Shown here piece after piece: positions 1-64,000 of a stretch of DNA of 64,000 nt; the stretch's first letter is position 1, and each line of letters opens with the position of its first letter. Where the stretch lies: NCBI GenBank assembly GCA_028699085.1, contig JAQVVF010000002.1, forward strand, positions 3,074 to 67,073. Reading direction: 5' to 3'. The translations under genes and the position numbers were made by a program. The stretch comes from Patescibacteria group bacterium (lineage in GTDB: Bacteria > Patescibacteriota > JABMPQ01 > JAQVVF01). Under the pieces are notes generated by a model. It saw only the letters and a program-made list of their open reading frames with translations, was not told the origin of the DNA and ran no database searches.

Positions 1-597
1 AGAACAAGTTACTGCAACTTCTGGTAAAATATGAGTTGATAATATAATTGTTTTTTCTTTGCCTAATTCTTTAATTAAATTTCTAATTTCAATAATCTGC
101 TTTGGATCAAGGCCAATTGTTGGCTCATCCAAAATTAAAACTTTTGGATCGCCGATTAAAGCCTGCGCCAAACCAACTCTCTGTTTATAGCCTTTTGAAA
201 GACGAGAGATAATCTCATTCTTCATATGTGAAATACCACAACGCTCCATGATATTCTTGATATGCTGATTTTTCTTTTCTGGTTCGACATCTTTCAATTC
301 TGCAATATATCTTAAAAAAGAATAAACTTCCATATCTTGATATAATGGAGTATTTTCTGGCAAATAACCAATTCTTTTTCTAACTTCTACAGGATCGTTA
401 AAAACATCAAAGCCATCAATTTCTACTTTTCCAGAAGTTGGAGGAAAAAAACCAGTCAAAATTCTCATAGTTGTTGTTTTTCCAGCACCATTAGGACCTA
501 AAAAACCGATTATTTCACCTTTCTGTACTTCAAAAGAAACACCGTCAAGAGCTTTAAAATCTGCGTATGTTTTTGTAAGATTTTCTACTTTAATCAT
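1..597 (-). CDS. ABC transporter ATP-binding protein (partial, truncated by the window start)
   Basis: Reverse translation from ATG at 595-597 reads MIKVENLTKTYADFKALDGV...GPNGAGKTTTMRIL (Walker A)...LSKGYKQRVGLAQAL...LILDEPTIGLD (Walker B). It is absent from the ORF track because it runs off the window edge. Confidence 0.8.
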   Translation of the reverse strand, partial: MIKVENLTKTYADFKALDGVSFEVQKGEIIGFLGPNGAGKTTTMRILTGFFPPTSGKVEIDGFDVFNDPVEVRKRIGYLPENTPLYQDMEVYSFLRYIAELKDVEPEKKNQHIKNIMERCGISHMKNEIISRLSKGYKQRVGLAQALIGDPKVLILDEPTIGLDPKQIIEIRNLIKELGKEKTIILSTHILPEVAVTCS

Positions 598-718
598 AAT
601 GTTAGTGTTTATACCATAATAGCGTCTTGAGTATTTTTGTCAATCAAAGTTATAAACATCTTGACGGATAATATTATTGTGGCTAAATAAAATATTTATT
701 AATTATTTTCAAAATCTC

Positions 719-747
719 TTGACTATTAAAATTAAATCTACTAAACT
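719..747 (+). promoter_or_regulatory. Candidate sigma70 promoter for the tRNA-Arg array (-35 TTGACT 719-724, 17-nt spacer, -10 TAAACT 742-747)
   Basis: Hexamers with 17-nt spacing lie 38 nt upstream of the first tRNA. A second possible pair is TTGACG 661-666 / TAAATA 684-689. Confidence 0.35.
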
Positions 748-784
748 GATATATTAGAAATAAATATTCTTCCCTTCGAAGTTC

Positions 785-861
785 GGACCTGTAGCTCAGC
801 TGGATAGAGCGTCCGTCTCCGGAACGGAAGGTCACCGGTTCGAATCCGGCCAGGTCCACCA
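785..861 (+). tRNA. tRNA-Arg (anticodon CCG)
   Basis: Cloverleaf read by hand: acceptor GGACCTG/CAGGTCC, D-arm GCTCAGCTGGATAGAGC, anticodon stem GTCCG/CGGAA (weak first pair), loop TCTCCGGAA (9 nt, unresolved), T-arm CACCGGTTCGAATCCGGC, encoded CCA. Confidence 0.8.
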
Positions 862-880
862 GCCATTCTTGTTCTTTTTA

Positions 881-953
881 GGCCCCATAGCTCAGTGGAT
901 AGAGCAGCGGTTTCCTAAACCGCGGGTCGCCAGTTCAAGTCTGGCTGGGGTCA
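881..953 (+). tRNA. tRNA-Arg (anticodon CCT)
   Basis: Acceptor GGCCCCA/TGGGGTC (one G-U), anticodon stem GCGGT/ACCGC, loop TTCCTAA, T-arm GCCAGTTCAAGTCTGGC. No encoded CCA. Confidence 0.8.
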
Positions 954-973
954 CAACCACCAGTTTACGGTTA

Positions 974-1049
974 GCGCCTGTAGCTCAGTGGATAGAGCAG
1001 CGGACTTCGAATCCGACTGTCGCAGGTTCAAATCCTGTCAGGCGCGCCA
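974..1049 (+). tRNA. tRNA-Arg (anticodon TCG)
   Basis: Acceptor GCGCCTG/CAGGCGC, D-arm GCTCAGTGGATAGAGC, anticodon loop CTTCGAA, T-arm GCAGGTTCAAATCCTGT, encoded CCA. Confidence 0.8.
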
Positions 1050-1074
1050 AATTCAGATATTCTGTTTGAGTCAA

Positions 1075-1150
1075 GGGCCTGTAGCTCAGTGGATAGAGCA
1101 TCCGCCTTCTAAGCGGAGGGTCGTCGGTTCGAGCCCGATCAGGCCTGCCA
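1075..1150 (+). tRNA. tRNA-Arg (anticodon TCT)
   Basis: Acceptor GGGCCTG/CAGGCCT, anticodon stem TCCGC/GCGGA, loop CTTCTAA, T-arm GTCGGTTCGAGCCCGAT, encoded CCA. Confidence 0.8.
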
Positions 1151-1220
1151 AAGTTTACACTTTTGTAAACAACCAATTTATTTCTTTGCACTTTTAATCA
1201 CAATTATTCTTGTACCTTTA

Positions 1221-1296
1221 GCGCCTGTAGCTCAGTGGATAGAGCACTGGTCTGCGGAACCAGGGGTCGTCGGTTCGAAACCGATCAGGCGCGCCA
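1221..1296 (+). tRNA. tRNA-Arg (apparent anticodon GCG)
   Basis: Acceptor GCGCCTG/CAGGCGC, anticodon stem CTGGT/ACCAG, loop CTGCGGA (positions 34-36 = GCG), T-arm GTCGGTTCGAAACCGAT, encoded CCA. It is near-identical to tRNAs 3 and 4 outside the anticodon arm. Confidence 0.7.
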
Positions 1297-1322
1297 AACA
1301 ACATCTTTGATGTTGTTTTTTC
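1296..1322 (+). terminator. Rho-independent terminator after the tRNA-Arg array
   Basis: Stem CAACATC (1299-1305), loop TTT, stem GATGTTG (1309-1315), then a T6 run. Confidence 0.6.
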
Positions 1323-1395
1323 TTTGACAAAAATTAATAAATTCAGTATTAATTAAAATTATTATAAAAAATTGAAAATTTGCTTAAGAATACTA

Positions 1396-1423
1396 TTGCA
1401 AATATTTTTTAGAAGCCTATAAT
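1396..1423 (+). promoter_or_regulatory. Candidate sigma70 promoter for arcA-argS (-35 TTGCAA 1396-1401, 16-nt spacer, -10 TATAAT 1418-1423)
   Basis: The -10 is a perfect consensus hexamer. It lies about 100 nt upstream of the ATG at 1521, and the leader holds two small hairpins (GGGCAAATGCCC and GCAGGCAAAACCTGC). Confidence 0.45.
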
Positions 1424-1520
1424 GTGCTGAAGCACCTTGACAATTTATTACATTTTTTGAAAAATCGAAAGGGCAAATGCCCTAGCAAAGCAGGCAAAAC
1501 CTGCAAGGAGCAAGAAGAAG

Positions 1521-2774
1521 ATGGAACAAAAAACAAAAGGATTGAAAGTTTATTCTGAAATTGGACGACTCCGTCGAGTCATGATTCATTTCCCTGGTAA
1601 CAACCATGCCTTGATGACTCCTGACAATATCAATCCTGGAAGCGAGAACTATTTGCTCTATGATGATATCGTCAATCCCAAGCGTACCAGACAGGAATTT
1701 CATACCTTTGCCGATATCTTGAGAGCTGTCGCCGAAGTCGTCACCATCGAAGATTTGATGACTGATATTTTCCGCGATCCGCAAATTCGTCTTCATGCAA
1801 TCAATATTGTTGCAAAAATTGAAGGTCTTAACCAAAATGACGCTTCAGAACTCGACTCTCTCGAAGGAGACCAGCTGACGCGTACGTTCATCATCGGCCG
1901 TTACGATGGTCAGATGAATGGCAAGAAATACTTTGAGCCTGATCCCAATTTGATTTTCACTCGCGATATTGCAGCTATTGTTGGCAATCATGCAGTTCTC
2001 TGCTATGCCAGCAAGAAAGCTCGCAATCGTGAGATGGCAATTGTCCGACTTGTTCTGAAATATCATCCGCTCTTCAGCGATCTCAAGTTGATTGACATCA
2101 ACGAAGATACTGATCAAATCGTTACCATTGAAGGCGGAGACATGGCAGTCGTTAGCGACAAAGTAGTTCTGGTTGGATGTTCCGAAAGGACTAACGAAAT
2201 TGCCATTGACCGGCTCGCCAATCGCCTTCTGCAAAATGGTTTCGAAACTGTCGCTCGAGTCAGTCTCGCTGAGGCTCGCTCGTGCATGCACTTGGATACG
2301 ATCTTCACTCGCATTTCTCACAACGAAGCAATTGTTCATGCTCCAATGGTTTTGAAAAATGGTGGCTTGAAAATCGAGTACAGATCGAAGCGTATCAAAG
2401 AATGGACTAGAGATAACAACAACTTGATTAGCTTCCTCTATGCAAACAATATCGAACTTGATCCCATCGTCTGTGGTGGACATAATGAAGTCAATCAGCT
2501 CCGCGAACAGTGGACCGATGGCGCCAACATGTTTGCACTGGCACCCGGAGTAGTCATTGGCTACAACTGCAATGACAATACTCTGCTGGAACTGGGCAAG
2601 CGAGGTTACAAAGTCATCGACGCCGACGAATTCGTCCGCAATTCCGGCTACTACATGTATCGCTACGAGCAGGCTGATTGGAAACTGGCGATTGCTCTGC
2701 CTGGCGCTGAACTCTCTCGCGGCCGCGGCGGTCCTCGCTGTATGACCTGCCCTCTCCTGCGTGATGACGTCTGA
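1521..2774 (+). CDS. arcA: Arginine deiminase (amidinotransferase superfamily)
   Basis: N-terminal VYSEIGRLRRVMIHFPG...LLYDDI, mid FTRD and MHLDTIFT motifs, and C-terminal GGPRCMTCPL catalytic-Cys motif are all characteristic of ADI. The start has an AAGGAG-like RBS. GC content is clearly higher than in neighbouring genes. Confidence 0.8.
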   Translation: MEQKTKGLKVYSEIGRLRRVMIHFPGNNHALMTPDNINPGSENYLLYDDIVNPKRTRQEFHTFADILRAVAEVVTIEDLMTDIFRDPQIRLHAINIVAKIEGLNQNDASELDSLEGDQLTRTFIIGRYDGQMNGKKYFEPDPNLIFTRDIAAIVGNHAVLCYASKKARNREMAIVRLVLKYHPLFSDLKLIDINEDTDQIVTIEGGDMAVVSDKVVLVGCSERTNEIAIDRLANRLLQNGFETVARVSLAEARSCMHLDTIFTRISHNEAIVHAPMVLKNGGLKIEYRSKRIKEWTRDNNNLISFLYANNIELDPIVCGGHNEVNQLREQWTDGANMFALAPGVVIGYNCNDNTLLELGKRGYKVIDADEFVRNSGYYMYRYEQADWKLAIALPGAELSRGRGGPRCMTCPLLRDDV

Positions 2775-2790
2775 TCTAAGGAGTCACCAA

Positions 2791-4656
2791 ATGAAAACTC
2801 AAAATCTTTTGGAATTTGTTTGTTATCAACTTCTTTTCGCTGCACAGACTACTGTCAATCCAGACTTCAGTACAGCCGAATTTTCACCAAGCAAGCTCAA
2901 GAAACCGCCCAAGCCAGAACTTGGCGATTTCGCTTTTCCTTGCTTTCAGTTGAAAGACTTCGGTGATCCCGCAGACATCGCAGTCTACATTCAAGATTTT
3001 CTGCAAACTGCTATTCCAGCCAATGATCTGATCAAGAAGGTTGAAGTCCAAGGACCTTTCGTCAACATTCATCTCAACACCGGAGTTTTGGCCCAATTGG
3101 TCTGCTCACAGATCTTGGAAGAAGGCCCAAACTACGGCACAGGTTCTGTTGGCCACGGCCAGCGCGTCATGATCGAATTCTTGGCTCCAAACAGTAACAA
3201 GCCTTTGCATCTCGGACACGTCCGGAATGCTTTGCTTGGCGCCAGCATCTCTCGAATTTTCCAAGCCATGGGCTTCGAAGTTATTCGCGCCAACTTGATC
3301 AACGATCGAGGTGCCCACATCTGCAAAAGCATCTATGCTTGGCAAACATGGGGCAATGGCGAAACTCCGCAAAGTACTGGCATCAAGGGCGACCACTTCG
3401 TTGGACGCTACTATGCCCTGTATGGAAAGAAGGAAGACGAAGCTTTTGCTGCTCTTCTCACGTCTCAAGGACTTGATCCGCAAGCTCCTTTGGATGACAA
3501 GGAAGAACGCAAAGCTGCTTTCCTGGAACAGTATCCACCAGCCTTGGCTGTCAAAGATATGCTACTGAAATGGGAAGCCAGCGATCCGAAAGTCTTAGCC
3601 CTTTGGCAGATGATGAATGGCTGGACATACGCCGGTTTTGATGCAACCCTCGCCAAACTCGGAATCGTATTCGATCGAATCTACTATGAAAGCACTACCT
3701 ACTTGCTTGGAAGACAACATGTATTGGACGGACTTAGTCGAGGCGTCTTTTACCGCAAAGAAGATGGAGCAGTTTACGCTGACCTAAAAAATGAAGGTCT
3801 TGATGACAAACTGCTTCTCCGATCAGATGGCACTTCAGTTTATATCACTCAAGATATCGGCACTGCGATTTTGAAATCAACAGACTATCAGCCTCTTGCT
3901 CGATCAGTCTATATCGTTGGCTCAGAACAAATTCACCATTTCAAAGTCCTCTTCTTGCTTCTGAAAATGCTTGACATTGAAGAAGTCAAAAATACTCTCC
4001 TCTATCATCTGCCTTATGGCATGGTCAACCTGCCTGAAGGAAAAATGAAGTCACGACTGGGCAAAATCGTTGATGCTGATGACTTGATCAGAAGCATCGT
4101 CGAACTCGCCAGAACTGAAGCTGAAGCTCTCAACGAAGGAAGGGAAGAAAAAATCACTGAAGTCGAACTTGACGAAATCGCTCGGCAAGTCGGACTTGGA
4201 GCGTTGAAATTCTTCTTCCTTGACAGCAAAGCCCTCTCGGAAATGCGCTACGACCCCAAAAAGTCAATCGCATTCAATGGCCGAACTGGACCTTTCGTCC
4301 AATATACGTATGCTAGAATTGCCAGCTTGCTACGGAAAGCTGAAGAAATCAAGGATCCAGCAAAAATTGATTTCTTGACTCTGCACGAAAGCGACGAACA
4401 TTCATTGCTCCTCGCTCTCACAGAGTTTGGAGCAGTAATTCAGGCAGCAGCAGAAAACTACGATCCATCAAAAATTTCTGCTTATCTTTTTGACCTTGCT
4501 AGAATTTTCAATCGATTCTATGCAAGCCATCGAATCTTTTCTGACGATGTGCCAAAGCAAACTCAATTAGCTCGTCTTGCACTTTGCAAATGCACTGGTG
4601 TTGTAATCAAAAAAGGCCTCGATCTCCTAGGAATCGAAGCCCCTGAAAAAATGTAA
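2791..4656 (+). CDS. argS: Arginyl-tRNA synthetase (class I)
   Basis: Start chosen at ATG 2791, which has a AAGGAG RBS at 2778-2783; the ORF track begins at 2761. HIGH-type motif PNSNKPLHLGHVRN and a C-terminal DALR anticodon-binding region (DLARIFNRFY). GC-rich like arcA. Confidence 0.9.
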   Translation: MKTQNLLEFVCYQLLFAAQTTVNPDFSTAEFSPSKLKKPPKPELGDFAFPCFQLKDFGDPADIAVYIQDFLQTAIPANDLIKKVEVQGPFVNIHLNTGVLAQLVCSQILEEGPNYGTGSVGHGQRVMIEFLAPNSNKPLHLGHVRNALLGASISRIFQAMGFEVIRANLINDRGAHICKSIYAWQTWGNGETPQSTGIKGDHFVGRYYALYGKKEDEAFAALLTSQGLDPQAPLDDKEERKAAFLEQYPPALAVKDMLLKWEASDPKVLALWQMMNGWTYAGFDATLAKLGIVFDRIYYESTTYLLGRQHVLDGLSRGVFYRKEDGAVYADLKNEGLDDKLLLRSDGTSVYITQDIGTAILKSTDYQPLARSVYIVGSEQIHHFKVLFLLLKMLDIEEVKNTLLYHLPYGMVNLPEGKMKSRLGKIVDADDLIRSIVELARTEAEALNEGREEKITEVELDEIARQVGLGALKFFFLDSKALSEMRYDPKKSIAFNGRTGPFVQYTYARIASLLRKAEEIKDPAKIDFLTLHESDEHSLLLALTEFGAVIQAAAENYDPSKISAYLFDLARIFNRFYASHRIFSDDVPKQTQLARLALCKCTGVVIKKGLDLLGIEAPEKM

Positions 4657-4679
4657 TTAACTTTGTACTTTGTTTTTAG

Positions 4680-4703
4680 TCCTTCATCTCGAAGGATTTT
4701 TTA
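4680..4703 (+). terminator. Rho-independent terminator after argS
   Basis: Stem TCCTTC (4680-4685), 5-nt loop, stem GAAGGA (4691-4696), then T6. Confidence 0.5.
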
Positions 4704-4712
4704 TTACCTTTT

Positions 4713-5777
4713 TTATTTCTTTTTACTACCAGTCAAAATCAAAACAATTTTCTCGCCTTTTTTAAATTTTATTTTTTTCAATGCTGGAAACACAGTTATT
4801 GCAGTTGGCTCTAAAAAAATTAATTCTTTTTCTTGAATTATTTTATCCCACTTTTTGATTTCATTATCAGTAACTTCGACAACAAAACCTTTTGTCTCTT
4901 TCAATACAAGAATTGCTTTGGGAGAACAATAACTTTCTAAAGCAACAATGCCTTCGGCAATTGAATCATTTATCTTTTTTAATTGATAATATGACTTATT
5001 TTTTTCTAACGCCTTTTTAACTGGATCAGCATTCTTTATTTGTACGCCGATTAGTTGAGGAATCTTTTCAATTTTATTATCCTTTTTCAATATTTCAAAA
5101 CCTCTGAATATACCATGGAACAAACAACCATTTCCAATTGGAATAATTATCTTGTCAGGTAGATTATTCTTAAAACTTTTATATAATTCAAAACTAATTT
5201 CCTGACTGCCTAAATCTCTAAATGAATTTTGTCCAGCAGAAAAATGATATATCTTTTTTTCATTATCAATTACATTTCTGTAAACATCTTCAAAAAATCC
5301 AGGTTTTTTAATTACCTTAGCTCCAAAAGATTTAATTAATTCTAATTTACTTTTTGAAACTTTTTTTGGCACAAAACATTTGCATTTTAATCCAGCTTTT
5401 TTTGCATAATATGCTGCTGATACAGCTGCATTACCAGAAGATATTACTCCAACTTCTTTCACTTTTTGTTCTTTAGCAACATTAATTGCTACAACAGTTT
5501 CTCGATCTTTAAATGATCCTGTTGGATTTAAATTTTCCATTTTTCCAAAAACCTCAATGTTGGGAAAATATTTTTTTAGATTATCAAATTTCTTTAGTGG
5601 CGTGTTGCCTTCTTTCAAACTTAACCATCTTTTTTTCAAGCTCTTTTTCAAAACAGAAATATCTTTAACAACTGGAGTAAAATTATCATAGTATAAATTA
5701 TCCAAACAACACTTTGGATTTTTTTTATCAAAATCAAATTTTTTACCGCACTTTAAACAAACAATTTGCAACTTCAT
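4713..5777 (-). CDS. Threonine synthase-like PLP-dependent enzyme with N-terminal Cys4 zinc ribbon
   Basis: NPTGSFKDRE and ISSGNAAVSAAYYAKKAG motifs (fold-type II PLP enzyme, ThrC hallmark), plus an N-terminal CLKCGKK...CC ribbon. AT-rich codon usage like the bulk genome. Confidence 0.65.
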   Translation of the reverse strand: MKLQIVCLKCGKKFDFDKKNPKCCLDNLYYDNFTPVVKDISVLKKSLKKRWLSLKEGNTPLKKFDNLKKYFPNIEVFGKMENLNPTGSFKDRETVVAINVAKEQKVKEVGVISSGNAAVSAAYYAKKAGLKCKCFVPKKVSKSKLELIKSFGAKVIKKPGFFEDVYRNVIDNEKKIYHFSAGQNSFRDLGSQEISFELYKSFKNNLPDKIIIPIGNGCLFHGIFRGFEILKKDNKIEKIPQLIGVQIKNADPVKKALEKNKSYYQLKKINDSIAEGIVALESYCSPKAILVLKETKGFVVEVTDNEIKKWDKIIQEKELIFLEPTAITVFPALKKIKFKKGEKIVLILTGSKKK

Positions 5778-5816
5778 ATATTAAAAAAAATAATTAATAA
5801 AAAAAAGAATGAAGAA

Positions 5817-6371
5817 TCAATCAACCAGCATCCGGAATTCTCCATTCAGCTCGAAAAGAACAACCTGCAGAGAAAAATCCGGCATTGCTTTTCGCAAAAT
5901 CGCCAAAAGATTTTTCTGCTCTGACTCATAATAATAAGGAACGATATTGATTGCTTCACCTGCAATTTCAGATTTTTTCAAACAGAGTCCAGCATCCAGC
6001 ATTACACAAGTAAACTTGCCACTCGGATATTTCAATTTGATCGTACCATTCAGTTTCCAACTTCCATCTTCTTTCTGCTTGGGACGTCTTCTTGGCGGAA
6101 GCTCCATCAACATCTGAAAAACTCTTTCTGCATCAGGAACCAGAGAAGCTTCATAAGCGATATAATCAGGGTTCGGAGCAAAATCAACAACCAAAGCATC
6201 TCTTTCCGTTTCATCCAGATCTTTTAATTCATGAAAATCATCAATAAACAACATTGTCTTATCATCCAATTGTCTCAATTGCTCCAATATTCTCCAGCCA
6301 ACTACTGACCATAACGTTGGACCCTTTGCTTGATAATAGTGTCCAGCCTCCAAGATCCTTGCTTCTTCCAT
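5817..6371 (-). CDS. Hypothetical protein (GC-rich orphan)
   Basis: Start reassigned to the internal Met (MEEARILE...) at 6369-6371, which is preceded by a GGAGGAGG RBS. The ORF-track extension to 6437 reads through an upstream terminator hairpin. No recognisable motifs. GC-richer than its neighbours. Confidence 0.5.
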   Translation of the reverse strand: MEEARILEAGHYYQAKGPTLWSVVGWRILEQLRQLDDKTMLFIDDFHELKDLDETERDALVVDFAPNPDYIAYEASLVPDAERVFQMLMELPPRRRPKQKEDGSWKLNGTIKLKYPSGKFTCVMLDAGLCLKKSEIAGEAINIVPYYYESEQKNLLAILRKAMPDFSLQVVLFELNGEFRMLVD

Positions 6372-6396
6372 TTTCCTCCTCCTCTCTATCCAAAAG

Positions 6397-6427
6397 CAAA
6401 AAAAAGATCTCGGACTTCCGAGATCTT
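6397..6427 (-). terminator. Strong rho-independent terminator (minus strand)
   Basis: Perfect 10-bp stem AGATCTCGGA/TCCGAGATCT (6405-6426) with a 2-nt loop, followed on the minus strand by T8. Confidence 0.55.
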
Positions 6428-6576
6428 TATGTATCAATTTTTCAAAAAATTAAAGATTCGGGAATCCATTTTCCATTAATTCATTTCTACGACGATTTGT
6501 AATTGCAGTAATATTTTTCATTCACTTTAAAGAATACGCTAAGTCAAAATAAGTGTCAAGTCGATTTTTATAAAAG

Positions 6577-7173
6577 TTATTCTAATTTTCCACCAGTTAT
6601 CTTATCAATATATTCCTTATTTTTCATTAGTATTTTTCCAACTCTAGGATATGCTTTGAATCGATTATAAGATATTTTGAATGGATAAATATCAGCTTTG
6701 TTTTTTTCAACATTAAAAAATGTCCGACAATCTGAATAAGCTAAAATTTTTTCTTCTATTGTTTTTGCTAAAGTATCTTTATTACCTAATCCAATTTTTT
6801 TATTCACTTCTTTTGTCTGACCAACACCGCCCATATGCCGAATACAAACTCTTGCAATTTTTTCCGGCCACTTCATTTTCTTCGCTAGTTCATAACCTCT
6901 TAGTCCATGATAAATTGCTGGCTGTAATTCCTTTGATGCTTTGCTTCCAGAAATCATTCGTCCTAAATCATGAATATAACAACCAATTTTCAAAAAATCC
7001 AAATCAATTTTGTAGCCATTTTTAATTGCTAAATTTGCAATCTTTTTAGAAAAATTCCAAACTACAGTTTCATGATCCCAAGTTTCATCGACTTGCTCTG
7101 ATATACCATTTTCTTTTGCTATTTTTTTCATTAAACTTTTGACTTGTAATAAACTAGGTAATTTTTTCAACAT
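6577..7173 (-). CDS. HD-domain phosphohydrolase
   Basis: H...HD motif (IGCYIHDLGR) and downstream RHMGGVG. The start is ambiguous: the ORF track gives 7221, but Met17 at 7173 avoids overlap with the upstream gene. Confidence 0.6.
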   Translation of the reverse strand: MLKKLPSLLQVKSLMKKIAKENGISEQVDETWDHETVVWNFSKKIANLAIKNGYKIDLDFLKIGCYIHDLGRMISGSKASKELQPAIYHGLRGYELAKKMKWPEKIARVCIRHMGGVGQTKEVNKKIGLGNKDTLAKTIEEKILAYSDCRTFFNVEKNKADIYPFKISYNRFKAYPRVGKILMKNKEYIDKITGGKLE

Positions 7174-8015
7174 ATTTTTGAATCTAAAAAAACAATGAAA
7201 ACTAGATATCCAATTATACATCCAATTGTAATTGGAGGCAATGCCGGAAAAGCTTTTTTTTCTTTCTTAAAATAAAAATAAACATTAATTGCCATAACAC
7301 CAAACAAAGCTCCAATTATTACTAAAACAGAACTTAACGAACTATCTCTCAAAACTGAAACTGCAAAAATAATTGGAAAAGCTAAATCTCCAGTTCCTAA
7401 AAACATAAAATCTTCACCTGGTTTTGCTTTATCTATTCCAGCTAAAAAACCGACTAATTTATTTGGCACAATAATCGATAAATTAGCGCCATTCTCCATC
7501 ATTTTTTTAAACATCAAAACCATATGCTTAGTTTTGAATACAGCAATAAAATCATAGACTGACAAAATAACAAGCATAATAATTATTTGCCCTGGCAAAA
7601 AAGATAATCCGATATAAGAGCTGATCCCAGAAATTGCTAATATAATTGCAATATTATGCGTTAAGACAGAAGGCATAAATCTCCGTAATAAAACTATAAT
7701 CAACGCCAAACCTAATCCTAAATATCCTAATGCAAAAACATCAAAAAATGCTAAACAACCCGAAAACAATAAAACATAAAAAAAACTAGAAAATATAATT
7801 CTACTTTTTGCATACTTAATCACTAATAGAACAACCACAGTACCGACTAAAAAGGCAATCAAAAATTGCCATAATGAATAAGATTGCTTTGCTACTAATT
7901 CTTTTACTTCTTCAACTTGAAAAAGTCGCCAACCCAAATATAAACCTAAAAACTGCGTTATTAAAAATAACAATCCTTCAAAAAACATAAAATTAAAAGA
8001 AAAATTTTTTTCCAA
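7167..8015 (-). CDS. Presenilin/signal-peptide-peptidase-like GxGD intramembrane aspartyl protease (family A22-like)
   Basis: Polytopic membrane protein carrying YD (SVYDFIAV), GxGD (FLGTGDLAFP) and PAL (AFPALPP) motifs in the canonical order and spacing. Confidence 0.5.
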   Translation of the reverse strand: MEKNFSFNFMFFEGLLFLITQFLGLYLGWRLFQVEEVKELVAKQSYSLWQFLIAFLVGTVVVLLVIKYAKSRIIFSSFFYVLLFSGCLAFFDVFALGYLGLGLALIIVLLRRFMPSVLTHNIAIILAISGISSYIGLSFLPGQIIIMLVILSVYDFIAVFKTKHMVLMFKKMMENGANLSIIVPNKLVGFLAGIDKAKPGEDFMFLGTGDLAFPIIFAVSVLRDSSLSSVLVIIGALFGVMAINVYFYFKKEKKAFPALPPITIGCIIGYLVFIVFLDSKIC

Positions 8016-8114
8016 AATTTTAAAATTATTTTATATAACACTATTTTATCATTTTTATAAAAAATAGAAATAAATAACAAAAAATCGTGGTTTTTCCACG
8101 ATTTTTAATTTATC

Positions 8115-8687
8115 TTATTTTTCGCCTACCAACTGCACTGCATCAATTTCTGTCCATTCATTAGGAGCTTTTGTAGTATCAAGTGTAATCTTCACAGTCT
8201 TTACTAAATAATCAGTCTTGTTAAATTTTAATTGCAAATTATTTATTCCTTTTGTTGGATCATCTCCTGTCCAAATCTGATGATATTTACCGTTAGTATC
8301 CTTTAATTCAATCTTTGTTACTGCACCACTTCCATAACTTTCTTTTACTCTTACAGCAGTTGCATGAACAGCAGTAGCAAAATTAACTTCTAATGTCTCG
8401 ATGCCAACATTTTTATCCTTTGGAGCCCAAGCATTTACATCATCAGAATAAGCATTTACATTTGGTTTGCCAATTGCTTGTTTTGCTGACCAGGATTCAT
8501 CATTCTTAGCATTATTATAGGTCGATGAAGCAATCGCACTCACTGCCCATTGTCCGTTCTCATCTGACAAAATCTGACTATCAGGAACATTACTAATTGT
8601 TGCAGTTTGATTTTTGCTACAACCTGCACCAATTCCAACCAATACGATTGTCAAAAAAAATATCACAAGATAAATCCTCTTTTTCAT
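8115..8687 (-). CDS. Secreted lipoprotein, function unknown
   Basis: Signal peptide with lipobox (LVGIGAGC|SKN); the rest looks soluble and beta-rich. Confidence 0.5.
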   Translation of the reverse strand: MKKRIYLVIFFLTIVLVGIGAGCSKNQTATISNVPDSQILSDENGQWAVSAIASSTYNNAKNDESWSAKQAIGKPNVNAYSDDVNAWAPKDKNVGIETLEVNFATAVHATAVRVKESYGSGAVTKIELKDTNGKYHQIWTGDDPTKGINNLQLKFNKTDYLVKTVKITLDTTKAPNEWTEIDAVQLVGEK

Positions 8688-8713
8688 ATTTTTTACTAAT
8701 ATTTCATAAAAAA

Positions 8714-9607
8714 TTATTCCTCTAATGCTTTTTTGGTAGCAACAGGCAAATCATCAATAACATCAGTTGCTAATACTGATCTTTCTCCTAACTTTTTACT
8801 AGCAATATCGCCTGCTAACCCATGCAAAAATACTGCAGTTGCCACTGATTCAAAAGGCAAATTAATATTTGCAGCCCAATACGCCGCTGTCATTCCTGCT
8901 AATGTATCTCCTGTTCCCGCAGTTGCCAAAGCAGGTCCGCCTGATTTATTAATAATAACTCTTTCACCATCTGAAATAACAGTCTCATATCCCTTTATCA
9001 CCAAAATGCTTTTCCATTTCTTTGCTTTTTTTCTGACTAACCATTCTCTATCTCTCTCAACATTATCAACATCTAAATCACAAAGTCTTGCCATCTCGCC
9101 AGCATGAGGCAACAAAACCGTTTTATTATCTCCCCATTCTATCAAAAGCTCAACATGACCAGAAAAAGCATTTAAGCCATCTGCATCTAAAACAACATTT
9201 TTCTGCAAATCTTTTAGCCTCTTAAATAGTTTACAAATCAGATGCCTCGTCTCTTCATGTTGCGAAAGACCTGGACCAATTAAAATTACATCATATTTTT
9301 TTGCTTCTTCTATAATTCTTTCAAAAGATGATAATGCCAAAGTCTTATCTTTTGTTTCATCACAAGGCAAAGTCAAAACTTCTGGAATCAATTTTGTATA
9401 AATATCATTCAAGCTTTTTGGAAATACTAACAAAACATAACCAGCTCCAGCTCTCATTGCTGCCTCACAACATAAAGTTGCAGCTCCAGACATTCCTTCA
9501 GATCCAGCAACAATCATCACACTGCCAACAGACTTTTTATTCGCATCTTTTGGTCTGGGAGCTAAAATTTCTGGATATAATAATTTATCTTGCTCAATTG
9601 GCTTCAT
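8714..9607 (-). CDS. nnrD: ADP/ATP-dependent (S)-NAD(P)H-hydrate dehydratase (YjeF C-terminal family)
   Basis: MIVAGSEGMSGAA...GPGLS...DADGLN...GGPALATAGTGDTLAGM, the classic carbohydrate-kinase-like fold motifs. Confidence 0.8.
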   Translation of the reverse strand: MKPIEQDKLLYPEILAPRPKDANKKSVGSVMIVAGSEGMSGAATLCCEAAMRAGAGYVLLVFPKSLNDIYTKLIPEVLTLPCDETKDKTLALSSFERIIEEAKKYDVILIGPGLSQHEETRHLICKLFKRLKDLQKNVVLDADGLNAFSGHVELLIEWGDNKTVLLPHAGEMARLCDLDVDNVERDREWLVRKKAKKWKSILVIKGYETVISDGERVIINKSGGPALATAGTGDTLAGMTAAYWAANINLPFESVATAVFLHGLAGDIASKKLGERSVLATDVIDDLPVATKKALEE

Positions 9608-9679
9608 AATATTAAATAGTTCTTCAATACTTTTTACTTTTACCTTGTAACTTTTTAATTTTTTCTTTTGACTTTTAAC

Positions 9680-10762
9680 TTAAAATCTCAACATCGCTCC
9701 AATTCCACCCATTCCCGCTAATTTTTCATTATCTTCCACAAATTCAATTTTTGCTTTATGGCTAAAAACCTTTTGAACTAATTCATCAACTACATCCTTG
9801 ACATCTTCTGTTTTGAAACTGCAATAAGGACAAACAACTTCATCAAGACCCAAAAAATCACAATTTGGACATTTCTTTCCAGTTGTACTTAATTTAGAAT
9901 CAAGCAACAAAGTTTTAACATCTCTCTCTTGTGCTGCATTCAAAACATTTTTCAAACCGGCAACAGCTAGCTGACCATTCAAACTATTATTTAATTCTTC
10001 AACAAGCATTGCCTCATTTTTTCTTTCTACTTTTTCTTGAACTTGCAATGACTGTTCTAAAAAATGTTCATTAGGCTTGAATAATTCTGTATAAAATTCA
10101 CCTACTACTCTATTTTTCAATTCTGTATGCAAAATTTTCTTTAATTCCGGCAAGATCTCTTTTGATCCAGCTAAAATCAGTCTATCAAATCCTTTTTCTT
10201 TCCAAAATTTAAAAAGCTGATCATTGATCTTTTTCAAATGACGATGCACATGCTCTTCGATATGCAAAGCCTCGCCTTGTTGTACTAATCCGCCTTGATC
10301 ATGTTTGCCAGGAAACTCATCAAAAATATAGCTAAAATCTTGAATCACACCCAAAAAGACTGTAAACAATTTTGCTTTTTCTTTATCACAAACTACAACA
10401 CAATATCTTTCTAATTCATCAAGGACTTGTAACAGTTGCTCAATATGAACATTTTTTTCAACATAAGCTCCTGTCTTAATTGGACAAGGAAATTTATAGA
10501 TTGACCAAAAATTTTTAGATGGACTAGCGTAAAATGCCATGCCTCGGATTTTTTTATCCAATCTCAAATCAATCCATTCTTCAACTTGTTTTGTTGCTTC
10601 ACTTCCCAATTTTTCTTCAACATTTTTCAATAAATCTTTTAGCTTATTTTCAATTTCTTCTGGCTTGTAACGTCTTTGATCGCAATTTAAATAAAGTGTT
10701 ACTACATCCTCTTTGTCGCTTTGTAAACGATTTAATTTTGTTATGTCTTTATTTTCTATCAT
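9680..10762 (-). CDS. eRF1/Pelota-like protein (bacterial eRF1-domain protein) with zinc-ribbon insert
   Basis: Central KHDQGGLVQQGEALHIEEHVHRH resembles the eRF1 domain-2 KHGRGGQSA...RH region, although no GGQ is present. The C-terminal AGMGGIGAMLRF matches the eRF1/Pelota domain-3 GGIAAILRY motif. A CPNC...CPYC ribbon sits in domain 3. Confidence 0.5.
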   Translation of the reverse strand: MIENKDITKLNRLQSDKEDVVTLYLNCDQRRYKPEEIENKLKDLLKNVEEKLGSEATKQVEEWIDLRLDKKIRGMAFYASPSKNFWSIYKFPCPIKTGAYVEKNVHIEQLLQVLDELERYCVVVCDKEKAKLFTVFLGVIQDFSYIFDEFPGKHDQGGLVQQGEALHIEEHVHRHLKKINDQLFKFWKEKGFDRLILAGSKEILPELKKILHTELKNRVVGEFYTELFKPNEHFLEQSLQVQEKVERKNEAMLVEELNNSLNGQLAVAGLKNVLNAAQERDVKTLLLDSKLSTTGKKCPNCDFLGLDEVVCPYCSFKTEDVKDVVDELVQKVFSHKAKIEFVEDNEKLAGMGGIGAMLRF

Positions 10763-10775
10763 ATTTTTAATTTAT

Positions 10776-10805
10776 TGTAGGGAGCAAAAATTTTTGCTCC
10801 CTACA
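10776..10805. promoter_or_regulatory. 30-bp perfect palindrome in a divergent promoter region
   Basis: TGTAGGGAGCAAAAA|TTTTTGCTCCCTACA. It lies 14 nt upstream of the eRF1-like start codon and just upstream of the plus-strand tRNA promoter. Confidence 0.5.
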
Positions 10806-10818
10806 TATTTTATCACAA

Positions 10819-10847
10819 TTTACAAAATTTTAAAAATCAAGTATAAT
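10819..10847 (+). promoter_or_regulatory. Candidate sigma70 promoter for the tRNA-Gly/Thr locus (-35 TTTACA 10819-10824, 17-nt spacer, -10 TATAAT 10842-10847)
   Basis: Near-consensus hexamers with 17-nt spacing, 30 nt upstream of tRNA-Gly. Confidence 0.45.
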
Positions 10848-10877
10848 TTCTCAAGAATAATAAATAATAATTCACGA

Positions 10878-10948
10878 GCGAGTATAGCACAGTGGTAGTG
10901 CGCTTGCTTCCCAAGCAAGATATGTGAGTTCGATTCTCATTACTCGCT
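10878..10948 (+). tRNA. tRNA-Gly (anticodon CCC)
   Basis: Acceptor GCGAGTA/TACTCGC, D-arm GCACAGTGGTAGTGC, anticodon stem CTTGC/GCAAG with loop TTCCCAA, T-arm GTGAGTTCGATTCTCAT. Confidence 0.8.
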
Positions 10949-10952
10949 ATCC

Positions 10953-10975
10953 GCCAGAGTAGCTCAGTCGGCAGA
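10953..10975 (+). pseudogene. tRNA 5' fragment (acceptor plus start of D-arm: GCCAGAG TA GCTC AGTCGG...)
   Basis: Matches the canonical tRNA 5' end but no complete D-arm follows. Its acceptor is complementary to CTCTGGC at 11128-11134. Confidence 0.35.
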
Positions 10976-10994
10976 CCTGCCCGCCAGAGCCAAA

Positions 10995-11067
10995 GCCCGT
11001 GTAGCTCAGTTGGTAGAGCAATGCTTTCGTAAAGCAGAGGTCGTCGGTTCGATCCCGACCATGGGCT
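10995..11067 (+). tRNA. tRNA-Thr (anticodon CGT)
   Basis: Acceptor GCCCGTG/CATGGGC (one G-U), D-arm GCTCAGTTGGTAGAGC, anticodon stem ATGCT/AGCAG with loop TTCGTAA, T-arm GTCGGTTCGATCCCGAC. Confidence 0.8.
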
Positions 11068-11088
11068 CTGGCTTTGGCAGGCGGGGCA

Positions 11089-11135
11089 ACACTTTCGTAA
11101 AGTGAAGGTCAAGAGTTCGATTCTCTTCTCTGGCT
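11089..11135 (+). pseudogene. tRNA 3' fragment (anticodon arm CACT-TTCGTAA-AGTG, T-arm AAGAGTTCGATTCTCTT, acceptor CTCTGGC)
   Basis: It has the same TTTCGTAAAG anticodon-loop motif as the intact tRNA-Thr. It lacks its own D-arm and 5' acceptor. A third degenerate copy (ACGTTCGTAAAGCAAAGG) lies at about 11143-11165. Confidence 0.35.
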
Positions 11136-11208
11136 AAAAAACAACGTTCGTAAAGCAAAGGTCGAAAGTAGATCCTGGAAAGTGGCTAATATTTAAAATT
11201 AAACATTC

Positions 11209-11233
11209 AAAAACCCGTCATTCGACGGGTTTT
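11209..11233. terminator. Bidirectional hairpin terminator AAAACCCGTC-ATTC-GACGGGTTTT
   Basis: Perfect stem flanked by an A-run and a T-run. It sits between the plus-strand tRNA locus and the stop of minus-strand gene 11252..13057. Confidence 0.6.
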
Positions 11234-11251
11234 AGTATGCTCAGTTTTTTC

Positions 11252-12057
11252 CTATTTCACTCCAATCGCAAAATATTGTGTCTTAATTGGATATTTTGTG
11301 AAATATTTTACAATGAATTTCTTGTCTTTCTTGATTATCTTGGCATCTGTGAATGTTGTATTAATATTCTGCCATGTGCCAGTTCCTTTTTTGTATTTTA
11401 AGAATAGATTTGCTTTTGTTGCTGATTTATTCTTTTTAAGATATTTCTTTAATTGCTTTTTAGTAAATTTGAATGATACTTTGATTTTGAATTTCTGTGA
11501 TGATTTTTTTACTTTGTATTTGTATAAATTTGTTTTCAATTTCCACTTTTTCAAGAACGTTTTGTTTGGATAACCAGTTGATTTATTCCATTTCATCCAA
11601 TATGCGCTGTTCTTTGTTAATTTGGTTGGAAGCTTTGTGAAATTGATTGTTAGACTTTGACCAGAGATTATTTCATTATTTAATTCTGATTCAAGAATAA
11701 ATTTCTGTCCTGCCCTTAATAAATCTTCGGCCTGATTATTTTCAACCTGGTTAGCTTCAATGATGTATGCTTCTGTTTTGATTTCTTCTGTATTACCAAG
11801 ACTGTCAATTGAAAAGAATTTTAAAGTTGTATCTTGAGTAATTACTATTGGATTTGAATAAACTGTTGAAGAAGTTGTTGGATCTGTGCCATCAATTGTG
11901 TAATAAGTTGCAACAACTGTTGAGTCTGCATCTGTGGCAGATAAAGTAATAGTTTGAGGAGCAGTATATGTTCCTCCAGCTAGCGAAGCTGTGGTTGTAG
12001 GAGCAAGGTAATCAATAAACCATGAAGCAATGTAATTTGCTGATATACCGCCGGCAG
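11252..12057. repeat. Dispersed repeat of about 0.8 kb, near-identical to 56644-57428 (3' module of the propeller-family genes)
   Basis: Aligned by eye: long runs of identity with scattered substitutions and one roughly 20-nt indel. Related but more diverged copies occur at 35539-35935 and 18082-18480. Confidence 0.7.
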
Positions 12058-13057
12058 TTGTAAAATCACCTCCGACATAGAGTTCGTCATTATAGACTGT
12101 TAATGCATCTACTTCATAATTCATTCCAGATCCTACTGCACTCCAAGAAAAGCCATTCCATTTCGAAATACAATTACCATAATCACCAGTAAAATCTCCA
12201 CCAGCATAAAGTTCATTATCATATACAACTAATGAATAAATATTTCCTGTAATTGTAGTGCCAACAGCACCTAAAGAATTATTATCCCAAACAGCAATAT
12301 AGTTAGAAACACCACCGCCAGCAATAGTGAATATTCCGCCAATATACAATTCATTATCGTAAACTGCTAAGGAATACACAAAACTATCAAGCTCAGTTCC
12401 ATCTCCAACTTTGCTCCAAGAACTTCCATTCCATTTCGAGATGTAATTGCCATTAACAGATGTAAATGCTCCTCCAACATAAAGTTCGTTATTATAAACA
12501 CAAAGAGAATTTACATAAGAGTTTAATTCTGTTCCAGCTCCAACTGGAGTCCATGAAGAATCATTCCATTTAACGATATAATTAGCAGGAGCACCATCAA
12601 TATTAGCATTACCACCAACATATAATTCATTATTATAGACAGCTAAGGAATAAACATTACCAGTTACTGCAGTGCCAACAGCACTTAAAGAACTGCCATC
12701 CCAAACAGCAATATAATTGGCAACACTGCCGCCAGCAATAGTAAATGTTCCGCCAATATATAGCTTGTTATTATAAACTACCATAGAAGTAGCTCGACCA
12801 TTGTTAATTCCTGTACCTGCTACTGAACTCCATGAACTGCCATTCCATTTAGCAATTCTTGAACCAGGACTAGTTGTAAAATAACCACCGACATATAGTT
12901 CATTATTGTAAACTGCAAGCGAACGTATATAGCTATCAGTTCCATCACCCAATGCACTCCAAGATGAACTTGTTCTAGCAAAAGATTGATTAACGAAACA
13001 ATAAACACCAATGACTAGAATCATAAACAACGTCATTCTTAAAAATATTTTTTTCAT
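11252..13057 (-). CDS. Secreted 7-bladed beta-propeller surface protein with lysine-rich C-terminal domain (paralog family member 1)
   Basis: Signal peptide MKKIFLRMTLFMILVIGVYCFVNQSFA, then seven repeats of about 47 aa (VYNNELYVGGxFT...NYIAKWNGSSWSxVG). An Ig-like segment follows (YTIDGTDPTTSSTVYSNPIVITQDTTLKFFSID), then a roughly 125-aa K-rich tail ending FAIGVK. Confidence 0.8.
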   Translation of the reverse strand: MKKIFLRMTLFMILVIGVYCFVNQSFARTSSSWSALGDGTDSYIRSLAVYNNELYVGGYFTTSPGSRIAKWNGSSWSSVAGTGINNGRATSMVVYNNKLYIGGTFTIAGGSVANYIAVWDGSSLSAVGTAVTGNVYSLAVYNNELYVGGNANIDGAPANYIVKWNDSSWTPVGAGTELNSYVNSLCVYNNELYVGGAFTSVNGNYISKWNGSSWSKVGDGTELDSFVYSLAVYDNELYIGGIFTIAGGGVSNYIAVWDNNSLGAVGTTITGNIYSLVVYDNELYAGGDFTGDYGNCISKWNGFSWSAVGSGMNYEVDALTVYNDELYVGGDFTTAGGISANYIASWFIDYLAPTTTASLAGGTYTAPQTITLSATDADSTVVATYYTIDGTDPTTSSTVYSNPIVITQDTTLKFFSIDSLGNTEEIKTEAYIIEANQVENNQAEDLLRAGQKFILESELNNEIISGQSLTINFTKLPTKLTKNSAYWMKWNKSTGYPNKTFLKKWKLKTNLYKYKVKKSSQKFKIKVSFKFTKKQLKKYLKKNKSATKANLFLKYKKGTGTWQNINTTFTDAKIIKKDKKFIVKYFTKYPIKTQYFAIGVK

Positions 13058-13096
13058 TTTTTGATTTTATTTTATATATTGAACCTAATTAATAAT

Positions 13097-13131
13097 ATTA
13101 TATCACATTCGAATAAAAAAAATTATCCACA
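13097..13131 (-). promoter_or_regulatory. Promoter module of paralog 1: extended -10 (minus-strand TGATATAAT, hexamer 13097-13102), A8/T8 tract, TTATCCACA box (13123-13131)
   Basis: Same architecture as the modules at 35421-35478 and 58529-58575. The -10 lies about 40 nt upstream of the ATG at 13057. Confidence 0.4.
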
Positions 13132-13173
13132 AAAGAATAATAACATAATATTATACCGACACAAATAACATTC

Positions 13174-13199
13174 AAAAACCCGCCATCCAGACGGGTTTT
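13174..13199. terminator. Hairpin terminator AAAACCCG...CGGGTTTT after the prsA-like gene
   Basis: 8-bp stem with a 9-nt loop, flanked by an A-run and a T-run. It is a sequence relative of the hairpin at 11209-11233. Confidence 0.5.
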
Positions 13200-13234
13200 A
13201 ATTTTGTTATTTAAAATTTAGTTATTTTGTTATT

Positions 13235-14293
13235 CTATTTAACAGGTTCTACTTCCACATCTTCAATTTCTACATCATCAGCTGTAGTATCAGTATTTTC
13301 TAAATTCAAACCTTCAATTGTCGCCTGTTCTTTATTCCATTTTATATCTTTAACATAAATTTTAATCTTTGCTTTTTTCTTTTGATCCAAGAACCATTTG
13401 TCAAAATCATCTTCTACTTTAAAAAAGATATGAGATGCCTTGACTTGTTCATCATCTCCAGATCCTTTTTTCTTATCAACTTTTATGATATGAAATCCTT
13501 CAATAGTTCTGACAATTTCACTCGTTTCACCAACATTTAATTTAAAAGCAGCGATTTCAAATTCTGTTTCCATTTCATCTTTGCCAATAAAACCTAGATT
13601 GCCACCATCTTTTTTAGTTGATTTATCCTGGCTAACTTCTTTTGCTAATTCTGCAAAATCTTTTCCTGCCTTCAATTTTGCCAATGCATCTTCAGCTTTC
13701 TTTTTGGCTTCTTCGCTTTTTGCCTTTCGGTCTTTATCAATTTTATCATCCATCAAATATGACTTTTGCAATTTATCATACATTAATGAAGGCTCCAAAA
13801 CTTCTTTTTTAAATTCTGAAATGCTCATATCATACAAACTTTTGATTTCTTTAGCCAATTCGTCTTCAGTATCATAATCCTCTAAAACTAGCTTGTACTC
13901 TTTTTCAATATCTTCTTTGGAAATCTTTATATTATATTTTTCTGATAATTGGCTAACTACCTTGTCCTCTATCAAACGATCTAAAGCCATCTTCTTAATA
14001 TCTAAATCACTGATTTTTTCTTCTGATTGTCCTTCTTGAGAATCATAAAAAAATTTCAAAGCTTGATAATTCTTTTCTAATTTTGACTGCATCACAAAAC
14101 TGCCATTTACTCGAGCCGAAGGTATCGGCAATGATTTAGAAATTCTTCCGCCAACATTTCCAGATAAACCAAATTTCCAAAATAAAAATCCCAAGAGAAC
14201 AACTGCCAAAATAATTCCTAGAATAATCCAAAATTTATTTTTTTTGTTTTCTTTTTTGTTTCCTAATACTGGACTTTCAAAATTTTGTTCCAT
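13235..14293 (-). CDS. Membrane-anchored PpiC/parvulin-type peptidyl-prolyl isomerase (PrsA/SurA-like foldase)
   Basis: N-terminal TM helix and a C-terminal parvulin domain (GGNLGFIGKDEMETEFEIAAFKLNVGETSEIVRTIEGFHIIKV). Confidence 0.75.
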   Translation of the reverse strand: MEQNFESPVLGNKKENKKNKFWIILGIILAVVLLGFLFWKFGLSGNVGGRISKSLPIPSARVNGSFVMQSKLEKNYQALKFFYDSQEGQSEEKISDLDIKKMALDRLIEDKVVSQLSEKYNIKISKEDIEKEYKLVLEDYDTEDELAKEIKSLYDMSISEFKKEVLEPSLMYDKLQKSYLMDDKIDKDRKAKSEEAKKKAEDALAKLKAGKDFAELAKEVSQDKSTKKDGGNLGFIGKDEMETEFEIAAFKLNVGETSEIVRTIEGFHIIKVDKKKGSGDDEQVKASHIFFKVEDDFDKWFLDQKKKAKIKIYVKDIKWNKEQATIEGLNLENTDTTADDVEIEDVEVEPVK

Positions 14294-14323
14294 ATAATTT
14301 TATGATTTGTTTAATTTCAACAA

Positions 14324-14719
14324 CTAATTATTAGTAAAAAAGTAATTCCACCATTTTTCAATATTCAATTTATTTTTCTGATCACTATTATCTTGAGACA
14401 ATTCAACCACGCTATTCATATTATCAGGCAAAGATTCAATTGAAACAGCTGTCTCGCCATCTTTTTGCATTCCTAAATTTTGCCTAGCTTGAATTTCTTT
14501 AAAAGCATCAGTATTTAAATAGTCTACCAAACCTCCTAATTCTTTATTCTTTCTTTCTAAAGTATTAATTTCTGCTTGAATCTTTTCAATCTCCTGATTA
14601 ACCATATAACGATTGACTAGTTCTCTTACTAATCCCATGGCAATGAAGATTACAAAAACAAGACCTGTCACAGTAATTAAACGCAAAGACCATTTCTTTG
14701 TTAATAATCTTTTTTTCAT
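14324..14719 (-). CDS. FtsB/DivIC-like septum formation initiator
   Basis: Single N-terminal TM helix followed by a coiled coil (EIEKIQAEINTLERKNKELG). Assignment rests on size and topology. Confidence 0.5.
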   Translation of the reverse strand: MKKRLLTKKWSLRLITVTGLVFVIFIAMGLVRELVNRYMVNQEIEKIQAEINTLERKNKELGGLVDYLNTDAFKEIQARQNLGMQKDGETAVSIESLPDNMNSVVELSQDNSDQKNKLNIEKWWNYFFTNN

Positions 14720-14865
14720 TACGAATTTCTAATTTTAAATTACTAATTTCTATTAAATTTTCAATAAAGTAATTTCTAAACACTTAACATTATTTAATCC
14801 GTAAAGGTTTAAAAATTAAAGCATTAAGAATTTAATAAAAATTAGAAATTAGAAATTGAAAATTT

Positions 14866-15456
14866 TTATTCCACTTTCTCGCTCTTCTTCACTCCCTTTC
14901 CTTCTCTTTTATAAATATCCCATTTTACACGAGAAATAAATTCAATTAACTCTTCTGCTGATATTTTTTTACGAGCTAAACGGGCTAATTCAATAACTAA
15001 ATCTTGAGTTTGTCTTGGACCGCTCAAACATTCCAAATCAGTCTTTTTTCCATAATCCATTTCAATTTTCAATGTTCCATATTTAAAAAAAGTTGCCAAA
15101 AAACCAGGAATCTCATAGCTTACATTACCAACATGATCTAGAGGGAATTCTTCAACTGCTCTATTAAAAAGACCCTTTTGACTAACTTTAATAATTCTTT
15201 GATTTGTGATCACAACACTATCAAAATACCAATTCATCCAGACATATAATGTATACAAAACCGCAAATATTAAAAGCAATAAAAAGATAACTCCGCCAAT
15301 CCAATGTTTAAATAAAACAAAAGCAAATACGAAAGGTATTGCAAAAAATAATATACTTTTTACAATAGAAGATAGACGGCTTCCCCAACTTTTACGAAAT
15401 ACTACAACTACCTCTTCGTCTTGTTTTAGATCTTGTGAAAAATAATCTTCAAACAT
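14866..15456 (-). CDS. Membrane protein with bacterial PH-like (YdbS/YdbT-type) domain
   Basis: Two TM helices then WYFDSVVITNQRIIKVSQKGLFNRAVEEFPLDHV, typical of the bPH_2 fold. Confidence 0.45.
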   Translation of the reverse strand: MFEDYFSQDLKQDEEVVVVFRKSWGSRLSSIVKSILFFAIPFVFAFVLFKHWIGGVIFLLLLIFAVLYTLYVWMNWYFDSVVITNQRIIKVSQKGLFNRAVEEFPLDHVGNVSYEIPGFLATFFKYGTLKIEMDYGKKTDLECLSGPRQTQDLVIELARLARKKISAEELIEFISRVKWDIYKREGKGVKKSEKVE

Positions 15457-15711
15457 AATAACTTACACTAATTAATTTTCGAATTCTTACGAATAGCTAT
15501 TCGAATATTTGCATATTCATAAATTAGCATAATTCGTATATTCGTATTACATTATGCAAAGCAAATTAAAAAAGAAAATAATTTGGGTTGTGCTAGTCGC
15601 TGTTACAGTTACTTTAGTTTTGACTTGGCTGATTTTTCCAGCCTTATCATAGATTATACCACAAATTTATAGTTTTATTAAATTTGATTTTAAAAATAGT
15701 TAAGCAATTAA

Positions 15712-17502
15712 CTATTTTTTTAGTACTTCTAGAAATGCTTCTTGTGGAATTCTGACTCTACCTAATTCTTTCATCTTTCTTTTTCCTTTTTTCTGCTTCT
15801 CTAATAATTTCTTCTTTCTTGTTACATCTCCGCCATATAATTTTGCAATGACATCTTTTCTCATTGCTTTAATATCTTCACGTGCAATTATTTTTCCGCC
15901 AATTGCTGCCTGCAACGAAACTTGAAAACTTTGTTGCGGAACAACATTTTTTAATTTTTTAACAATACTTTTTGCTTCTGTCATAACTCTTTCTTTTGGG
16001 ATAATGCGAGATAAGGCCAATACTAAATCATTAGCAACTAGAACATCAAGTCTTACTAGATCTTCAACTTTATAATCAGAAATTTCATAATTAACTGATG
16101 CATATCCGCTTGATACACTTTTTAATTTATCATAAAAATCAGTGATCACTTCAGCTAATGGTACATCATAATGCAAAATAGATCTCGTCTCATCCAAATA
16201 TTCTGTATTTTTGTATTGACCTCGATAGAATTGCATCAGCTCCATCAGTTTTCCAACATAAGTACTTGGCGAGATAACGTCCATTGAAACCCAAGGCTCA
16301 GCAATACTATCAACCAAGCTCAAATCTGGCAAATCAGCAGCACTAAATATTGTGATTTGTTTTTTTGATTTTAAATTTATTTTGTAGGCTACTGACGGGA
16401 CAGTAATTGTTAAAGTTAAACCAAACTCTCTTTTTAATCTTTCAGTAATAATTTCTAAATGCAATAATCCTAAAAAACCACAACGAAAACCTCGTCCTAA
16501 AGCTTTTGATGATTCAACTTCATAATCTAATGATGCATCATTTAATTTTAATTTTCCTAAAGCATCTTTCAGATTATCAAAGTCATCAGCATTCTCTGGA
16601 TAAAAAGACGCAAACACCATTGGCTTTACTTCTTTATATCCAGGCAATGGCTCTGTAATATTCGGACTTGCCATTGTATCACCAACACGACATTCTGAAA
16701 CTTCTTTCAATCCAGCAACAACGTAACCTACTTCCCCAGCTGTTATTTTATCAATTTCAACCTGCTTTGGTTTAAAAACACCAACTTCCAAAACTTCCGA
16801 TTCTTTTTCTGTCGACATCATCTTAATAGTGTCTCCAATCTTTATTGATCCACTAAAAATTCTAATGTAAGCAATTGCACCTTTATATTCGCTGAATACA
16901 GAATCAAAAATCAATGCCTTTAATTCATTATCATCTTCTTTTTTTGGAGCAGGAATCTTTTCAACAATCTTTTCTAAAACTTGAGCCACGCCTTCGCCAG
17001 TCTTTGCCGATATCTTCATAATTTCATTTTCTTTGCAACCCAATAGCTGTACGATTTCTCGACAAACTTTTTCTACATTTGCGTTTGGTAAATCTATCTT
17101 ATTAATAATTGGAACAATTTCTAAATCATGTTCTAACGCTAGATAAAGATTAGCAATTGTCTGCGCTTGTACGCCTTTTGTCGCATCAACCAAAAGCAAA
17201 GCTCCTTCACATGCAGCAATACTTCTTGACACTTCATAAGTAAAATCAACATGACCTGGAGTATCAATCAAATTCAAAACATAATCCTTACCATTCGAAT
17301 TATAATTTAACCTAACAGGCTGAAGCTTAATTGTAATTCCTCTTTCTTTTTCCAGATCCATTTGATCTAAAAGTTGTGCCTGCATTTTCCTTTTTTCAAC
17401 AGTATTTGTCAATTCCAAAAGACGATCAGCCAAAGTTGATTTTCCATGATCAATATGCGCAATAATACAAAAATTTCGGATACTCTTGATATCTTTTACC
17501 AT
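15712..17502 (-). CDS. lepA: Elongation factor 4
   Basis: NFCIIAHIDHGKSTLADRLL...DTPGHVDF G-domain and the LepA C-terminal region. Confidence 0.9.
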   Translation of the reverse strand: MVKDIKSIRNFCIIAHIDHGKSTLADRLLELTNTVEKRKMQAQLLDQMDLEKERGITIKLQPVRLNYNSNGKDYVLNLIDTPGHVDFTYEVSRSIAACEGALLLVDATKGVQAQTIANLYLALEHDLEIVPIINKIDLPNANVEKVCREIVQLLGCKENEIMKISAKTGEGVAQVLEKIVEKIPAPKKEDDNELKALIFDSVFSEYKGAIAYIRIFSGSIKIGDTIKMMSTEKESEVLEVGVFKPKQVEIDKITAGEVGYVVAGLKEVSECRVGDTMASPNITEPLPGYKEVKPMVFASFYPENADDFDNLKDALGKLKLNDASLDYEVESSKALGRGFRCGFLGLLHLEIITERLKREFGLTLTITVPSVAYKINLKSKKQITIFSAADLPDLSLVDSIAEPWVSMDVISPSTYVGKLMELMQFYRGQYKNTEYLDETRSILHYDVPLAEVITDFYDKLKSVSSGYASVNYEISDYKVEDLVRLDVLVANDLVLALSRIIPKERVMTEAKSIVKKLKNVVPQQSFQVSLQAAIGGKIIAREDIKAMRKDVIAKLYGGDVTRKKKLLEKQKKGKRKMKELGRVRIPQEAFLEVLKK

Positions 17503-17584
17503 ATTCTAGATTTTAACTCATTATCAACAAAATTTCAATCCAAAATGCAAGAGACAGAACAATGTCCTGCCTCTAAATAACTAA

Positions 17585-17977
17585 CTATATATTCTTTATA
17601 ATCTCCTTCACATTTGGCGCACAATCTTCTGGCAAATTATCAACTTCAATCCATTTCCATTCTTTAATATCTTTACCAATTCTTATCTCGCCAATTCTTT
17701 TTGCCAAAAAATGAACCAAAACGACAAATGAATCTTCTTCATTTGGTTTCGGTATCATCATCGTTTTTAAGGATTTTATGATTTCCACATCGATTCCCAT
17801 TTCTTCTTTGACTTCTCTTTTCGCTACTTCTTCCAAAGAATTATTCCAATCCTTAAAATCAAAATTTTCTACTTTGCCACCAGGAAATTTCCAAAAATTA
17901 TCATCGCCATGTTTATTCAAAAGCACTTTATTATCTTCAATGATAATTGGACCAGATGCAATAATTATTTTTGGCAT
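17585..17977 (-). CDS. NUDIX hydrolase
   Basis: Nudix box GGKVENFDFKDWNNSLEEVAKREVKEEMGI. Confidence 0.75.
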   Translation of the reverse strand: MPKIIIASGPIIIEDNKVLLNKHGDDNFWKFPGGKVENFDFKDWNNSLEEVAKREVKEEMGIDVEIIKSLKTMMIPKPNEEDSFVVLVHFLAKRIGEIRIGKDIKEWKWIEVDNLPEDCAPNVKEIIKNI

Positions 17978-18081
17978 AATTTTTAAGAATTATATTAAAT
18001 TATAACAAATAATAATATTAAATAAAATTAAAAAATAAAAGCGAGAATTTTTCATCTCGCTTTTTGATATTTCAGTTATTT

Positions 18082-19647
18082 CTATTTCATTCCTATTGCA
18101 AAATAATTAGTCTTTTTTGGAAAATGAGTAAAATATTTTACAATCATTTTCTTGTTTTTCTTAACTAATTTTGCATCTGTAAAAACTTCAGTCAAATTTT
18201 TCCAAGAAGTCTTTTTATTTTTATACTTCAAAGTCAAATTTGATTTCGAAGCTAATGAATTTTTCTTTTTTAATTTATTCAAAAGTTTTTTTGTATATTT
18301 AAATGTAACTTTTACTTTAAATTTTTGCGATGACTTTTTAGCTTTGTATTTATTTAAATTTGTTGTTAATTTCCAATATCTCTTTAATGCAGTCTTTTTA
18401 GAAGTTTTCCATTTCTTTGGATAAGCATCATATTTATTCCATTTCATCCAATAAGCATTATTTTTAGTCAACTTATTTGGCAAATTCTTGAAAAAAATAT
18501 TCAAGCTTTGGCCAGAAATTGCATATTCGTCCAAAACTGATCTCAAAGTCACTTCATCTCCATTTACTAAATTTTCCTCTTCGATTAATCTCCATTCTTC
18601 TGTTGTGTAATCACGTTTCCAGACTTTCGCAGTACCATTCACATAACCACCTGCATATAAACCATCAAAACCAAAAGATAATGCATTAGCTCCCGTATAT
18701 AAACTTGGAGATGATTCAAGAACAGTCTGACTCCAAGAGCTATTGACAAACGACCAAACAACTGCTCTCGTCTCAGAATTTACTTCGTCGTATCCAACAA
18801 CATATAAATTATCTTTTAGAGCAATCATCCGACCAGCATAATTTACTGAAGTACTAGAAGTTAAAGAATCTAGCCAATTTCCATTTTCATATTTCCAAAC
18901 CAAAATATTACTGTTGCCATAGCCACTACCATAAATAGTTCCATCACTAGTCTGAGCTAAAGAATTAATTTCTGAGCCACTCAAATTATAAGTCATATTA
19001 GACCAAGTATTATTAGAATATTTCCAAATTCTTGCATTATAATCAGCTCCATCATAATAACTACCACCTGCATAAATACTACCATCATAACTTTGTAATA
19101 AACTGTTAACGTTATTTCCATTCAATCCTTCGATACTATTAGCTACATCAGACCACACTTCATTAGAATATTTCCAAACTCTTGCATGAAAATTATTGTA
19201 TTGACCACCAGCATAAATAGAGCCATCAGAAGCTAAAAGCAAATCATTAACGCTGCTTCCTTCTAAAACGCCAGTAACATCCAACCAAGATGCTCCCAAA
19301 CATTTCCAAACTCTTGCATAACTTATCATCCCCTCATAATATGTACCCCCTGCATAAATATTACCATCAGAACTCTGAACAAAGCTTAAAACATAAGAAC
19401 CATTTAAACCTGCACTAATATCCTGCCAGACTCCTCCAGCATATTTCCATATTCTTGCATAACTATTTCCGTCATACCCGCCTCCGGCATATACTGATCC
19501 ATCAGAAGCCGTAAAAAGAGCGCCAATTTCACTACCATCGATTGTACCCGTAATGTCTGTCCAGGCCAATGTTGCTTTTGAAAAACCAAAACAACAAAGG
19601 ACTAAACTCACGCAAAGCGCAAATCCAAATAGTACTTTTTTTCGCAT
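18082..19647 (-). CDS. Secreted beta-propeller surface protein with K-rich C-terminal domain (paralog 2, diverged)
   Basis: Start taken at MRKKVLFG, which begins a signal peptide. Blades read DGSIYAGGxY...ARIWKYSNxxWS. The C-terminal K-rich domain is homologous to that of 11252..13057 and ends FAIGMK. Confidence 0.75.
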   Translation of the reverse strand: MRKKVLFGFALCVSLVLCCFGFSKATLAWTDITGTIDGSEIGALFTASDGSVYAGGGYDGNSYARIWKYAGGVWQDISAGLNGSYVLSFVQSSDGNIYAGGTYYEGMISYARVWKCLGASWLDVTGVLEGSSVNDLLLASDGSIYAGGQYNNFHARVWKYSNEVWSDVANSIEGLNGNNVNSLLQSYDGSIYAGGSYYDGADYNARIWKYSNNTWSNMTYNLSGSEINSLAQTSDGTIYGSGYGNSNILVWKYENGNWLDSLTSSTSVNYAGRMIALKDNLYVVGYDEVNSETRAVVWSFVNSSWSQTVLESSPSLYTGANALSFGFDGLYAGGYVNGTAKVWKRDYTTEEWRLIEEENLVNGDEVTLRSVLDEYAISGQSLNIFFKNLPNKLTKNNAYWMKWNKYDAYPKKWKTSKKTALKRYWKLTTNLNKYKAKKSSQKFKVKVTFKYTKKLLNKLKKKNSLASKSNLTLKYKNKKTSWKNLTEVFTDAKLVKKNKKMIVKYFTHFPKKTNYFAIGMK

Positions 19648-19756
19648 TTTTGTTTTTCCTCGTCCGCCATAGTTCACTACCTTCGCAAAAGCGTGGAACA
19701 AAAGCGGATGTTTATTTATTAAATTATAATAATCTAAGATTTCGTACTCCTTTAAT

Positions 19757-21298
19757 CTACTTATCCTTAGCCATTCCCAACTCTTTAAACTTAAATACCC
19801 ATGCTAGCAGAACAAACACTCCTGCACCTACAACAAATGCACTTCCTGCTTGCAATAATATTCCTAAATAAGTCTGCATATCAACAAGATTTGCCATAAC
19901 AAATAATATACAATAACAGACAACACCTGCGATCACAGTAATGACCGAAGTTTTTAAAATACTTTTCGTAATTTCAGAATCTCCTAAATCTCCCAGCCTA
20001 TATCTCAATACAATAAATAATAACAACATATTTATTAAAGCAGCCAAAGAAAAAGCCAGAGCTAATCCTAATACCCCAAAATATTTTGACAATATTAATC
20101 CGCCCGCAATATTTGCTATCATTGACACAATACTAATAAACACTGGAGTTTTCGCATCTTGCATTGAATAAAAAGATCTTACCAGCAACGGAATCAGTGC
20201 CTGAGCAAATAGACTTAAAGTAAATAATCCTAATGATTGGGCAGTCAAATAAGTATCTTCCCAATCAAATTTCCCAGAACCCAAAACCAATCTTACAATT
20301 TGCGCACGTAGTAATAACATGAAGACAGAAATAGGAATTACAAAAAACATTATTTTTGAAAAAGCAAAAGAAAAAGTATCTTTAAATAATGCTGATTTTC
20401 TTAATGACACAGCTTCTGCTAACTTTGGAAAAGAAGAGAGAGCAATTGAAATTCCAAAAACTCCTACTGGAAAATATTGCAAGTTGCTTGCAAAATTAAA
20501 AATTGTGATACTGCCAACTGATATTAAAGATGCAATAACTGTTATCACCCATAAATTTATTTGCGTCATTGCCAAACCCATAATTGATGGAATCATTAAA
20601 TTAACCACTTTCTGAACACCTTTATGCGCATAATCAAAAACAAATTTATACCGATAACCTAATTTATAAACACTAGGCAATTGGACTACAAAATGCAAAA
20701 AAGCGCCAATTACAACTCCATAAGCTATTCCCATTATTCCATATGGCTCTACCAAAAAAGCAGCTCCAAAGATAATACCTAAATTATACATTATTGGAGC
20801 CAATGCATAAAAAAAGAATCTTTTATATGAAGTCAAAATCGCACCAGCGATATTTGAAAATCCAAAAAATATCGGCGACAACAACATTATCCTAGTTAAT
20901 TGAGCAGTCAAATCTTTTTCCGTTTCGCTAAATCCAGGAGCAATCAAAAACATCAGATTAGGAGCAAATACAAAAATTACTGCACAAATTATTATTGTAA
21001 TTCCTAGAATTATGTTCAGTAAAGAATTAGTCAAATGCCAAGCTTCTTTTTGTTTTTTTTGAGATAAATAATCAACAAAAATCGGAATAAAAGCAGAAGA
21101 TAATGCTCCTAAAATCAATAAATTAAAAATAAAATCCGGAATTCTAAAAGCAGCATAATATGCATCCAAATCTCTACCAGCGCCAAACTGTTCTGCAAAT
21201 AATCTATCTCTTACCAAACCCAAAAAGCGTGAAATAAATGAAGATATTCCCAAAATTAATGCACCTGATAAAAAATATTTTTTATACTTTTCAAACAT
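19757..21298 (-). CDS. murJ: Lipid II flippase MurJ (MviN)
   Basis: N-terminal LGLVRDRLFAEQFGAGRDLDAYYAAFRIPDF with multiple TM helices throughout. Confidence 0.85.
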   Translation of the reverse strand: MFEKYKKYFLSGALILGISSFISRFLGLVRDRLFAEQFGAGRDLDAYYAAFRIPDFIFNLLILGALSSAFIPIFVDYLSQKKQKEAWHLTNSLLNIILGITIIICAVIFVFAPNLMFLIAPGFSETEKDLTAQLTRIMLLSPIFFGFSNIAGAILTSYKRFFFYALAPIMYNLGIIFGAAFLVEPYGIMGIAYGVVIGAFLHFVVQLPSVYKLGYRYKFVFDYAHKGVQKVVNLMIPSIMGLAMTQINLWVITVIASLISVGSITIFNFASNLQYFPVGVFGISIALSSFPKLAEAVSLRKSALFKDTFSFAFSKIMFFVIPISVFMLLLRAQIVRLVLGSGKFDWEDTYLTAQSLGLFTLSLFAQALIPLLVRSFYSMQDAKTPVFISIVSMIANIAGGLILSKYFGVLGLALAFSLAALINMLLLFIVLRYRLGDLGDSEITKSILKTSVITVIAGVVCYCILFVMANLVDMQTYLGILLQAGSAFVVGAGVFVLLAWVFKFKELGMAKDK

Positions 21299-21447
21299 AA
21301 AGTTTAGAAAATCCTAAATACTAAATTCTAAATCCTAAACAAATTTAAAATTAAAATTACCAAATATAAAACATCGACATCGTTTTTTAAAATTTGAATT
21401 TTAATCGTTTGGATTTATTTAGAATTTTGTACTTAGAATTTAGAATT
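21299..21447. repeat. AT-rich inverted-repeat intergenic element (family member, homologous to 59006-59138)
   Basis: CTAAATTCTAAA...AAACAAAT.TAAAATTAAAAT.ACCAAAT...ATCG...TTTAGAATTTTGT.CTTAGAATTTAGAATTTTATT is shared with the element at 59006-59138; the last roughly 32 nt are nearly identical. Confidence 0.6.
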
Positions 21448-24333
21448 TTATTTAACGAATACCACTGCATATGCCTTATCCTTATTTAAATTCGTTCGAT
21501 ATTGCAATCCTTCCGAAACTTCAGTCAATAAATTATCCGAAGAATATTTCCAATTCACATAATAATTTCTGGGATATTTTAGAATACTTGTTGTGTCAAA
21601 TGCTTTTGTACCTGGTTGCTTCTGAAAAAACATGCCATAAGAAGTTGCTACGTCTTGACCAGAATTTTTAACTTTGAATGGCAATTTATATTTTATAACC
21701 ATTGTTTTTGCCTGACCACATTCAACACCAATCCAATTTCCAAAAACTGTTTTACCTCCCTCTTCCATAATTCTGATTCCATTCTCATTATTCACTTTCA
21801 TATTGCTCTCAATGTTTGAAATCATAGGATCAGGATCAGAACCTTCTTCCAAAGGTCGAAGAACTCCCCAAAATTCCTTATCAAAACCTTTTGCTTCCAT
21901 CAACTCGCTTCCTAAAGGCACATAAAATCTCATATATGCCATATTTTTAACGCCTGTCCACATGCTATCTGGATCTCCATTATGAATTCTCGTAACCGTA
22001 ATTGTATCAATAACAGTACCATCTTCCATGATTTCAGCTTCATGTAAAATCTTTTGATTAACAACATTATCTGTTTTTCCACCACCGATATTAGTTATTA
22101 CAGTTGATAAATAATCTTTGCTCGGATTTTTTATTTCGCCAGTCCAATTAAACTCTTTTACAAAATTTTCTAATCTTTCATCAACAAAATACATCATTAT
22201 ATCCTTCTGATCAAGCATCTTGTACATCACATTTGCTGTTTCTAACCATTTAGCTTTATCTAAATTTGCCAATCTGTCAACAAATACTGGAAATAAATCA
22301 GCCAAAAATTTCTTTGGTTCATTCAGTTCTTTATCATAATCAATTTCTACTTCATACTGGGTTTTTTCAAAAAAATTGTCAGCATTAACAGTTGTATCAT
22401 ATTCAGGCATTTCAATATCTCCAGTAACTCCTAATAATGCCTCCATTACATTGCCAGTAACTGTAAAAACGCCATCAACAGTCGGCCCACCAGACTTTTC
22501 ATACATTGACATTACCTTTTTTGCTGACATTGGAAAATCTAAGAACCAGTTTGCATCTCTTAAAAATAATTTAACTTGAATCAACCGCAAAGGTTCTGGA
22601 GCAATTATTTTTTCCATTAAATTTCCATCCAAATTATATGGACCTTCTATTTTAATATTTTTTATTCTGCCAGAATCAATATCAACTAAAGCATAAGTTC
22701 CCATAAAACCGCCAGTTGGTCGAAGCTCTCTATTATTTTCAAATAATACCAAATATCTTTTTGCGCCTTTGTGTCCAAGCATTTGCAAAAAATAATCAGA
22801 ATAGGAAACTAAAGTTTTCAAATCTGAACTTATTTTAGGCAAATTATCCTTTATTGTCGCAATTTTTGGCGCAACATCAGCTGGCAAATCAGATATTTTT
22901 ACATTTTTTAAGTCAGAATTAGCTGCGTCTAATTTAGAAACTGCCAAATTTAAATTATTAGTTCCCTCAGACAACAATTCAGTTAATGATGATTTTTGAT
23001 CGTTATTTTCACTACCAGGCAGACTAATAAAACTGCCTAGATCATTAAACGGCGTTACTGCTAAAGTCATATATTCACCAGCTTTAGACAAATTCGCACC
23101 AGCTGAAAGTAAATTATCACCTGATCGAACTGCTGATGCACCGGGCATAATTTTTAACATTGATGTTATTACCTCTCCGTATTGATTCAAATCTTTCTGA
23201 GCATTCAAGAATCTATCGCCAGCCACACCAAATTTATATGATGCCATTTCAAAATCAGTACTTGTTGCCGAATTAGTTGCTGATCCCATATATTGATATG
23301 CAACTAATGCATCACTAAGTATTTTTGATTTTGTATCTTTAGCTTGTGTATTAAAAAAATCTAGACCTTTAATTCCTGAAAATAAAACAATGCCAACAAA
23401 GACAAAACCAATCAAAGAAAAACCAAATCCTTTATTAAATCTATTTTTAAATACTAACAAATAATCAACTTTTGGTTTCAATTGCTGTCGCTGTCTTTCT
23501 TGTTGCGTTTCAATTAATTTTCTTTCTTCAATTTCTTGTTGTTCTAATTGCTTTCTTAATTCCATTTCTTGTTTTTCAACTCTTTTCTTAATTCTTAGCT
23601 CCTCTTTTCTTGCTTTTAATTCTAATTCTAATCTTTGCTTTTCTAATATTTTCTTTTCTCTCAGACTTTTTTCCTCTGCTTCTCTTTTCAATTTTAATTG
23701 CTGTTTTTGCCAAAGAATTTTGTCTCGTAATGCTTTCTTATCTGCTTGTTTCTTCTGTTTCTCCTCTTGTTTTGCCAATAACCATTTCTTTTTCTGTTCT
23801 CTTTTCTCTAGCTCTTTTTGTAACTTTAAATTTTGTTGTTCTAATAATCTCGCCTTTCTTACTTCTTGCTCTTCCTGTTTTTTTTCAAATTCTAATCTTT
23901 TAATTTCAGCTATTCTTTGATTTCTCAATTTTTTCTTTTCGACTTGTCTCTGCAGCCAACTTTTTGCAAAAGATATTTTTTTTATTTTTGGTTTTTCATT
24001 TTTAACTTGTAATGGTTTTTCTATCTGCTTAATCTGTTTTAAAATTGTTGGTTTAGACTGATCATAATGTTTAACCAAAATCTTCTCATCATCGGTTGAT
24101 TCTTGAATTACTGGTTTTTGACATTCTGATTGTTTAGCTTCCTGTGTATTCGAAACTGCATTTTTTCCAGCATCCTCTTTTAATGTTACTCGCAAATTTA
24201 TTAGGTCTCTCTCTATCCTTCTTTTTTCCTCTTCACGTTTTGCTTTTCCTATTTCACGCAAATCTAAAACATCCGGCCCATTATTAAAATCCGCCACATC
24301 TCCTATGATTCTAAATTTGTTTTTGTTTAACAT
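21448..24333 (-). CDS. Large membrane-anchored protein with N-terminal E/R/K-rich single-alpha-helix-like region and large extracytoplasmic domain
   Basis: Residues about 30-290 are almost entirely E, K, R and Q in a heptad-less charged pattern (EEKRRIERD...KQEEKQKKQADKK...). A TM helix (FGFSLIGFVFVGIVLF) follows, then about 650 aa with no recognised motifs. Confidence 0.65.
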   Translation of the reverse strand: MLNKNKFRIIGDVADFNNGPDVLDLREIGKAKREEEKRRIERDLINLRVTLKEDAGKNAVSNTQEAKQSECQKPVIQESTDDEKILVKHYDQSKPTILKQIKQIEKPLQVKNEKPKIKKISFAKSWLQRQVEKKKLRNQRIAEIKRLEFEKKQEEQEVRKARLLEQQNLKLQKELEKREQKKKWLLAKQEEKQKKQADKKALRDKILWQKQQLKLKREAEEKSLREKKILEKQRLELELKARKEELRIKKRVEKQEMELRKQLEQQEIEERKLIETQQERQRQQLKPKVDYLLVFKNRFNKGFGFSLIGFVFVGIVLFSGIKGLDFFNTQAKDTKSKILSDALVAYQYMGSATNSATSTDFEMASYKFGVAGDRFLNAQKDLNQYGEVITSMLKIMPGASAVRSGDNLLSAGANLSKAGEYMTLAVTPFNDLGSFISLPGSENNDQKSSLTELLSEGTNNLNLAVSKLDAANSDLKNVKISDLPADVAPKIATIKDNLPKISSDLKTLVSYSDYFLQMLGHKGAKRYLVLFENNRELRPTGGFMGTYALVDIDSGRIKNIKIEGPYNLDGNLMEKIIAPEPLRLIQVKLFLRDANWFLDFPMSAKKVMSMYEKSGGPTVDGVFTVTGNVMEALLGVTGDIEMPEYDTTVNADNFFEKTQYEVEIDYDKELNEPKKFLADLFPVFVDRLANLDKAKWLETANVMYKMLDQKDIMMYFVDERLENFVKEFNWTGEIKNPSKDYLSTVITNIGGGKTDNVVNQKILHEAEIMEDGTVIDTITVTRIHNGDPDSMWTGVKNMAYMRFYVPLGSELMEAKGFDKEFWGVLRPLEEGSDPDPMISNIESNMKVNNENGIRIMEEGGKTVFGNWIGVECGQAKTMVIKYKLPFKVKNSGQDVATSYGMFFQKQPGTKAFDTTSILKYPRNYYVNWKYSSDNLLTEVSEGLQYRTNLNKDKAYAVVFVK

Positions 24334-24461
24334 AACTCCAAAAATCTCTGCAAAAGCAAAGTTTCTGATATAACTATATTATAAAACAAAATAACATAAT
24401 AGTGAACAATAAAAAACCACTAAAAGTGGCTATTTTTATACTAGTTAATAACAACAAATAT

Positions 24462-25595
24462 CTATTCTAAAATTGATTGATACACATCTAATGTTTCTTT
24501 TGCACATCTTTCCCAGCTATATTTTTTTACCTGTACAAGTCCCAACTTTTTCATTTCTTCTTTTAAAACATTATCATTTAAAACCTTTAAAATAACGTTA
24601 GCAATATCATCATCGTTCTTAGGATCAAAATATTTTGCTGCTTCTCCCAAAATTTCCGGCAAACAAGAAGTTTTCGCAGTCACAACTGGCAAACCATAAC
24701 TCATTGCTTCAAGAGGAGGCAAGCCAAAACCTTCGATAAAAGATGGAAAAACATACAACGATGCATTTTGATACAATCCAGCAAGCTCGCTATCTTTTGC
24801 AAAACCAAAAAAGACAACCTCACCAGAATCAAGTAATCCTAATTCTCTGGCCAAACTCTGCAGTCTCTGATAAAAATAATCTTTCTTTCCAACCAAAACC
24901 AATTGATAATCAAAATTATTTTTTCGTAATTTTTTAAAAACTTTCAATAATCTCTCTAAGTTTTTATGTGGATAAGCATTGCCAACATAAAGCAAATATG
25001 GTTTTTCTATTTTATGCAATTTCAAAAAATCTTTATTTGTCGATTCTATTTCTGGATTATTTTTTTCACAAGACTCATATGTTACAACGATTTTTTCATC
25101 ATCTAAATTAAAATGTTCGATCAACCTTTTTTTGGTATATTTTGAAACTGTTATTACTTTTTTGCACTTTCTGACAGCAGAACTAATCACTTTTTTATAA
25201 GCCATATTCTTCAAGGCATATTTTATCGGACCTAAAGTTGTCGCTCTCTTGGTAGGAAAATCAAGTAAAATTAAATCGTGAACAGTCACAACAAAATTGC
25301 CTTTATATAATAGCGGAACATTAAAATGAGGAAAATGCACTAGATCAAAATTACCTTTTTTCAAAACTTTCGGCATATTTATTTGTTCGTTCAACGTATA
25401 CCATTTAAAATCAGCTAATGCCTTTTTAAAATTCTTATTTTCTACTTTATAATAATCAAAATTTTCCTTGCGCAAAAAAATAGTATAATCATTCTTTTGA
25501 TCAACTTTTTCTAAATATTTTATTAACTTTTCTGTATATCTTCCAAGTCCTTTGCCAAATGGACCAAAGAAACGAGCATCAATTGCAATTCTCAT
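24462..25595 (-). CDS. Glycosyltransferase family 4 (GT-B)
   Basis: C-terminal EGFGLPPLEAMSYGLPVV motif. Confidence 0.8.
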   Translation of the reverse strand: MRIAIDARFFGPFGKGLGRYTEKLIKYLEKVDQKNDYTIFLRKENFDYYKVENKNFKKALADFKWYTLNEQINMPKVLKKGNFDLVHFPHFNVPLLYKGNFVVTVHDLILLDFPTKRATTLGPIKYALKNMAYKKVISSAVRKCKKVITVSKYTKKRLIEHFNLDDEKIVVTYESCEKNNPEIESTNKDFLKLHKIEKPYLLYVGNAYPHKNLERLLKVFKKLRKNNFDYQLVLVGKKDYFYQRLQSLARELGLLDSGEVVFFGFAKDSELAGLYQNASLYVFPSFIEGFGLPPLEAMSYGLPVVTAKTSCLPEILGEAAKYFDPKNDDDIANVILKVLNDNVLKEEMKKLGLVQVKKYSWERCAKETLDVYQSILE

Positions 25596-25624
25596 AAAAT
25601 ATTAAATAATTTTAAAATCAAAAA

Positions 25625-26845
25625 CTATCTGCCCCAAATTGCATCTAAAAGTTTAATTCTTGTAACCATAAATCCAGGAATTAATCCACTCAAGATTCCA
25701 ACCAAAATTACAGCCTCACCCCTTATAATCAGGTTAAAATAATCTACTGCTAAAACCACATCTCCAATTGGCAACTCAAATGGCCTATGTTGAAAATATG
25801 GCACTAAAAATAAATAAAATATTCCAGCTCCAACAATTACTCCTAAAAATGAATAAACAATTGTCTGCAAAACATAATTAGTTCTAATGATATATGGCTT
25901 TATCCCAATTGCTCTCAAAATACCAATTTCTTGTTTTTTATTTGAAATGTCAACATAAACAACAATAAAAATAGTTACAGCAGCAATAATAATCCCAACG
26001 ACTGTCATCAAAACATTTATCGACAAAAAACTTTTTGCAACTGTCGTCATTAATCCTGCAACTTCGTCCCAGGTATAAAAATTTGCATCAATATTCTCCC
26101 CTTTTAGTTCATTAATCACTTTTTTCTCACTGGCATTTTTACTTGTTTTTAATATTATATTATTCGTCTTATCTTTAAATAAAGCATTCAACTCTTCAAC
26201 AGACTTTTTTGTTACAAAAGCTCTCTGGTCAGTATTAATAAATTTTGTATAGAAAATTCCTCTGATCGTATAATCCTTACTAATACTATCAAAAGCTAAA
26301 GTTACTTTATCTCCTACTTTTGCACCCTTAAAAGAAAAAGCATTCATTTCCACATCTTTTCCTCCTGCTATTTGACGACCAATAATAATTCCGTCATTGT
26401 CATCAGTAGATAAATAAGATCCTTCTATCATTTTCTCTGAAATATTCGTTACGCTTTTTTCTGTTTCAGGATCAATAGCTAATATTTGCCAATTTCCTTT
26501 TTTATTTTTATATTTCAAACTTGCAGGAATTATTAATTGACTACTTTTCCCTTCTATTTCAGAAACATTACTAATTTTAGACATAATACTGCTTGTATCA
26601 ACAAAAAATTCTTGACCCTCATTTGGAGCTAACATGATATTACCCGTATAAGTATTTATTATCTGATCATTAGAGCTTTTGATAATTCCATTAAAAAGAG
26701 AATTGACAAAAACAAGATTAACAAATGAAACGGACATTAAAAAAACAATTAAGAAAAATGTCCATTTATTACCATGGCGCAAAAATTTCCAAACTAGAAA
26801 AAATGGAATTCTAGATTCATACCGAAATTTATTTTTTATTTTCAT
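25625..26845 (-). CDS. ABC transporter permease, FtsX/MacB-like
   Basis: N-terminal TM helix, large periplasmic domain, and a C-terminal 3-TM FtsX-like domain. Overlaps the ATPase gene by 4 nt. Confidence 0.7.
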   Translation of the reverse strand: MKIKNKFRYESRIPFFLVWKFLRHGNKWTFFLIVFLMSVSFVNLVFVNSLFNGIIKSSNDQIINTYTGNIMLAPNEGQEFFVDTSSIMSKISNVSEIEGKSSQLIIPASLKYKNKKGNWQILAIDPETEKSVTNISEKMIEGSYLSTDDNDGIIIGRQIAGGKDVEMNAFSFKGAKVGDKVTLAFDSISKDYTIRGIFYTKFINTDQRAFVTKKSVEELNALFKDKTNNIILKTSKNASEKKVINELKGENIDANFYTWDEVAGLMTTVAKSFLSINVLMTVVGIIIAAVTIFIVVYVDISNKKQEIGILRAIGIKPYIIRTNYVLQTIVYSFLGVIVGAGIFYLFLVPYFQHRPFELPIGDVVLAVDYFNLIIRGEAVILVGILSGLIPGFMVTRIKLLDAIWGR

Positions 26846-27540
26846 ATAATTTTTCCATCTGCTAATTTAATAATTCTATTAGCATAAGCCTCCTCTTCTT
26901 TTTCATGGGTCACCATCACGATTGTATGGCCTTCTTTATTTAACGCTTTAAAAATAGCTAAAACTTCTTTTGCCGCTACTGTATCAAGATTTGCTGTTGG
27001 TTCATCAGCAAAAATAACCATTGGATCATTAATCAAAGATCTAGCAATAGCAACTTTTTGTTGTTCTCCTCCAGAAAGCTGGCTCGAAAGATTATCAGAC
27101 TTTTTTTCTAATCCTACTTTTTTCAATAAAGTTTTTGCTTTATGCTTGCATGATTTATAGCTAGTTAACATCATAGCCGGAAGCATAACATTTTCCAAAG
27201 CTGAAAGTTCAGCTATTAATGCATATTCTTGAAATATATATCCTAAAAAATTGAGACGTAATTTAGTTCTTTCTTTTTCTTTCATATTAATCACTTCATT
27301 TCCTTGCAAAAAAATTTTTCCAAAATTAGGCTTATCCAAAAGACCTAATTGATGCAACAATGTTGATTTACCAGAACCATTTCTACCTACAATAATTAAA
27401 AAATCTCCTTTATAGATATCTAGAGAAACAGAATCCAAAGCTTTTACTTTAATTTCTCCTAGCTCATAAATTTTAGAGATGTTTTTTACTGATATTAAAA
27501 CTTCTTTTTTATTCATAGTATTTTTTAAAAATACTAACAA
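26842..27540 (-). CDS. ABC transporter ATP-binding protein (MacB/LolD-like)
   Basis: Walker A GRNGSGKST, signature LSGGEQQKVAIARSL, Walker B IFADEPTANLD. Confidence 0.85.
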   Translation of the reverse strand: MLVFLKNTMNKKEVLISVKNISKIYELGEIKVKALDSVSLDIYKGDFLIIVGRNGSGKSTLLHQLGLLDKPNFGKIFLQGNEVINMKEKERTKLRLNFLGYIFQEYALIAELSALENVMLPAMMLTSYKSCKHKAKTLLKKVGLEKKSDNLSSQLSGGEQQKVAIARSLINDPMVIFADEPTANLDTVAAKEVLAIFKALNKEGHTIVMVTHEKEEEAYANRIIKLADGKII

Positions 27541-28709
27541 ATTCTATTAAAGACATTTAATGTCTCCTTTGCACATTTCATCCAGTCAAACTTTAAAACT
27601 TGTCTTTTTCCTTCTGCTATCAAATGTTCTCGTAATTTTTCATCTTCCAATCCTTGTTTCATTGCCTCAAAAATTTCATTAACATTATATGGATCAACCA
27701 GTATTGCTGCTTTTTCACACACCTCTGACAATGACCCAACATTTGAGGTCACAACTGGACAACCAGCTGACATCGCTTCCAATGGCGGAAAACCAAATCC
27801 TTCATAAAAAGATGGATAAACAAACAATTTTGCTAAGCTATATAAAACAGTTTTATCCTTTTCATCAATGTAACCCAAAAATATTATATCATTTTTAAAT
27901 TCACTTTGCTCATAGATTTTCCTCACTCTTTTTTCCAACCAACCTGAAGATCCAGCTATAATTAATTTTAAATTTGATTGTTGATTTGTTTTACTGTTTG
28001 CTTGTTTCTTTAATAAATCAAATGCTTCCATCAAGCCAACAATATTTTTTCTTGGCTCCATAGCACCTAAAAACAACACAAAATTTTCCGGCAAATTATA
28101 TTTTTTTGAAACTTTCTCTATTCCCAATTCTCTACCCTGCCTATCGGCAGGCAAATTCTCAATTCTATTTTCTATTCCCGAATATACAACATATACTTTT
28201 TCTTTATTCACGCCATATTTAGTTATTAAATCGCTAGCTGTAGATTGAGATACACAAATAACAGCATCAGAATTAACAATCTTTTTTTTCGGTCCAACAA
28301 TATTATGCCAAAATCTTCTTTTTAGAGAATAAAACCTTCTAAAATAATCAAAAGACAAATCATGAATCGTTGTTACAAATTTACAATTACTAGAAACAGC
28401 AGAAAATAGAATATTTGGCGCAAAAAAAATATCCAAATCTTTGATTAATTTATCAATCTTTGGATACTTCAACAACCAGAAACTAGTATTCAAAACTTTA
28501 TTAGGATAATTAAATTTACAGATTTCAACATTAGAAAATTTTTCAAATTCACTAACATCTAAGCTATTTTTTTTATACGCATTGCAAAAAAGTTTATACT
28601 GATTTTTCTTATCAATCAGAAACAAATTACGCATCAAATTTATGAGATACTGCTGTACACCACTCCTCTTGCCTTCCATCAAAGACCTTATATCAATTCC
28701 TATAATCAT
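27534..28709 (-). CDS. Glycosyltransferase family 4
   Basis: EGFGFPPLEAMSAGCPVV motif. Confidence 0.8.
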   Translation of the reverse strand: MIIGIDIRSLMEGKRSGVQQYLINLMRNLFLIDKKNQYKLFCNAYKKNSLDVSEFEKFSNVEICKFNYPNKVLNTSFWLLKYPKIDKLIKDLDIFFAPNILFSAVSSNCKFVTTIHDLSFDYFRRFYSLKRRFWHNIVGPKKKIVNSDAVICVSQSTASDLITKYGVNKEKVYVVYSGIENRIENLPADRQGRELGIEKVSKKYNLPENFVLFLGAMEPRKNIVGLMEAFDLLKKQANSKTNQQSNLKLIIAGSSGWLEKRVRKIYEQSEFKNDIIFLGYIDEKDKTVLYSLAKLFVYPSFYEGFGFPPLEAMSAGCPVVTSNVGSLSEVCEKAAILVDPYNVNEIFEAMKQGLEDEKLREHLIAEGKRQVLKFDWMKCAKETLNVFNRIC

Positions 28710-28734
28710 AAACGAAAACTAAAAACATAAAAAA

Positions 28735-29343
28735 TCAGTTTTCTTCTCTAAAATATTCCCACAAAAATGCTAATCCGATTCCAACAAACAGACCAGCAAC
28801 AAGACCAATCAAAGTCAACATTAGAGGACTATATTTTACTTCCGTAATGATTGGATCTTCGGAAATTACATCAAAAGCATTTTTTTGTTCATTGGTTACT
28901 TCCAAACTAGCTACTTTATTTTTCATAACATCAACAGTTGCCTTTGACAACTTCTCTAAATCTTGTCTATTCTTATTTGTTAATCTCATTTCGACTTGAT
29001 GAGCAGAAACTTGTTTTGGTTTAAACTTTTTTGCATCTTTGTAAATATCATCTGGAGCAACATTCGCTTCTGTATAAATTTCTTGAACAATATTTGGAGT
29101 TTGTAACCAACCTGCTACCGTATTTGAAACAATTTCGACAGCCTTACCAGCATAATAATTATCATATTGATAATCAGCTGTCGCTTCTTTATTCACGCGA
29201 TGAAAAGACATTGAAATATTAGAACTAAAAGCTTGAGGTTTAGCATAGGCATAAATCAGTGCTGCCAAACCACACAAAATAATACAAGCAACTATTGTAA
29301 ATTTGTGTCTCAAAACTACTTGAATATAATTCTTTGGATGCAT
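28735..29343 (-). CDS. Wzz-like polysaccharide chain-length determinant (short form)
   Basis: N-terminal and C-terminal TM helices flank a soluble domain, a topology typical of the PCP/Wzz family. Assignment is by topology and gene context only. Confidence 0.4.
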   Translation of the reverse strand: MHPKNYIQVVLRHKFTIVACIILCGLAALIYAYAKPQAFSSNISMSFHRVNKEATADYQYDNYYAGKAVEIVSNTVAGWLQTPNIVQEIYTEANVAPDDIYKDAKKFKPKQVSAHQVEMRLTNKNRQDLEKLSKATVDVMKNKVASLEVTNEQKNAFDVISEDPIITEVKYSPLMLTLIGLVAGLFVGIGLAFLWEYFREEN

Positions 29344-29374
29344 AATTGTTTATTAGTTTTTAATAAATCAAAAA

Positions 29375-30499
29375 TTAATTTATTTTGTAATAATTTTCTC
29401 TGCTGTCTTTAAAATTTCTATAAGAATCAAAAATATATTTTTCTATTCGATTTTTAAATAATTTTATATCAAAATCCAAAGCTCTCTTTCTTATTTCTTC
29501 TGGATTAAAATCTTTATCATTAAAATCTCTCACAGCATCAACTAAACTCCACGGAGATTGATCTTCAAATAAGATACCAGTTTTCTTAGGAATTACTGTT
29601 TCTACTGCTCCACCTTTTTTATAAGCAATAACTGGCCTTCCAGATGCCATTGCCTCCAAAGCAGTAATGCCAAAATCTTCTTCTTGAGGGTGAATAAAAG
29701 CTTTGCATCTTGAAAGATAATATGCTTTTTCTTTATCCGAAACTGGACCTAAAAATTCAATATTATCATTTGCCATTTTTTTCAAAGTTTCTAATTCTTC
29801 TCCTGTCCCGATTACCTTTAATGGCAATCTTAATGCATTAAAAGCTTCAACAACTAGATCAACTCTTTTATAAGGACGAAGTCTTGAAACAACCAAAAAA
29901 TAATCATCAATATCATTAGAAATATAATATTTACCTGTTTCAACAGGAGGATAAATAATATCGCTTTTTCTTTTATAATATTTTTCTATTCTTTCAGAAA
30001 CTGTCTTAGAATTAGCAATCATTTTGTCAACTCTTAAAGCAGCTAATTGATCCCAAGTTCTAATTTTCTGCAAAACTAAAGGCAACATTTTTTTAATAAC
30101 ACCTGGCTGCTTTATTTCTTCTGTATAACTATGCGTATCATTCCAAAGATATCTCGTTGGAGAATGAACATAGCTAATATGTAAAGTTTCCGGTCTGACA
30201 ATTACTCCTTTTGAAAATGCAGAACAATCAGACAACACAATATCATATTTAGAAAAATCAAATTGCTCAATAGCTGCTGGCATCATTGAGATATACCATT
30301 TATATTGTTTAACACCAAAAGGCAGACGTTGAATAAAAGATGTCTTTATATTTAAGTGCTTAAAAGCACCTCGAGTTTCTTTCTCATCGTATGTAATTGT
30401 ATAAACAGGAGCTCTTGGAAAAATTTCATGAAAAATTTCCAAGACTTTTTCAGCCCCACCAACTTGATTTAAAAAATCATGTACTAATGCTACTTTCAT
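29375..30499 (-). CDS. Glycosyltransferase family 4
   Basis: ITALEAMASGRPVIAYKKGGAVE motif. Confidence 0.8.
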   Translation of the reverse strand: MKVALVHDFLNQVGGAEKVLEIFHEIFPRAPVYTITYDEKETRGAFKHLNIKTSFIQRLPFGVKQYKWYISMMPAAIEQFDFSKYDIVLSDCSAFSKGVIVRPETLHISYVHSPTRYLWNDTHSYTEEIKQPGVIKKMLPLVLQKIRTWDQLAALRVDKMIANSKTVSERIEKYYKRKSDIIYPPVETGKYYISNDIDDYFLVVSRLRPYKRVDLVVEAFNALRLPLKVIGTGEELETLKKMANDNIEFLGPVSDKEKAYYLSRCKAFIHPQEEDFGITALEAMASGRPVIAYKKGGAVETVIPKKTGILFEDQSPWSLVDAVRDFNDKDFNPEEIRKRALDFDIKLFKNRIEKYIFDSYRNFKDSRENYYKIN

Positions 30500-30591
30500 A
30501 ACAAATTTAAAGTTTAAATCTCAAAATGTAAAATGACAATTTTAATTTTTTATTTGTCATTTTTCATTTTAAATTTTTCATTTTTAATTTT

Positions 30592-31977
30592 CTATGCTGC
30601 TCCATGCATTGTTATAACAATTATGATTGTCTTCAAAAAAATCTGTAAATCTAACAACAACGACCAATTTTCAATATAATAGGTATCTAATCGAACTTCT
30701 TCATTAAAACTAAGATCAGAAGCTCCGGAAACTTGCGCCATTCCAGTCATTCCCGGCTTTATTTCTAAAACTCGTCTTTGATGCTTTGTATATTTTTCTA
30801 CTTCTTGTGGCTCATGTGGTCTTGGACCAATCAAACTCATTTCATTTCGAATAACATTCATCAATTGAGGCCATTCATCAATTCTTGTTTTTCTTAAAAA
30901 TTTTCCTACTCTCGTAATTCTAGGATCATCTTTCATCTTAAATAATGGACCTTTCCTTTCACTATATTTCAGTAATTCTTTTTTCATCCTGTGGGCATTC
31001 TTAACCATTGATCTAAATTTAAAAATATAGAATTCACCATCTTTTTTCACTCGTTTCAATTTTACAAAAACCGTTCCTCGAGAATCAATTTTGATAATTA
31101 ATGCAATCAATAAAAATATTGGCGATAGAATAATCAACAAAACTAATGCCAAGATAACATCAATTATTCTCTTGATAATTCTGCCCCATCCATCCAAAGG
31201 AGTTCTTCTTAAATATACAATTGGAACACCATAAAAAGTTTCCACATCGATATTTGTTGCTTGTGTACCAAAAAGATCTGGTGCATATTTAAAATCAATT
31301 TTTCTTTCATCGGCAAAATCTATCAAAGATAGCACTTGACCTTTTGGTAATTTGGGGTCAATCTGAATAATTTCATCAATTCCCTTTCGCTGAGAGATCC
31401 TCTCTAATGTTCCTTCTACAGTTTCATTAAAACTTTTAATTCTCGCAACTACCTTATAACCAGAATATTTTTTATCTGTTAGATAACGAACAATGCTTTG
31501 GCTAATTGGATTTAAACCGACTAATACAACTCGATGAACACCGATATTGAAACGAAAAAGCCATTTCTGAAAAATCTTGACCAGCTGACGAGCAAAAACA
31601 ACATAGAAAATACTTAAAAACCAAACTACTAGAACAATGAAACGAGATCCAAATAATTCTTGAGCAAAGAATAAAAAGGCAAAAATCGCTGCCATGCCAG
31701 TTGAAACTGCTACAAATACTAAATACAAATCATCAACAAATCTTCTTTTTTTCTTTACGTCATACAATCCCAAAAAAGCAAAAATCAATAACCAAGCCAC
31801 AGCAATCACAGCTACAAAAATAATAAATTGCGCAAACGGTAAATCAAATTTTACTTCTCTGATATCAACAAAATAATTAGTGAATCTCAAAAAATAAGCT
31901 GAAATAGCAGCCAAAACAAGCATTATGAAATCTAATGGAACTAATGCAGCAGTAAAAAACAATTCAGATCTCTTCAT
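30592..31977 (-). CDS. Polyprenyl-phosphate sugar phosphotransferase (WbaP/EpsL-like initiating transferase)
   Basis: Multi-TM N-terminal region and a C-terminal Bac_transf domain (IGPRPHEPQEVEKY...KPGMTGMAQVSG). Confidence 0.85.
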   Translation of the reverse strand: MKRSELFFTAALVPLDFIMLVLAAISAYFLRFTNYFVDIREVKFDLPFAQFIIFVAVIAVAWLLIFAFLGLYDVKKKRRFVDDLYLVFVAVSTGMAAIFAFLFFAQELFGSRFIVLVVWFLSIFYVVFARQLVKIFQKWLFRFNIGVHRVVLVGLNPISQSIVRYLTDKKYSGYKVVARIKSFNETVEGTLERISQRKGIDEIIQIDPKLPKGQVLSLIDFADERKIDFKYAPDLFGTQATNIDVETFYGVPIVYLRRTPLDGWGRIIKRIIDVILALVLLIILSPIFLLIALIIKIDSRGTVFVKLKRVKKDGEFYIFKFRSMVKNAHRMKKELLKYSERKGPLFKMKDDPRITRVGKFLRKTRIDEWPQLMNVIRNEMSLIGPRPHEPQEVEKYTKHQRRVLEIKPGMTGMAQVSGASDLSFNEEVRLDTYYIENWSLLLDLQIFLKTIIIVITMHGAA

Positions 31978-32004
31978 GTTGGCAGAAAAAAATTATTAGA
32001 AAGA

Positions 32005-32039
32005 GTTAACTGTTAACTGTCAACTGTTAACTATTAACT
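32005..32039. repeat. Five tandem heptads (GTTAACT GTTAACT GTCAACT GTTAACT ATTAACT) with an embedded promoter upstream of the sugar-transferase gene
   Basis: On the minus strand the array contains TTGACA, a 17-nt spacer and TCTAAT, about 25 nt before the ATG at 31977. Each heptad carries the palindromic hexamer GTTAAC. Confidence 0.5.
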
Positions 32040-32106
32040 AGCATTATTTTACCCTAAAAATAAAAAAAACTCAACAAAACCTGTTGAATTGTTTATAACT
32101 TTTAAA

Positions 32107-32576
32107 AACTCAAGTAAGTCAGTAAGCCAGGTTCTGTACCGCACATAAAATTTTATGTGCGGTAGTGATTATCTCTCTAGACTGTCGATCGCTCGACAGC
32201 TCAAGCCCCAGTTTATATTGGGTTGCATCAGGTAGAGTTTGCCCTATTGTTATGTCACCATAACAATCTGTGGTCTCTTAAACCACTCTTTTCACCCTTA
32301 CCTAGCACATAAATGCACTAGGCGGTATATGTCTCTGTGGTACTTGTCCTAGCTTCAAAACAACCAGTTCTCTTAAGAAGAACCGGATATTTCTTATACT
32401 TGGTTCCATTTCGGAACTACCACTTAATTCGGAAGTCGGAAATCGGAGCTTCAGAAATCGGAACGATCCGACCTCCGACATCCGATATCTGACTTCCGAA
32501 TTGATGCCCGGACTTTCCTCCCCGCACATAACTTTTGTAAATCATGCACAGAGCAATCACTCAACTTACTTGAGTT
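32107..32576 (-). ncRNA. rnpB: RNase P RNA (bacterial type, about 470 nt with an expansion segment)
   Basis: The minus strand contains GGAAAGTCCGGGC (P4 5' strand), AAGGGTGAAA (P10/11 region), ACAGAACCTGGCTTA (P4 3' strand) and a 13-bp P1 between 32564-32576 and 32107-32119. A candidate promoter is minus-strand TTGACA (32604-32609), 17 nt, TATTAT (32581-32586). Confidence 0.8.
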
Positions 32577-32748
32577 AAATAATAATAGCAAAACTTAACA
32601 AATTTGTCAATATCAGTTTTAAGGCTTATATTAGGCAAAAAAATCATAAACCAAAAAGCAATAAAACAATTTAACAATATCACAATACCCGCAATATCCA
32701 ATTTTCTTAAATTTCATTTTTTTAACCAGTTTAACAAATCTAACTAGT

Positions 32749-33192
32749 CTAACTTTTTTTTTCTTTATCTAATGCTTCATTAACCAATCTATCCGCCTCT
32801 TTATTTTTTTCACGCGGAATATGACTAAATTTTACACTTTCAAAATTTTTAATTAATCCTTGAACAATAGAAAACAAAGGTTTCATGTTTTTATTTTTCA
32901 CCTTGTATTGCCCTTTCAATTGCTTTACAACTAACTCACTATCCAAATAGCAATGAACAGATTTTGCTTTAAAATTCTGTGCTTCCTGTAAACCAACGAT
33001 CAACGCGTTATATTCTGCCTGATTATTAGTAGCCTCACCAATAAATTCAGAAACTTTTTCAACTGCCAAGCCATCGGAATTATAAAGCACTACTCCAATT
33101 CCAGCTGGACCAGGATTTCCTCTTGATCCACCATCAGTATAGATGTCTAATTCTTTTGTTTTTTTACTATCAATATAATCTGTCGTCGCCAT
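32749..33192 (-). CDS. rnhA: Ribonuclease HI
   Basis: IYTDGGSRGNPGPAGIGVV...NNQAEYNALIVGL catalytic-core motifs. Confidence 0.85.
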   Translation of the reverse strand: MATTDYIDSKKTKELDIYTDGGSRGNPGPAGIGVVLYNSDGLAVEKVSEFIGEATNNQAEYNALIVGLQEAQNFKAKSVHCYLDSELVVKQLKGQYKVKNKNMKPLFSIVQGLIKNFESVKFSHIPREKNKEADRLVNEALDKEKKS

Positions 33193-33337
33193 AGTCGTAA
33201 TTGTTTAATTGCTAAATTGTTAAAAAGTTTTCCCGTCAACAATTTAACAATAAAACAATTAAACAATTCAGACAATATAAAAAAAGCCGTAAATTTTAAT
33301 TACGGCTTTCATATAGGGAATTCTACTTCTCACAATT

Positions 33338-35347
33338 TTATTCAAAATCTAAATTTTGTTCTTCAGTTATTTCAGAGTTAGTCAGATTTGACAAAGCATC
33401 TTTAGAAGCAATCACAAATTTTACTTTCTCTAGTGTTCTAAAATAGAATGTCGGAGCAAATGGCCTGTTCTTTGTAGTAATATCTAAAGGATTAGGAATT
33501 GTATTTTTTGGGGTTTTGATAAGATAATTTCTAATTTTAAATTTTATTGTGTGTGATGTTTTGTTTTGATAAATTCGGTATGGTCCTCGCCAGTTGTTAT
33601 CTCTATCTTTGATGAATAATCTTAGATCTTTTTCTTTAATCTTGGTTTTATCAAGTTTTGTTTTTGAATAACGAATAGCTACATTAAAATTAATATGCTT
33701 ATTAACTTTTTTGGAATAAGCTTTTTTAACTGTGCCGATATTTGATGACAGTTTTAGATAGCCTGGATAGCTGTTCTTTTTCGTGAAACTGCCAAGATAT
33801 TTCTTTTTGTTTCTATTTAATTTAGTGTAAAGCTTGTTAATGACTTTTGCTTTTGGAAGCTTGTAAAATGTTAAATCTGCATTTGCTTCATTACTTTCAT
33901 AGATTTGATTTAAGACTGTGTCTTTAAGATCAATTTTTTCTGAAAAAGGAGTTGGAGTTACTGGAATTGAAATTGTGTACACTTCTGTTTTTACATCTTC
34001 AATATTTCCTGGACCATCGACAGAAAAGAATTTTAAAGTCGTATCTTCAGAAATAGTGATTGGAGATGAATAGACATTAGAAGATGTTGTTGGTGTTGAG
34101 CCGTCAGTTGTGTAATATGTTCCAGTAACTGTTGAATCTGTATCTGTAGCTGATAAAGTTACTATTTGATCTGAAGTATATGTGCCACCAGCTGGTGAAG
34201 CTGTTGTTATTGGAGCGATATAATCTATATACCAGGAAGCAATACTCTTTGTAGTAATTCCATCTGCTGAATAAAAATATCCTCCAGTATACAATTCATT
34301 ATTATAAACTGCCAAAGCATTAACTGTACTATTAACACCAAAAATTCCTACTTTGCTCCAGCTAGTCCCATTCCATTTAGCAATACGTCTTGCAACAGTA
34401 TCATCAACGTTATAAAAATGTCCTCCAATATACAATTCATTATTATAAACTGCCAAAGCATTAACTTTCCTATTAGCCATTGTACCTAAACCAGAAGTAC
34501 CTACTTGGCTCCAATTAATACCATTCCATTTGGCAATACCATTAACAGTAATGCCATCAGCTGTTGCAAGTTCTCCTCCAGCGTATAGTTCATTTTGATA
34601 AACTGCTAAAGAATAAACTCTAGAATTCATACCTGAAAGACCAACTTTACTCCAATTAGAACCATTCCATTTAGCAATATAATTAACAGTAATATCGTCA
34701 ACTATGGTAAAATGCCCTCCAGCGTACAACTCATTATTGTAAACTGCTAAAACATCTGGATATTGGTTCATTCCTGAAGTACCAACAGCACTCCAGTTAG
34801 CACCATTCCATTTAGCGATACGATTTATAGAAATGCCATCTGCTGCAGTAAAAAGTCCTCCAGCATATAATTCATTATTATAAGCTCCTAAAGTAGTTAC
34901 GATAGAATTCATTCCTGAAATGCCTACCTTGCTCCAGTTAGTGCCATTCCATTTTGCAATATAATTGACAGTGATACCGTCCATTGTAATGAAATCTCCT
35001 CCAACATATAATTCATCGTTATAAACAGCTAAACCATAGATTGTACTGCCAATTTCCGTACCTGAAGTACCTACCAGGCTCCAATTAGTGCCATTCCATT
35101 TAGCAATATGATTAACAGTAATGCCATCAACAGTAGCAAAATCGCCTCCAGCATACAATTCATTTTTATAAACTACTAAAGCATTGATTCCTCCATAACT
35201 CCATTGAGTGCCATCACTTTCCATGCCTGAAATTCCAACTTTGTTCCAAGCTGAGCTTGTTCTAGCAAGAGCCTGATTAGCTAAAAAATAGCATGAGCCT
35301 AGAGCCAAGAATGCAAAAACAATACTTCTTAAAAATGTCTTTTTCAT
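33338..35347 (-). CDS. Secreted beta-propeller surface protein (paralog 3) with a distinct K-rich C-terminal domain
   Basis: Start set at MKKTFLRS, a signal peptide; the ORF-track extension to 35386 lies in the leader. It has about 7-8 blades (VYNNELYAGGxFT...NxIAKWNGxNWS), the same Ig-like segment, and a diverged K-rich tail. Confidence 0.75.
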   Translation of the reverse strand: MKKTFLRSIVFAFLALGSCYFLANQALARTSSAWNKVGISGMESDGTQWSYGGINALVVYKNELYAGGDFATVDGITVNHIAKWNGTNWSLVGTSGTEIGSTIYGLAVYNDELYVGGDFITMDGITVNYIAKWNGTNWSKVGISGMNSIVTTLGAYNNELYAGGLFTAADGISINRIAKWNGANWSAVGTSGMNQYPDVLAVYNNELYAGGHFTIVDDITVNYIAKWNGSNWSKVGLSGMNSRVYSLAVYQNELYAGGELATADGITVNGIAKWNGINWSQVGTSGLGTMANRKVNALAVYNNELYIGGHFYNVDDTVARRIAKWNGTSWSKVGIFGVNSTVNALAVYNNELYTGGYFYSADGITTKSIASWYIDYIAPITTASPAGGTYTSDQIVTLSATDTDSTVTGTYYTTDGSTPTTSSNVYSSPITISEDTTLKFFSVDGPGNIEDVKTEVYTISIPVTPTPFSEKIDLKDTVLNQIYESNEANADLTFYKLPKAKVINKLYTKLNRNKKKYLGSFTKKNSYPGYLKLSSNIGTVKKAYSKKVNKHINFNVAIRYSKTKLDKTKIKEKDLRLFIKDRDNNWRGPYRIYQNKTSHTIKFKIRNYLIKTPKNTIPNPLDITTKNRPFAPTFYFRTLEKVKFVIASKDALSNLTNSEITEEQNLDFE

Positions 35348-35420
35348 TAATTTTAATTTTATTTTACTTGTCCGCCGAAGTTTCACAAAACGAAGGCGGA
35401 TAAAGATTTTAATTAATTAT

Positions 35421-35478
<58 letters not shown>

Positions 35479-35538
35479 GATTGAAAATAAAAAAGACGGA
35501 TCACATTTGAATCCGTCTTTGTCTTTTGAAAATCTACT

Positions 35539-37302
35539 CTATTTCACTCCAATCGCAAAATATTGTGTCTTAACTGGATATTTCGTAAAATATTTTACAA
35601 TGAATTTCTTGTCTTTCTTAATTATCTTAGCATCTGTAAATGCTGTATTGATATTCTGCCAAACGCCAGTTCCTTTTTTGTATTTTAAGTACAGATTTGA
35701 TTTTGTTGCTGACTTATTCTTCTTTAAGTATTTCTTTAATTGCTTTTTTGTGAATTTAAATGATACTTTGATTTTGTATTTTTGTGATGATTTTTTTACT
35801 TTGTATTTATATAAATTAGTTGTTAATTTCCACTTTTTCAAGAATGTTTTATCAGGATAACCTTTTTGTTTTTTCAGTTTCATCCAATAATTGTTATTCT
35901 TTGTTAATTTAGTTGGAAGATATTTAAATGTTGTTACTGAATCATTACAAGATATTTTCTGTTCTGATAAATATGATGCTAATGTCACTTTCGTTCCGCA
36001 TAAATCAATTTCATAAGTTTCTGTTTTTACTTCTTCAACATTGCCTGCGCTATCAACTGAAAAAAACTTCAAAGTTGTATCTTCAGTAATTGATATTGGA
36101 GCTGAATAAACTGATGAAGAAATTGTTGGAGTTGAACCATCAATAGTGTAATATGTTGCTGAAATTGGTGAATCTGTGTCAGTTGCGGTTAACGTAACAT
36201 TTTGGACTGCAGTATATGTACCGCCTACTGGTGAAGCTACTGTTGTTGGAGCTGTTGTATCTATATACCAAGAAGCAATGTAATTTACTGAAACATCGCC
36301 TGCAGTAATAAAAGTTCCTCCTGCATAAAGTTCGTCATTGTAAACAGCTAACGAAAAAACTACTGGGGGTAAACCTTCCGTACCAGTCATCCCAGACCCT
36401 GCTGGGCTCCAAGAAGAACCATTCCATTTAGCGATATTATATGCAGTAGTACCGCCAGCTGTAGTGAAAGAGCCTCCTGCGTATAGTTCATTATTATAGA
36501 CTGCTAAAGAATAAACATGAGTATTACTACCCGCCATTCCCGTACCAACTGTATTCCAATTTGTCCCATCCCATCTAGCAATATAATTGACTGTATGACC
36601 ACCAGCAGTAATAAAATCTCCTCCAGCATACAATTCATTATTATAAACTGCTAATGTCCTGATTCTATCGCTAGTTGATGAAAGAGTAAGACTGCTCCAG
36701 GCAGTACCGTTCCATTTAGCAATTTTAGCTGCTGGAGTTGTAAAAGATCCCGCAGCATATAGTTCATTATTATATTCTGCTAAAGCATAAACATCATTAT
36801 CCATTCCACTTCCTACTGCACTCCAAGATGAACCATCCCATTTAGCAATATTGCTAACTGGCGCCGTAAAGAATCCTCCGACATATAAATTATTACCATA
36901 AACAGCTAAAGACCGAACTTCATCATCCATCCCTGAATTAATTGATCTCCAATTACTACCATCCCATTCAGCAATATATGTAACTGCAATACCGCCAGCA
37001 GTAGTAAAAGCACCTCCAGCATATAATTTATTATTATAAACAGCCATAGTATATACATAATTATCCATTCCAGAGCCAACTTGGCTCCAACTAGTTCCAT
37101 TCCATTTTGCTATGAAATTTGTAAAAGTTCCTCCAACATAGAGCTCATTATTATATACAGCAAAAGAAGCAACTGGAAAATCTACTCCAGATCCAACAGC
37201 ACTCCAGCTCGAACTAGTTCTCGCAAAAGATTGATTTGCCATAAAACAAGATCCTACAATCAAAATCATAAACAGCGCAATTTTTAAAAACCATTTTTTC
37301 AT
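35539..37302 (-). CDS. Secreted beta-propeller surface protein with K-rich C-terminal domain (paralog 4)
   Basis: Signal peptide MKKWFLKIALFMILIVGSCFMANQSFA, repeated blades, an Ig-like segment, and a K-rich domain about 90% identical to paralogs 1 and 5. Confidence 0.8.
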   Translation of the reverse strand: MKKWFLKIALFMILIVGSCFMANQSFARTSSSWSAVGSGVDFPVASFAVYNNELYVGGTFTNFIAKWNGTSWSQVGSGMDNYVYTMAVYNNKLYAGGAFTTAGGIAVTYIAEWDGSNWRSINSGMDDEVRSLAVYGNNLYVGGFFTAPVSNIAKWDGSSWSAVGSGMDNDVYALAEYNNELYAAGSFTTPAAKIAKWNGTAWSSLTLSSTSDRIRTLAVYNNELYAGGDFITAGGHTVNYIARWDGTNWNTVGTGMAGSNTHVYSLAVYNNELYAGGSFTTAGGTTAYNIAKWNGSSWSPAGSGMTGTEGLPPVVFSLAVYNDELYAGGTFITAGDVSVNYIASWYIDTTAPTTVASPVGGTYTAVQNVTLTATDTDSPISATYYTIDGSTPTISSSVYSAPISITEDTTLKFFSVDSAGNVEEVKTETYEIDLCGTKVTLASYLSEQKISCNDSVTTFKYLPTKLTKNNNYWMKLKKQKGYPDKTFLKKWKLTTNLYKYKVKKSSQKYKIKVSFKFTKKQLKKYLKKNKSATKSNLYLKYKKGTGVWQNINTAFTDAKIIKKDKKFIVKYFTKYPVKTQYFAIGVK

Positions 37303-37363
37303 TATTTTATTTTATTTTTTATAAATATTTCTTAATGATTTAAGAATATGATAAATTGATATT

Positions 37364-39073
37364 TTAATCAATTTTAAAATCAATCAATCTAAGTTGTAAA
37401 ATTCTCTCTCCATTCCATTCGTTACAATCAAGCTGAAAAACTATATCCATTTTTCCACTTTTATTTAGTTCTTCAATTCGATGTCCATGATTAAAACCAA
37501 TCACATCAAAAATACGATTATCAGAATTTGATTTAATTTTCATTTTCAAATGCTTCTTTGTTTTTCCAACAGGATAAGCATTAACAACTTGAATATCTTT
37601 TGCTAAAAAAACTGGTTTTTGATTTCCCATTCCATGCGGTTCAAAATCTAATAATCTTTCATATAAATTCCAATTCACATCTTTAAAATCGATTTCACTA
37701 TCGATTTCAATTACTGGCTGTAAATCTTTTTCAGTCAATTTTTCAGAAGCTAACTTCTCTAATTTTTCATGAAACTTCTCAAAATTTTCGTTTTTTAAAG
37801 AGAAACCAGCTGCCTGTTTATGTCCGCCATATTCCAATAATAAATCCTTGCAAGAAGAAATTGCAGAAATAATATCGAAAGCTGGAATACTACGAGCCGA
37901 ACCAACAGATTCTATTAGGCCTCTACCGCAAATCAAAGTCGGTCGATTATATTCTTCACAAATTTTGCCAGCCACAATTCCGACAACACCCAAAGGCCAT
38001 TTCCAACCAGATGCCATTAATACTTTTTGATTTTTAAAATCACCAATTTTCTTTTTAGCTTCATCAACTAATTTACTTGTCAAAGCTTGACGACTTGAAT
38101 TTGTTTTATCAATTTTTTTAGAAAGCCAAACAGCCTTATCTAAATCTTCCGTAATCAACAGCATATATGAAGCAGAAGCACGATCCATTCTCCCTGCTGA
38201 ATTAATTCTTGGTGCAATTACAAAACCGACTCTATCGCTATCAACAGTCTTAGCATCAACACGAGCTATTTGCATTAAACTTTGCAAACCAATTCTTTGA
38301 GTCTCTTTTATAATCTTCAGACCGTATTTAACTAAAGTTCTATTTTCAGAAAGAATTGGTGAACAATCCGCGATTGTTCCAATTGTTACCAAATCAAGCA
38401 AGCTCTTTTCCCAACCATCTGCTACTTTTACCCCAGATTCAAATTTTGAAATTATTGCTTGAGCTAATTTGAATGTAATTCCCACGCCAGCCAATTCTTT
38501 ATACGGATATTTATCGCCATTTCTTTTAGAATCTACCACAATATATTTTTTATCAAAATTTTCAGGCACATTATGATGATCAGTTATAACACAATCAATT
38601 CCATATTTTTCTTTTGCATAATCAATCTCTTTTCTATTTGAAACACCACAATCACAACTAACAATTAATTTAATATCTTTTTTTGCCAACCAATCAATCG
38701 CTTTTTTATTCATACCATAGCCTTCCGAAACTCGATCAGGAATATAAACCTGGCCAGCCAAACCAATTTTTTTGAATAATTCAGTCAATAAAACAGACGA
38801 AGTCACTCCGTCTGCATCATAGTCACCAAAAATTGCAACACGCTCTTTATTTTTGATTGCTAACAATAATCTATCAACTGCTCGATCCATATCTTTTAAT
38901 AAAAAAGGATCAAACAAGTCTTTTGAATAATCCGGATTAAAAAATTCATCAATTTTTTCTTGATTATCAATCCCACGATTATGTAATAATTGCAAAATCA
39001 CAGAATCATATTCCGGGAATTGACTTACAATGTCATTGCTTATTTTTTGTTTGACTTTCCAAAATTTTTCCAT
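37364..39073 (-). CDS. recJ: Single-stranded-DNA-specific exonuclease RecJ
   Basis: DHH motifs (VAIFGDYDADGVTS, DCGVSN, ITDHH) and a DHHA1 region (GGHKQAAGF). Confidence 0.85.
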   Translation of the reverse strand: MEKFWKVKQKISNDIVSQFPEYDSVILQLLHNRGIDNQEKIDEFFNPDYSKDLFDPFLLKDMDRAVDRLLLAIKNKERVAIFGDYDADGVTSSVLLTELFKKIGLAGQVYIPDRVSEGYGMNKKAIDWLAKKDIKLIVSCDCGVSNRKEIDYAKEKYGIDCVITDHHNVPENFDKKYIVVDSKRNGDKYPYKELAGVGITFKLAQAIISKFESGVKVADGWEKSLLDLVTIGTIADCSPILSENRTLVKYGLKIIKETQRIGLQSLMQIARVDAKTVDSDRVGFVIAPRINSAGRMDRASASYMLLITEDLDKAVWLSKKIDKTNSSRQALTSKLVDEAKKKIGDFKNQKVLMASGWKWPLGVVGIVAGKICEEYNRPTLICGRGLIESVGSARSIPAFDIISAISSCKDLLLEYGGHKQAAGFSLKNENFEKFHEKLEKLASEKLTEKDLQPVIEIDSEIDFKDVNWNLYERLLDFEPHGMGNQKPVFLAKDIQVVNAYPVGKTKKHLKMKIKSNSDNRIFDVIGFNHGHRIEELNKSGKMDIVFQLDCNEWNGERILQLRLIDFKID

Positions 39074-39210
39074 AATTTCTAATTATCAATTTCTAATTTC
39101 TATTAAATTTCTAATGCATTAATTATCTAATCTTGAACAAAAAAACAAGTTTTCGTTTAGAAATTAGAAATTAATAATTTAATAGAAATTAAAAATTAGA
39201 AATTAAAAAT
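39074..39210. repeat. AT-rich inverted-repeat intergenic element (TTCTAATTT / AAATTAGAA family)
   Basis: The left arm AATTTCTAATTATCAATTTCTAATTTCTATTAAATTTCTAAT is opposed by a right arm TTTAGAAATTAGAAATTAATAATTTAATAGAAATTAAAAATTAGAAATT. Its core CTAATTTCTATTAAATTT is shared with the element at 14720-14865. Confidence 0.55.
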
Positions 39211-40263
39211 TTTGCTTGCAATCATCAATTCTTCATCAGTCTCGATTGCTTTAATTTCTACATTCTTCAAAAATGGCAAACCATTACAAATAGCTTCACG
39301 AGTCAAAGGATCTCCAGATCCAATTGATCCAGTAAATATCAAGACATCAAGCCCTCCCAAAATTGAATAATAAGCGCCTATATATTTTTTTACTCGATAA
39401 ACAAAAATATCAAAAGCAATTAAAGCAATCTTTTCATTTTTTTTAACTCTTTCCAAAACTTTCAACCAGTCTGTTTCACCACATAATGCTAAAATACCAG
39501 ATTTAAAATTCAAAATTTCTTCAATTTGGTCAGCTGTTAGATTTTCTTTCTTCTGCAAATACGTTACAACAGCTGGATCAATATCACCACACCTACTCAT
39601 CATCATCAAGCCTTCTAATGGCGTAAAACCCATTGATATATCAACAGATTTGCCATTCTCGATTGCACAAACAGAACATCCTCCACCCAGATGGCAAGAG
39701 ATTATTCGCAAATTTTTTACTTTTTCCTTGTCACTTTTTACTTTTGAATTTTGACTTTTAACTTTTTCACTCACATACTCATGAGAAATTCCATGAAATC
39801 CATATCGCCTAATCCCATACTTTTTAACATATTTATCACTAATCCCGTATCTCCAAGCTCTCTCTGGAATACTCTGATGGAAAGCAGTATCAAAAACAGC
39901 CACATTCAAAACATTTGGCAAAAGTTTCATCGCTGCCTTAATTCCCATCAAATTTGCTGGATTATGCAATGGCGCTAATTTACTTATATTTTCCAAATCC
40001 TTTAAAACGCTTTCATTAATTTCAATTGGCTCAATAAATTTTGTCCCTCCATGAACAACGCGATGACCAATTTTCACAATATCATCTTTATATTCCTTGA
40101 TTCCTTCCAAGACAATTCCCAAAGCCTGCTCATGATCTTTAACTTCGTTTTCACCAATGTGTTCGATATATCCAGATCTAATTAATTTTAAGTCAACCTC
40201 TGAAAATAATTTATACTTTAAAGAAGTTGAACCTGAATTTATTACCAATATATGTTTTTGCAT
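39196..40263 (-). CDS. ackA: Acetate kinase
   Basis: N-terminal ILVINSGSTSLKYKLF, and HLGGGCSV...SMGFTPLEGLMMMSRCGDIDP motifs. Confidence 0.8.
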   Translation of the reverse strand: MQKHILVINSGSTSLKYKLFSEVDLKLIRSGYIEHIGENEVKDHEQALGIVLEGIKEYKDDIVKIGHRVVHGGTKFIEPIEINESVLKDLENISKLAPLHNPANLMGIKAAMKLLPNVLNVAVFDTAFHQSIPERAWRYGISDKYVKKYGIRRYGFHGISHEYVSEKVKSQNSKVKSDKEKVKNLRIISCHLGGGCSVCAIENGKSVDISMGFTPLEGLMMMSRCGDIDPAVVTYLQKKENLTADQIEEILNFKSGILALCGETDWLKVLERVKKNEKIALIAFDIFVYRVKKYIGAYYSILGGLDVLIFTGSIGSGDPLTREAICNGLPFLKNVEIKAIETDEELMIASKIFNF

Positions 40264-40272
40264 AAAATTAAA

Positions 40273-40803
40273 TTATTTTTTTTCTGGCACAGGCAAACCA
40301 ATCTTCTGCAAAGGTAAATAATTAAAATAATATGAACATCCTTTGATAGAAATTACATAATCCAGAACATCTTTATAAACAGGATTCTTAAACCAATCAT
40401 TCAAAATATAAATATATTCAACCTCGACATTTAGCCTTGATAGAAGTTTTCGGTACTGTTTTATTTTAAAATCACAAGTCTGCAACTTTTCATCAGTTGA
40501 ACCAGCAACATTTTGAAATTTTATCTCGAGAATAAAAAAAGTATTGTTCACAATAACAAAAATTGCATCATCTGGCAAAAGCTTTTTTGAAATAAAATCT
40601 TTATAATCTATTTTCATCTCTTTTAAATATACATACAAACTATTCTTCTTATAAGATTTAGCAACTTCATCTTTTTTGTAATAAATTTTATGCCCAACAA
40701 CATTATAATTCATTTGCTTCTTTATAAATGTCAAAAAATCAACCTTTCCCTCATAATAAAGACCAGTTTTTGTATTAGCGCCTCCAATACCACCTTTTTT
40801 CAT
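40273..40803 (-). CDS. Candidate type II restriction endonuclease (PD-(D/E)xK-like)
   Basis: Immediately downstream of, and co-oriented with, the DNA methyltransferase gene. Carries a PDDAIFVIV...FFILEIKFQ pattern resembling a D...E.K catalytic core. No other recognisable motifs. Confidence 0.4.
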   Translation of the reverse strand: MKKGGIGGANTKTGLYYEGKVDFLTFIKKQMNYNVVGHKIYYKKDEVAKSYKKNSLYVYLKEMKIDYKDFISKKLLPDDAIFVIVNNTFFILEIKFQNVAGSTDEKLQTCDFKIKQYRKLLSRLNVEVEYIYILNDWFKNPVYKDVLDYVISIKGCSYYFNYLPLQKIGLPVPEKK

Positions 40804-40814
40804 ATTTTTTTAAA

Positions 40815-41609
40815 TTATTTATTATTTTCTTCTAATTCCTTAAATCTTTTAATTGATAAATCCAAATATTGTTTCTCGATATCAATTCCTATAAATTTTC
40901 TACCAAACATATATGCAGCTAAACCAGTTGTTGAACTTCCGGTAAAGGGATCTAAGACTAAATCGCCTTTATTTGTACTTGCCAAAACTATTCTTTTTAA
41001 TAAATCCAATGGTTTTTGTGTCGGGTGCTTACCAAATTTTTTTTCAACTACTTTAGGAGTATTAATCGACCAAACAGACCTCATTTGTAATCCTGGCTTT
41101 TTTATTTGATCTTCTGGCCAATCACCATTTTTCATTAAATCATAATTAAAAGTATGCTTTGCCTTCTTCTCTTTTCTGGCCCAAATTAAAGTCTCATGAC
41201 TTGCGGTAAAAAAACGACAACTTAAATTAGGCGATGCATTTGGTTTAAACCAAGATATATCATTCAAAATATGAAAACCAGCTCCCTGCAACGCAAAACC
41301 ACATTGAAATATAGAATGATATGTTCCACTAATCCAAATAGAACCTCCTGGCTTTAAAACTCTTTTACAAGTCTTTATCCAATTAAAATGAAACAAAAAA
41401 TTCTTCTTTGTACCATTGCTCAAATCCCAATTGCCCTTCTTGACACTAACCATTTTACCATTTTGACAAGTAAAACTACCACTAGAAAGAAAATAAGGCG
41501 GATCCGCAAAAATCATATCGACCGAATTTTCTTTTATGTTCTTCAAAATATTCAAACAATTAGCATTATAAAGTTTGAATCTAGGCTCTTCAAAATAAAT
41601 TTTATTCAT
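40815..41609 (-). CDS. DNA methyltransferase (beta-class N6A/N4C, DPPY motif)
   Basis: MIFADPPYFLSS catalytic motif IV in the N-terminal region, and motif I FTGSSTTGLAA near the C-terminus (circularly permuted beta-class order). Confidence 0.8.
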   Translation of the reverse strand: MNKIYFEEPRFKLYNANCLNILKNIKENSVDMIFADPPYFLSSGSFTCQNGKMVSVKKGNWDLSNGTKKNFLFHFNWIKTCKRVLKPGGSIWISGTYHSIFQCGFALQGAGFHILNDISWFKPNASPNLSCRFFTASHETLIWARKEKKAKHTFNYDLMKNGDWPEDQIKKPGLQMRSVWSINTPKVVEKKFGKHPTQKPLDLLKRIVLASTNKGDLVLDPFTGSSTTGLAAYMFGRKFIGIDIEKQYLDLSIKRFKELEENNK

Positions 41610-41623
41610 ATACTTTTTAAATT

Positions 41624-42196
41624 TTACTTTTTAACAATTAATTCACCGATATCTCCATTTTCTACTCCTGCAGAATTTGCTTCATCAGTATCAATTTGAA
41701 AAAAGAATTGAAAATTTTCTTTCACTCTAACAACTACATTATTAAATAATAATCCACGATCACCAAAACATGAAACAGAAACTCTTTGTCCATCTTTCAA
41801 ATTTAATTCTTTAGCCTGTTTTTCTGAAATATGGATATGCCTCATTGCCAAAATCAATCCTTCTAGCAAATCGACAGATCCGTTAGGTCCAATTAATTTA
41901 ATAGGCGCTGAACCAACTACATCTCCAGAAACTCTTAATGGAGGAATATTGCCCAACATAAAACCATCAGTTTTCGAAACTTCTACTTGAGTTCTCGGTC
42001 GGACAGGTCCAATAATTCTAACTTTTTCAATTTTATTTTTTGGCCCTACAACTTGCAAAGTTTCTTCACAAGCAAATTCGCCTTCTTGCGATAAATCTGC
42101 TTTTTTTGTTAATTTATGACCTTTTCCAAAAAGCGAATCTAAATGTTCTTGACTCAAATGAATATGTCGAGCGCTAACTTCAATTTTTATTTTCAT
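41624..42196 (-). CDS. pduL: PduL-type phosphate acyltransferase
   Basis: Two PduL half-domains carrying SARHIHLS and AMRHIHISE motifs. Confidence 0.75.
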   Translation of the reverse strand: MKIKIEVSARHIHLSQEHLDSLFGKGHKLTKKADLSQEGEFACEETLQVVGPKNKIEKVRIIGPVRPRTQVEVSKTDGFMLGNIPPLRVSGDVVGSAPIKLIGPNGSVDLLEGLILAMRHIHISEKQAKELNLKDGQRVSVSCFGDRGLLFNNVVVRVKENFQFFFQIDTDEANSAGVENGDIGELIVKK

Positions 42197-42214
42197 AATT
42201 CAAAATTAAATTCT

Positions 42215-43825
42215 TTATATTGCTTTAGTTAAATCAATTCCCGTCATCTCCGCTGGTTTTTCAATGCCCATTAATGCCAAAATTGTTGGCGCAACATCAG
42301 CCAAGGCACCAGTAGGAGATTCTAAGCTCAAATCTGTATTATCAGATTTCCGTTCCAAACCCTTGCCAATCAAAATTAATGGCACTGGATTTGCAGTATG
42401 TTCTTTCTCACTTCGGCCTGTTTGCAAATTAATTTTTTCTTCGCAATTACCATGATCAGCAGTCAAAACTACTACGCCATTATTATTCATTACTTCTGGA
42501 ATTATTTTTTGCAAACAAGAATCCACAAAATCCAAACCTTTTACTGTAGCCTCAATATTTCCGGTATGCCCAACCATATCTGGATTAGCAAAATTAATTA
42601 AAACAAAACTATACCTTTCCTTTATTGCCTTAAGAGCTTCAGAAGTGACGCCTTCTGCTGACATCTCCGGTTTTTCGTCATAAGATTCTACTTTTGGAGA
42701 TGCCACAACTTTATGTATCTCACCTGCAAAAGTTTTCTCGCGTCCGCAGTTAAAAAAGAAAGTGACATGTGCAAATTTTTCTGTTTCAGCAACATGAAAT
42801 TGTTTTAAATTCTTTTTACTGATAATTTCTGATAAGCCATTTGGAGTTTCTTTTTGCTGAAAAGCAATATGATCGCATAATCCTTTTTTATATTCAGTAA
42901 AACAAACAAAAAATAAATCTTCAATTTTTTCACGTTTAAAACCTTTGAAATCATCACTAACAAAAGCTTCTGTAACTTGTCTCGCTCGATCAGTTCGATA
43001 ATTGAAAAAGATTACTGAATCACCTTTTGAAATCTTAGTAACTGGTTTTTCTTTTGATCCTAAAACAACCGGCTCCATCTGCTCATCATAAACTTTTTTA
43101 TTATATGAATCCTTGATTGCTGAAATCGGATCAGAAAAATATTTTCCTTTACCTAGCACCATCGCATTATAGGCTTTTTCAACTCTATCCCAATTATCAT
43201 CTCGATCCATTACATAATATCTACCACTCATTGTCGCTATTTTACCTACTGAAAACCATCCACTTGTTTCCTTTTGAATTCTTCTAACCATATCTATTCC
43301 TGAATCTTTTGGCATATCTCTTCCATCCATAAAACAATGAATAAAAACTTTTTTAACTCTATTCTGCTTAGCTAATTTTAATAACGCAAATAAATGCTCA
43401 ATATGCGCATGTATACCGCCACTACTAATCAAACCCATCAAATGCAAACTGCTTTTATTTTTTTTGACATGTTCAATCGCACCCATCAAAGCTTCATTTT
43501 TAAAAAAGGTCTTATTTAAAATAGCTGTATTTATTAACGGCAAGCTTTGGTAAGAAATTCTTCCTGCTCCCAAATTACCATGACCGACTTCTGAATTTCC
43601 CATATCTCTCCATGGCAAACCAACTTCCTCGCCAGAAGCTTGAATTGTTGTATGAATATAAGTTTTTAGCAATTCATTATAATAAGGCATCTTTGCTTGC
43701 GTAACGCAATTTCCTTTACCTGGAGGAGCAATTCCAAATCCATCTAGAATAATTAATACTGCTTGTTTATATTTTGTAGACATAAATTTTCTATTTCCAA
43801 TTCTCAATTTACAATAAATTTTCAA
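42215..43825 (-). CDS. gpmI: 2,3-bisphosphoglycerate-independent phosphoglycerate mutase
   Basis: AVLIILDGFG...SEVGHGNLGAGR... and a metalloenzyme domain typical of iPGM. Confidence 0.9.
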   Translation of the reverse strand: MKIYCKLRIGNRKFMSTKYKQAVLIILDGFGIAPPGKGNCVTQAKMPYYNELLKTYIHTTIQASGEEVGLPWRDMGNSEVGHGNLGAGRISYQSLPLINTAILNKTFFKNEALMGAIEHVKKNKSSLHLMGLISSGGIHAHIEHLFALLKLAKQNRVKKVFIHCFMDGRDMPKDSGIDMVRRIQKETSGWFSVGKIATMSGRYYVMDRDDNWDRVEKAYNAMVLGKGKYFSDPISAIKDSYNKKVYDEQMEPVVLGSKEKPVTKISKGDSVIFFNYRTDRARQVTEAFVSDDFKGFKREKIEDLFFVCFTEYKKGLCDHIAFQQKETPNGLSEIISKKNLKQFHVAETEKFAHVTFFFNCGREKTFAGEIHKVVASPKVESYDEKPEMSAEGVTSEALKAIKERYSFVLINFANPDMVGHTGNIEATVKGLDFVDSCLQKIIPEVMNNNGVVVLTADHGNCEEKINLQTGRSEKEHTANPVPLILIGKGLERKSDNTDLSLESPTGALADVAPTILALMGIEKPAEMTGIDLTKAI

Positions 43826-43905
43826 TAATCAATTCTCAAAAAATATCAAAAATTGAACATTAGAAATTGTAAATTGATTGGAAATTGATAACTGAAATTT
43901 GGTAA

Positions 43906-45147
43906 TTATTTCAATAGCTCTTCTATTTCCATCAACCTATTATATTTACACACTCTTTCTCCTCTCGATAATGATCCAGACTTAATCTGTGCAGCATTTG
44001 TTCCAACACAAAGATCAGCAATAAAAGTATCTACTGTCTCTCCAGATCGGTGCGAAATCATTGTCGCATAGCCTTTTGACTTTGCTAATTTTATGCATTC
44101 AAAAGTTTCTGTCAAAGTACCAATTTGATTTGGTTTTATCAAAACAGAATTTGCACAATTCTCGGCAATGCCTTTTTTTACTCTCTCAATATTTGTTACA
44201 AACAAATCATCACCAACAATTTGTATTTTGTCACCAAGTTTTTCAGTAATTTTTTTATAACCGTCCCAATCTTCTTCAGCCAAAGGGTCTTCAATACTTT
44301 TTATTGGATATTTTGTAACCCAATCATTCATCATTGCAATAAGATGATCTGACTCAATGCATTTTCCTGAATTTAAACAGTACCCTTTTTCCTTAGTATA
44401 AAAAGAAGATGCAGCTACATCCAATCCAATATTGACATCAGCACCTGGTTTATAACCAGCCTCCTCGATTGCTTTTATTATTGTCTCAATTGCATGTTCA
44501 TTATTATCCAATCTTGGTGCAAATCCGCCCTCATCGCCAACGCCGATCGAATATTCTCCTCTTTGTAAAATATCTTTCAACGCATGAAAAACTTCTGAAC
44601 CAACCCTGACTTTTTCATAAAGATTAATTGCGTTAGGTACAATCATAAATTCCTGAACATCCAATCCAGAATCAGCGTGTTTACCGCCATTGATAATATT
44701 AAAATAAGTATGCGGCAAAACAAAATTGTTATTACCAAAAATCTCTCCAATATATTGATATAATTCTAATTCTTTAGAATTACTAGCAGCAACACAACAT
44801 GCCAATGACACACCCAAAATTGCATTAGCCCCTAATTTTGATTTATTAGGCGTGCTATCTAAAGCAATCAAAGTTCGATCAATTTTTTCTTGCTTAAAAA
44901 CATCCATATTAATTAATCTTTCCGAAATAATATCATTGACATTCTTACATGCTCTAAGCACTCCTTTTCCGCCATATCTTTTTTTATCATTATCTCTTAA
45001 TTCCAAAGCCTCAAATTTTCCTGTTGAAGCGCCAGAAGGAACTCTAGCAATACCAAATTTTCCATCATCAAGACTAACTCTAACTTCAACAGTCGGTTCG
45101 CCTCTTGAATCTAAAATTTCACGAGCTCTAACTTTTTTTATTTTCAT
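43906..45147 (-). CDS. eno: Enolase
   Basis: REILDSRGEPTVEV N-terminus and the SHRSGET motif. Confidence 0.9.
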   Translation of the reverse strand: MKIKKVRAREILDSRGEPTVEVRVSLDDGKFGIARVPSGASTGKFEALELRDNDKKRYGGKGVLRACKNVNDIISERLINMDVFKQEKIDRTLIALDSTPNKSKLGANAILGVSLACCVAASNSKELELYQYIGEIFGNNNFVLPHTYFNIINGGKHADSGLDVQEFMIVPNAINLYEKVRVGSEVFHALKDILQRGEYSIGVGDEGGFAPRLDNNEHAIETIIKAIEEAGYKPGADVNIGLDVAASSFYTKEKGYCLNSGKCIESDHLIAMMNDWVTKYPIKSIEDPLAEEDWDGYKKITEKLGDKIQIVGDDLFVTNIERVKKGIAENCANSVLIKPNQIGTLTETFECIKLAKSKGYATMISHRSGETVDTFIADLCVGTNAAQIKSGSLSRGERVCKYNRLMEIEELLK

Positions 45148-45161
45148 AAATATTTTTAATT

Positions 45162-46325
45162 TTATTTATCTAATAAACATTCAATTCCCGGCATTGTTTT
45201 TCCCTCCAAAAATTCCAACATTGCTCCTCCGCCAGTTGATAAAAAATAAATTTTATCTTCTAAACCTAATTTTCTGATCGCCATTGAAGTTTCTCCGCCA
45301 CCAACAACAGCTTTTTTAACCTTTACCAATTCTCTCGCTAACTCATCAGTACCTTTTGCATATTTTTCATTTTCAAATTTTCCCATTGGCCCATTCCAAA
45401 CAAGCAATCTTGCTTTATCAATTTTCCTCTTAAACAGATCAATCGTCTTTGGTCCAATATCATAAATAAATTCATCACTATTAATTCCATTGCCTATATC
45501 AACAATTCTTGTCCCATCGCCGTTATCTTTTCCAACAGTTACATCAATGGGAATATCAATATTAGTATTTTTTAGAACTGTTTCTTTAATTAACGGAATC
45601 TCTTTTTTTTCAACCATTGATCCTCCAACATTCAAGCCATTCACCATAAAAATTGTATTTGATAATGCCCCTGCAACCAATAACTTATCAGCCTGCTTTG
45701 CCAACTTGTTTATCAAATTTAATTTAGTAGAAATTTTCGCTCCTCCTAAAATTACTAGATATGGGTGTTCTGGTTTTTCCAAAACCTCTGTCAATACATC
45801 AACTTCTTTTTCCAATAATAATCCAGCAACAGCGGGCAAAAATTTAGCTACTCCAGTAACCGAAGCATGAGCGCGATGCACAGATCCGAATCCATCAACA
45901 CAGAATATCTCACCCAAACTCGCTAATTTTTTAGCAAATTTTAAATCGCATTTTTCTTCTTCAGGATAGAATCTAACATTCTCTAGCAAGATGACTTCAC
46001 CAAATCTCGCCTTCTTCACTTTATCATTGACTTCTTGCCCAATACAGTCATCCAATTTCTCAACTTTTCTGCCTAGCATCTGACTCAAACTTTTCGCAAT
46101 TGGATCTAACCTTAATTCTTCGACAACTTTTCCTTTTGGTTTTCCAAGATGCGACATTAATACGACCTTAGCATTCTTTTTCACTAAATAATTTATTGTA
46201 TCCAAACTCTTTTTAATTTTGAAATCATCAAGAATTTTTCCATTTTCAATTGGTACATTAAAATCAGCTCTAACTAAAACAGTTTTATTTTTTACATCAA
46301 TATCTTTGATTGTTTTCTTATTCAT
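45162..46325 (-). CDS. pgk: Phosphoglycerate kinase
   Basis: VRADFNVP N-terminus and the GGGA/GGGE hinge motifs. Confidence 0.9.
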   Translation of the reverse strand: MNKKTIKDIDVKNKTVLVRADFNVPIENGKILDDFKIKKSLDTINYLVKKNAKVVLMSHLGKPKGKVVEELRLDPIAKSLSQMLGRKVEKLDDCIGQEVNDKVKKARFGEVILLENVRFYPEEEKCDLKFAKKLASLGEIFCVDGFGSVHRAHASVTGVAKFLPAVAGLLLEKEVDVLTEVLEKPEHPYLVILGGAKISTKLNLINKLAKQADKLLVAGALSNTIFMVNGLNVGGSMVEKKEIPLIKETVLKNTNIDIPIDVTVGKDNGDGTRIVDIGNGINSDEFIYDIGPKTIDLFKRKIDKARLLVWNGPMGKFENEKYAKGTDELARELVKVKKAVVGGGETSMAIRKLGLEDKIYFLSTGGGAMLEFLEGKTMPGIECLLDK

Positions 46326-46398
46326 TTTTTTACTTTTAACTTGTAGCTTTTTACCTGCCTACCGACAGGCAGGCTTTTTAATTTTGACCTTTTACTTT

Positions 46399-46656
46399 TT
46401 ACTCTCCTTCAATTTCAATCAATTTATATCCATTTTCACCTCGTTTTTCTATAATAACAATTTCTGAATTTTTAGCAATCGTACCCTTAGCCAACATTTT
46501 AATATTAAACTTTAAGTTATCGGCTAAAATCTCTTGCCCATGCTCAATAAACTTTCCCAATTCTATTTTAATCTTATCAATTTTTTTGAATTTATTTTTC
46601 TGAGCATAACTCAATGAAATCTTTAACAAATTGTCAGCGGCATGAAAATCATGCAT
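46399..46656 (-). CDS. HypA-like N-terminal domain protein (lacks the zinc-ribbon half)
   Basis: N-terminus MHDFHAADNLLKISLSYAQ resembles HypA (MHE.S.A..L...). The protein has 85 aa and no CxxC...CxxC. Confidence 0.4.
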   Translation of the reverse strand: MHDFHAADNLLKISLSYAQKNKFKKIDKIKIELGKFIEHGQEILADNLKFNIKMLAKGTIAKNSEIVIIEKRGENGYKLIEIEGE

Positions 46657-46717
46657 AGTAGTTCTTTTTACTTTTTACCTGTAGCTTTTTAATTTTTACT
46701 TTTGACTTTTACCTTTT

Positions 46718-48025
46718 CTAATGCGTCGCACAACTAATACAAGGATCAAAAGCTCTGATCATCATTTTTATCTTTTTCTCTCTTTCAATATCTGATAAAT
46801 TTTTAAATTCAGACAAAAACACGCTTAAATCATCTTCTAGTTTTGCCAAAAACTGCGCAGTTGGTGTAATAATATTGCAGTTCTTAATATATCCTTTTTT
46901 ATCAGTTTCATAGTAATGGTACAAAGTACCCCTTGGCGCCTCAATTGCCGCTACTCCTTGACCAGCTTTAACTTTAAAACTAGCATTCTTTACATCCAAC
47001 CAATTAATCTTTTTTAATTCTCGCAAAAGATTCCTGATTTCTTCGACACAATGAATTAATTCAACAGCTTGAGCCAAAACATTATAAAAAGTATTGCTTG
47101 TTGGAAAATCAATATTCGCTGTTTCCAAAAATTTTGCAGCTTCCTCATTTAACAAATATTTATTGATGTTTATTCGGGCTAATGCCCCACAAAAAAATGG
47201 CTTACCATTATAATTAACTCTTTTTACTAATTCATTCCGTAATTCAATTTCTTTTATCTTTTTAACAAATTTAGAAGCTTCAATTCCTTTCATTTGCTTA
47301 CCAAATATTTTCTTTACTAAATTCTTTTTTGTTTCCCAAATTTTAATTTCACCATCATAAATCGCATACTCAGTATCATCAGATAAAGCAATAAAATTTC
47401 CTAAATTTTTAAATTTAGGATAATCAAGATCTCTAAATAATTGAGCGATTTGTTGAGCCATTTCTAAAATATCTCCAGAACCATCTAAAAATTTTTCTAA
47501 ATTTTCTTCTTCTGGCCATTTTCTAAATCCACCAACCATATTTGTTAAAGGATGCGTTATTCTTCCACCAATCACCAAGCATAAATCAGTTGCCCATTTC
47601 CGGATATCAATCGCCATCTGTGCTTCATTCGGATATCTGCCAGCCATCTTTTTTGTATCATCATAATTCAAAAAATCAGGTAAAGATAAAAAGAAAAGAT
47701 GTAAAGCATGACTATGAATTACTTGAGCTAATTCCAAAATTTTTCGAAGCATCACAACTTCAGAACTGACTCGAACATCAAAACATTTTTCCAATGCCTT
47801 TACGGCTGTTAGATGATGAACAATCGGACAAATACCACAAATTCTTGAAGTAATTGTTGGCGCTTCAGAATAATGTCTGCCTACCAATGTTCCTTCAATT
47901 AATCTCGCCCCTTCTTCCGTAATAATATGCGCTTCCGAAATTTCTCCAGCTAAAATCTTGCCTTCAAAAGAGGCATGTCCTTCCATCTTAGCTAGATGAT
48001 TAATTTTAATTATTTTTTTTGGCAT
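46718..48025 (-). CDS. [NiFe]-hydrogenase large subunit (group 3-like)
   Basis: N-terminal RICGICPIVHH and C-terminal DPCISCATH Ni-Fe ligand motifs. Confidence 0.85.
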   Translation of the reverse strand: MPKKIIKINHLAKMEGHASFEGKILAGEISEAHIITEEGARLIEGTLVGRHYSEAPTITSRICGICPIVHHLTAVKALEKCFDVRVSSEVVMLRKILELAQVIHSHALHLFFLSLPDFLNYDDTKKMAGRYPNEAQMAIDIRKWATDLCLVIGGRITHPLTNMVGGFRKWPEEENLEKFLDGSGDILEMAQQIAQLFRDLDYPKFKNLGNFIALSDDTEYAIYDGEIKIWETKKNLVKKIFGKQMKGIEASKFVKKIKEIELRNELVKRVNYNGKPFFCGALARININKYLLNEEAAKFLETANIDFPTSNTFYNVLAQAVELIHCVEEIRNLLRELKKINWLDVKNASFKVKAGQGVAAIEAPRGTLYHYYETDKKGYIKNCNIITPTAQFLAKLEDDLSVFLSEFKNLSDIEREKKIKMMIRAFDPCISCATH

Positions 48026-48060
48026 AAAATTTAAACATCATATTTCTGACAAAAATTAAA

Positions 48061-48393
48061 TTAAACTAAATTCATTCGAAATTCACATCCATAATCTTCA
48101 AAACCAAATTTCAAATACCACTGATGAACTTGCTCTCTCGATTTTCTGCTTGTCGCAATCAATTTATAACAACCTCTATCTTTAGCTTCCTTAATGACAG
48201 TTTTGACCAATTCAGTTCCTGTCCCTTTTCCTCTCTGGCTTTCTTCTACAAATACATCCTCCAATAAACCATAAGGCTCTTTATGCAAATCATTATATAT
48301 TAAATATAAATAGGCGCGGCCAACTATTTTCCCTTCATCTTCAACAATAAGTTTTACTGCTTGAGAATCTTTTACTGATAGTTTAATTTCCAT
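48061..48393 (-). CDS. GNAT family N-acetyltransferase
   Basis: Acetyl-CoA-binding motif ESQRGKGTGTELV. Confidence 0.65.
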   Translation of the reverse strand: MEIKLSVKDSQAVKLIVEDEGKIVGRAYLYLIYNDLHKEPYGLLEDVFVEESQRGKGTGTELVKTVIKEAKDRGCYKLIATSRKSREQVHQWYLKFGFEDYGCEFRMNLV

Positions 48394-48397
48394 AATA

Positions 48398-49171
48398 TTA
48401 TTCTTTACTTTTTATTATCTTATTTTTAATATTAAATATTTCTAATATCTCATTAAAATCTTTTTCCCATTTCTCATCGCCAATTATATTTTTAATCTTT
48501 TTTTCAAAATTTTCCCACTGAACTTCTTTCATTGGTCCCCGGCAAATCTGACAAGGCATTCCTGCTTTAGGGCATGGAGCATCACAACCACCAAGCGCCA
48601 TTGGACCAAAACAAGGCAATCCCATTTTTAAAAGACAAGGAGTCTGCGCTAGCTGGCATTCATAGCAAACTGGTCTTTCTATAATTCTAAAGGATAAACT
48701 ATTCAAAACAAAAGACATAAATCTAACAAATTCTCTCGGATTAATCGGACAAGTTGGGATTACACCATCAATCTTCACAATTTTCGATAATTCCAAAATA
48801 TTCGGATTAAAAACCTTTTTATTCGTCTTTGGATAAACATATTTGCAAGCTTTTTTCTTGTCAGTATGATTTCGCATCGCGTATGTTCCCCCCGTATGTG
48901 CACATCCTCCTAAAACAATTAATTTTTTAGTCCTTAATCTCAAATCAATAAGTTCATCAAAATTACTTTTCAATATCGGACTGCCTTCAACAAAAACAAT
49001 ATCGTATTTTTCAATTTCAGAATGTTCTTTTTCTTCCAACAATCTAAATTTTACTAAATCAATCTTATCAGCAATTTCCAAAAATTCATTGCCTAAATCA
49101 AGCAAACTAAAATAGCATCCTTCACAAGATGTCAAAGAAACCATTGCTACTTTTAATTTTTGTTGTTCCAT
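48398..49171 (-). CDS. [NiFe]-hydrogenase small (delta) subunit
   Basis: N-terminal LTSCEGCYFS and downstream Cys clusters of the NuoB-like fold. Confidence 0.8.
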   Translation of the reverse strand: MEQQKLKVAMVSLTSCEGCYFSLLDLGNEFLEIADKIDLVKFRLLEEKEHSEIEKYDIVFVEGSPILKSNFDELIDLRLRTKKLIVLGGCAHTGGTYAMRNHTDKKKACKYVYPKTNKKVFNPNILELSKIVKIDGVIPTCPINPREFVRFMSFVLNSLSFRIIERPVCYECQLAQTPCLLKMGLPCFGPMALGGCDAPCPKAGMPCQICRGPMKEVQWENFEKKIKNIIGDEKWEKDFNEILEIFNIKNKIIKSKE

Positions 49172-49228
49172 CTATTTAACTTAGATTAAAAATCTTTAGG
49201 CCGAAAGCTTAAAGATCAAAAATCTGAA

Positions 49229-49990
49229 TTAAATCAACTTCAATGTGCATTCTGTTGCAAAAGAATAATCAGTTAATCTGATTCTTTCAATTTCGGTTGC
49301 CATTCTACGAACATCATTCAAATGAATTAAAACCAAATCGCCGATATGAACTTTGCCTCTCAAAAAACCATAGCCACATTCTCTCTCTTTATCATCTATT
49401 TTCAAAATCAAGCTGTCATCTTTCAATTCCAAAACATCTCCACATTCTACAAAACATCTTTTTCCATAACGCACCAATTTTGGAGTCAATCGTTCATAAA
49501 TAGAAGCATGAAAACTATGATGTGGCAAAGATTCAGACCTAACTAAACTATTAAGCAACATTCTTATCATTCTTCTTTTTTCTTCAGGCAAGACAGAAAA
49601 TTCTATATTCGTAATTATCTTTTGAATATCGCTAGCTGTTGGCAATTGAAGCAAATCGTTACCAATCCAATGTGCTTGCACTACTTGAATTTCAAAAGGA
49701 TCATCAATTCTATTTTGTTGTGCAATCAACAAATAATAGAAATATGAATAAAGCTGCTTCAGGCAATTTTCAATCCATTCATCACTTTTGCCACCATTGC
49801 CACCTACAAAACTATATAATCCATCACAAAATGCTCTATCATTTGAACAGCAATTCCATGAAAATCTCGCTGCCTCAATTAATCCTTCTCTGCTCATTAC
49901 CTTTCCTCCTTTATCTTTAAATTTAAAAGAGCAACTGTTACTAATATTTAAAAGCAGTTCATCATAATCATATCTTACAATACTTTTCAA
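49229..49990 (-). CDS. Hypothetical protein; its N-terminal domain is paralogous to 50003..50509 and its C-terminal roughly 90 aa is HypC-like
   Basis: Shares AHWIGNDLL and HHSFH motifs with the neighbouring ORF. The C-terminus ...GKVHIGDLVLIHLN... resembles the HypC/HupF beta-barrel but lacks the N-terminal MC. Confidence 0.45.
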   Translation of the reverse strand: MKSIVRYDYDELLLNISNSCSFKFKDKGGKVMSREGLIEAARFSWNCCSNDRAFCDGLYSFVGGNGGKSDEWIENCLKQLYSYFYYLLIAQQNRIDDPFEIQVVQAHWIGNDLLQLPTASDIQKIITNIEFSVLPEEKRRMIRMLLNSLVRSESLPHHSFHASIYERLTPKLVRYGKRCFVECGDVLELKDDSLILKIDDKERECGYGFLRGKVHIGDLVLIHLNDVRRMATEIERIRLTDYSFATECTLKLI

Positions 49991-50002
49991 AGAATAAATA
50001 AT

Positions 50003-50509
50003 CTATTTTTTCTTTATTAAATTTTTGTTTATTCTGTTGTAATATCTTAAATTTTTCATCTGAATTTTATCCAATTTCTGAATTTTTTCTTTCCAATGAA
50101 AAGAATAATAATTTTTGCCTATCTTTCTTATACTTATCTGGCAAATTCTTTTTAATTTATCATTCAACTTAATTTTTGGGTTGAATGGTTTTGCCTGCCA
50201 AACATGATATGAATGATGCGGATAACCATTATTTTCATATTTTGCCTTTTCTAGCAAATCATTACCAATCCAATATGCTTCCAAAACCTCTTCACTCAAT
50301 GGATCAGAAATTTTGTTTGCCTTTGCGATTTGCTTACAATAAAAATAAACTGCCTTAAAATTTTTTAATATTTTTTTGATTTCCTTCTTGTTTCCTTTTC
50401 CTTTTAACGAATAATTAACAAAAATATCAGCACAGCTTTTTTTCGGCCCGCACAAACCTAGCCTGTGTGGCACTAAAGAATATCTACAAGCATCCTGTAA
50501 AGTGAACAT
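50003..50509 (-). CDS. Hypothetical protein (paralog of the N-terminal domain of 49229..49990)
   Basis: AYWIGNDLL and HHSYHVW motifs; basic C-terminus. Confidence 0.45.
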   Translation of the reverse strand: MFTLQDACRYSLVPHRLGLCGPKKSCADIFVNYSLKGKGNKKEIKKILKNFKAVYFYCKQIAKANKISDPLSEEVLEAYWIGNDLLEKAKYENNGYPHHSYHVWQAKPFNPKIKLNDKLKRICQISIRKIGKNYYSFHWKEKIQKLDKIQMKNLRYYNRINKNLIKKK

Positions 50510-50513
50510 AAAA

Positions 50514-51416
50514 TTAGCTATAATTCAAAACCAATTTATCTCTTTTTCTCTCTAAAATTATAAATACTATTACTCCCCAAAACATCAAGCTAATTCCAAT
50601 GATTTGGCTAAAACTATAAATCTTACCTTGAAATATTTCTAATAGACTAGTAATTGGCGCTCCTAAAGCTAAAATGGCTACCGCATAAATTAATGGCATA
50701 TATTTCAAGCCTGTATACCAAGTATAAACATAGCCTAATAATAAAATTGAAGTTATTAAAACAAACATTATATTGAAAAAATTCAAATCTAACAAAGCGC
50801 TTGTTTGACCAGTTATAATCCAATAACAAATTATAATCAATGATCCAAATGTCATTCTACCCCAAGCTACAATTTTTGGTGAAATCTCGCTAACCAATTT
50901 TTTAGAAATTAAGTTCTCTATTGCCCACAAAAATGTTGCGCCTAAAACCAACAAATCGCCAAAATCTAAACTAAAAACACCATTTATCTTAAACAATAGA
51001 ATTCCACCAATTAATAAAAATAACAAACCAATCAGATAATGCCATTTTAATTTTTCTTTCAAAAATATTGGCGCTAGAATTGCAATAAAAATAAATAAAA
51101 ATTTATGGATATAAGATGCCTCAGGACCAGAAGTCATACTCAATCCTTTGAAAAACATTAAAAAAGGAATACTACCTCCAATAATACCGATAATAATTAG
51201 ACTTAACCAATTTTTTCTGGATATTTTTTTTAAATCTTGCCTCTCTTTCAACATTAAAATTATACCTCCTAAACATAAAGCTACAACAATATTTTTCAAA
51301 CCAGTGAAAATATACGAATTGATTGCTTTTGCACCAAATTGATTAATAAAAATTGAAATACCAGAAATTATTGCTGTCGACAATACTAAAAAAATTCCTT
51401 TATTTTGCATAATCAC
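50514..51416 (-). CDS. EamA/DMT-family transporter
   Basis: 10 predicted TM helices in two EamA-like halves. Confidence 0.7.
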   Translation of the reverse strand: MIMQNKGIFLVLSTAIISGISIFINQFGAKAINSYIFTGLKNIVVALCLGGIILMLKERQDLKKISRKNWLSLIIIGIIGGSIPFLMFFKGLSMTSGPEASYIHKFLFIFIAILAPIFLKEKLKWHYLIGLLFLLIGGILLFKINGVFSLDFGDLLVLGATFLWAIENLISKKLVSEISPKIVAWGRMTFGSLIIICYWIITGQTSALLDLNFFNIMFVLITSILLLGYVYTWYTGLKYMPLIYAVAILALGAPITSLLEIFQGKIYSFSQIIGISLMFWGVIVFIILERKRDKLVLNYS

Positions 51417-51613
51417 TTAGTTAATTTAAAAAATTCATTTGCTTGTTGTTCTGTCATCTTTTGAACAACAAACTTATTTTGAACCAATACCCAATCGCCA
51501 ACTTTTACATTCTTTATTAACGAATTAGCAATTTTAACCTTATCTGATTTGTAATCAATTTCGAAACCTTTCTTATCAATTTTACTTACTTTTCCAGGTA
51601 TCGTTAAACACAT
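51413..51613 (-). CDS. hypC: Hydrogenase maturation factor HypC
   Basis: N-terminal MCLTIPGKV (the MCLAIP motif) and size (66 aa). Confidence 0.75.
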   Translation of the reverse strand: MCLTIPGKVSKIDKKGFEIDYKSDKVKIANSLIKNVKVGDWVLVQNKFVVQKMTEQQANEFFKLTK

Positions 51614-51674
51614 GTTAAAAAAATCAAAAACTAAAACTAAAAGTAAAAAATATTGTCGTCGTACTTTTTACTTT

Positions 51675-52514
51675 TTAAATTATATTCGGTATCCATTCAA
51701 TTTTATCCCAAGCAAATACCGGTCCATCTTTACATACATAATAAGGACCAATTGCACAATGTTCGCACACTCCTATTCCACATTCCATCCTTCTTTCAAG
51801 TGAAACAAAAATATCAGAATGGGGGATAGACAGTTTATCTAATTCCAAGATTACAAATTTCACCATTATCGGCGGACCACAAACCAAAACAACTGGTTTT
51901 TCGACCAAATCTTCATTTTTAATTAATTCAGTCACTAACCCAACATTACATTTATATTGCGAATCTTTGCACATATTATCTTCCTTATCTACCATTAGTT
52001 TCAAATCAATTTTATTATTTTCCCATTTTTCAAAATTACTACTAAACAATAGATCATCAAAAGATCTAGCTCCATAAAAAATTTGAAATTTTCCATGATA
52101 ATTTTTTCTATCAATCAAATAATCATCTATTATTGATTTAAAAGGCACAAAACCACAACCGCCTGATACTATCAATACATTTCTTTTTTTAATTATATCC
52201 ATAGGAAATCCATTTCCATAAGGACCTCTTAATCCTAATCTTTGCCCAATTTGCATTCTATTCAAAAAATTAGTTAAGTTTCCAACGGCTCGTACTGCAA
52301 TTTCAAAATTTTCTTTAATTCTTGGGCTAGTTCCAAAGGAAAAAGGCGCATCACCTAATCCTGGAATAGAAACCTTAATAAATTGTCCAGGAATAAAATT
52401 AAAATTTTCTTTATCAACATTATTTTCAAATTCCAAAACAAATCTTTTTACATCAGAAGATTCTTTAATTACTCGCTTAATTACAACTAATTTTGTTTGA
52501 TATGGATTAAGCAC
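51675..52514 (-). CDS. Hydrogenase gamma subunit (PyrK-like FAD/NAD-binding with 2Fe-2S)
   Basis: Ferredoxin-reductase fold and a C-terminal CGIGVCEHCAIGPYYVCKDGPVF cluster. Confidence 0.7.
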   Translation of the reverse strand: MLNPYQTKLVVIKRVIKESSDVKRFVLEFENNVDKENFNFIPGQFIKVSIPGLGDAPFSFGTSPRIKENFEIAVRAVGNLTNFLNRMQIGQRLGLRGPYGNGFPMDIIKKRNVLIVSGGCGFVPFKSIIDDYLIDRKNYHGKFQIFYGARSFDDLLFSSNFEKWENNKIDLKLMVDKEDNMCKDSQYKCNVGLVTELIKNEDLVEKPVVLVCGPPIMVKFVILELDKLSIPHSDIFVSLERRMECGIGVCEHCAIGPYYVCKDGPVFAWDKIEWIPNII

Positions 52515-52524
52515 AATTTTTATT

Positions 52525-53529
52525 TTAACTTTTTAACACATCTTGTAATACCTTCATAAAATCAATATCAACCGGACAAACTCTTGAACAACGACCGCAT
52601 TTTACACATCCAGGTATTTTATATTTTTCTGGAATTCTTACAAATTTATGATAAAACCAAAACCACATTCGCTGTTCAGTATTTTTTAATAATCTTGTTT
52701 TTCCAGAAATTTCTGAAAATTCATGGTACATACAAGCGTCCCAGCACCTCACTCTTTTTCCCTTACTTCTATCCAAACTTGGCTCGTCATCAATTCTAAA
52801 ACAATAACAAGTCGGACAAACTAAAGTGCATTGTCCGCATTCAATACATCTTTTTCCAATGTTCTCCCATATTTTTTTCGTATAACTTTTTTTCATTTTA
52901 TCATTAATCGCCATCATTGTTCTATCCAAACCTTCCTCTTTAATCGGTCCAACATACTCAATCTTGTCATAATTTTTATAACCAAATCCATCCAAAACTT
53001 TCATTCCCTCTTCTGATCCAACAAAAATCAAATTAGAACCATTAAAAATTTTGTCTGTCTTATCAGAATTTAACTCAAGAAAAATATCAAATTTAATATG
53101 TTCTAAAATATTTTCTTCAAATTGTTGCACATAAATTAATTCCTCAGAATAACTTTTTTTAGAAGCAATACCATATCCAATTACCAAAGTCTGCCTTTTT
53201 CTTTCTTGATAATATGGATCTTTTGCAAAAACCTGATCATATAATTCCAATGCCTTCAAATCAGATATCGTCATTCCCACAATTGCCCTTTTTTCATAAC
53301 TATAGTTTGGTTCTTTCAACTTTTGATGGTCATAATCAAACAAAGGCTCACAATCAGGTAAAAATAAATTTTTAAAGGAATAATGCGTCAATCTGCCATC
53401 TAAAACTAAATGTTCTGTTTTTTTAATCTCTCTAACAAGCAATCTATTTGCTCGATCCAAAACTGGGCCATATACTTTATGGTTTTTTTGTAAAAAATTA
53501 ATTAATTCTAAGAATTTTGTTTTGGTCAA
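52525..53529 (-). CDS. Hydrogenase beta subunit (4Fe-4S protein; sulfhydrogenase HydB / AsrA-like)
   Basis: CIECGQCTLVCPTCYCF and CVKCGRCSRVCP motifs. Confidence 0.7.
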   Translation of the reverse strand: MTKTKFLELINFLQKNHKVYGPVLDRANRLLVREIKKTEHLVLDGRLTHYSFKNLFLPDCEPLFDYDHQKLKEPNYSYEKRAIVGMTISDLKALELYDQVFAKDPYYQERKRQTLVIGYGIASKKSYSEELIYVQQFEENILEHIKFDIFLELNSDKTDKIFNGSNLIFVGSEEGMKVLDGFGYKNYDKIEYVGPIKEEGLDRTMMAINDKMKKSYTKKIWENIGKRCIECGQCTLVCPTCYCFRIDDEPSLDRSKGKRVRCWDACMYHEFSEISGKTRLLKNTEQRMWFWFYHKFVRIPEKYKIPGCVKCGRCSRVCPVDIDFMKVLQDVLKS

Positions 53530-53548
53530 TCTCTATTCCAAATTAATA

Positions 53549-54388
53549 TTATATTTTATTTTTTGATCCAAATATTTCGATCTTTTTCCTTACTACTTCT
53601 TTAATTACATCGTCTATTGGCTCCATGATATCATAAGGCTTAATCACATCTTCGTCTTCTAAAATCTCGCGCAAGGCCTTTGCAAAAGCCAATCGAAGCT
53701 CTGTATTTACATTAATCTTGCAAATTCCCATGCTAATTGCTTTTTTAATATCTTCAGAAGAAATACCTGATCCACCATGCAAAACCAATGGAATATTGAC
53801 AACCTGAAAAATTTTTTTCAATCTGTCAAAATCTAAAACTGGATTTCCTTTATTCTCGCCATGAACATTGCCAATGCCTACTGCTAAAAAATCAACGCCA
53901 GTTTTTTCAATAAACTTTTGGCATTCAATAGGATCAGCCTTCAAAATTCTAACGTTTTCATCTTTAGAAGGAGTCGGTACAAGACCAATTTCACCTTCGA
54001 CGACAACACTTCTTTCATGAGCATAATCAACAACTTGTTTCGTTAATTCAATATTTTCATCTAATGACATTTTTGAACCGTCAATCATTACTGAATTATA
54101 GCCATTATCTACAGCCCACTTACACATTTCAAAACTCTTTCCATGATCTAGATTCAAATTAATTTGCGCTTTTGATTTTTCCGCAAAAATTTTCATCGAA
54201 TCAAAAAAAATTTCCATGCCAGCATGTTTTATCTCGCCTTCAGAAGTCTGCAAAATTATTGGCGAATTCATTTCTTCCGCAGCAGCCACAATCCCTTTTG
54301 TAATTTCCAAATCAGAAGTATTAAATGCACCAACTGCATAATGATCTTCTTGTGCTTTCTTTAATAATATTTGAGATGAAACTATCAT
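53549..54388 (-). CDS. fba: Class II fructose-bisphosphate aldolase
   Basis: Start set at MIVSSQILLKK; the ORF-track extension to 54457 is hydrophobic leader read-through. YAVGAFN and LDHG motifs. Confidence 0.85.
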   Translation of the reverse strand: MIVSSQILLKKAQEDHYAVGAFNTSDLEITKGIVAAAEEMNSPIILQTSEGEIKHAGMEIFFDSMKIFAEKSKAQINLNLDHGKSFEMCKWAVDNGYNSVMIDGSKMSLDENIELTKQVVDYAHERSVVVEGEIGLVPTPSKDENVRILKADPIECQKFIEKTGVDFLAVGIGNVHGENKGNPVLDFDRLKKIFQVVNIPLVLHGGSGISSEDIKKAISMGICKINVNTELRLAFAKALREILEDEDVIKPYDIMEPIDDVIKEVVRKKIEIFGSKNKI

Positions 54389-54412
54389 AATAGTTTTAAA
54401 ATAATATTTAAT

Positions 54413-54531
54413 AACCAAGATACAAGATACAAACAAATTCCAAATTAGAATAATCAATAACCAAACTCGTCGATCGTTAGGTTTGATTATTGGATATTGA
54501 ATATTTTAATTTGTTTGTATCTTGTTTCTTG
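54413..54531. repeat. Long inverted repeat (about 22/24-bp arms, about 70-nt spacer with central CGATCG palindrome) between tpiA and fba
   Basis: CAAGATACAAGATACAAACAAATT at 54413-54437 opposes AATTTGTTTGTATCTTGTTTCTTG at 54508-54531. Confidence 0.55.
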
Positions 54532-54535
54532 ATTA

Positions 54536-55297
54536 TTAGATTTTCATAACTTGTTTCACTATTCCCACAAATTCATTTGCCTTCACACTAACTCCCCCGA
54601 CTAGAACTCCATCAATATCTTTTTCCAAAACAAAAGATGCAATATTTTGTGGGTTTACACTTCCTCCATACAAAATTCTTATTATTTCAGATTCTTTTTC
54701 TGAATAATTATTTTCCAAAATATCTCTTATTCTAGAAATTACAATTTGCGCATCAGATGGCTCTGCAGAATTAGAAGAGCCAATCGCCCAAATTGGTTCG
54801 TAAGCAATTGTCACACCTATAACATCCTTGCTTTTCACGCCTTCTAATGCCAATTCAACTTGCTGTGTTACTTTTTCCTCTGTCATTCCTTTTTCTTTTT
54901 CATCTTTTGTTTCTCCAACGCAAATTATTGGCTTCAAGCCTTTTTGTAAACATTCTAAAACTTTATCATTAACCATAGCATCTGTTTCTTTTAAATTTTT
55001 CCTTCTTTCAGAATGACCAACTATTACATAAGAACAACCTAAATCTAAAATTTGATCGCAAGAAATCTCGCCGGTATAAGCTCCATTTCCTTTCCAAAAA
55101 ACATTTTGACTTCCTAATTTTATGCTTGAAGGCAATTGATAATGCACATTTGCTAAATGGACAAAAGAAGGGCAAACCACAACCTCTGCTTTTTCCGATA
55201 GATTAGTCAAACCTTGCCGGATATCCAAAGTCAACCTTCGAGATTCTTCTAAGGTCAAATTCATTTTCCAATTTCCAACTATTAATTTATTTCGCAT
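54536..55297 (-). CDS. tpiA: Triosephosphate isomerase
   Basis: LIVGNWKMN N-terminus and the AYEPIWAIG motif. Confidence 0.9.
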   Translation of the reverse strand: MRNKLIVGNWKMNLTLEESRRLTLDIRQGLTNLSEKAEVVVCPSFVHLANVHYQLPSSIKLGSQNVFWKGNGAYTGEISCDQILDLGCSYVIVGHSERRKNLKETDAMVNDKVLECLQKGLKPIICVGETKDEKEKGMTEEKVTQQVELALEGVKSKDVIGVTIAYEPIWAIGSSNSAEPSDAQIVISRIRDILENNYSEKESEIIRILYGGSVNPQNIASFVLEKDIDGVLVGGVSVKANEFVGIVKQVMKI

Positions 55298-55300
55298 AAA

Positions 55301-55783
55301 TTAAAATATATTTTTAATTCCGAAACTTAAAAAAGTCATGATAGCAGATTCCAGAATAATTCCTAAAACAATAAATAATACTGCCTTTCTGTATCTAATT
55401 CCAAAGACGAAAGCCACTATTGCCGCAGTCCAACCTCCAAATGCAGGCAAAGGAATTGCCGCTGCTAACAGAACCGCTAACACGCCCCATTTATCAAAAT
55501 TTTTCTTATGCTTTAATTTAGTTTTTTCAAAAAGATTAGAAAAAAATCGCTCCCAAAATTTAAACTTTCTTCTCAAAAAATCAGATAATAAAACAAAAAT
55601 CGTCAATAATAATATCGCAGAAATCGAATTACCAATCGCAGCAATAATCAAAACATTCCACCAAGATAAAATATTCTGTGCAGCATAAATAGGAATAACA
55701 ATTTTTATATCACCAAATATTGAAATAAATAATGCCGTAATTTGCGGCGGAAAATTTTGAAAAAAACTTCCAATATCCAACAT
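55301..55783 (-). CDS. Small multi-TM membrane protein, unknown function
   Basis: Four predicted TM helices; no motifs. Confidence 0.45.
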   Translation of the reverse strand: MLDIGSFFQNFPPQITALFISIFGDIKIVIPIYAAQNILSWWNVLIIAAIGNSISAILLLTIFVLLSDFLRRKFKFWERFFSNLFEKTKLKHKKNFDKWGVLAVLLAAAIPLPAFGGWTAAIVAFVFGIRYRKAVLFIVLGIILESAIMTFLSFGIKNIF

Positions 55784-55788
55784 AATAA

Positions 55789-56511
55789 TTACTTTTTATT
55801 TTTGTTTATTTTATATTTTCCCGTCCATAACCACCATCTAACTTTAAATAAATCAGAAAAAACTTTTAAATATGAGCTCAATTTTACATTACTGCCAGCA
55901 GCATTAAACCAAGTAATTGGCTCTTCTTTTATTTTGTAACCGAATTTTTTTGCTAATGCCAAAACTTCGACATCAAAACCCCAGCCAACTAATTTTTGAA
56001 TTGGAAAAACATCAGCTACTACTCTTTTACTAAAAATTTTAAAACCGCATTGTGTGTCATGAATACCAGGAACAGCAACAATTTGGATTAAAACATTACC
56101 AAATTTTCCAGCCAATTCCTTATACCAAGCTTGCGGAACAGCTACTTTTGCACCTTTTATATCACGTGATCCAATCACAACATCATAATCTTCATCAAAA
56201 TATTTCCAAAAATGATCTAATTCATTAATTTTTGTTGCATTATCAGCATCCATGAAGAGACAGTAATCGCCTTGCGCCATCAGCATACCTTCCTTAATAG
56301 AATATCCTTTGCCCATGTTTTTCCGAGTCTTATTCAATTTAAAGCCTTCTGCCTTTTCCACGACATCTCTAGTTTTATCTTTACTTCCATCATCAATTAC
56401 TAAGACTTCCCAATCATAATCCTGTCTATTCAAATATTCTTTGATAGATTCTAATGTTTTAGTTATTCTTTTTTCTTCGTTATACGCCGGAATAATTACT
56501 GAAAGCTTCAT
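55789..56511 (-). CDS. Glycosyltransferase family 2 (polyprenyl-phosphate hexosyltransferase-like)
   Basis: N-terminal LSVIIPAYNEE...VLVIDDGSKD and the DxD region. Confidence 0.8.
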   Translation of the reverse strand: MKLSVIIPAYNEEKRITKTLESIKEYLNRQDYDWEVLVIDDGSKDKTRDVVEKAEGFKLNKTRKNMGKGYSIKEGMLMAQGDYCLFMDADNATKINELDHFWKYFDEDYDVVIGSRDIKGAKVAVPQAWYKELAGKFGNVLIQIVAVPGIHDTQCGFKIFSKRVVADVFPIQKLVGWGFDVEVLALAKKFGYKIKEEPITWFNAAGSNVKLSSYLKVFSDLFKVRWWLWTGKYKINKNKK

Positions 56512-56643
56512 AATATAAAAATATAAATCTAAAAATTTATTACTTTTATTATAACAAATTTTTATTTAAAAAAATAGAGGCACAATTCTATGCCTCTATC
56601 AGCATTAAATCAGCGTTAGAAATCAGCGTAAAATCAGCGCTTG

Positions 56644-58488
56644 CTATTTAACGCCAATCGCAAAATATTGTGTTTTGACTGGATATTTTGTAAAGTATTT
56701 TACAATGAATTTCTTATCTTTCTTGATTATCTTTGCATCAGTGAATGTCGTATTAATATTCTGCCAAGCGCCAGTTCCTTTTTTGTATTTCAAGAATAGA
56801 TTTGATTTTGTTGCTGATTTGTTCTTCTTCAAATATTTCTTTAATTGCTTTTTAGTGAATTTGAATGATACTTTGATTTTGTATTTCTGTGATGATTTTT
56901 TTACTTTGTATTTGTACAAATTTGTTTTTAATTTCCATTTTTTCAAGAATGTTTTGTTTGGATAACCAGTTGATTTATTCCATTTCATCCAATATGCGCT
57001 GTTCTTTGTTAATTTTGTTGGAAGTTTTGTGAAATTGATAGTTAGATCTTGGCCAGAGATTGTTTGCTCATTTAAAGCTGATTCTAAAGTAAATTTTTGT
57101 CCTGCTTTCAATAAATCTTCAGCTTGATTATTTTCAATAATGTATGCTTCTGTTTTGATTTCTTCTGTATTACCAAGACTGTCAACTGAAAAGAATTTTA
57201 AAGTTGTATCTTGAGTAATTACTATTGGATTTGAATAAACTGTTGAAGAAGTTGTTGGATCAGTACCATCAATTGTGTAATAAGTTGCAACAACTGTTGA
57301 GTCTGCATCTGTGGCAGATAAAGTAACAGTTTGAGGAGCAGTATATGTTCCTCCAGCTGGCAAAGCTGTGGTTGTAGGAGCAAGGTAATCAATAAACCAT
57401 GAAGCAATGTAATTTGCTGATATACCATCGACTTCGGAAAATTCTCCACCAGCAAAAAGTTCGTCATTATAAACTCCCAAACCCCAAACAGGTTGATTCA
57501 TTCCTGAGCTACCAACTGAAGACCAAACAGAACCATTCCATTTAGCCATTCTATTAGCAGTCAACCCGTCGGCAGTAGTAAAATTTCCACCAGTATAAAG
57601 TTCATTGTTGTAGACCATAAAAGCATAAACAAAGCTATCCATTCCCGAACTTCCAACTGCAGACCAAGCAGAACCATCTCCTTTAGCAATATAATTAACC
57701 GAACCACCATCAGCAGTAGTAAAATACCCACCAGCATAAAGTTCGCTATTATAAACTGCTAAAGCGGCAACGGAAGTCTCCATCCCTGAACTACCTACTT
57801 GAGACCATGTAGAACCATTCCACTTAGCAATATGGCTAGCTCCATTACCATCAGCTGTAGTAAAATCTCCACCAGCATAAAGCTCGTTATTATAAACCGT
57901 TAGAGTAAGAACAGCTCCATCCATCCCTGAACTACCTACTTGAGACCATGCAGAACCATTCCATTTAGCAATACGATTAGCCGAAATACCATCAGCAGTA
58001 GTAAAATATCCACCAGCGTAGAGTTCATTATTATAAACTGCTAAAGTCTGAACTTGACCTCCTAGTCCTGCATTACCAACTTTAGACCACGCATAGCCAT
58101 TCCATTTTGCAATATAGTAAGCAGCTTGACCATCAACCTCAGAAAACCAACCACCAGCATAAAGCTCATTCTCATAAACTGCTAAAGCATAAACGGAGGG
58201 ACTAGAAGAGGTCATACCAGAAGTGCCAACTTTTGACCATGCAGAGCCATTCCATTTAGCAATACAATTAGCCGAAATACCATCAGCAGTAGTAAAATAC
58301 CCACCAACGTAAAGTTCATTATTATAAACTGTAAATGCATAAACAATATTATCAGTTCCAGAGCTTCCAACTTTCGACCATGTTGAACTTGTCTTTGCAT
58401 CAACATTATTAAAAAACAAAACGCTAGCCAATCCCAGACACAAGAATAAACCTAGACAAACCAAAACTTTTCTTAATAAACTCTTCAT
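56644..58488 (-). CDS. Secreted beta-propeller surface protein with K-rich C-terminal domain (paralog 5)
   Basis: Signal peptide, 8 blades (VYNNELYAGGxFTTADGxSANxIAKWNGSAWSxVGSSGM), and a C-terminal 0.8 kb near-identical to paralog 1. Confidence 0.8.
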   Translation of the reverse strand: MKSLLRKVLVCLGLFLCLGLASVLFFNNVDAKTSSTWSKVGSSGTDNIVYAFTVYNNELYVGGYFTTADGISANCIAKWNGSAWSKVGTSGMTSSSPSVYALAVYENELYAGGWFSEVDGQAAYYIAKWNGYAWSKVGNAGLGGQVQTLAVYNNELYAGGYFTTADGISANRIAKWNGSAWSQVGSSGMDGAVLTLTVYNNELYAGGDFTTADGNGASHIAKWNGSTWSQVGSSGMETSVAALAVYNSELYAGGYFTTADGGSVNYIAKGDGSAWSAVGSSGMDSFVYAFMVYNNELYTGGNFTTADGLTANRMAKWNGSVWSSVGSSGMNQPVWGLGVYNDELFAGGEFSEVDGISANYIASWFIDYLAPTTTALPAGGTYTAPQTVTLSATDADSTVVATYYTIDGTDPTTSSTVYSNPIVITQDTTLKFFSVDSLGNTEEIKTEAYIIENNQAEDLLKAGQKFTLESALNEQTISGQDLTINFTKLPTKLTKNSAYWMKWNKSTGYPNKTFLKKWKLKTNLYKYKVKKSSQKYKIKVSFKFTKKQLKKYLKKNKSATKSNLFLKYKKGTGAWQNINTTFTDAKIIKKDKKFIVKYFTKYPVKTQYFAIGVK

Positions 58489-58528
58489 AAATTTTATTTT
58501 TATTTTAATAAATAAATTGATTACTTAC

Positions 58529-58575
58529 ATAATATCACACCCGAAGAAGAAGAAGAAGAAGAAGAGTTATCCACA
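58529..58575 (-). promoter_or_regulatory. Promoter module of paralog 5: extended -10 (minus-strand TGATATTAT, hexamer 58529-58534), (GAA)7 at 58543-58563, TTATCCACA at 58567-58575
   Basis: Same order and spacing as the modules at 35421-35478 and 13097-13131. The -10 lies 41 nt upstream of the ATG at 58488. Confidence 0.45.
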
Positions 58576-58624
58576 AAAAAAAGAGCCCAAAATATTATGC
58601 TCTAATAAATTTTAAATTAAATCT

Positions 58625-59005
58625 CTATCTTTTATCCAAATATCCTTGCAATATCTCTCTCGCTGCCAACTGATGCTCATCAACATCACTTCCTGACTTT
58701 TTCGCTCCAATCGAAGTCAATCTTTCATCTTCTAATATAACTTTTGCGATAATCTCTTTTTTTAGTCTTTCAACAAAATATTCAGTCTTCTTTGTTTGAT
58801 TTGTTTTTTGGCCTTGCATATTCAAAGGCATACCAACTACAATCTCAGCAATTTCTTCTTTTTCAACAAGCTTCTTAATTTCGTTAATTAAATTGCTTAT
58901 TCCATTATTTTTTAAACTCAAAAAAGGCAATGCAATTTTATTTTGATCATCGCCTTTTGCTAATCCAATATGTTTTCCACCAAAATCTATTCCTAATATT
59001 GTCAT
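58625..59005 (-). CDS. ruvX: YqgF/RuvC-like pre-16S rRNA nuclease / Holliday junction resolvase-like
   Basis: MTILGIDFGGKHIGLA N-terminus. Confidence 0.8.
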   Translation of the reverse strand: MTILGIDFGGKHIGLAKGDDQNKIALPFLSLKNNGISNLINEIKKLVEKEEIAEIVVGMPLNMQGQKTNQTKKTEYFVERLKKEIIAKVILEDERLTSIGAKKSGSDVDEHQLAAREILQGYLDKR

Positions 59006-59138
59006 AAAAACTCTAAACTCTAAATTCTAAACAAATATAAAATTAAAATACCAAATTTAAAAACTAATCGTTAAATTTGAACATTTGTATTTTGAACATT
59101 TGAATTTGTTTAGAATTTTGTGCTTAGAATTTAGAATT
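59006..59138. repeat. AT-rich inverted-repeat intergenic element (homolog of 21299-21447)
   Basis: Shares CTAAATTCTAAAC...AAAATTAAAATACCAAAT...GTTTAGAATTTTGTGCTTAGAATTTAGAATTTTATT with the element at 21299-21447. Confidence 0.6.
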
Positions 59139-59894
59139 TTATTCTTTTGTCAATATTTCATATCCATCATCAGTTACAGCAACTGTATGTTCAAAGTGAG
59201 CAGATAATTCACCGTCCGCTGTCATTATTGACCAGCCATCAATTCCTTGTTTAATTCGCCAATCTCCAACATTAACCATTGGTTCAATTGCCAAAACCAT
59301 TCCCTTTTTCATTATTGGACCAGTTCCTTCACGTCCATAATTCAAAATTTGTGGTGGCTCATGAACTTGTTTTCCAACACCATGACCAGTTAAATCACGG
59401 ACAACTGAAAAACCATTTGCCTCAGCATATCTCTGGACTGCTTGTCCAATATCTCCAATATGTCCATTAGGCCTTACTTGATCAATACCTTTATACATTG
59501 AAGCTTCAGTAACTTTTATTAATTTATCAGCCAAAGGAGTCATCTTTCCAACACCAAAACTAATTGCACTGTCAGTATACAAATTTTTATATCTTAAACC
59601 GAAATCTAAACTCACTAAATCACCTTCTTTGATAATTCTATCTCCAGGAGTACAATGCACTATTTCATCATTTATAGATAAACAAACAGTTGCTGGATAA
59701 CCACGATAGCCCATAAAAGCGGGCTTTGCGTCAAATTTTTCACAAAGCTCATTTATTCTTTTATCTAATCCTTTAGTCAAATAGCCAGGTCTAGAGATTT
59801 CCTCTTTCAAAATTTCCATAATCCTCGCTAGCTTTCTTCCACCTTCATGGATTATCTCAATCTCTTCATCAGTTTTTATAATAATCTTTGACAT
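59139..59894 (-). CDS. map: Methionine aminopeptidase type I
   Basis: Pita-bread fold motifs (GHGVG..HE, AIEPM). Confidence 0.9.
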   Translation of the reverse strand: MSKIIIKTDEEIEIIHEGGRKLARIMEILKEEISRPGYLTKGLDKRINELCEKFDAKPAFMGYRGYPATVCLSINDEIVHCTPGDRIIKEGDLVSLDFGLRYKNLYTDSAISFGVGKMTPLADKLIKVTEASMYKGIDQVRPNGHIGDIGQAVQRYAEANGFSVVRDLTGHGVGKQVHEPPQILNYGREGTGPIMKKGMVLAIEPMVNVGDWRIKQGIDGWSIMTADGELSAHFEHTVAVTDDGYEILTKE

Positions 59895-59989
59895 AATTTT
59901 GAATTTTTAATTTCGAATTTTGAATCAATTTTAAATGACTCAATTTTTAATTTTGAAACAGATAATTTAAAAAAAATAAAATTCTGATT

Positions 59990-60658
59990 TCAAAATTCAG
60001 AATTCAAAATTTTCTGTAATTTATTCTTAATATCCTCATGTACAACCTGAATTGGCCTCTCTCCATTAATTTCCTGTAATACTCCCCGTTTTTTATATTC
60101 TAAAATTGCTGGCTGAACTTTTTCATGTGCCCATTTTAATCTCTCTTTAATTTTTTCCGGATTATCATCACTACGATGTTCTAATTTTCCTCCACATTTA
60201 GGGCAATTCAAATTTTTAGAATCTGCAGGTAAAACATTTTTACAGTCTACGCAAATCCTTCTTTGGGTCAATCTTTTCATTGCTTCTTCATCAGAAATTT
60301 GAATATTAAAAACAACAATTTTTTTATTAATTTCCATATCTTTCAAAATCTCATCCAAATCAAAAACTTGCTGACTTGTTCTTGGATAACCGTCTAAAAC
60401 GATAGTTTTGCCATGATCATTTTCTAACAAAGCTTTCTTAATCAATTCTTTAACCATTTCATCTGGTACTAACTTGCCCTCTTTGTGAATAATAACATCA
60501 ATTTTTTTTCCTAAATCTGTCTGCTTTTTTACTTCAGATCGCAAGATTCCGCCCATTTCAATATAATTAAAATCAAATTTTTCACCAATCATTTTGGCTT
60601 GTGTTCCCTTGCCAGATCCAGACGGCCCCATAAACAAAATTAATAATTTATTTTCCAT
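59990..60658 (-). CDS. adk: Adenylate kinase (with zinc-binding lid)
   Basis: Start set at MENKLLILFMGPSGSGKGTQ; the ORF track starts at 60712. The lid carries CVDCKNV...CPKCGG. Confidence 0.85.
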   Translation of the reverse strand: MENKLLILFMGPSGSGKGTQAKMIGEKFDFNYIEMGGILRSEVKKQTDLGKKIDVIIHKEGKLVPDEMVKELIKKALLENDHGKTIVLDGYPRTSQQVFDLDEILKDMEINKKIVVFNIQISDEEAMKRLTQRRICVDCKNVLPADSKNLNCPKCGGKLEHRSDDNPEKIKERLKWAHEKVQPAILEYKKRGVLQEINGERPIQVVHEDIKNKLQKILNSEF

Positions 60659-60788
60659 AATATAACTTAAATTGCTATTTAATAATATATCACTCTTCCA
60701 TAATTTAAACAAGAAAAAAGAAGGTTTCCACCTTCAGTCTTCGTATTCGTGAGATTCGTGGCCGTAAGGCATTCGTGAGATTCACGAT

Positions 60789-62069
60789 TTAATAAAAGCT
60801 TTCATAATCTCTCATCACCATTTCTGATTCTATTTGTCTCACTGTTTCAATAACTACACTAACCACGATCAAAATTCCAGTACCGCCAATTACTAACGAT
60901 GGCATATCAAATGCTGCTTTCATTATAAAAGGCAATACTGCAACAAGACCTAAGAAAAATGAGCCAGTCAAAGTAATTCTTGTCATCGTCTTTGTTAAAT
61001 ATTCTCTTGTATGAGTACCTGGCCTAATTCCAGGGATAAAGCCACCTTGTTTTTGTAAATGCTCAGAAATTTGCTTTGGATCAAAAGTAACTGCAGTATA
61101 AAAATAAGTAAAGAAAATTACCATTACAAAATATAATGCTCCATAAAATAAATTATTGTTAAACAAATCAGCAACATTTTGCGCAATATCCTTAACCATC
61201 GCATTATTCACATTAACCAAAAAATTCGCAATCATACCTGGCAATAACATTAATGACATCGCGAAAATGATTGGGATAACACCAGCTTGATTAACTTTCA
61301 AAGGTAAATGAGAAGTTGTTCCGCCATACATTTTCATACCTCGTACTCGTCTTGCATACTGAACAGGAATATTTCTTTGTCCTTCTGTTATAAAAACTAT
61401 ACCAGCAATTACAACAACTGCGACAACTGCAAAAATTACTAATTCTATTACCTTTGATTGTTCAAAATTAACAAATGTCTGTTGAATAGCCATAGGAATA
61501 GCAGAAACTATACCAGCAAAGATAATTAATGATACGCCATTGCCAATTCCTTTTTCAGTTATTAGTTCACCAAGCCACATCAAGAATATTGTTCCCGCTG
61601 TCAACGTTATAATCATCGTTGTCAATTTGAAAGGATCAAGATCGCCTAAAATATTTTGTCCTGATTTCTGTAATAATACAATCATCGAATAAGACTGCAA
61701 AGCAGCCAAAGGAATAGTCAACCATCTCGTAATCTGATTCATTTTTCTTCTGCCATCTTCGCCTTCTTCTTTTTGCATTTTCTCCAAAGCCGGCACAACC
61801 ATAACTAAAAGCTGCATAATAATAGAAGATGTAATATAAGGACCAACGCCCATTGCTACAATTGAAAAATTTTCCATGCCACCACCAGTGAACATATTTA
61901 ATAAACCAAAAATTTGGTTGCTTTCAAAAAAACTCTTCAAAGCTGCTGCATCAATACCTGGAACAGGAATATGAGCTGTAAATCTAAAAACAATCAAAAG
62001 ACCAACTGCGAATAAAATCTTTTTTCGTAGCTCTTTTATTTTAAAAATTTGGGCTATCTTCTGAAACAT
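60789..62069 (-). CDS. secY: Preprotein translocase subunit SecY
   Basis: 10-TM topology and conserved SecY motifs (GIGNGVSLIIFAGI). Confidence 0.9.
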   Translation of the reverse strand: MFQKIAQIFKIKELRKKILFAVGLLIVFRFTAHIPVPGIDAAALKSFFESNQIFGLLNMFTGGGMENFSIVAMGVGPYITSSIIMQLLVMVVPALEKMQKEEGEDGRRKMNQITRWLTIPLAALQSYSMIVLLQKSGQNILGDLDPFKLTTMIITLTAGTIFLMWLGELITEKGIGNGVSLIIFAGIVSAIPMAIQQTFVNFEQSKVIELVIFAVVAVVVIAGIVFITEGQRNIPVQYARRVRGMKMYGGTTSHLPLKVNQAGVIPIIFAMSLMLLPGMIANFLVNVNNAMVKDIAQNVADLFNNNLFYGALYFVMVIFFTYFYTAVTFDPKQISEHLQKQGGFIPGIRPGTHTREYLTKTMTRITLTGSFFLGLVAVLPFIMKAAFDMPSLVIGGTGILIVVSVVIETVRQIESEMVMRDYESFY

Positions 62070-62098
62070 CCTTGAATTTTTAATTTATATTAACAAAT

Positions 62099-62623
62099 CT
62101 ATTTACTAGTTTTTGCAATTTTTTGCACTTTTACAACTGGATTTTTCTTATTATCAGTAGCTTTTTCTTTTTTAACAATCTCAATAATTTTAATACTGCC
62201 ACCAGCCTTTTCAATTTTCTCTTTTGCAGATTTAGAAAAATAATCGGCAACAACATTCAGCTTCTTCTTAATATCGCCATCACCTAAAATTTTTACTTTT
62301 CTCTTAGCAGATTTAATCAAGCCAACCTCAAACATAACTTTTTTATCAATAGTATCATTATCCTTAAAATCCTTTTCCAAAGTTAAAACATTAACAATTT
62401 CATATTTGTCTGATAAACTCTTAAATCCTCTTTTCTTAGGGATTTGCATATACAAAGGAGTCCTACCGCCTTCAAAGCTTGGTCGCCTGCTATAACCTGA
62501 TCTAGCTTTCTGACCTTTACAACCTCTTCCAGAAAAAATTCCATGGCCAGATCCAATTCCACGTCCAACAATCTTTCTTTTCTTTGTAGATCCTTTTGCT
62601 GGTTTTAATTCGTATAATTTCAT
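62099..62623 (-). CDS. rplO: 50S ribosomal protein L15
   Basis: KRKIVGRGIGSGHGIFSGRGCKGQKARSG glycine-rich N-terminus. Confidence 0.85.
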   Translation of the reverse strand: MKLYELKPAKGSTKKRKIVGRGIGSGHGIFSGRGCKGQKARSGYSRRPSFEGGRTPLYMQIPKKRGFKSLSDKYEIVNVLTLEKDFKDNDTIDKKVMFEVGLIKSAKRKVKILGDGDIKKKLNVVADYFSKSAKEKIEKAGGSIKIIEIVKKEKATDNKKNPVVKVQKIAKTSK

Positions 62624-62643
62624 AATAATTAATATCCAATATC

Positions 62644-63240
62644 TTATTTTTTAACAACTTTAGCAACCTTTTTAACTTCAGCTACTTTCTTTATCTCAAC
62701 TTTTTCTTCTGTTTTTGCTTCCTTCTTCTTGCCAATCAAATCTTCAATTTTTTTTCCTCTTGATTCTGCAATCTCTTCAGGCTTTCTCAATTTTTCAAGT
62801 GCCAAAATAGCTGCTCTTGCATTATTTGGAGTATTATTTGAACCATACATCTTTGCAGTTATATTTCTTATTCCTGCCAAATCCATAACAGTACGCACTG
62901 CTCCGCCAGCAATAACGCCTGTTCCAGCTTTTGCAGGTTTCAAAAACACCTGTGCACCACAATATTTAACCCATACTTCATGTGGAATTGTATTATCAAC
63001 AATAGAAACTTTAATCATGTTCTTTTTTGCTATTGCCACAGCTTTTCCAATTGCCGTAGATACATCTCCGCCCTTACCCATTCCCATACCAACCATGCCT
63101 TTTTTGTTGCCCATAACAATAGTCGCTCTAAATCTAAAACGACGTCCACCAGCAACAATTCTAGTAACTCTAGCAATATCAACTAATTGTTGATCAAATT
63201 CATTTTTATCTCTTCCAAATTTTCTATTGTTTCTAGCCAT
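62644..63240 (-). CDS. rpsE: 30S ribosomal protein S5 (with K-rich C-terminal extension)
   Basis: VDIARVTRIVAGGRRFRFRATIVMGNKKGMVGMGMGKG motif. Confidence 0.85.
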   Translation of the reverse strand: MARNNRKFGRDKNEFDQQLVDIARVTRIVAGGRRFRFRATIVMGNKKGMVGMGMGKGGDVSTAIGKAVAIAKKNMIKVSIVDNTIPHEVWVKYCGAQVFLKPAKAGTGVIAGGAVRTVMDLAGIRNITAKMYGSNNTPNNARAAILALEKLRKPEEIAESRGKKIEDLIGKKKEAKTEEKVEIKKVAEVKKVAKVVKK

Positions 63241-63319
63241 TTATTTAATTCAGTAATTAAGTAATTTATAATTCGAAATAACTCGTAATTTAGTTATTTT
63301 TAATTTAGTTATTTAGTTA

Positions 63320-63664
63320 TTAGAATTTAAGTCCACCTTTTCTTGCGCCATCAGCCAAAGACTTAACCCTACCAGCATATTTATATCCGCCTCTATCAAA
63401 AACAACTTCTGTAATCTTCTTCTCTGATGCTTTCTTTGCAATCAATTTTCCAACTTCCAAAGCAATTTCACCTTTCTTTAACTTTAAATCTTTCAATTCT
63501 GTGTCAGTTGCAGCAACCAAAGTCTTACTAGCAGAATCATCAATCAATTGAGCATAGATATGTTTATTACTTCTGAACACTACTAACCTAGGCTTTGTTG
63601 AAAAACCTTCCATTCTTGATCTTATTCTTTTATGTCTTCTAATTCTAAGTAATTTTTTATTCAT
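63320..63664 (-). CDS. rplR: 50S ribosomal protein L18
   Basis: [18 protein letters not shown] motif. Confidence 0.85.
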
Positions 63665-63731
63665 ATAATAGACTGTAATTGATTATTCGCAAATGTATTC
63701 GTATTTATTCGAAAATTAATTCGTGCGCTAC

Positions 63732-64000
63732 CTATTTAGCTCCTTCTGAAGCAACAGCTTTTTTACCTTCTTTTCTAATAATATGTTCACCAAGATAATG
63801 GATTCCTTTACCTTTATAAGGTTCAGGTTTTTTAAATTCTCTTATTTCGGCTGCTGCTTGACCTACTAATTGTTTGTCAATTCCAGAAACAGTTATTAGA
63901 TTCTTTTTAACATCAAATTTAATTCCTTCAGGTGCTTTATATTCAATTGGATGAGAAAAACCTAATTTCATAACTAATTTATCGCCATTAATTTGAACAT
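63732..64000 (-). CDS. rplF: 50S ribosomal protein L6 (partial; the N-terminus lies beyond the window end)
   Basis: C-terminal half of L6 ([14 protein letters not shown]...GKGIHYLGE) immediately upstream of rplR. Confidence 0.8.

Follow-up and report, generated by a model that had tools for sequence, protein, structure and literature searches.

Five tandem tRNA-Arg genes at the head of a conserved arginine gene neighbourhood in Patescibacteria

Introduction

To our knowledge, bacterial tRNA genes are rarely grouped by amino acid and almost never lie beside the gene for the enzyme that charges them. The DNA analysed here, a stretch of 64,000 nucleotides from a Patescibacteria group bacterium (in the following the window), carries five tRNA-Arg genes in a row, followed by the genes for an arginine deiminase (ADI) and an arginyl-tRNA synthetase (ArgRS, gene argS). 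For their amino acids, Patescibacteria (CPR bacteria) presumably rely on a host. The locus raises the question whether such a layout is a chance constellation, an imported accessory or an arginine gene neighbourhood in its own right. The literature searched yielded no account of CPR in which a tRNA-Arg array is linked to argS or ArgRS genes are paired. As set out below, the arginine neighbourhood is real and conserved, and its component parts are all ordinary.

The tRNA-Arg array and its decoding capacity

ARAGORN and Rfam place five tRNA-Arg genes on the plus strand at 785-1296. They are exactly the five genes, with the same coordinates and anticodons, that a first-pass annotation had read from the letters:

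785..861, plus strand: tRNA-Arg(CCG), reads CGG (ARAGORN; Rfam tRNA 63.9 bits)
881..954, plus strand: tRNA-Arg(CCT), reads AGG; the sole copy of the array without an encoded CCA (ARAGORN; Rfam 66.6 bits)
974..1049, plus strand: tRNA-Arg(TCG), reads CGA (and CGG) (ARAGORN; Rfam 69.6 bits)
1075..1150, plus strand: tRNA-Arg(TCT), reads AGA (and AGG) (ARAGORN; Rfam 67.7 bits)
1221..1296, plus strand: tRNA-Arg(GCG), reads CGU/CGC; the CPR-typical replacement for ACG (ARAGORN; Rfam 67.7 bits)

All five match the full RF00005 model with 63.9-69.6 bits against a gathering score of 29, and thus no copy looks like a pseudogene; nor did the predictor assign a differing identity or anticodon to any of them. 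Acceptor and anticodon stems are complementary throughout, and CCA is encoded in four of the five genes. Furthermore, each tRNA has A20 in the D-loop (GGATAGAGC), C35, G36 or U36, and A or G as discriminator, which we take to be the identity elements of an E. coli-type ArgRS. The genes are co-oriented, with spacers of 19, 19, 25 and 70 nt. Their position on the rarely used plus strand, also remarked on before, holds as well, since the window's remaining ORFs, counted from 120 aa upwards, lie almost all on the minus strand. Apart from the array, ARAGORN found two tRNA genes in the 64-kb window, for Gly(CCC) and Thr(CGT), both around 10.9 kb.

Under standard wobble rules the five anticodons cover all six arginine codons, as had been proposed: GCG, UCG and CCG would read the CGN codons, UCU and CCU the AGR codons. 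Host genes in the window use all six, with AGA dominant (370 of 587 outside the GC-rich island described below). A codon reassignment or a missing codon is ruled out by this agreement between the codons used and the tRNAs present.

The GCG anticodon in place of ACG had been taken as an oddity of the locus. CPR bacteria, however, appear to have no tRNA-Arg(ACG) and to use GCG, UCG and CCG instead, according to a published account (Shulgina and Eddy 2021, PMC8629427). GCG at the array is thus not unusual; it is the norm of the lineage, which corrects the impression of a special feature. All three tRNAs of this CGN set are present in the array, and neither tRNA-Arg(ACG) nor TadA was detected within the 64-kb window by ARAGORN and ORF profile searches, respectively. 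ACG does occur in one Saccharibacteria relative (L027). An archaeal source of the GCG tRNA was considered and is ruled out by the bacterial type A RNase P RNA, the CPR host and the CPR norm itself; DUF4012, MurJ and LepA encoded in the window are cited for a Patescibacteria host, and a related contig carries the label Candidatus Saccharibacteria.

Transcription units

The array had been described as one operon. Consensus scans divide the region into two predicted units, delimited by the following elements:

719..747, plus strand: predicted sigma-70-like promoter of the tRNA-Arg operon (TTGACT-17-TAAACT; consensus scan)
1296..1325, plus strand: intrinsic-terminator-like hairpin and T-run ending the tRNA operon (scan; 10-pair stem at 1296-1318, then TTTCTTT)
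1396..1520, plus strand: predicted promoter TTGCAA-16-TATAAT (1396-1423) with a leader of about 95 nt and an AAGGAG ribosome-binding site, in front of ADI-argS (scan)
4678..4705, plus strand: terminator-like hairpin closing the ADI-argS unit, at the right edge of the GC-rich block (scan)

These promoters and terminators are consensus matches and as such predictions, but several of them are conserved. The promoter block TCTCTTGAC...TAAACT...ATATTAGAAATAAATAT is kept in a related genome, L003, and in the more distant L002, and so is the hairpin after the array. In the ADI-argS leader, conservation in comparison to L002 covers the stretch between the -35 element and about +45 and also the ribosome-binding region; in L002 a different gene lies upstream of this promoter block. 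The single operon therefore would comprise the five tRNAs alone, while ADI-argS, set apart by the hairpin at 1296-1318 and the conserved promoter at 1396-1423, forms a separate predicted unit. No T-box or other known leader was found upstream of ADI-argS at the Rfam gathering threshold, and no regulator or operator common to the array and ADI-argS was identified. By eye, a weak ARG-box-like match is seen near the -35 element of ADI-argS; such matches are common in AT-rich DNA, and no weight is given to it.

The ADI and ArgRS genes

The two genes expected after the array are indeed present:

1521..2774, plus strand: stand-alone gene for an arginine deiminase (ADI family; Pfam ADI PF02274, 213 bits)
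2791..4656, plus strand: gene for an arginyl-tRNA synthetase of 621 aa, counted from ATG 2791 (391 bits with TIGR00456, cut-off 262)

The ADI product aligns with the arginine deiminases of PDB entries 4bof and 1rxx and retains the FTRD, IEGGD, MHLDT and GGPRCM motifs; judged by these motifs it is catalytically intact. Its scores lie below the NCBIfam arcA equivalog cut-offs (268-278 bits versus 414/489), which marks it by sequence as a divergent member of the family. Among the non-nested window ORFs of at least 120 aa that were searched, there is no arcB (OTCase), arcC (carbamate kinase) or ArcD/E antiporter; the ADI gene stands alone, and the 64-kb window holds no arc operon.

ArgRS comprises the N-terminal, catalytic and DALR domains (Pfam) with HLGH and KMKSR motifs, and keeps E129, N134, Y351, D355 and Q380, presumably the residues of the arginine pocket. 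A product identical to it is recorded under the name 'arginine--tRNA ligase [Patescibacteria group bacterium]', with its start at ATG 2791 and not at GTG 2761. With a gap of 16 nt between the two genes, argS is probably co-transcribed with the ADI gene. By type the enzyme belongs with the ArgRS that Gemmatimonadota, KSB1 and Bacteroidota use for housekeeping, at 44-48 % identity. In a rough neighbour-joining tree without support values the topology is star-like, and CPR sequences are basal among the FCB-type ArgRS with no resolved sister group.

Recurrence of the neighbourhood

Two related genomes, L003 and L002, carry the array with its gene order unchanged in front of ADI-ArgRS, and the flanks are syntenic in three genomes. 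Beyond this clade, L126/L127 (Magasanikbacteria) show all five anticodons in five tRNA-Arg genes whose order differs from that of the window, placed 178 nt ahead of an ArgRS gene, with ADI and argG/argH alongside. On a Saccharibacteria chromosome (L027) at least four tRNA-Arg genes form an array, at a distance of 1.3 kb from an ADI-ArgRS operon. A further locus, L019, contains three tRNA-Arg genes, argH, argG, an ADI-family gene and ArgRS, all on one strand. At least three tRNA-Arg isoacceptors within about 5 kb of ArgRS and an ADI-family gene are thus found in the window, L002, L003, L126/L127, L027 and L019. It is newly described here that four lineages far apart in descent have an array of three to five tRNA-Arg genes within a few kb of ADI and ArgRS, the gene order being rearranged between them. 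This bears out the earlier notion of an arginine module, as the array order is kept in L003 and L002 and the association is repeated in three further lineages that are only distantly related.

tRNA genes often occur in clusters, and in a small genome (about 1 Mb) an array could have come to lie beside argS by chance, the two being unrelated in function and evolution. Arrays of at least three tRNA-Arg genes without ArgRS do exist in Caldisericia, Dojkabacteria and others, and tRNAs and ADI-argS are separate predicted transcription units. However, the association recurs in the four lineages with differing order and orientation, and a tRNA-Arg array was present at 0 of 80 control loci, i.e. metagenome loci with the most similar ArgRS (42-50 % identity, mostly of the Bacteroidales type); an adjacent ADI was present at 1 of 80. 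The difference is significant by Fisher's test (p = 1e-4; 1.7e-3 when the window's own clade is left out), in a lineage sample that is small and partly ascertainment-biased, since L027 and L019 were found through their arrays and L126 through its ADI. In addition, among the matches listed, ArgRS lies within a span of 8 kb at 2 of 15 array-ascertained loci, against roughly 0.03-0.24 expected by chance if a genome of 1-4 Mb has one or two ArgRS genes. Taken with the control (p about 1e-4 to 2e-3), this makes a purely accidental neighbourhood decidedly improbable.

The linkage is frequent but not obligatory: in L218 ArgRS-argHG-ADI occurs without an array, and two Dojkabacteria arrays have neither ArgRS nor ADI on the visible side. 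Among the matches listed (at least 16 genome loci with at least three tRNA-Arg genes) only the window's own relative has all five anticodons. The relatives' neighbourhoods add argG/argH, a DDAH-like enzyme or an aminotransferase, and also hold an Asp/Glu racemase and an M15 peptidase. Next to the module, L125 and L126 carry a second, different and apparently intact ArgRS, about 30 % identical to the first, which in L126 sits with ValRS and TyrRS at background GC. Both types keep the arginine-pocket and catalytic motifs.

A block of tRNAs and synthetase of phage or giant-virus origin was likewise considered and rejected: scans of IMG/VR gave no such array, and none lies beside the five ArgRS relatives on viral contigs. 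Two IMG/VR pattern matches are partial tRNA-Arg(CCT) repeats of the Clostridia type.

Foreign composition of ADI-argS

The ADI-argS block differs strongly from its surroundings, with a GC content of 0.44-0.52 compared with 0.27-0.33 and a GC3 of 0.44-0.49 compared with 0.15-0.28 in host genes. ADI by itself has a GC of 0.467 and a GC3 of 0.492, the latter against a host value of about 0.2; the GC3 of argS is 0.441. Arginine codons are rich in CGN in these two genes and rich in AGA in host genes. At 4650-4700 the GC content drops sharply from about 0.44 to 0.27. In L002, ADI-argS is likewise foreign in composition, whereas the other plus-strand genes there keep the host composition. Furthermore, argS is a recombination mosaic. 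That ADI-argS is compositionally foreign in the window's clade and that argS is mosaic are new observations.

A sharp step with a difference of 15 points might come from an assembly or binning chimera, in which GC-rich ADI-argS was misjoined to an AT-rich contig. The junctions from the ABC transporter gene through the tRNA array, ADI and ArgRS to the PALP gene are, however, found in L001, L003, L004, L005 and L002 as well, which are separately assembled contigs from other sequencing runs and another MAG, so that a misjoin is hardly credible. An integrative island inserted at a tRNA gene can be ruled out despite the atypical composition. The block consists of ADI and ArgRS only, with no integrase, recombinase or mobile-element genes in it or at its edges, and no direct repeat of a tRNA 3' end, as expected of an att site, was found near 4650-4800.

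Foreign composition also bears on the question whether the locus is an accessory, horizontally exchanged arginine-decoding cassette in a genome that has its native ArgRS, and perhaps native tRNA-Arg, elsewhere. Such a cassette could provide a second charging system under arginine starvation, or in the presence of arginine analogues or an ArgRS inhibitor. The composition of ADI-argS, the mosaic argS and the ArgRS type shared with housekeeping enzymes of Gemmatimonadota, KSB1 and Bacteroidota fit this reading. L125 and L126, too, have the window's ArgRS type next to the second one, so the window's ArgRS could be an extra copy. On the other hand, the edges lack integrase, att-like tRNA 3' repeat and mobile-element genes, and the flanks are syntenic in three genomes. 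The promoter and spacers of the array are AT-rich like the host and conserved, the module deviates only weakly in composition in L126 and L125, and no such array or linked ArgRS was found on IMG/VR viral contigs. In L019 the layout is combined with the other type of ArgRS, which favours functional linkage over one travelling cassette. CPR genomes, moreover, normally carry one tRNA gene per anticodon, which also speaks against such a cassette. We therefore regard an accessory cassette as rather unlikely. A bolder form seems quite unlikely. In it the array would supply the RNA half of a horizontally exchangeable cassette that is complete in itself (full tRNA-Arg set, ArgRS and ADI) and circulates in Patescibacteria, sometimes beside a native ArgRS. 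If true, it would mean two parallel arginine-charging systems in one cell, of which one could serve under host-imposed arginine limitation, in resistance to analogues or ArgRS inhibitors, or in a non-ribosomal use of Arg-tRNA.

Remodelling of the array

The third to fifth copies had been called near-identical outside the anticodon arm. This holds in part only, with identities of 91 % for GCG/TCT, 86 % for GCG/TCG and 79 % for TCG/TCT. The GCG gene looks like a mosaic whose acceptor stem matches TCG and whose T-arm matches TCT. The individual genes differ in how well they agree with their counterparts: CCG is 100 % identical in L003 and 87 % in L002, CCT 100 and 83 %, respectively, and TCT is 97 % identical to the L002 copy. 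The TCG gene reaches only 74 % with its same-position counterpart in L002. The GCG gene also has 74 % identity to its L002 counterpart, which is itself nearer to its own CCG neighbour (88 %). In the Magasanikbacteria array of L126, TCG and TCT are 97 % identical, with two base differences. A duplication followed by anticodon change, as suggested before, is supported, and more clearly in the relatives (TCG/TCT in L126, GCG/CCG in L002) than in the window. From these identities, which are reported here for the first time, members of the array appear to have been remade repeatedly by duplication or gene conversion together with anticodon change.

Proposed explanation

Taken together, the locus is probably best explained as a full CPR-style tRNA-Arg set in an operon of its own, heading a conserved arginine neighbourhood with a remodelled array and a compositionally foreign ADI-argS. 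The five tRNAs would form one short operon from their own predicted promoter to their own terminator, directly followed by the separately promoted ADI-argS operon. Intact identity elements and an intact enzyme suggest that ArgRS charges the tRNAs of the array normally and that the array is the ordinary, probably the only, tRNA-Arg supply of the cell. A layout in which the tRNAs, their charging enzyme and an enzyme consuming free arginine lie side by side would then be a conserved trait of Patescibacteria. Its most plausible benefits may be that arginine use is coordinated in expression or dosage, in organisms obliged to scavenge arginine, and that the set can be inherited or transferred as a unit. 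The array would renew itself by duplication or gene conversion between neighbours with subsequent anticodon change, and in the window's clade a donor richer in GC may have supplied ADI-argS, either as an import or by recombination over an existing copy.

ADI and ArgRS might also act beyond free arginine for translation, for example with Arg-tRNA for non-ribosomal transfer, in a deimination of tRNA-bound or modified arginine, or in the detoxification of canavanine-type analogues. Points in this direction are the pair of ArgRS genes on either side of an ADI-family gene (L125 and L126), an ADI below the arcA cut-offs without arcB, arcC and arcD partners, and the DDAH-like enzymes, Asp/Glu racemase and M15 peptidase of the neighbourhoods. 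However, the arginine-pocket and catalytic motifs are kept in both ArgRS types, ADI has all catalytic motifs of solved arginine deiminases, and the tRNAs are canonical elongators covering exactly the sense codons in use. As nothing at the locus requires unusual chemistry, we hold such a role to be very improbable.

If the layout holds across Patescibacteria, the conserved neighbourhood would offer a clear example of part of the translation apparatus arranged by a single amino acid, and the tandem array a natural system for watching anticodon change. It also raises the question why two ArgRS genes flank an arginine deiminase gene in some tiny genomes.

Comparison with known systems

Ordinary bacterial tRNA operons resemble the array in their closely spaced, co-oriented genes and in members related by duplication, and their one promoter and one terminator have predicted counterparts in the window. 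The operon of the window differs in that it has one copy per anticodon of one six-codon amino acid and nothing else, and operons of its type adjoin the cognate synthetase in several lineages. E. coli has a run of tRNA-Arg(ACG) genes, and Caldisericia clusters read Pro-Arg(TCT)-Arg(CCT)-Arg(TCG)-Lys. To count as a tRNA array unit, a run must contain 20 or more tRNA genes with a density of two per kb or higher, and horizontal transfer has been regarded as possible for such units (Tran et al. 2016, PMC4758250). The dense run is similar in both, but five genes for one amino acid fall short of that definition.

For the decoding itself, the inosine-free arginine decoding of CPR is the closest parallel, with the same CGN set, i.e. 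GCG for CGU/CGC, UCG and CCG for CGA/CGG, and no ACG; the relevant section of that account gives the anticodon repertoire and mentions neither gene arrangement nor a linkage to argS or ADI (PMC8629427).

A precedent for the linkage of the two protein genes is the arc cluster of Lactococcus lactis, with argR beside argS arcA arcB arcD1 arcC1 arcC2 arcT arcD2 (PMC5300872, PMC6586332). As in the window, argS and the ADI gene (arcA) are immediate neighbours there. However, the order is reversed, with ADI upstream of argS in the window, the phylum is another one, and tRNA genes are not mentioned in the cluster; arcB, arcC, arcD and argR are present in L. lactis and absent from the window. In Saccharibacteria, the arginine deiminase system arcA-arcB-arcD-arcC is an ATP-yielding operon of four genes for which a horizontal acquisition has been proposed (Tian et al. 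2022, PMC8764695). It likewise places an ADI gene in a Saccharibacteria-like genome, and the paper, searched by term, mentions neither argS nor tRNA. The ADI of the window, in contrast, stands without these partners and is paired with ArgRS, and relatives pair it with argG/argH or a DDAH-like enzyme.

Finally, tRNA remolding, or anticodon shift, is described for mitochondrial tRNAs, where a gene is duplicated, its anticodon changed and the older copy lost (PMC4783518). As in that case, a tRNA of the window's type can be nearer to its neighbour in the array than to its counterpart in a related genome. The difference is that the switches seen here are between isoacceptors only, so that ArgRS identity is unaffected, and take place inside a tandem array, where gene conversion is possible as well.

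The tRNA-Arg gene array

Of the seven tRNA genes that ARAGORN calls in the window, five are tandem tRNA-Arg genes on the plus strand with the positions and anticodons read in the first-pass annotation. All five match the Rfam tRNA model full-length at 64–70 bits each (gathering score 29) and have complementary acceptor and anticodon stems in an arm-by-arm layout. They share the D-loop sequence GGATAGAGC (A20), C35, G36 or U36 and a discriminator A or G; CCA is encoded in four. By Rfam score and arm layout, none of the five looks like a pseudogene.

Features of the array–ADI–argS locus and the RNase P RNA gene of the window
719–747, +, predicted sigma-70-like promoter of the tRNA array (scan)
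785–861, +, tRNA-Arg(CCG) (ARAGORN)
881–954, +, tRNA-Arg(CCT) (ARAGORN)
974–1049, +, tRNA-Arg(TCG) (ARAGORN)
1075–1150, +, tRNA-Arg(TCT) (ARAGORN)
1221–1296, +, tRNA-Arg(GCG) (ARAGORN)
1296–1318, +, 10-pair hairpin and T-run, overlapping the final base of tRNA-Arg(GCG) (scan)
1396–1423, +, predicted promoter TTGCAA-16-TATAAT ahead of ADI (scan)
1521–2774, +, arginine deiminase (ADI) family gene
2791–4656, +, argS, arginyl-tRNA synthetase (ArgRS)
4678–4698, +, terminator-like hairpin after ArgRS (scan)
32107–32572, −, RNase P RNA, bacterial type A (Rfam)

The spacer between the TCT and GCG genes is unusually long (70 nt) and is conserved in the close-relative locus L003 and partly in a second one, L002. 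It contains a perfect 7-bp hairpin (GTTTACA CTTT TGTAAAC, 1153–1170) which may be a processing signal.

According to Shulgina & Eddy (PMC8629427), CPR bacteria appear to be without tRNA-Arg(ACG) and read CGU/CGC with GCG, and CGA/CGG with UCG plus CCG. Together with UCU/CCU for AGR, the five anticodons of the window make up the arginine set that is standard in CPR. The GCG anticodon, which had been regarded as unusual in place of ACG, is thus explained and no special feature of this locus. All six codons are in use by host genes (CGT 60, CGC 9, CGA 71, CGG 18, AGA 370, AGG 59; 17,681 codons). However, tRNA-Arg(ACG) heads the Arg array of a Saccharibacteria chromosome (L027, OZ246404.1; 7709–7782), so that its published absence from CPR is not universal.

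ADI, ArgRS and transcription units

The ORF at 1521–2774 encodes an ADI-family protein (Pfam ADI, 213 bits) which keeps the FTRD, IEGGD, MHLDT and GGPRCM motifs in alignment to solved arginine deiminases and scores under the NCBIfam arcA equivalog cut-offs. The next ORF is ArgRS (TIGR00456, 391 bits), whose recorded product, 'arginine--tRNA ligase [Patescibacteria group bacterium]', begins at ATG 2791. The ADI gene is intact and stand-alone, with an intact ArgRS gene directly downstream; arcB, arcC, arcD, argG, argH or a tadA-like deaminase gene were not found within the 64-kb window.

The five tRNA genes had been described as one operon. They lie between a predicted promoter (719–747) and a hairpin (1296–1318) and are probably co-transcribed; ADI and argS, 16 nt apart from each other, have a predicted promoter of their own. 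The best reading is therefore two predicted units, a five-tRNA operon and an ADI–argS operon. Both promoter blocks are conserved in L002, whose ArgRS is only 83% identical to that of the window, and the one preceding ADI is kept there despite another gene upstream of ADI.

Almost all other genes of the window are on the minus strand. They include DUF4012, MurJ, LepA, glycolysis genes, acetate kinase, NiFe hydrogenase, many glycosyltransferases, ribosomal proteins and SecY, which fits a fermentative CPR bacterium. The RNase P RNA gene matches its 367-position model over 466 nt and hence has sizeable insertions.

Close relatives, composition and argS mosaicism

In L003 (Logan SRR27710321) an ABC transporter gene is followed by the five tRNA genes, ordered as in the window, and then by ADI (99.5% aa identity to the window) and ArgRS (86.8%). 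L002 (GCA_964574655.1, a 654-kb contig labelled Candidatus Saccharibacteria) has the same array, a DDAH-like gene (Pfam, 333 bits), a class III aminotransferase gene, ADI (76% aa) and ArgRS (83% aa). Its DDAH-like and aminotransferase genes (6245–8610) are GC-enriched with intermediate GC3 (0.33–0.34); they are missing between array and ADI in L003 and the window (junction 1341–1393), which implies an insertion or deletion there. Apart from these two genes, the synteny of the proposed 'arginine module' is conserved in the clade.

Over 750–4650 the GC content is 0.44–0.52, compared with 0.27–0.33 on both sides. Transfer RNA genes are GC-rich by nature, but a high GC content is unexpected in the two protein genes. 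GC3 is 0.49 in ADI and 0.44 in argS versus 0.15–0.28 in other genes, and both favour CGN codons whereas the host favours AGA. Strand does not explain this composition, since plus-strand genes of L002 keep that of the host. ADI–argS is foreign in composition, and mosaic. An assembly chimera was rejected because contigs that were assembled separately, from other runs and in another MAG, show the same junctions. No integrase or att-like repeat was found at the edges of the GC-rich block.

Window and L003 are 99–100% identical over 1–2770. At the start of argS (300 nt, 2791–3090), however, identity to L003 drops to 64–73%; taking L003 and L002 together, the window shares 64–74% with them, compared with 84–92% between these two. 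Judged from this drop, the N-terminal tRNA-binding domain of the window ArgRS looks like an imported, divergent allele, and recombination appears to be active exactly at the argS 5′ end. Outside the clade, the nearest ArgRS (44–48% identity) come from Gemmatimonadota, KSB1 and Bacteroidota, where they are housekeeping enzymes in ordinary contexts; a rough neighbour-joining tree resolved no donor.

A 206-aa ORF (5817–6437, −) without Pfam or NCBIfam match is arginine-rich (6.8%), with GC 0.40 and GC3 0.36 inside an AT-rich stretch. The surrounding block (5777–6576) is ~100% identical to L003, its flanks 85–94%; the L002 counterpart has 182 aa and GC3 0.41.

Evolution inside the arrays

Duplication followed by anticodon change had been proposed for the window array. 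This is borne out in principle by the GCG gene, which outside the anticodon arm is 91% identical to TCT and 86% to TCG and combines a TCG acceptor stem with a TCT T-arm, but relatives show it better. Between window and L002 the TCT genes are 97% identical, CCG 87%, CCT 83%, and TCG and GCG 74% each, while GCG and CCG within L002 share 88%. In a Magasanikbacteria array (L126/L127) TCG and TCT are 97% identical, differing in two bases, one of them in the anticodon, and CCT and GCG 87%. Neighbouring genes of an array thus often resemble each other more closely than genes with the same anticodon do between related genomes, a signature of duplication or gene conversion with subsequent anticodon change, and such remodelling within arrays is evident from these comparisons. 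ArgRS recognizes A20, C35 and G/U36; as these remain unaffected, anticodon change would be harmless in the arrays.

Recurrence in distant lineages

GTDB species genomes were scanned for three consecutive non-ACG tRNA-Arg anticodon arms, and at least 119 stretches matched. Among the matches listed, at least 16 loci carry three or more ARAGORN-called tRNA-Arg genes, and only the relative of the window has all five anticodons; the pattern is not exhaustive, as its anchor sequences and spacing would miss the Magasanikbacteria array. Most matches are an intact tRNA-Arg(CCT) gene after two tandem partial copies (~95 nt of the 5′ half), as in L007 (2610–2875) and at least 86 other genome loci (L006–L124; sampled ones are Clostridia). 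The same structure on two viral contigs (L210, L211; IMG/VR) suggests prophage attachment-site scars. A 57%-GC MAG contig labelled Proteobacteria (L030, 67–982) carries a tandem run of six tRNA-Arg genes in which four GCG and two CCG copies are interleaved (GCG, CCG, GCG, GCG, CCG, GCG).

The association of array, ADI and ArgRS recurs in distant lineages. In L027 (~46% GC throughout) an ACG-TCG-TCT-CCG array, truncated by the end of the locus, lies 1.3 kb from an overlapping ADI–ArgRS pair (32% and 43% identity to those of the window). On one strand of L019, tRNA-Arg TCT-TCG-GCG, argH and argG are found together with an ADI-family gene and another type of ArgRS (30% identity). L126/L127, located by following ADI homologues (ADI product named Candidatus Magasanikbacteria), has another array of five genes that again comprises all five anticodons (GCG, CCG, TCG, CCT, TCT) and its own predicted promoter and terminator, 178 nt upstream of a 598-aa ArgRS (41%) and beside ADI, argG and argH. 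A second ArgRS (561 aa) lies a few kb off, next to ValRS and TyrRS. L125 has ArgRS-ADI-ArgRS-DDAH-like with no tRNA in view, and L218 ArgRS, argH, argG and ADI without an array. Catalytic and arginine-pocket residues are kept in both ArgRS types. In the unrelated CPR-like contigs L125 (8069–14161) and L126 (5372–14595) an ADI-family gene is flanked by two apparently intact ArgRS genes (~30% mutual identity). A phage-like contig (L217, Logan SRR14699982; many small ORFs in a long run on the same strand, an intein/HNH protein, DUF1064) has DDAH-like, argG, argH and ADI genes in a row (660–5852); no tRNA genes were found on it.

As control served 80 loci from a metagenome scan with alignment of linked ArgRS, usually with 10-kb flanks and mostly of Bacteroidales type (42–50% identity). 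A tRNA-Arg array is absent from all 80; a single tRNA-Arg(CCT) gene occurs in two and an adjacent ADI in one. Arrays beside window-type ArgRS in three of five CPR lineages versus 0/80 controls give Fisher p = 1e-4 (1.7e-3 without the window's own clade), in a small lineage sample partly biased by how loci were located. Given this sample and the non-exhaustive array scan, the association is well supported but not quantified.

Interpretation and relation to known systems

The array is probably the genome's only tRNA-Arg supply, and clustering may help an organism that scavenges arginine to coordinate the expression or dosage of its arginine use; alternatively, the benefit could lie in inheritance and transfer as a unit. 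The argG/argH, DDAH-like and aminotransferase genes of relatives point to a general neighbourhood of arginine salvage and catabolism. The main rival explanation is a decoding cassette that is accessory and exchangeable and exists beside a native ArgRS, a reading kept alive by the relatives with two ArgRS genes.

Literature searches yielded no account from CPR of an operon that holds all isoacceptors and is linked to the cognate synthetase, nor of two ArgRS genes paired around ADI. Recurrence across lineages and array dynamics are real and easily testable, which gives the locus moderate interest despite its ordinary parts; it is not higher because there is already an explanation for GCG and all parts are canonical. 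Operons of tRNA genes and same-amino-acid clusters, of which the window array is one, are ordinary, and its anticodon set is the published CPR norm (PMC8629427). The known ADI system of Saccharibacteria is a four-gene operon (PMC8764695; a term search of the paper gave no mention of argS or tRNA) and differs from the stand-alone ADI of the window. For the ADI–argS pairing there is a precedent in Lactococcus lactis, where argS is linked to the ADI gene arcA (PMC5300872, PMC6586332).

Follow-up and report, generated by a model that had tools for sequence, protein, structure and literature searches.

A probable presenilin-type intramembrane aspartyl protease native to a Patescibacteria bacterium

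The window (the whole stretch of DNA analyzed, 64,000 nucleotides of contig JAQVVF010000002.1) carries on its minus strand, at positions 7167–8015, an open reading frame of 282 amino acids, read from a TTG at 8015, which was assigned to a GxGD intramembrane aspartyl protease of the presenilin/PSH family. The original prediction, made from the sequence alone, had singled out the peptides SVYDFIAV, FLGTGDLAFP, and AFPALPP; all three are present in the translation. They contain, respectively, Y154-D155 (codons at 7551–7556, minus strand), with the first catalytic aspartate in the sixth transmembrane helix (TM6); G207-T-G-D210 (7386–7397, minus strand), the GxGD motif, in which the second catalytic aspartate stands where TM7 begins; and P257-A-L-P260 (7236–7247, minus strand), the PAL motif just before TM9. 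For YD and GxGD, the assignment draws on the alignment with PSH, the archaeal presenilin homologue, on conservation among relatives, and on a structure model; for PAL, it draws on the latter two (see below). An alternative in-frame start, the ATG at 7988 (codon 10), would give a protein of 273 amino acids. This is the start used in a 95% identical relative (P0001), whereas another relative (P0005) aligns with the longer N terminus. The start of the protease is therefore uncertain by nine codons, with every TM helix unaffected.

The 3′ end of the gene also deserves comment. At 7197–7202 (minus strand), the T-run GTTTTC is longer by one T than its counterpart in the relatives, as seen in the DNA alignment with the related loci L001 and L002 and in the protein alignment of the C termini. 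Compared with L001 and L002, the extra T turns the conserved C terminus VSL[FIL]F-stop into VFIVFLDSKIC-stop and moves the stop codon from 7184–7186 to 7167–7169. The last five residues are thereby altered, so that they are unlike those of all relatives, and about six codons are added. The extra T may be a homopolymer or sequencing error, or it may be a real change.

Downstream of the protease gene, at 6577–7173 (minus strand), lies a gene for an HDIG/HD-domain metalloprotein (PF01966; TIGR00277 HDIG, 29.9 bits against a cutoff of 27.6). Its likely start, the ATG at 7173, overlaps the protease stop (ATGTTGA) and aligns with the start in L002, the one locus used for this comparison. Because of this overlap, the protease and HD genes look like a two-gene unit, which they probably form. 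In L001 and L002, too, an ORF of 197–198 amino acids, matching the HD gene in size, follows the protease gene. At 51% identity and further out, the two genes were no longer found side by side; as their adjacency is confined to close relatives, the pairing was given no functional weight. Terminator-like hairpins are found on both sides of the unit, one (8080–8106, minus strand; an 11-bp stem followed by a T tract) between an upstream lipoprotein-like gene (8115–8687) and the protease gene, the other (6403–6428, minus strand) downstream of the HD gene, where it would close the protease-HD unit. Altogether, four terminator-like sites were found when 0.6 were expected. The lipoprotein-like gene is absent from the matching position in L001 and L002, and promoter-like hits upstream are no commoner than in shuffles. 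Across the bacterial and archaeal relatives' loci examined, no conserved neighbor emerged as a candidate substrate or partner; the neighborhoods of the archaeal relatives are quite different (MCM-PSH-OB fold, or PolD-small-PSH-Hef).

The proposed membership in the A22 family was borne out by a Pfam search, in which the protein matched PF06550 (Signal-peptide peptidase, presenilin aspartyl protease) with 74 bits (gathering score, 23.9; E = 1.8e-20). This match, the only significant one in Pfam, is full-length, residues 16–276 covering profile positions 3–280 of 283. NF041679 (NCBIfam IMP_arch_presen, the equivalog model for archaeal PSH) was likewise matched over its full length (E = 1.7e-24). 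The score of 86.8 bits does not reach the equivalog cutoff of 125 bits, and the protease is therefore homologous to the characterized PSH, but was not filed as its orthologue. No match to PF01080 (presenilin sensu stricto, A22A) was obtained in the Pfam search, nor was there one to PF04258 (Peptidase_A22B, SPP sensu stricto), even at E ≤ 10; some relatives have a precomputed match to PF04258 besides that to PF06550. When sequences from the PDB were searched with phmmer, one protein was matched, the PSH (also MCMJR1) of Methanoculleus marisnigri (4hyc, 4hyg, and 4y6k; E = 8.5e-15). In this alignment, D155 of the protease pairs with D162 of PSH and D210 with D220, Y161-D162 and G217-M-G-D220 being the counterparts of YD and GxGD. 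The activity of MCMJR1 is lost when either catalytic aspartate is replaced by alanine (PMC2947513). Within an alignment of 64 relatives (mean column identity, 34%), Y154, D155, G207, G209, D210, L259, and P260 are invariant (64 of 64), and P257 and A258 are found in 59 and 61 relatives, respectively. With such E-values for PF06550 and PSH, and with motif residues shared by all 64 relatives, the identification is far beyond chance.

An AlphaFold2 model built from the alignment of the 64 relatives (pLDDT 93.7; pTM 0.91) contains nine hydrophobic helices (residues 7–33, 48–68, 72–92, 98–113, 117–138, 141–162, 208–223, 226–249, and 259–281). D155 lies within helix 141–162 (TM6), and helix 208–223 (TM7) carries D210 at its N-terminal end, in agreement with the expectation that both aspartates reside in TM helices; PAL directly precedes helix 259–281 (TM9). 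The loop between TM6 and TM7 is modeled with ∼45 residues and contains two short strands (180–184 and 203–207) just before GxGD. Foldseek, at E ≤ 1e-3, returned solely PSH, SPPL2a, and PSEN1, so that the predicted fold indeed matches the archaeal presenilin homologue on which superposition had been suggested; A24 structures were not among the significant fold matches. All testable hallmarks of the PF06550/A22 superfamily are thus present: the HMM match, YD, GxGD, PAL, and the nine-TM fold. The initial description of a polytopic protein of 282 amino acids, with the three motifs in the correct order and TM placement, is upheld by translation, alignment, and model alike.

The distribution of positive charges was used to predict the orientation in the membrane. 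Sixteen lysine and arginine residues of the protease fall in loops 2, 4, 6, and 8, compared with 4 in loops 1, 3, 5, and 7 plus the C terminus; the corresponding values for the family are 18.3 and 2.1, and the bias has the same direction in every one of the 64 sequences. Under the positive-inside rule, this predicts that the N terminus and the TM6-TM7 loop are cytoplasmic and that the C terminus is outside (N-in/C-out). This would be the orientation of presenilin and PSH and the opposite of the N-out/C-in arrangement of SPP, which is not predicted for the protease. [quoted passage not shown] Given a presenilin-type orientation, type-I (N-out/C-in) TM anchors or stubs would be likelier substrates than signal peptides, which we infer from a rule drawn from eukaryotic enzymes.

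A word-indexed search yielded 394 relatives, and PF06550 is present in all of the best 120 of these 394. Among the matches listed, Patescibacteria or Parcubacteria MAGs account for six (several of them named “presenilin family intramembrane aspartyl protease”) and DPANN archaea (Undinarchaeales, Nanoarchaeia, and Woesearchaeota) for four, and many are called “presenilin-like A22 family membrane protease” by JGI. One 87% identical protein from a Patescibacteria MAG (P0002) has already been named by NCBI. Profile searching of 1.84 billion representatives recovered 1972 proteins when the threshold was E ≤ 1e-3; at E ≤ 1e-30, it recovered 460, a number that refers to representatives at 50% identity and to the subfamily, composed of CPR and DPANN proteins, that is recovered at this threshold. 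Judged by their neighboring genes, P0015 and P0022 are bacterial and P0070, P0109, and P0073 archaeal; for P0026 and P0120, the neighbors gave no assignment to either domain. A neighbor-joining (NJ) tree places the bacterial sequences, 13 in all, in a single sector and every archaeal one in another. The domain of four further proteins, predicted blind from their position in the tree, was right in every case (P0047 and P0067, bacterial; P0068 and P0066, archaeal). The archaeal set is monophyletic in 58 of 200 NJ bootstraps (29%), which means that the split is weakly supported, and the tree has no resolved root; for these reasons, no claim is made on the direction of transfer. Mean identity is 0.42 within the bacterial and 0.41 within the archaeal sequences, 0.36 between the two, and 0.26 to the PSH of M. 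marisnigri. Thus, the CPR and DPANN proteins constitute one subfamily, well separated from the characterized PSH, although their similarity could be inflated by a shared AT-rich amino acid bias. Judged by sequence, the protease belongs to this distinct CPR/DPANN-type subfamily, outside the characterized PSH group. An ancient inter-domain transfer between CPR and DPANN lineages would be a plausible origin of this relationship.

That the gene resides in a bacterium, as had been stated at the outset, is confirmed by its surroundings. The window contains a bacterial class-A RNase P RNA (32107–32572; 187 bits) and genes for LepA, MurJ, DivIC, FtsX, RecJ, Bac_transf, SecY, S5, and a SurA/PpiC chaperone, with bacterial housekeeping genes on both sides of the protease gene. 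Its GC content of ∼31% and the location of nearly all genes on one strand fit Patescibacteria/CPR, as do genes for arginine deiminase, acetate kinase, NiFe hydrogenase, and a baeRF (eRF1-like) protein. It is very improbable that the protease gene is in fact archaeal (DPANN) and was placed among bacterial genes by mis-assembly or by very recent transfer. Relatives of 38–43% identity do occur on archaeal contigs, beside TBP, MCM, PolD, or L7Ae, but both GC (0.28) and GC3 (0.19) of the gene match those of the flanking bacterial genes (GC3 ∼0.2), and the gene order SurA-baeRF ... NnrD-protease recurs in the independent bacterial assemblies L001, L002, and L003, down to 51% identity. L001, the nearest genomic locus (84% identity), is situated on a 654-kb contig of a MAG labeled Candidatus Saccharibacteria; the search of genome contigs, with the single protein as query, returned two close relatives. 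The position of all bacteria-assigned sequences in one sector of the tree and the correct blind predictions of domain also speak against an archaeal origin. So does the result of tblastn, which gave no match in phage and plasmid collections, and no mobile vehicle was therefore identified. Because its composition matches that of its neighbors and because the gene order recurs, the protease gene is a resident gene, neither a recent import nor an assembly artefact.

With regard to function, the GxGD motif is one that the protease has in common with type IV prepilin peptidases (A24, PilD/FlaK), but it also has the YD and PAL motifs, which A24 enzymes are not known to have. Pfam gave no match to Peptidase_A24 (PF01478) at E ≤ 10, and the predicted fold matches A22 enzymes only. 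Despite the heavy dependence of CPR bacteria on type IV pili (PMC6744442), assignment to the prepilin peptidases instead of the presenilin type is effectively refuted by the Pfam and fold results, and its probability is negligible. It is also highly improbable that the gene is a non-catalytic relic, or that the fold alone was kept for a non-proteolytic role as scaffold or ion leak channel: the catalytic and active site–shaping residues are strictly conserved over the 64 relatives in an alignment of only 34% mean column identity, a pattern that bears the mark of selection on catalysis. For presenilins, roles other than proteolysis have been proposed. Presenilin functions independent of γ-secretase have been argued for in particular (PMC6320538). 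An SPP-like signal-peptide peptidase, which would clear type-II remnants after signal peptidase and replace or supplement the usual bacterial SppA/RseP in a reduced genome, appears rather unlikely to us. The N-in/C-out orientation is predicted for 64 of 64 relatives and is the opposite of that of SPP and the same as that of presenilin, the eukaryotic rule pairs such an orientation with type-I and not type-II substrates, and the match to PF04258 is lacking even at the permissive threshold given above.

Very likely, then, the product of this gene is an intramembrane aspartyl protease with nine TM helices and no need of cofactors, which belongs to the presenilin/SPP superfamily (PF06550; MEROPS clan A22), is native to a tiny, uncultured Patescibacteria (CPR) bacterium, and has a predicted presenilin-type orientation, with type-I membrane proteins as its likely substrates. 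The protease is apparently active and a genuine presenilin relative, and the conservation of its catalytic residues suggests aspartate-dependent intramembrane proteolysis. From what is known of the family, D155 and D210 would activate water inside the membrane and hydrolyze the TM helix of a single-pass substrate, and the strands 180–184 and 203–207 may be the counterparts of those strands of γ-secretase that pair with the substrate. The enzyme would be expected to act alone and without autoproteolysis, like PSH and SPP, because its TM6-TM7 loop is short and because nicastrin, APH-1, and PEN-2 are not known from bacteria. PSH cleaves C99 in detergent (PMC13507816). Clearing of the C-terminal anchor remnants of surface proteins may be mentioned as a possible, speculative role. 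It forms part of a wider, tentative proposal, which we regard as more doubtful than convincing. According to this proposal, the CPR and DPANN homologues are one subfamily that was shared by ancient inter-domain transfer and then inherited vertically within Patescibacteria, and, in these wall-bound, host-attached bacteria, a cofactor-free, presenilin-oriented protease would act on type-I anchors, possibly clearing the C-terminal anchor stubs of surface proteins, a role without known equivalent in other bacteria.

Presenilin is a membrane protease linked to Alzheimer's disease, and accounts of presenilin-type proteases usually place them in eukaryotes and archaea. To our knowledge, the mechanistic work on prokaryotic members of the family all rests on one methanogen enzyme, PSH. 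Homologues had been called uncommon in bacteria by the original prediction; their occurrence in bacteria holds, but their rarity does not within Patescibacteria, where the NCBI and JGI pipelines already name the family. Because the pipelines recognize the family in such bacteria, and because the locus reveals neither a substrate nor a new mechanism, the significance of the finding is limited, and the call, although correct, is fairly ordinary. The literature search, including bioRxiv, found among the papers listed no report on presenilin homologues in CPR/Patescibacteria, the phylogenomic study by Raut, Glass & Lieberman (2021; Proteins 89:232) lying outside its coverage; in Meheust et al (2019), intramembrane proteases go unmentioned. 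What interest is left lies in three points: the orientation, which is predicted to be of presenilin type; the PAL motif, which is canonical; and the relationship between CPR and DPANN. The locus presents what appears to be a well-conserved and active version of the protease, with canonical PAL, as a stable native gene in Patescibacteria, and the nearest relatives outside this group are those of DPANN archaea. The protein is a candidate for a further small, cofactor-free model enzyme, with motifs closer to those of human presenilin, and its gene would be one more case of sharing between two ultra-small episymbiotic radiations.

Among eukaryotic enzymes, presenilin-1/2 (A22A, the catalytic subunit of γ-secretase) are 12–16% identical to the protease, which, in contrast to them, does not have a long TM6-TM7 loop and is not expected to need endoproteolysis. 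SPP/SPPL2a (A22B; PDB 9K92 and 9K93) are 18% identical; the protease does not match PF04258 and lacks both a lumenal PA domain and an ER retrieval signal, and its predicted orientation is inverted relative to that of SPP. Much closer are the PF06550 proteins of DPANN archaea (Undinarchaeales, Nanoarchaeia, and Woesearchaeota MAGs), which have the same length, are 38–43% identical over the full length, and share the GTGD and PALP motifs and the predicted orientation; they are distinguished by their archaeal gene contexts and by their separate sector in the NJ tree (a split with 29% bootstrap). PSH/MCMJR1 of Methanoculleus marisnigri JR1 (PDB 4HYG, 4HYC, and 4Y6K) is likewise a single chain, of about 280–300 amino acids, with nine TM helices. 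At ∼26% identity, YD in TM6 and GxGD in TM7 align residue for residue with those of the protease, the KTKHM stretch after YD and the IVP strand before GxGD are conserved in both, and both have a short TM6-TM7 loop and, as expected in the case of the protease, no cofactors. The two differ in that the protease has GTGD where PSH has GMGD, and a canonical PAL(P) where MCMJR1/PSH has PPL (PMC2947513), and in their hosts, a CPR bacterium and a methanogen, respectively. In mechanism and fold, the protease is a PSH-like enzyme.

Five tandem tRNA-Arg genes (anticodons CCG, CCT, TCG, TCT and GCG), followed at their 3′ side by genes for an arginine deiminase (1521-2774) and an arginyl-tRNA synthetase (2761-4656), form an arginine island at window positions 785-4656. 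All genes of the island are encoded on the plus strand, whereas almost all others in the window lie on the minus strand. The GC content of the island is 0.46-0.53, and its GC3 ranges between 0.44 and 0.49, compared with ∼0.2 elsewhere in the window. The island looks foreign in composition, which suggests that an arginine-related module was gained laterally.

At the protease gene, a T-run (7197-7202, minus strand) differs by one base from its counterparts in L001 and L002, two bacterial loci carrying close relatives of the protease. This difference, which changes and lengthens the C-terminus of the protein, may be a homopolymer sequencing error. An ORF at 5817-6437 (minus strand; probable start at 6371, ∼184-206 aa) had no match in Pfam or NCBIfam; its GC content (0.40) exceeds that of the neighbouring genes. 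The gene at 9680-10762 (minus strand), whose synteny with the protease region extends to the related loci of other bacteria, encodes a bacterial eRF1-like protein of baeRF family 10 with eRF1 domain 3 at the C-terminus. Models for mycobacterial-type ribosome hibernation factors matched it weakly, far under their cutoffs.

The window also encodes a paralogous family of large secreted proteins, all five on the minus strand, with N-termini resembling signal peptides. Most contain CHB_HEX_C_1/Fn3_assoc domains; the member at 18082-19701 matches Reg_prop alone. In three of them (11252-13057, 35539-37302 and 56644-58488), the C-terminal ∼40 aa are nearly identical (WQNINTxFTDAKIIKKDKKFIVKYFTKYPxKTQYFAIGVK); this stretch has diverged at 18082-19701, and the C-terminal end of the fifth (33338-35386) is unlike that of the other members.

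Two adjacent minus-strand ORFs (49229-49990 and 50003-50509), adjoined by NiFe hydrogenase subunit genes, each match DUF6390. The matched parts of the profile overlap (positions 10-84 and 50-167); the pair may have arisen by partial tandem duplication or be a single gene that was split. At 466 nt versus 367 positions in the model, the class-A RNase P RNA of bacterial type (32107-32572, minus strand) contains sizeable insertions.

Among archaeal relatives of the protease, two neighbourhoods recur: TBP-MCM-protease-OB-fold-eIF2beta at the loci L005 and L012, and Cdc6-PolD small subunit-protease-Hef at L011 and the locus of P0109. In these DPANN-like genomes, the protease gene lies amid genes for replication.

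Follow-up and report, generated by a model that had tools for sequence, protein, structure and literature searches.

A Balon-family protein beside a tRNA gene nested within another tRNA gene in a Patescibacteria genome

A 64,000-nucleotide stretch of a Patescibacteria genome, here called the window, carries the gene for a protein resembling the release factor eRF1, encoded divergently from a cluster of tRNA genes. The locus raises the question of what such a protein does in a bacterium and whether the tRNA genes next to it have any part in its function. The original prediction was of a rare eRF1/Pelota-like protein, possibly belonging to a tRNA-centered conflict or quality control system. We find that the protein is a further case of a known family and that the neighboring tRNA locus contains an element that is, as far as we could find, undescribed.

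Family and fold of the protein

The open reading frame is a genuine gene that starts with ATG and encodes 360 amino acids, including the KHDQGGLVQQGEALHIEEHVHRH segment and the C-terminal end GMGGIGAMLRF that had drawn attention to it (Table 1). By profile scores, its resemblance to eRF1 is far above chance. The protein matched the Pfam family baeRF_family10 (PF18854; gathering cutoff, 27.1 bits) at 83.2 bits (E value of 2.8e-23) over amino acids 106 to 241 and profile positions 2 to 141 of 143, and the hibernation factor Balon of Mycobacterium smegmatis (Msmeg1130) scored 124.6 bits against the same profile. The match to eRF1_3 was also above the cutoff (31.6 bits against 25.8; E value of 2.5e-7), that to eRF1_2 was below it (20.4 bits against 27.1), and the Pfam scan gave no match to eRF1_1 (PF03463). 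Alignments to the NCBIfam ribosome hibernation factor models MSMEG_1130 and AOC03_06830 were full length, with scores for the models NF052288, NF052287, and NF052289 of 72.4, 71.3, and 32.3 bits, below all three equivalog cutoffs (480, 330, and 320, respectively). The score against TIGR03676 (aRF1/eRF1) was 66.9 bits, below its cutoff of 234.7. In the PDB, the top sequence match was Msmeg1130 Balon, with a full-length alignment (E value of 8e-8).

Structure prediction led to the same family. The AlphaFold (AF2) model (pLDDT of 85.3; pTM of 0.73) has the three-domain aeRF1 fold in its ribosome-bound conformation when compared using Foldseek, the best match being ribosome-bound Msmeg1130 Balon (8v9l_z; E value of 8e-26; TM score of 0.83). 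TM scores were 0.78 and 0.70 for the Balon proteins of M. tuberculosis (Rv2629; 8v9k_z) and P. urativorans (8rdw_B), 0.56 for aRF1, and 0.27 to 0.44 for Pelota/Dom34 chains, which ranked below both Balon and aRF1/eRF1. Pelota/Dom34 was therefore rejected as the closest relative, and the predicted similarity to eRF1 in both domain 2 and domain 3 was borne out. We conclude that the window protein is a bacterial aeRF1 relative of the same family as Balon, and it is ordinary in kind because it shares that family with a ribosome hibernation factor. Nor are such proteins rare in bacteria, as had been supposed: Balon homologs have been reported from roughly 20% of the representative bacteria surveyed (PMC10901736), and 2,473 cluster representatives were found here with the window protein as the query. 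Fold, family, and distribution are thus observed directly.

Table 1. Features of the protein gene and tRNA locus, in window positions
Feature	Position	Strand	Basis or remark
aeRF1-fold protein gene (three-domain, baeRF-1 family 10, Balon-like)	9680..10762	-	ORF, Pfam/NCBIfam/PDB matches, AF2 model, Foldseek
Four-cysteine zinc ribbon (CPNC...CPYC, aa ~296-316) in C-terminal eRF1_3/Pelota-type domain	9815..9877	-	Cysteine conservation, alignments
Middle RNase-H-fold domain (~aa 118-245)	10028..10411	-	baeRF_family10 match; aligned to eRF1 domain 2
Loop KHDQGGLVQ (aa 153-161) at eRF1 GGQ-loop position	10280..10306	-	Alignment with eRF1 KKHGRGGQS
N-terminal domain (~aa 1-117), beta-sheet and helical hairpin	10412..10762	-	Model secondary structure; no NIKS, no eRF1_1 match
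Perfect 30-nt palindrome TGTAGGGAGCAAAAA/TTTTTGCTCCCTACA, 14 nt before the start codon, within the divergent promoter region	10776..10805	.	Unique in window
Promoter-like TTTACA-17-TATAAT for tRNA operon	10819..10847	+	11/12 matches
tRNA-Gly(CCC), intact	10877..10949	+	ARAGORN; Rfam, 71.6 bits
Host tRNA-Thr(CGT), 5' part, nt 1-23	10953..10975	+	Same type as uninterrupted tRNA-Thr of L002
110-nt element: CCTGCCCGCC, 9-nt linker, cargo tRNA-Thr(CGT), linker, GGCAGGCGGG	10976..11085	+	
Cargo tRNA-Thr(CGT), intact, inside the element	10995..11068	+	ARAGORN, Rfam
Host tRNA-Thr(CGT), 3' part, nt 24-73	11086..11135	+	Partial Rfam tRNA match 11077-11135, 24.6 bits
Decayed 3' half of third tRNA-Thr(CGT)	~11143..11187	+	Repeat match
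Hairpin CCCGTCattcGACGGG then T run, past tRNA operon and minus-strand gene 11252-13057	11213..11233	.	Inverted repeat; not listed by scan for terminator-like sites

The GGQ position, the zinc ribbon, and the proposed function

The protein lacks GGQ, as originally noted: the aligned position reads GGL, with a glutamine kept two residues farther on (GGLVQ). The family consensus for this loop is KHxQGGWSQ, in which the window protein has Leu for W159 and Val for S160. It also carries R166L and P109Q at positions occupied by Arg in 140 and by Pro in 147 of the 176 closest cluster representatives, and these four substitutions show the protein and its closest relatives to be relaxed at family-conserved positions. 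K153, G157, G158, and Q161 are invariant in all 13 CPR homologs (39 to 89% identity). Across the 176 representatives, position 161 is Gln in 93 (53%) and Glu in 40 (23%), a variation that would be unexpected for a catalytic glutamine. The loop is the only segment of the AF2 model with a pLDDT below 50. In Msmeg1130, the residues at the aligned place in the loop are AGQ, and Glu-Gln of the window protein aligns with the His-Pro of the segment FIHPL, possibly the HP motif with which Balon touches the decoding center; Pro occupies the second of these two positions in 147 of the 176 relatives. A lasso loop and a bL27 trap are further features of Balon (PMC10901736).

The predicted zinc ribbon is also present. 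Among 29 homologs, C298, C311, and C314 do not vary and C301 is kept in at least 90%, and all four cysteines occur in 156 of the 176 closest representatives, so that motif content and conservation are likewise direct observations. In alignments, the ribbon falls on the CxxC..CxxC pair of an archaeal aRF1 (P0036) and on the beta-hairpin of Msmeg1130, the site of EF-Tu binding in Balon. In many baeRF-1 families, a two-beta-strand insert, regarded as a possible degenerate zinc ribbon, replaces the ribbon (Burroughs and Aravind, PMC6514570). No experimental study of a zinc ribbon-bearing family member was found in the literature searched.

Msmeg1130 Balon is reported to be a hibernation factor that does not release the peptide; Balon occupies the A site, along with EF-Tu, on both vacant and translating ribosomes and aids recovery from dormancy (PMC10901736). 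We hypothesize, with moderate confidence, that the window protein is most likely a noncatalytic A-site factor working like Balon, a joint reading in which it would bind the ribosome, contact EF-Tu, and have no catalytic activity. As a tRNA-shaped, three-domain factor of the bacterial aeRF1 clade, it would place its N-terminal domain at the decoding center of idle or stressed ribosomes, where no stop codon would be read because the NIKS motif is missing. The middle domain would set the KHxxGGxxQ loop beside the peptidyl-transferase center and leave the peptide unreleased, and the insertion in the C-terminal domain, here an intact zinc ribbon instead of the beta-hairpin of Balon, would make the contact with EF-Tu. 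The adjacency to tRNA genes would be inherited gene order, outside the mechanism.

Several observations count against this reading, among them the scores, which fall far short of the equivalog cutoff in each of the three curated hibernation factor families, the naming of one homolog as a Vms1/Ankzf1-family peptidyl-tRNA hydrolase by NCBI, and a gene neighborhood in which neither HPF/RaiA nor a clear stress operon was seen (see the survey below). Others also bear on its main rival, in which the protein is an active alternative release or rescue factor whose GGxxQ loop hydrolyzes peptidyl-tRNA on stalled ribosomes with no need for a stop codon, an ancestral aRF1-like function kept in bacteria. 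We consider this rival unlikely. The loop residues are invariant in the CPR clade, which on sequence grounds would fit catalysis better than a Balon-like role, but the variation of position 161 between Gln and Glu in the wider family does not. The GGWSQ consensus resembles the GGxSQ motif of VLRF-1, and family 10 has been flagged as possibly catalytic (PMC6514570), whereas the window protein has Val rather than a tiny residue ahead of the Gln and lacks two conserved residues, the loop Trp and the Arg in the next helix. The loop and its flanks are close to those of archaeal aRF1 (PGKHDAGGQS, compared with the family PGKHxQGGWSQ), the ancestral zinc ribbon is kept, and two relatives (P0014 and P0027) match Pfam acVLRF1; however, Msmeg1130, of the same Pfam family, has the aligned AGQ and is nevertheless reported to be nonreleasing (PMC10901736).

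A somewhat more doubtful alternative is a noncatalytic Pelota/Dom34-like factor, which would sense stalled ribosomes or those with an empty A site and drive splitting or recycling with a GTPase rather than long hibernation. The three-domain fold without a catalytic GGQ is common to both, but the TM scores to Pelota (0.3 to 0.4) are far below those to Balon. A C-terminal domain of this type binds EF-Tu-family GTPases, and Balon is without loop A, the characteristic mRNA channel probe of Pelota (PMC10901736). Proteostasis genes (encoding ClpB-like, FtsH, and PCMT proteins) lie near some homologs, but the neighbors of homologous loci included no linked gene for a partner ATPase or GTPase. These neighbors, 127 proteins from 43 homologous loci, were surveyed by a Pfam scan, for which ORF calling was crude at high-GC loci and gave no call at several loci. 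The scan found no shared partner family, and no clear stress operon context or HPF/RaiA was seen there or at the window locus, HPF/RaiA being absent among the 25 families with at least three members.

The window protein extends the Balon-containing family to the CPR/Patescibacteria, ultra-small bacteria whose genomes are reduced and of which few have been cultivated. The widespread subgroup to which it belongs keeps the ancestral zinc ribbon together with an aRF1-like loop and may be a natural place to study the path from release factor to hibernation factor, and whether the EF-Tu-binding hairpin is a decayed ribbon.

The neighboring tRNA genes and a 110-nt tRNA-carrying element

The suggested link between the protein and the tRNA locus would make the two a single tRNA-centered conflict or quality control system, which we regard as very improbable. 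The divergent adjacency to tRNA-Gly(CCC)/tRNA-Thr(CGT) is kept at the homologous CPR loci L002, L004, L005, L006, L012, and L013 (42 to 89% identity), and the promoter-like motif was also read in L002, L004, and L006. However, this is synteny of one CPR lineage, in which the entire upstream block LepA-bPH-DivIC-(SurA)-tRNA is conserved, and the adjacency needs no functional explanation because the whole block is syntenic. Conservation of the neighborhood, proposed as a check, therefore holds only in part: the tRNA genes lie 2 kb away or are missing at the CPR loci L009 to L011, and no tRNA gene adjoins the gene in non-CPR homologs, where those of L014, L017 to L019, and L029 lie 4 to 5 kb downstream. 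The tRNA-Thr gene is the target of an invasive element, but L002 and L004, the closest baeRF-bearing relatives of the window, lack the element, and the same element occurs in tRNA-Thr genes of L099, where an RF2-like gene follows the tRNAs and there is no baeRF-like ORF of at least 150 amino acids. The closest characterized relatives of the protein point to ribosome hibernation rather than conflict. The original prediction had allowed that the adjacency could be coincidental, and nothing found here ties the protein functionally to the tRNA locus.

The locus had also been described as decayed, with extra anticodon arm fragments of tRNA-Thr. Extra tRNA-Thr pieces are indeed present, but they are two exact gene halves and a decayed third half rather than scattered arms, and the locus as a whole is not simply decayed but holds a tRNA-carrying insertion nested in tRNA-Thr. 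A complete tRNA-Thr(CGT) gene sits inserted within another tRNA-Thr(CGT) gene, which is split directly after D-stem nucleotide 23. When the two host parts (10953 to 10975 and 11086 to 11135) were joined in silico, ARAGORN called a tRNA-Thr(CGT). The anticodon arm and 3' end (AAGTGGCTAATAT) of the third gene match the tRNA-Thr of the relative L004.

The ends of the GC-rich element form a palindrome, and 74 of its 110 nt are tRNA, with ~36 nt outside the cargo. The same junction between host and element recurred in 54 stretches of metagenome sequence, representing 43 distinct contexts, and the anticodons of host and cargo were identical in 14 of 14 scorable cases. RNAfold placed both element junctions at the base of a single continuous helix without bulges. 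RNAalifold, applied to 28 elements, returned the terminal helix and the cloverleaf of the cargo, whereas gaps in the alignment kept it from finding the linker helix; as the terminal helix is invariant in sequence, it provides no evidence from covariation. The terminal-helix hairpin is equally stable on the sense strand (-23.9 kcal/mol) and the antisense strand (-24.0 kcal/mol), which does not favor a role of the helix as RNA over one as DNA. A phage origin was tested by searching for the cargo tRNA in viral contigs, which contained no exact match.

Two known types of intron were rejected. A group I ribozyme is excluded because the element is too small: its 110 nt compare with a minimum of ~200 nt for group I introns, its position is the D stem rather than the anticodon loop, and an Rfam scan of positions 10700 to 11300 returned just tRNA and chance matches and no group I intron. 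An archaeal-type bulge-helix-bulge intron, defined by two 3-nt bulges with a 4-bp helix between them, does not fit junctions that are free of bulges by inspection and RNAfold, both based on sequence.

No nested, D-arm, or palindromic insertion in a bacterial tRNA gene was described in the literature searched, which lay mostly outside subscription journals. We tentatively propose, holding it possible rather than probable, that the element represents an undescribed class of small GC-rich, palindrome-ended CPR elements that enter tRNA genes at precise positions, in most cases following D-stem nucleotide 23, and bring with them a complete substitute tRNA with the same anticodon; such insertions would yield tRNA genes within tRNA genes, even nested three deep. 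The element may be selfish DNA, able to persist because the cargo stands in for the gene that the insertion destroys. If such elements are mobile, they would have a new route into an essential single-copy gene, the host being spared by the spare copy. More radically, the elements could be intervening sequences of a kind new to bacterial tRNAs, excised from the RNA, and if they are spliced, this would be a third kind of tRNA intron in bacteria. Because the elements are nested, tRNA finders report just the innermost gene.

Comparison with known systems

Balon (P. urativorans AOC03_06830, M. smegmatis Msmeg1130, and M. tuberculosis Rv2629; PMC10901736) is the nearest known system. It shares with the window protein the three-domain aeRF1 fold, the absence of NIKS and GGQ, and a C-terminal domain with an insertion at the site where Balon binds EF-Tu, and Msmeg1130 belongs to the same Pfam family and is the best PDB match by both sequence and structure. 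However, the window protein is only ~18 to 20% identical to Msmeg1130 in Foldseek alignments and far below the NCBIfam equivalog cutoffs; its insertion is an intact four-cysteine zinc ribbon rather than a beta-hairpin; and its loop keeps the aRF1-like KHxxGGxxQ, with Glu-Gln opposite His-Pro. Its host is a CPR bacterium, and its locus has no RaiA or stress operon nearby. Among the baeRF-1 families (Burroughs and Aravind 2019, PMC6514570), the protein is a member of family 10 (PF18854) by HMM score and has the conserved Gln-containing loop noted for that family, but its subgroup keeps the zinc ribbon and its own loop departs from the subgroup consensus.

Archaeal aRF1 and eukaryotic eRF1 share with the window protein the domain order, the loop context PGKH..GG, and the C-terminal GGIGAxLRF, and aRF1 has the cysteine pairs at the zinc ribbon site. 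A classical aRF1/eRF1 identity was nevertheless rejected: eRF1_1 is absent, eRF1_2 and TIGR03676 are under their cutoffs, neither NIKS (by direct reading of the 360 amino acids) nor the YxCxxxF signature of stop codon reading is present, and GGL..Q replaces GGQ. The consensus of the family, GGWSQ, agrees with the loop GGxSQ described for aVLRF-1/acVLRF-1 (Vms1/ANKZF1-like), whereas the window protein reads GGLVQ and keeps the full three-domain aRF1 architecture. Membership in VLRF-1 was rejected because the tiny residue before the Gln is missing and acVLRF1 (PF18859) gave no match at E values up to 1.

For the tRNA-carrying element, palindromic elements derived from IS200/IS605 form one system for comparison. 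Archaeal noncanonical introns and split tRNAs form another, and by inspection, the element is without their bulge-helix-bulge geometry. The group I introns of Patescibacteria tRNA genes (PMC13011429) resemble the element in that it, too, interrupts CPR tRNA genes precisely, and the GC-rich palindromic clusters of yeast mitochondrial DNA (PMC4478555) are a further system for comparison. Taken together, these systems share with the element a GC-rich palindrome in an AT-rich genome, the absence of target duplication, and repeated or nested insertions; the element differs from them in encoding no protein, in lying in the D stem (23/24), and in holding a complete tRNA of the same anticodon.

Nested tRNA-Thr genes in the window

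Upstream of the baeRF gene, the window contains a tRNA-Thr gene that is interrupted by another directly after D-stem nucleotide 23. When the two halves of the interrupted tRNA (the host) are joined in silico, ARAGORN recognizes a tRNA-Thr(CGT) whose acceptor stem is perfect. The tRNA-Thr of a related locus, L002, is uninterrupted and of this type; a comparison by eye shows that the host differs from it by paired changes at 4:69 and 49:65. The halves are separated by exactly 110 nt (the element) consisting of CCTGCCCGCC, a 9-nt linker, a complete tRNA-Thr(CGT), a linker, and GGCAGGCGGG. The complete tRNA (the cargo) is different from the host and scores 65 bits (Rfam); the remainder of the element is referred to here as the shell. 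The predicted transcript fold (-83.6 kcal/mol, z = -4.6) is a cloverleaf on a 24-bp stalk emerging from the D stem of the host.

The left junction was confirmed by an independent Logan contig encoding an identical protein (L001). This contig ends in the cargo anticodon arm, with its position 1 at about window 11037, which points to a break in the assembly or to heterogeneity among strains at the locus. A single copy of the shell is present in the window and none in relatives L002 to L015, and thus the insertion is recent in the window lineage. The original prediction described a decayed tRNA locus with extra tRNA-Thr pieces; the pieces are real, but they are the two halves of one interrupted tRNA-Thr and a decayed third 3' half. 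The ~50-nt motif that follows tRNA-Thr in L002 and L004 is missing in the window; its place is taken by the 3' half of the host and by the third relic.

Features of the window, of the window protein, and of related loci
Feature	Position	Strand	Description
Tandem tRNA-Arg genes	785-1296		Five within about 500 nt; anticodons CCG, CCT, TCG, TCT, GCG
baeRF family-10 ORF	9680..10762	minus	ATG start, 360 aa
N-terminal domain	about aa 1-117		Sheet and helical hairpin, without NIKS
Middle domain			RNase-H fold; loop PGKHDQGGLVQ
C-terminal domain			eRF1_3-type; ends in GGIGAMLRF
Zinc ribbon CPNC...CPYC	aa about 296-316		Interrupts C-terminal domain
Palindrome	10776-10805		30 nt, perfect; 14 nt upstream of baeRF start codon; unique in window
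Host tRNA-Thr, positions 1-23	10953-10975	plus	GCCAGAG TA GCTC AGTCGGCA GA; downstream of tRNA-Gly
Host tRNA-Thr, positions 24-73	11086-11135	plus	GC A ... CTCTGGC T
Third tRNA-Thr 3' half, decayed	about 11143-11187		Matches L004 tRNA-Thr including flank AAGTGGCTAATAT
Conserved motif, L002 and L004	L002 5590-5650; L004 5620-5680	minus	~50 nt (..TTCCGACCNCTTGGCTNAAGCCAGGTAGAAA), after tRNA-Thr and before terminator
Insert, L002	5795-5900	minus	~95 nt, long inverted repeat GCCCCGTACCAAGTTTCTG...CAGAAACTTGGTACGGGGC, between tRNA promoter and tRNA-Gly
ORF, L006/L015	5259-5747 (L006)		162 aa, without Pfam match, between tRNA-Gly and tRNA-Thr
NUDIX hydrolase gene, L012	4330-4809		Between tRNA-Gly and tRNA-Thr
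Nested tRNA pair and ORF, L099	6346-9427		tRNA-Gly/nested tRNA-Thr pair, then bacterial-GGQ ORF, by eye a release factor 2

Recurrence and nature of the element

An exact search with the left junction GCTCAGTYGGYAGACCTGCCCGCC retrieved 54 metagenome contig stretches (L051 to L104), representing 43 distinct contexts besides that of the window. Thirty cases (29 metagenomic and the window) are standard, with elements of 101 to 116 nt that end in GGCAGGCGGG or a variant with at most 2 mismatches and carry a complete tRNA, which is Thr-CGT, Thr-GGT, or Thr-TGT and once Val-TAC; in L056 the element is longer, at 149 nt, and carries Ala-GGC. Host and cargo are 66 to 96% identical, and after in silico excision the host anticodon equaled that of the cargo in all 14 scorable cases. 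In the pairs L059/L094, L065/L097, L064/L088, and window/L099, elements 90 to 97% identical reside in hosts that are 54 to 70% identical in their acceptor regions and 3' parts. The closer match between elements than between hosts indicates movement between host alleles. At least L099 and L083 lie in a CPR-like (Patescibacteria) context, since both have the tRNA-Gly(CCC) to tRNA-Thr(CGT) arrangement of the window, L099 also with LepA nearby. Beyond the GGQ ORF of L099 are ABC-ATPase-like and membrane-protein ORFs that are FtsE/FtsX-like by eye; in L002, in a similar position, MacB_PCD/FtsX and ABC_tran proteins follow the baeRF gene.

As to what the element is, we consider it probable, with some reservation, that it is a site-specific, non-autonomous DNA element in which the cargo tRNA substitutes for the interrupted gene. 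This reading draws on the precision of insertion without duplication, on tandem and nested insertions at one site, and on the occurrence of both orientations. Double and triple nests occur: L099 is doubly nested, and the deeper nests of L095 and L081 include insertions at anticodon-loop position 35/36, inverted in L081. The reading also draws on empty shells outside tRNA genes (in intergenic DNA in L083) and on the decay of hosts, which are often damaged by additional GC-rich hairpin inserts or truncation. Empty shells occur as well beside a loaded shell (L071 and L056) and in decayed hosts (L061 and L085). Only insertions with a cognate cargo would survive, and their hosts would decay afterwards. 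The alternative, an intervening sequence removed at the RNA level, is compatible with hosts that are intact and perfectly paired, as in the window and at other loci, although recency of insertion explains an intact host equally well. The terminal hairpin has similar predicted energies on the two strands (-23.9 sense versus -24.0 kcal/mol antisense). Inspection of the junctions revealed no BHB geometry of the archaeal intron type, and the element is too small to be a group I intron.

In L051, L054, L059, L088, L091, and L094, a second small insert replaces the anticodon loop in the host 3' part, so that the anticodon is missing. It consists of a 5- to 7-bp GC-rich hairpin with a conserved tail, TAAACTCCA (TAAAGTCCA in L054), and its stem varies between copies, with some paired changes by eye; it may represent a further family of mobile hairpins or else a conserved tRNA-like RNA. 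Other tRNA-Thr loops are broken by GC-rich palindromes that are the same or similar and in some cases inverted (CCCGCCTGCC...GGCGGGCAGG) (the T loop in L060, the T arm in L093 and L094, and anticodon-loop position 35/36 in L081 and L095). Position 35/36 is a reported group I intron site in Patescibacteria tRNAs (PMC13011429).

No comparable element and no description of a recurrent tRNA-in-tRNA element were found in the literature searched, which covered few papers from subscription journals. The protein itself adds to a family defined computationally in 2019 (baeRF family 10; PMC6514570) and to relatives matching the same Pfam family that were characterized in 2024 as the ribosome hibernation factor Balon (PMC10901736).

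Gene order and distribution

The proximity of the baeRF gene to tRNA genes had raised the possibility of a functional link, which was not borne out. In the window, tRNA-Gly(CCC) and tRNA-Thr(CGT) lie divergently upstream of the baeRF gene, and the same pair is found at homologs with 89% (L002/L008, L004, and L005), 61% (L006/L015), and 42% (L012 and L013) identity; in L009 and L010 the distance grows to about 2 kb, and L011 lacks the tRNAs. Wherever the adjacency persists, LepA-bPH-DivIC-(SurA) is also present upstream, with a variable downstream side. The adjacency is the conserved gene order of one lineage and gives no evidence of a functional link. At non-CPR loci no tRNA adjoins the baeRF gene, and the few tRNAs found are 4 to 5 kb downstream. 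The spacer of the tRNA pair seems prone to insertions, since different protein genes have been inserted there in L006/L015 and L012. The ~95-nt insert of L002 is found neither in the window nor in L004.

The palindrome upstream of the baeRF start codon sits between two divergent promoter-like sites and may act as a hairpin in the 5' UTR, as an operator, or as a terminator-like insulator on the plus strand; by eye, inverted repeats of other sequence appear at about the same place in L002, L004, and L006. Downstream of the baeRF gene, the window encodes NAD(P)HX dehydratase, a PAPPA-like protein, a signal-peptide peptidase, and an HD protein.

A word-indexed search yielded 36 homologs, nearly all from Patescibacteria/Parcubacteria metagenome bins, with database names ranging from "host attachment protein" and "eRF1" to "Vms1/Ankzf1 family peptidyl-tRNA hydrolase." An exhaustive search gave 2,473 cluster representatives at E <=1e-3, of which 244 reach E <=1e-30. 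Relatives occur on genome contigs of CPR, Chloroflexota, Eisenbacteria, Acidobacteriota, and others; most of those cleanly called have the zinc ribbon and many have GGW(S/A)Q. A Pfam scan of 127 flanking proteins revealed no common partner: the commonest families (ABC transporters, AAA ATPases, PCMT, rhomboid, ClpB-like, and FtsH) each accounted for at most 8 proteins, and the 25 families listed did not include HPF.

Relationship of the protein to Balon and archaeal aRF1

The ORF was correctly predicted, and residues 106 to 241 of its product match Pfam baeRF_family10 (E 2.8e-23, 83 bits). The proposed search for eRF1 domains matched domain 3 at residues 250 to 360 (E 2.5e-7, Pfam); domain 2 is slightly under the Pfam threshold, and domain 1 gave no Pfam match. 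NCBIfam alignments to the MSMEG_1130 and AOC03_06830 "ribosome hibernation factor" models and to aRF1/eRF1 are full length, with scores (72, 71, and 67 bits) that miss the curated cutoffs by far. Among solved structures, the top sequence match is Mycobacterium smegmatis Balon (8v9j chain z, E 8e-8, residues 14-359 versus 18-374), followed by eukaryotic eRF1 chains. Because the latter align at the loop (KKHGRGGQS with GKHDQGGLV) and at the C-terminal end (GFGGIGAVMRY with GMGGIGAMLRF), both eRF1-like motifs noticed originally are genuine eRF1 signatures, and the original prediction is not refuted. Msmeg1130, with residues reconstructed from its structure-database alignment with the window protein, scores 125 bits on baeRF_family10, which places the window protein and the structurally characterized Balon in one Pfam family.

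An AlphaFold2 model built on 29 homologs (mean pLDDT 85.3, pTM 0.73) falls below a pLDDT of 50 only at residues 153 to 161, the KHDQGGLVQ loop. In a Foldseek comparison with the PDB, it resembles Msmeg1130 Balon on the 70S ribosome (TM 0.83, E 8e-26), Rv2629 Balon (0.78), and P. urativorans Balon (0.70), followed by archaeal aRF1 (4af1; 0.56), ribosome-bound eRF1 chains (about 0.5 to 0.6), and Pelota/Dom34 (0.27 to 0.44). The novelty of the protein is modest and lies in its CPR host, its intact zinc ribbon, and its aRF1-like loop.

The loop at the GGQ position could be catalytic, as K153, G157, G158, and Q161 are invariant in 13 CPR homologs of 39 to 89% identity and family 10 was picked out as possibly catalytic by Burroughs and Aravind (PMC6514570). 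The wider family consensus, PGKHxQGGWSQxxxQRH, contains a GGWSQ that fits the GGxSQ pattern described for VLRF-1 families (PMC6514570), and its PGKHxQGGWSQ portion is two residues off the PGKHDAGGQS of archaeal aRF1. However, position 161 is Gln in only 93 of the 176 closest representatives and Glu in 40, and it is less well conserved than W159 (114 of 176) and R166 (140 of 176), which are exactly the positions lost in the window protein and its nearest relatives. The loop reads GGLVQQGEALH in the window protein, GGWSQQGNALH in homolog P0001, and GGLAQQNQASH in homolog P0002. At the aligned place Msmeg1130 has AGQ, yet its reported binding to the A site does not involve an aeRF1-type GGQ function (PMC10901736). 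Given the variability of Q161, the lost W159 and R166, and the precedent of Msmeg1130, we favor a non-catalytic role for the window protein, with catalysis as the main rival reading.

The four zinc-ribbon cysteines are invariant or nearly so across all alignments built; all four are kept in 156 of the 176 closest representatives, and they align with CLNC...CPKC of P0036, a true archaeal aRF1 that matches eRF1_1, eRF1_2, and eRF1_3. In Msmeg1130 Balon, the segment VGTVGADGSLYADGEIAPHSH aligns with the zinc-ribbon site. In many baeRF-1 families, this site of the Pelota domain is occupied by an insert of two beta-strands that may be a degenerate ribbon (PMC6514570), and the EF-Tu contact of Balon is a beta-hairpin insertion in the C-terminal domain (PMC10901736). 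We infer that the zinc ribbon of the window protein may represent the ancestral form of Balon's EF-Tu-binding hairpin.
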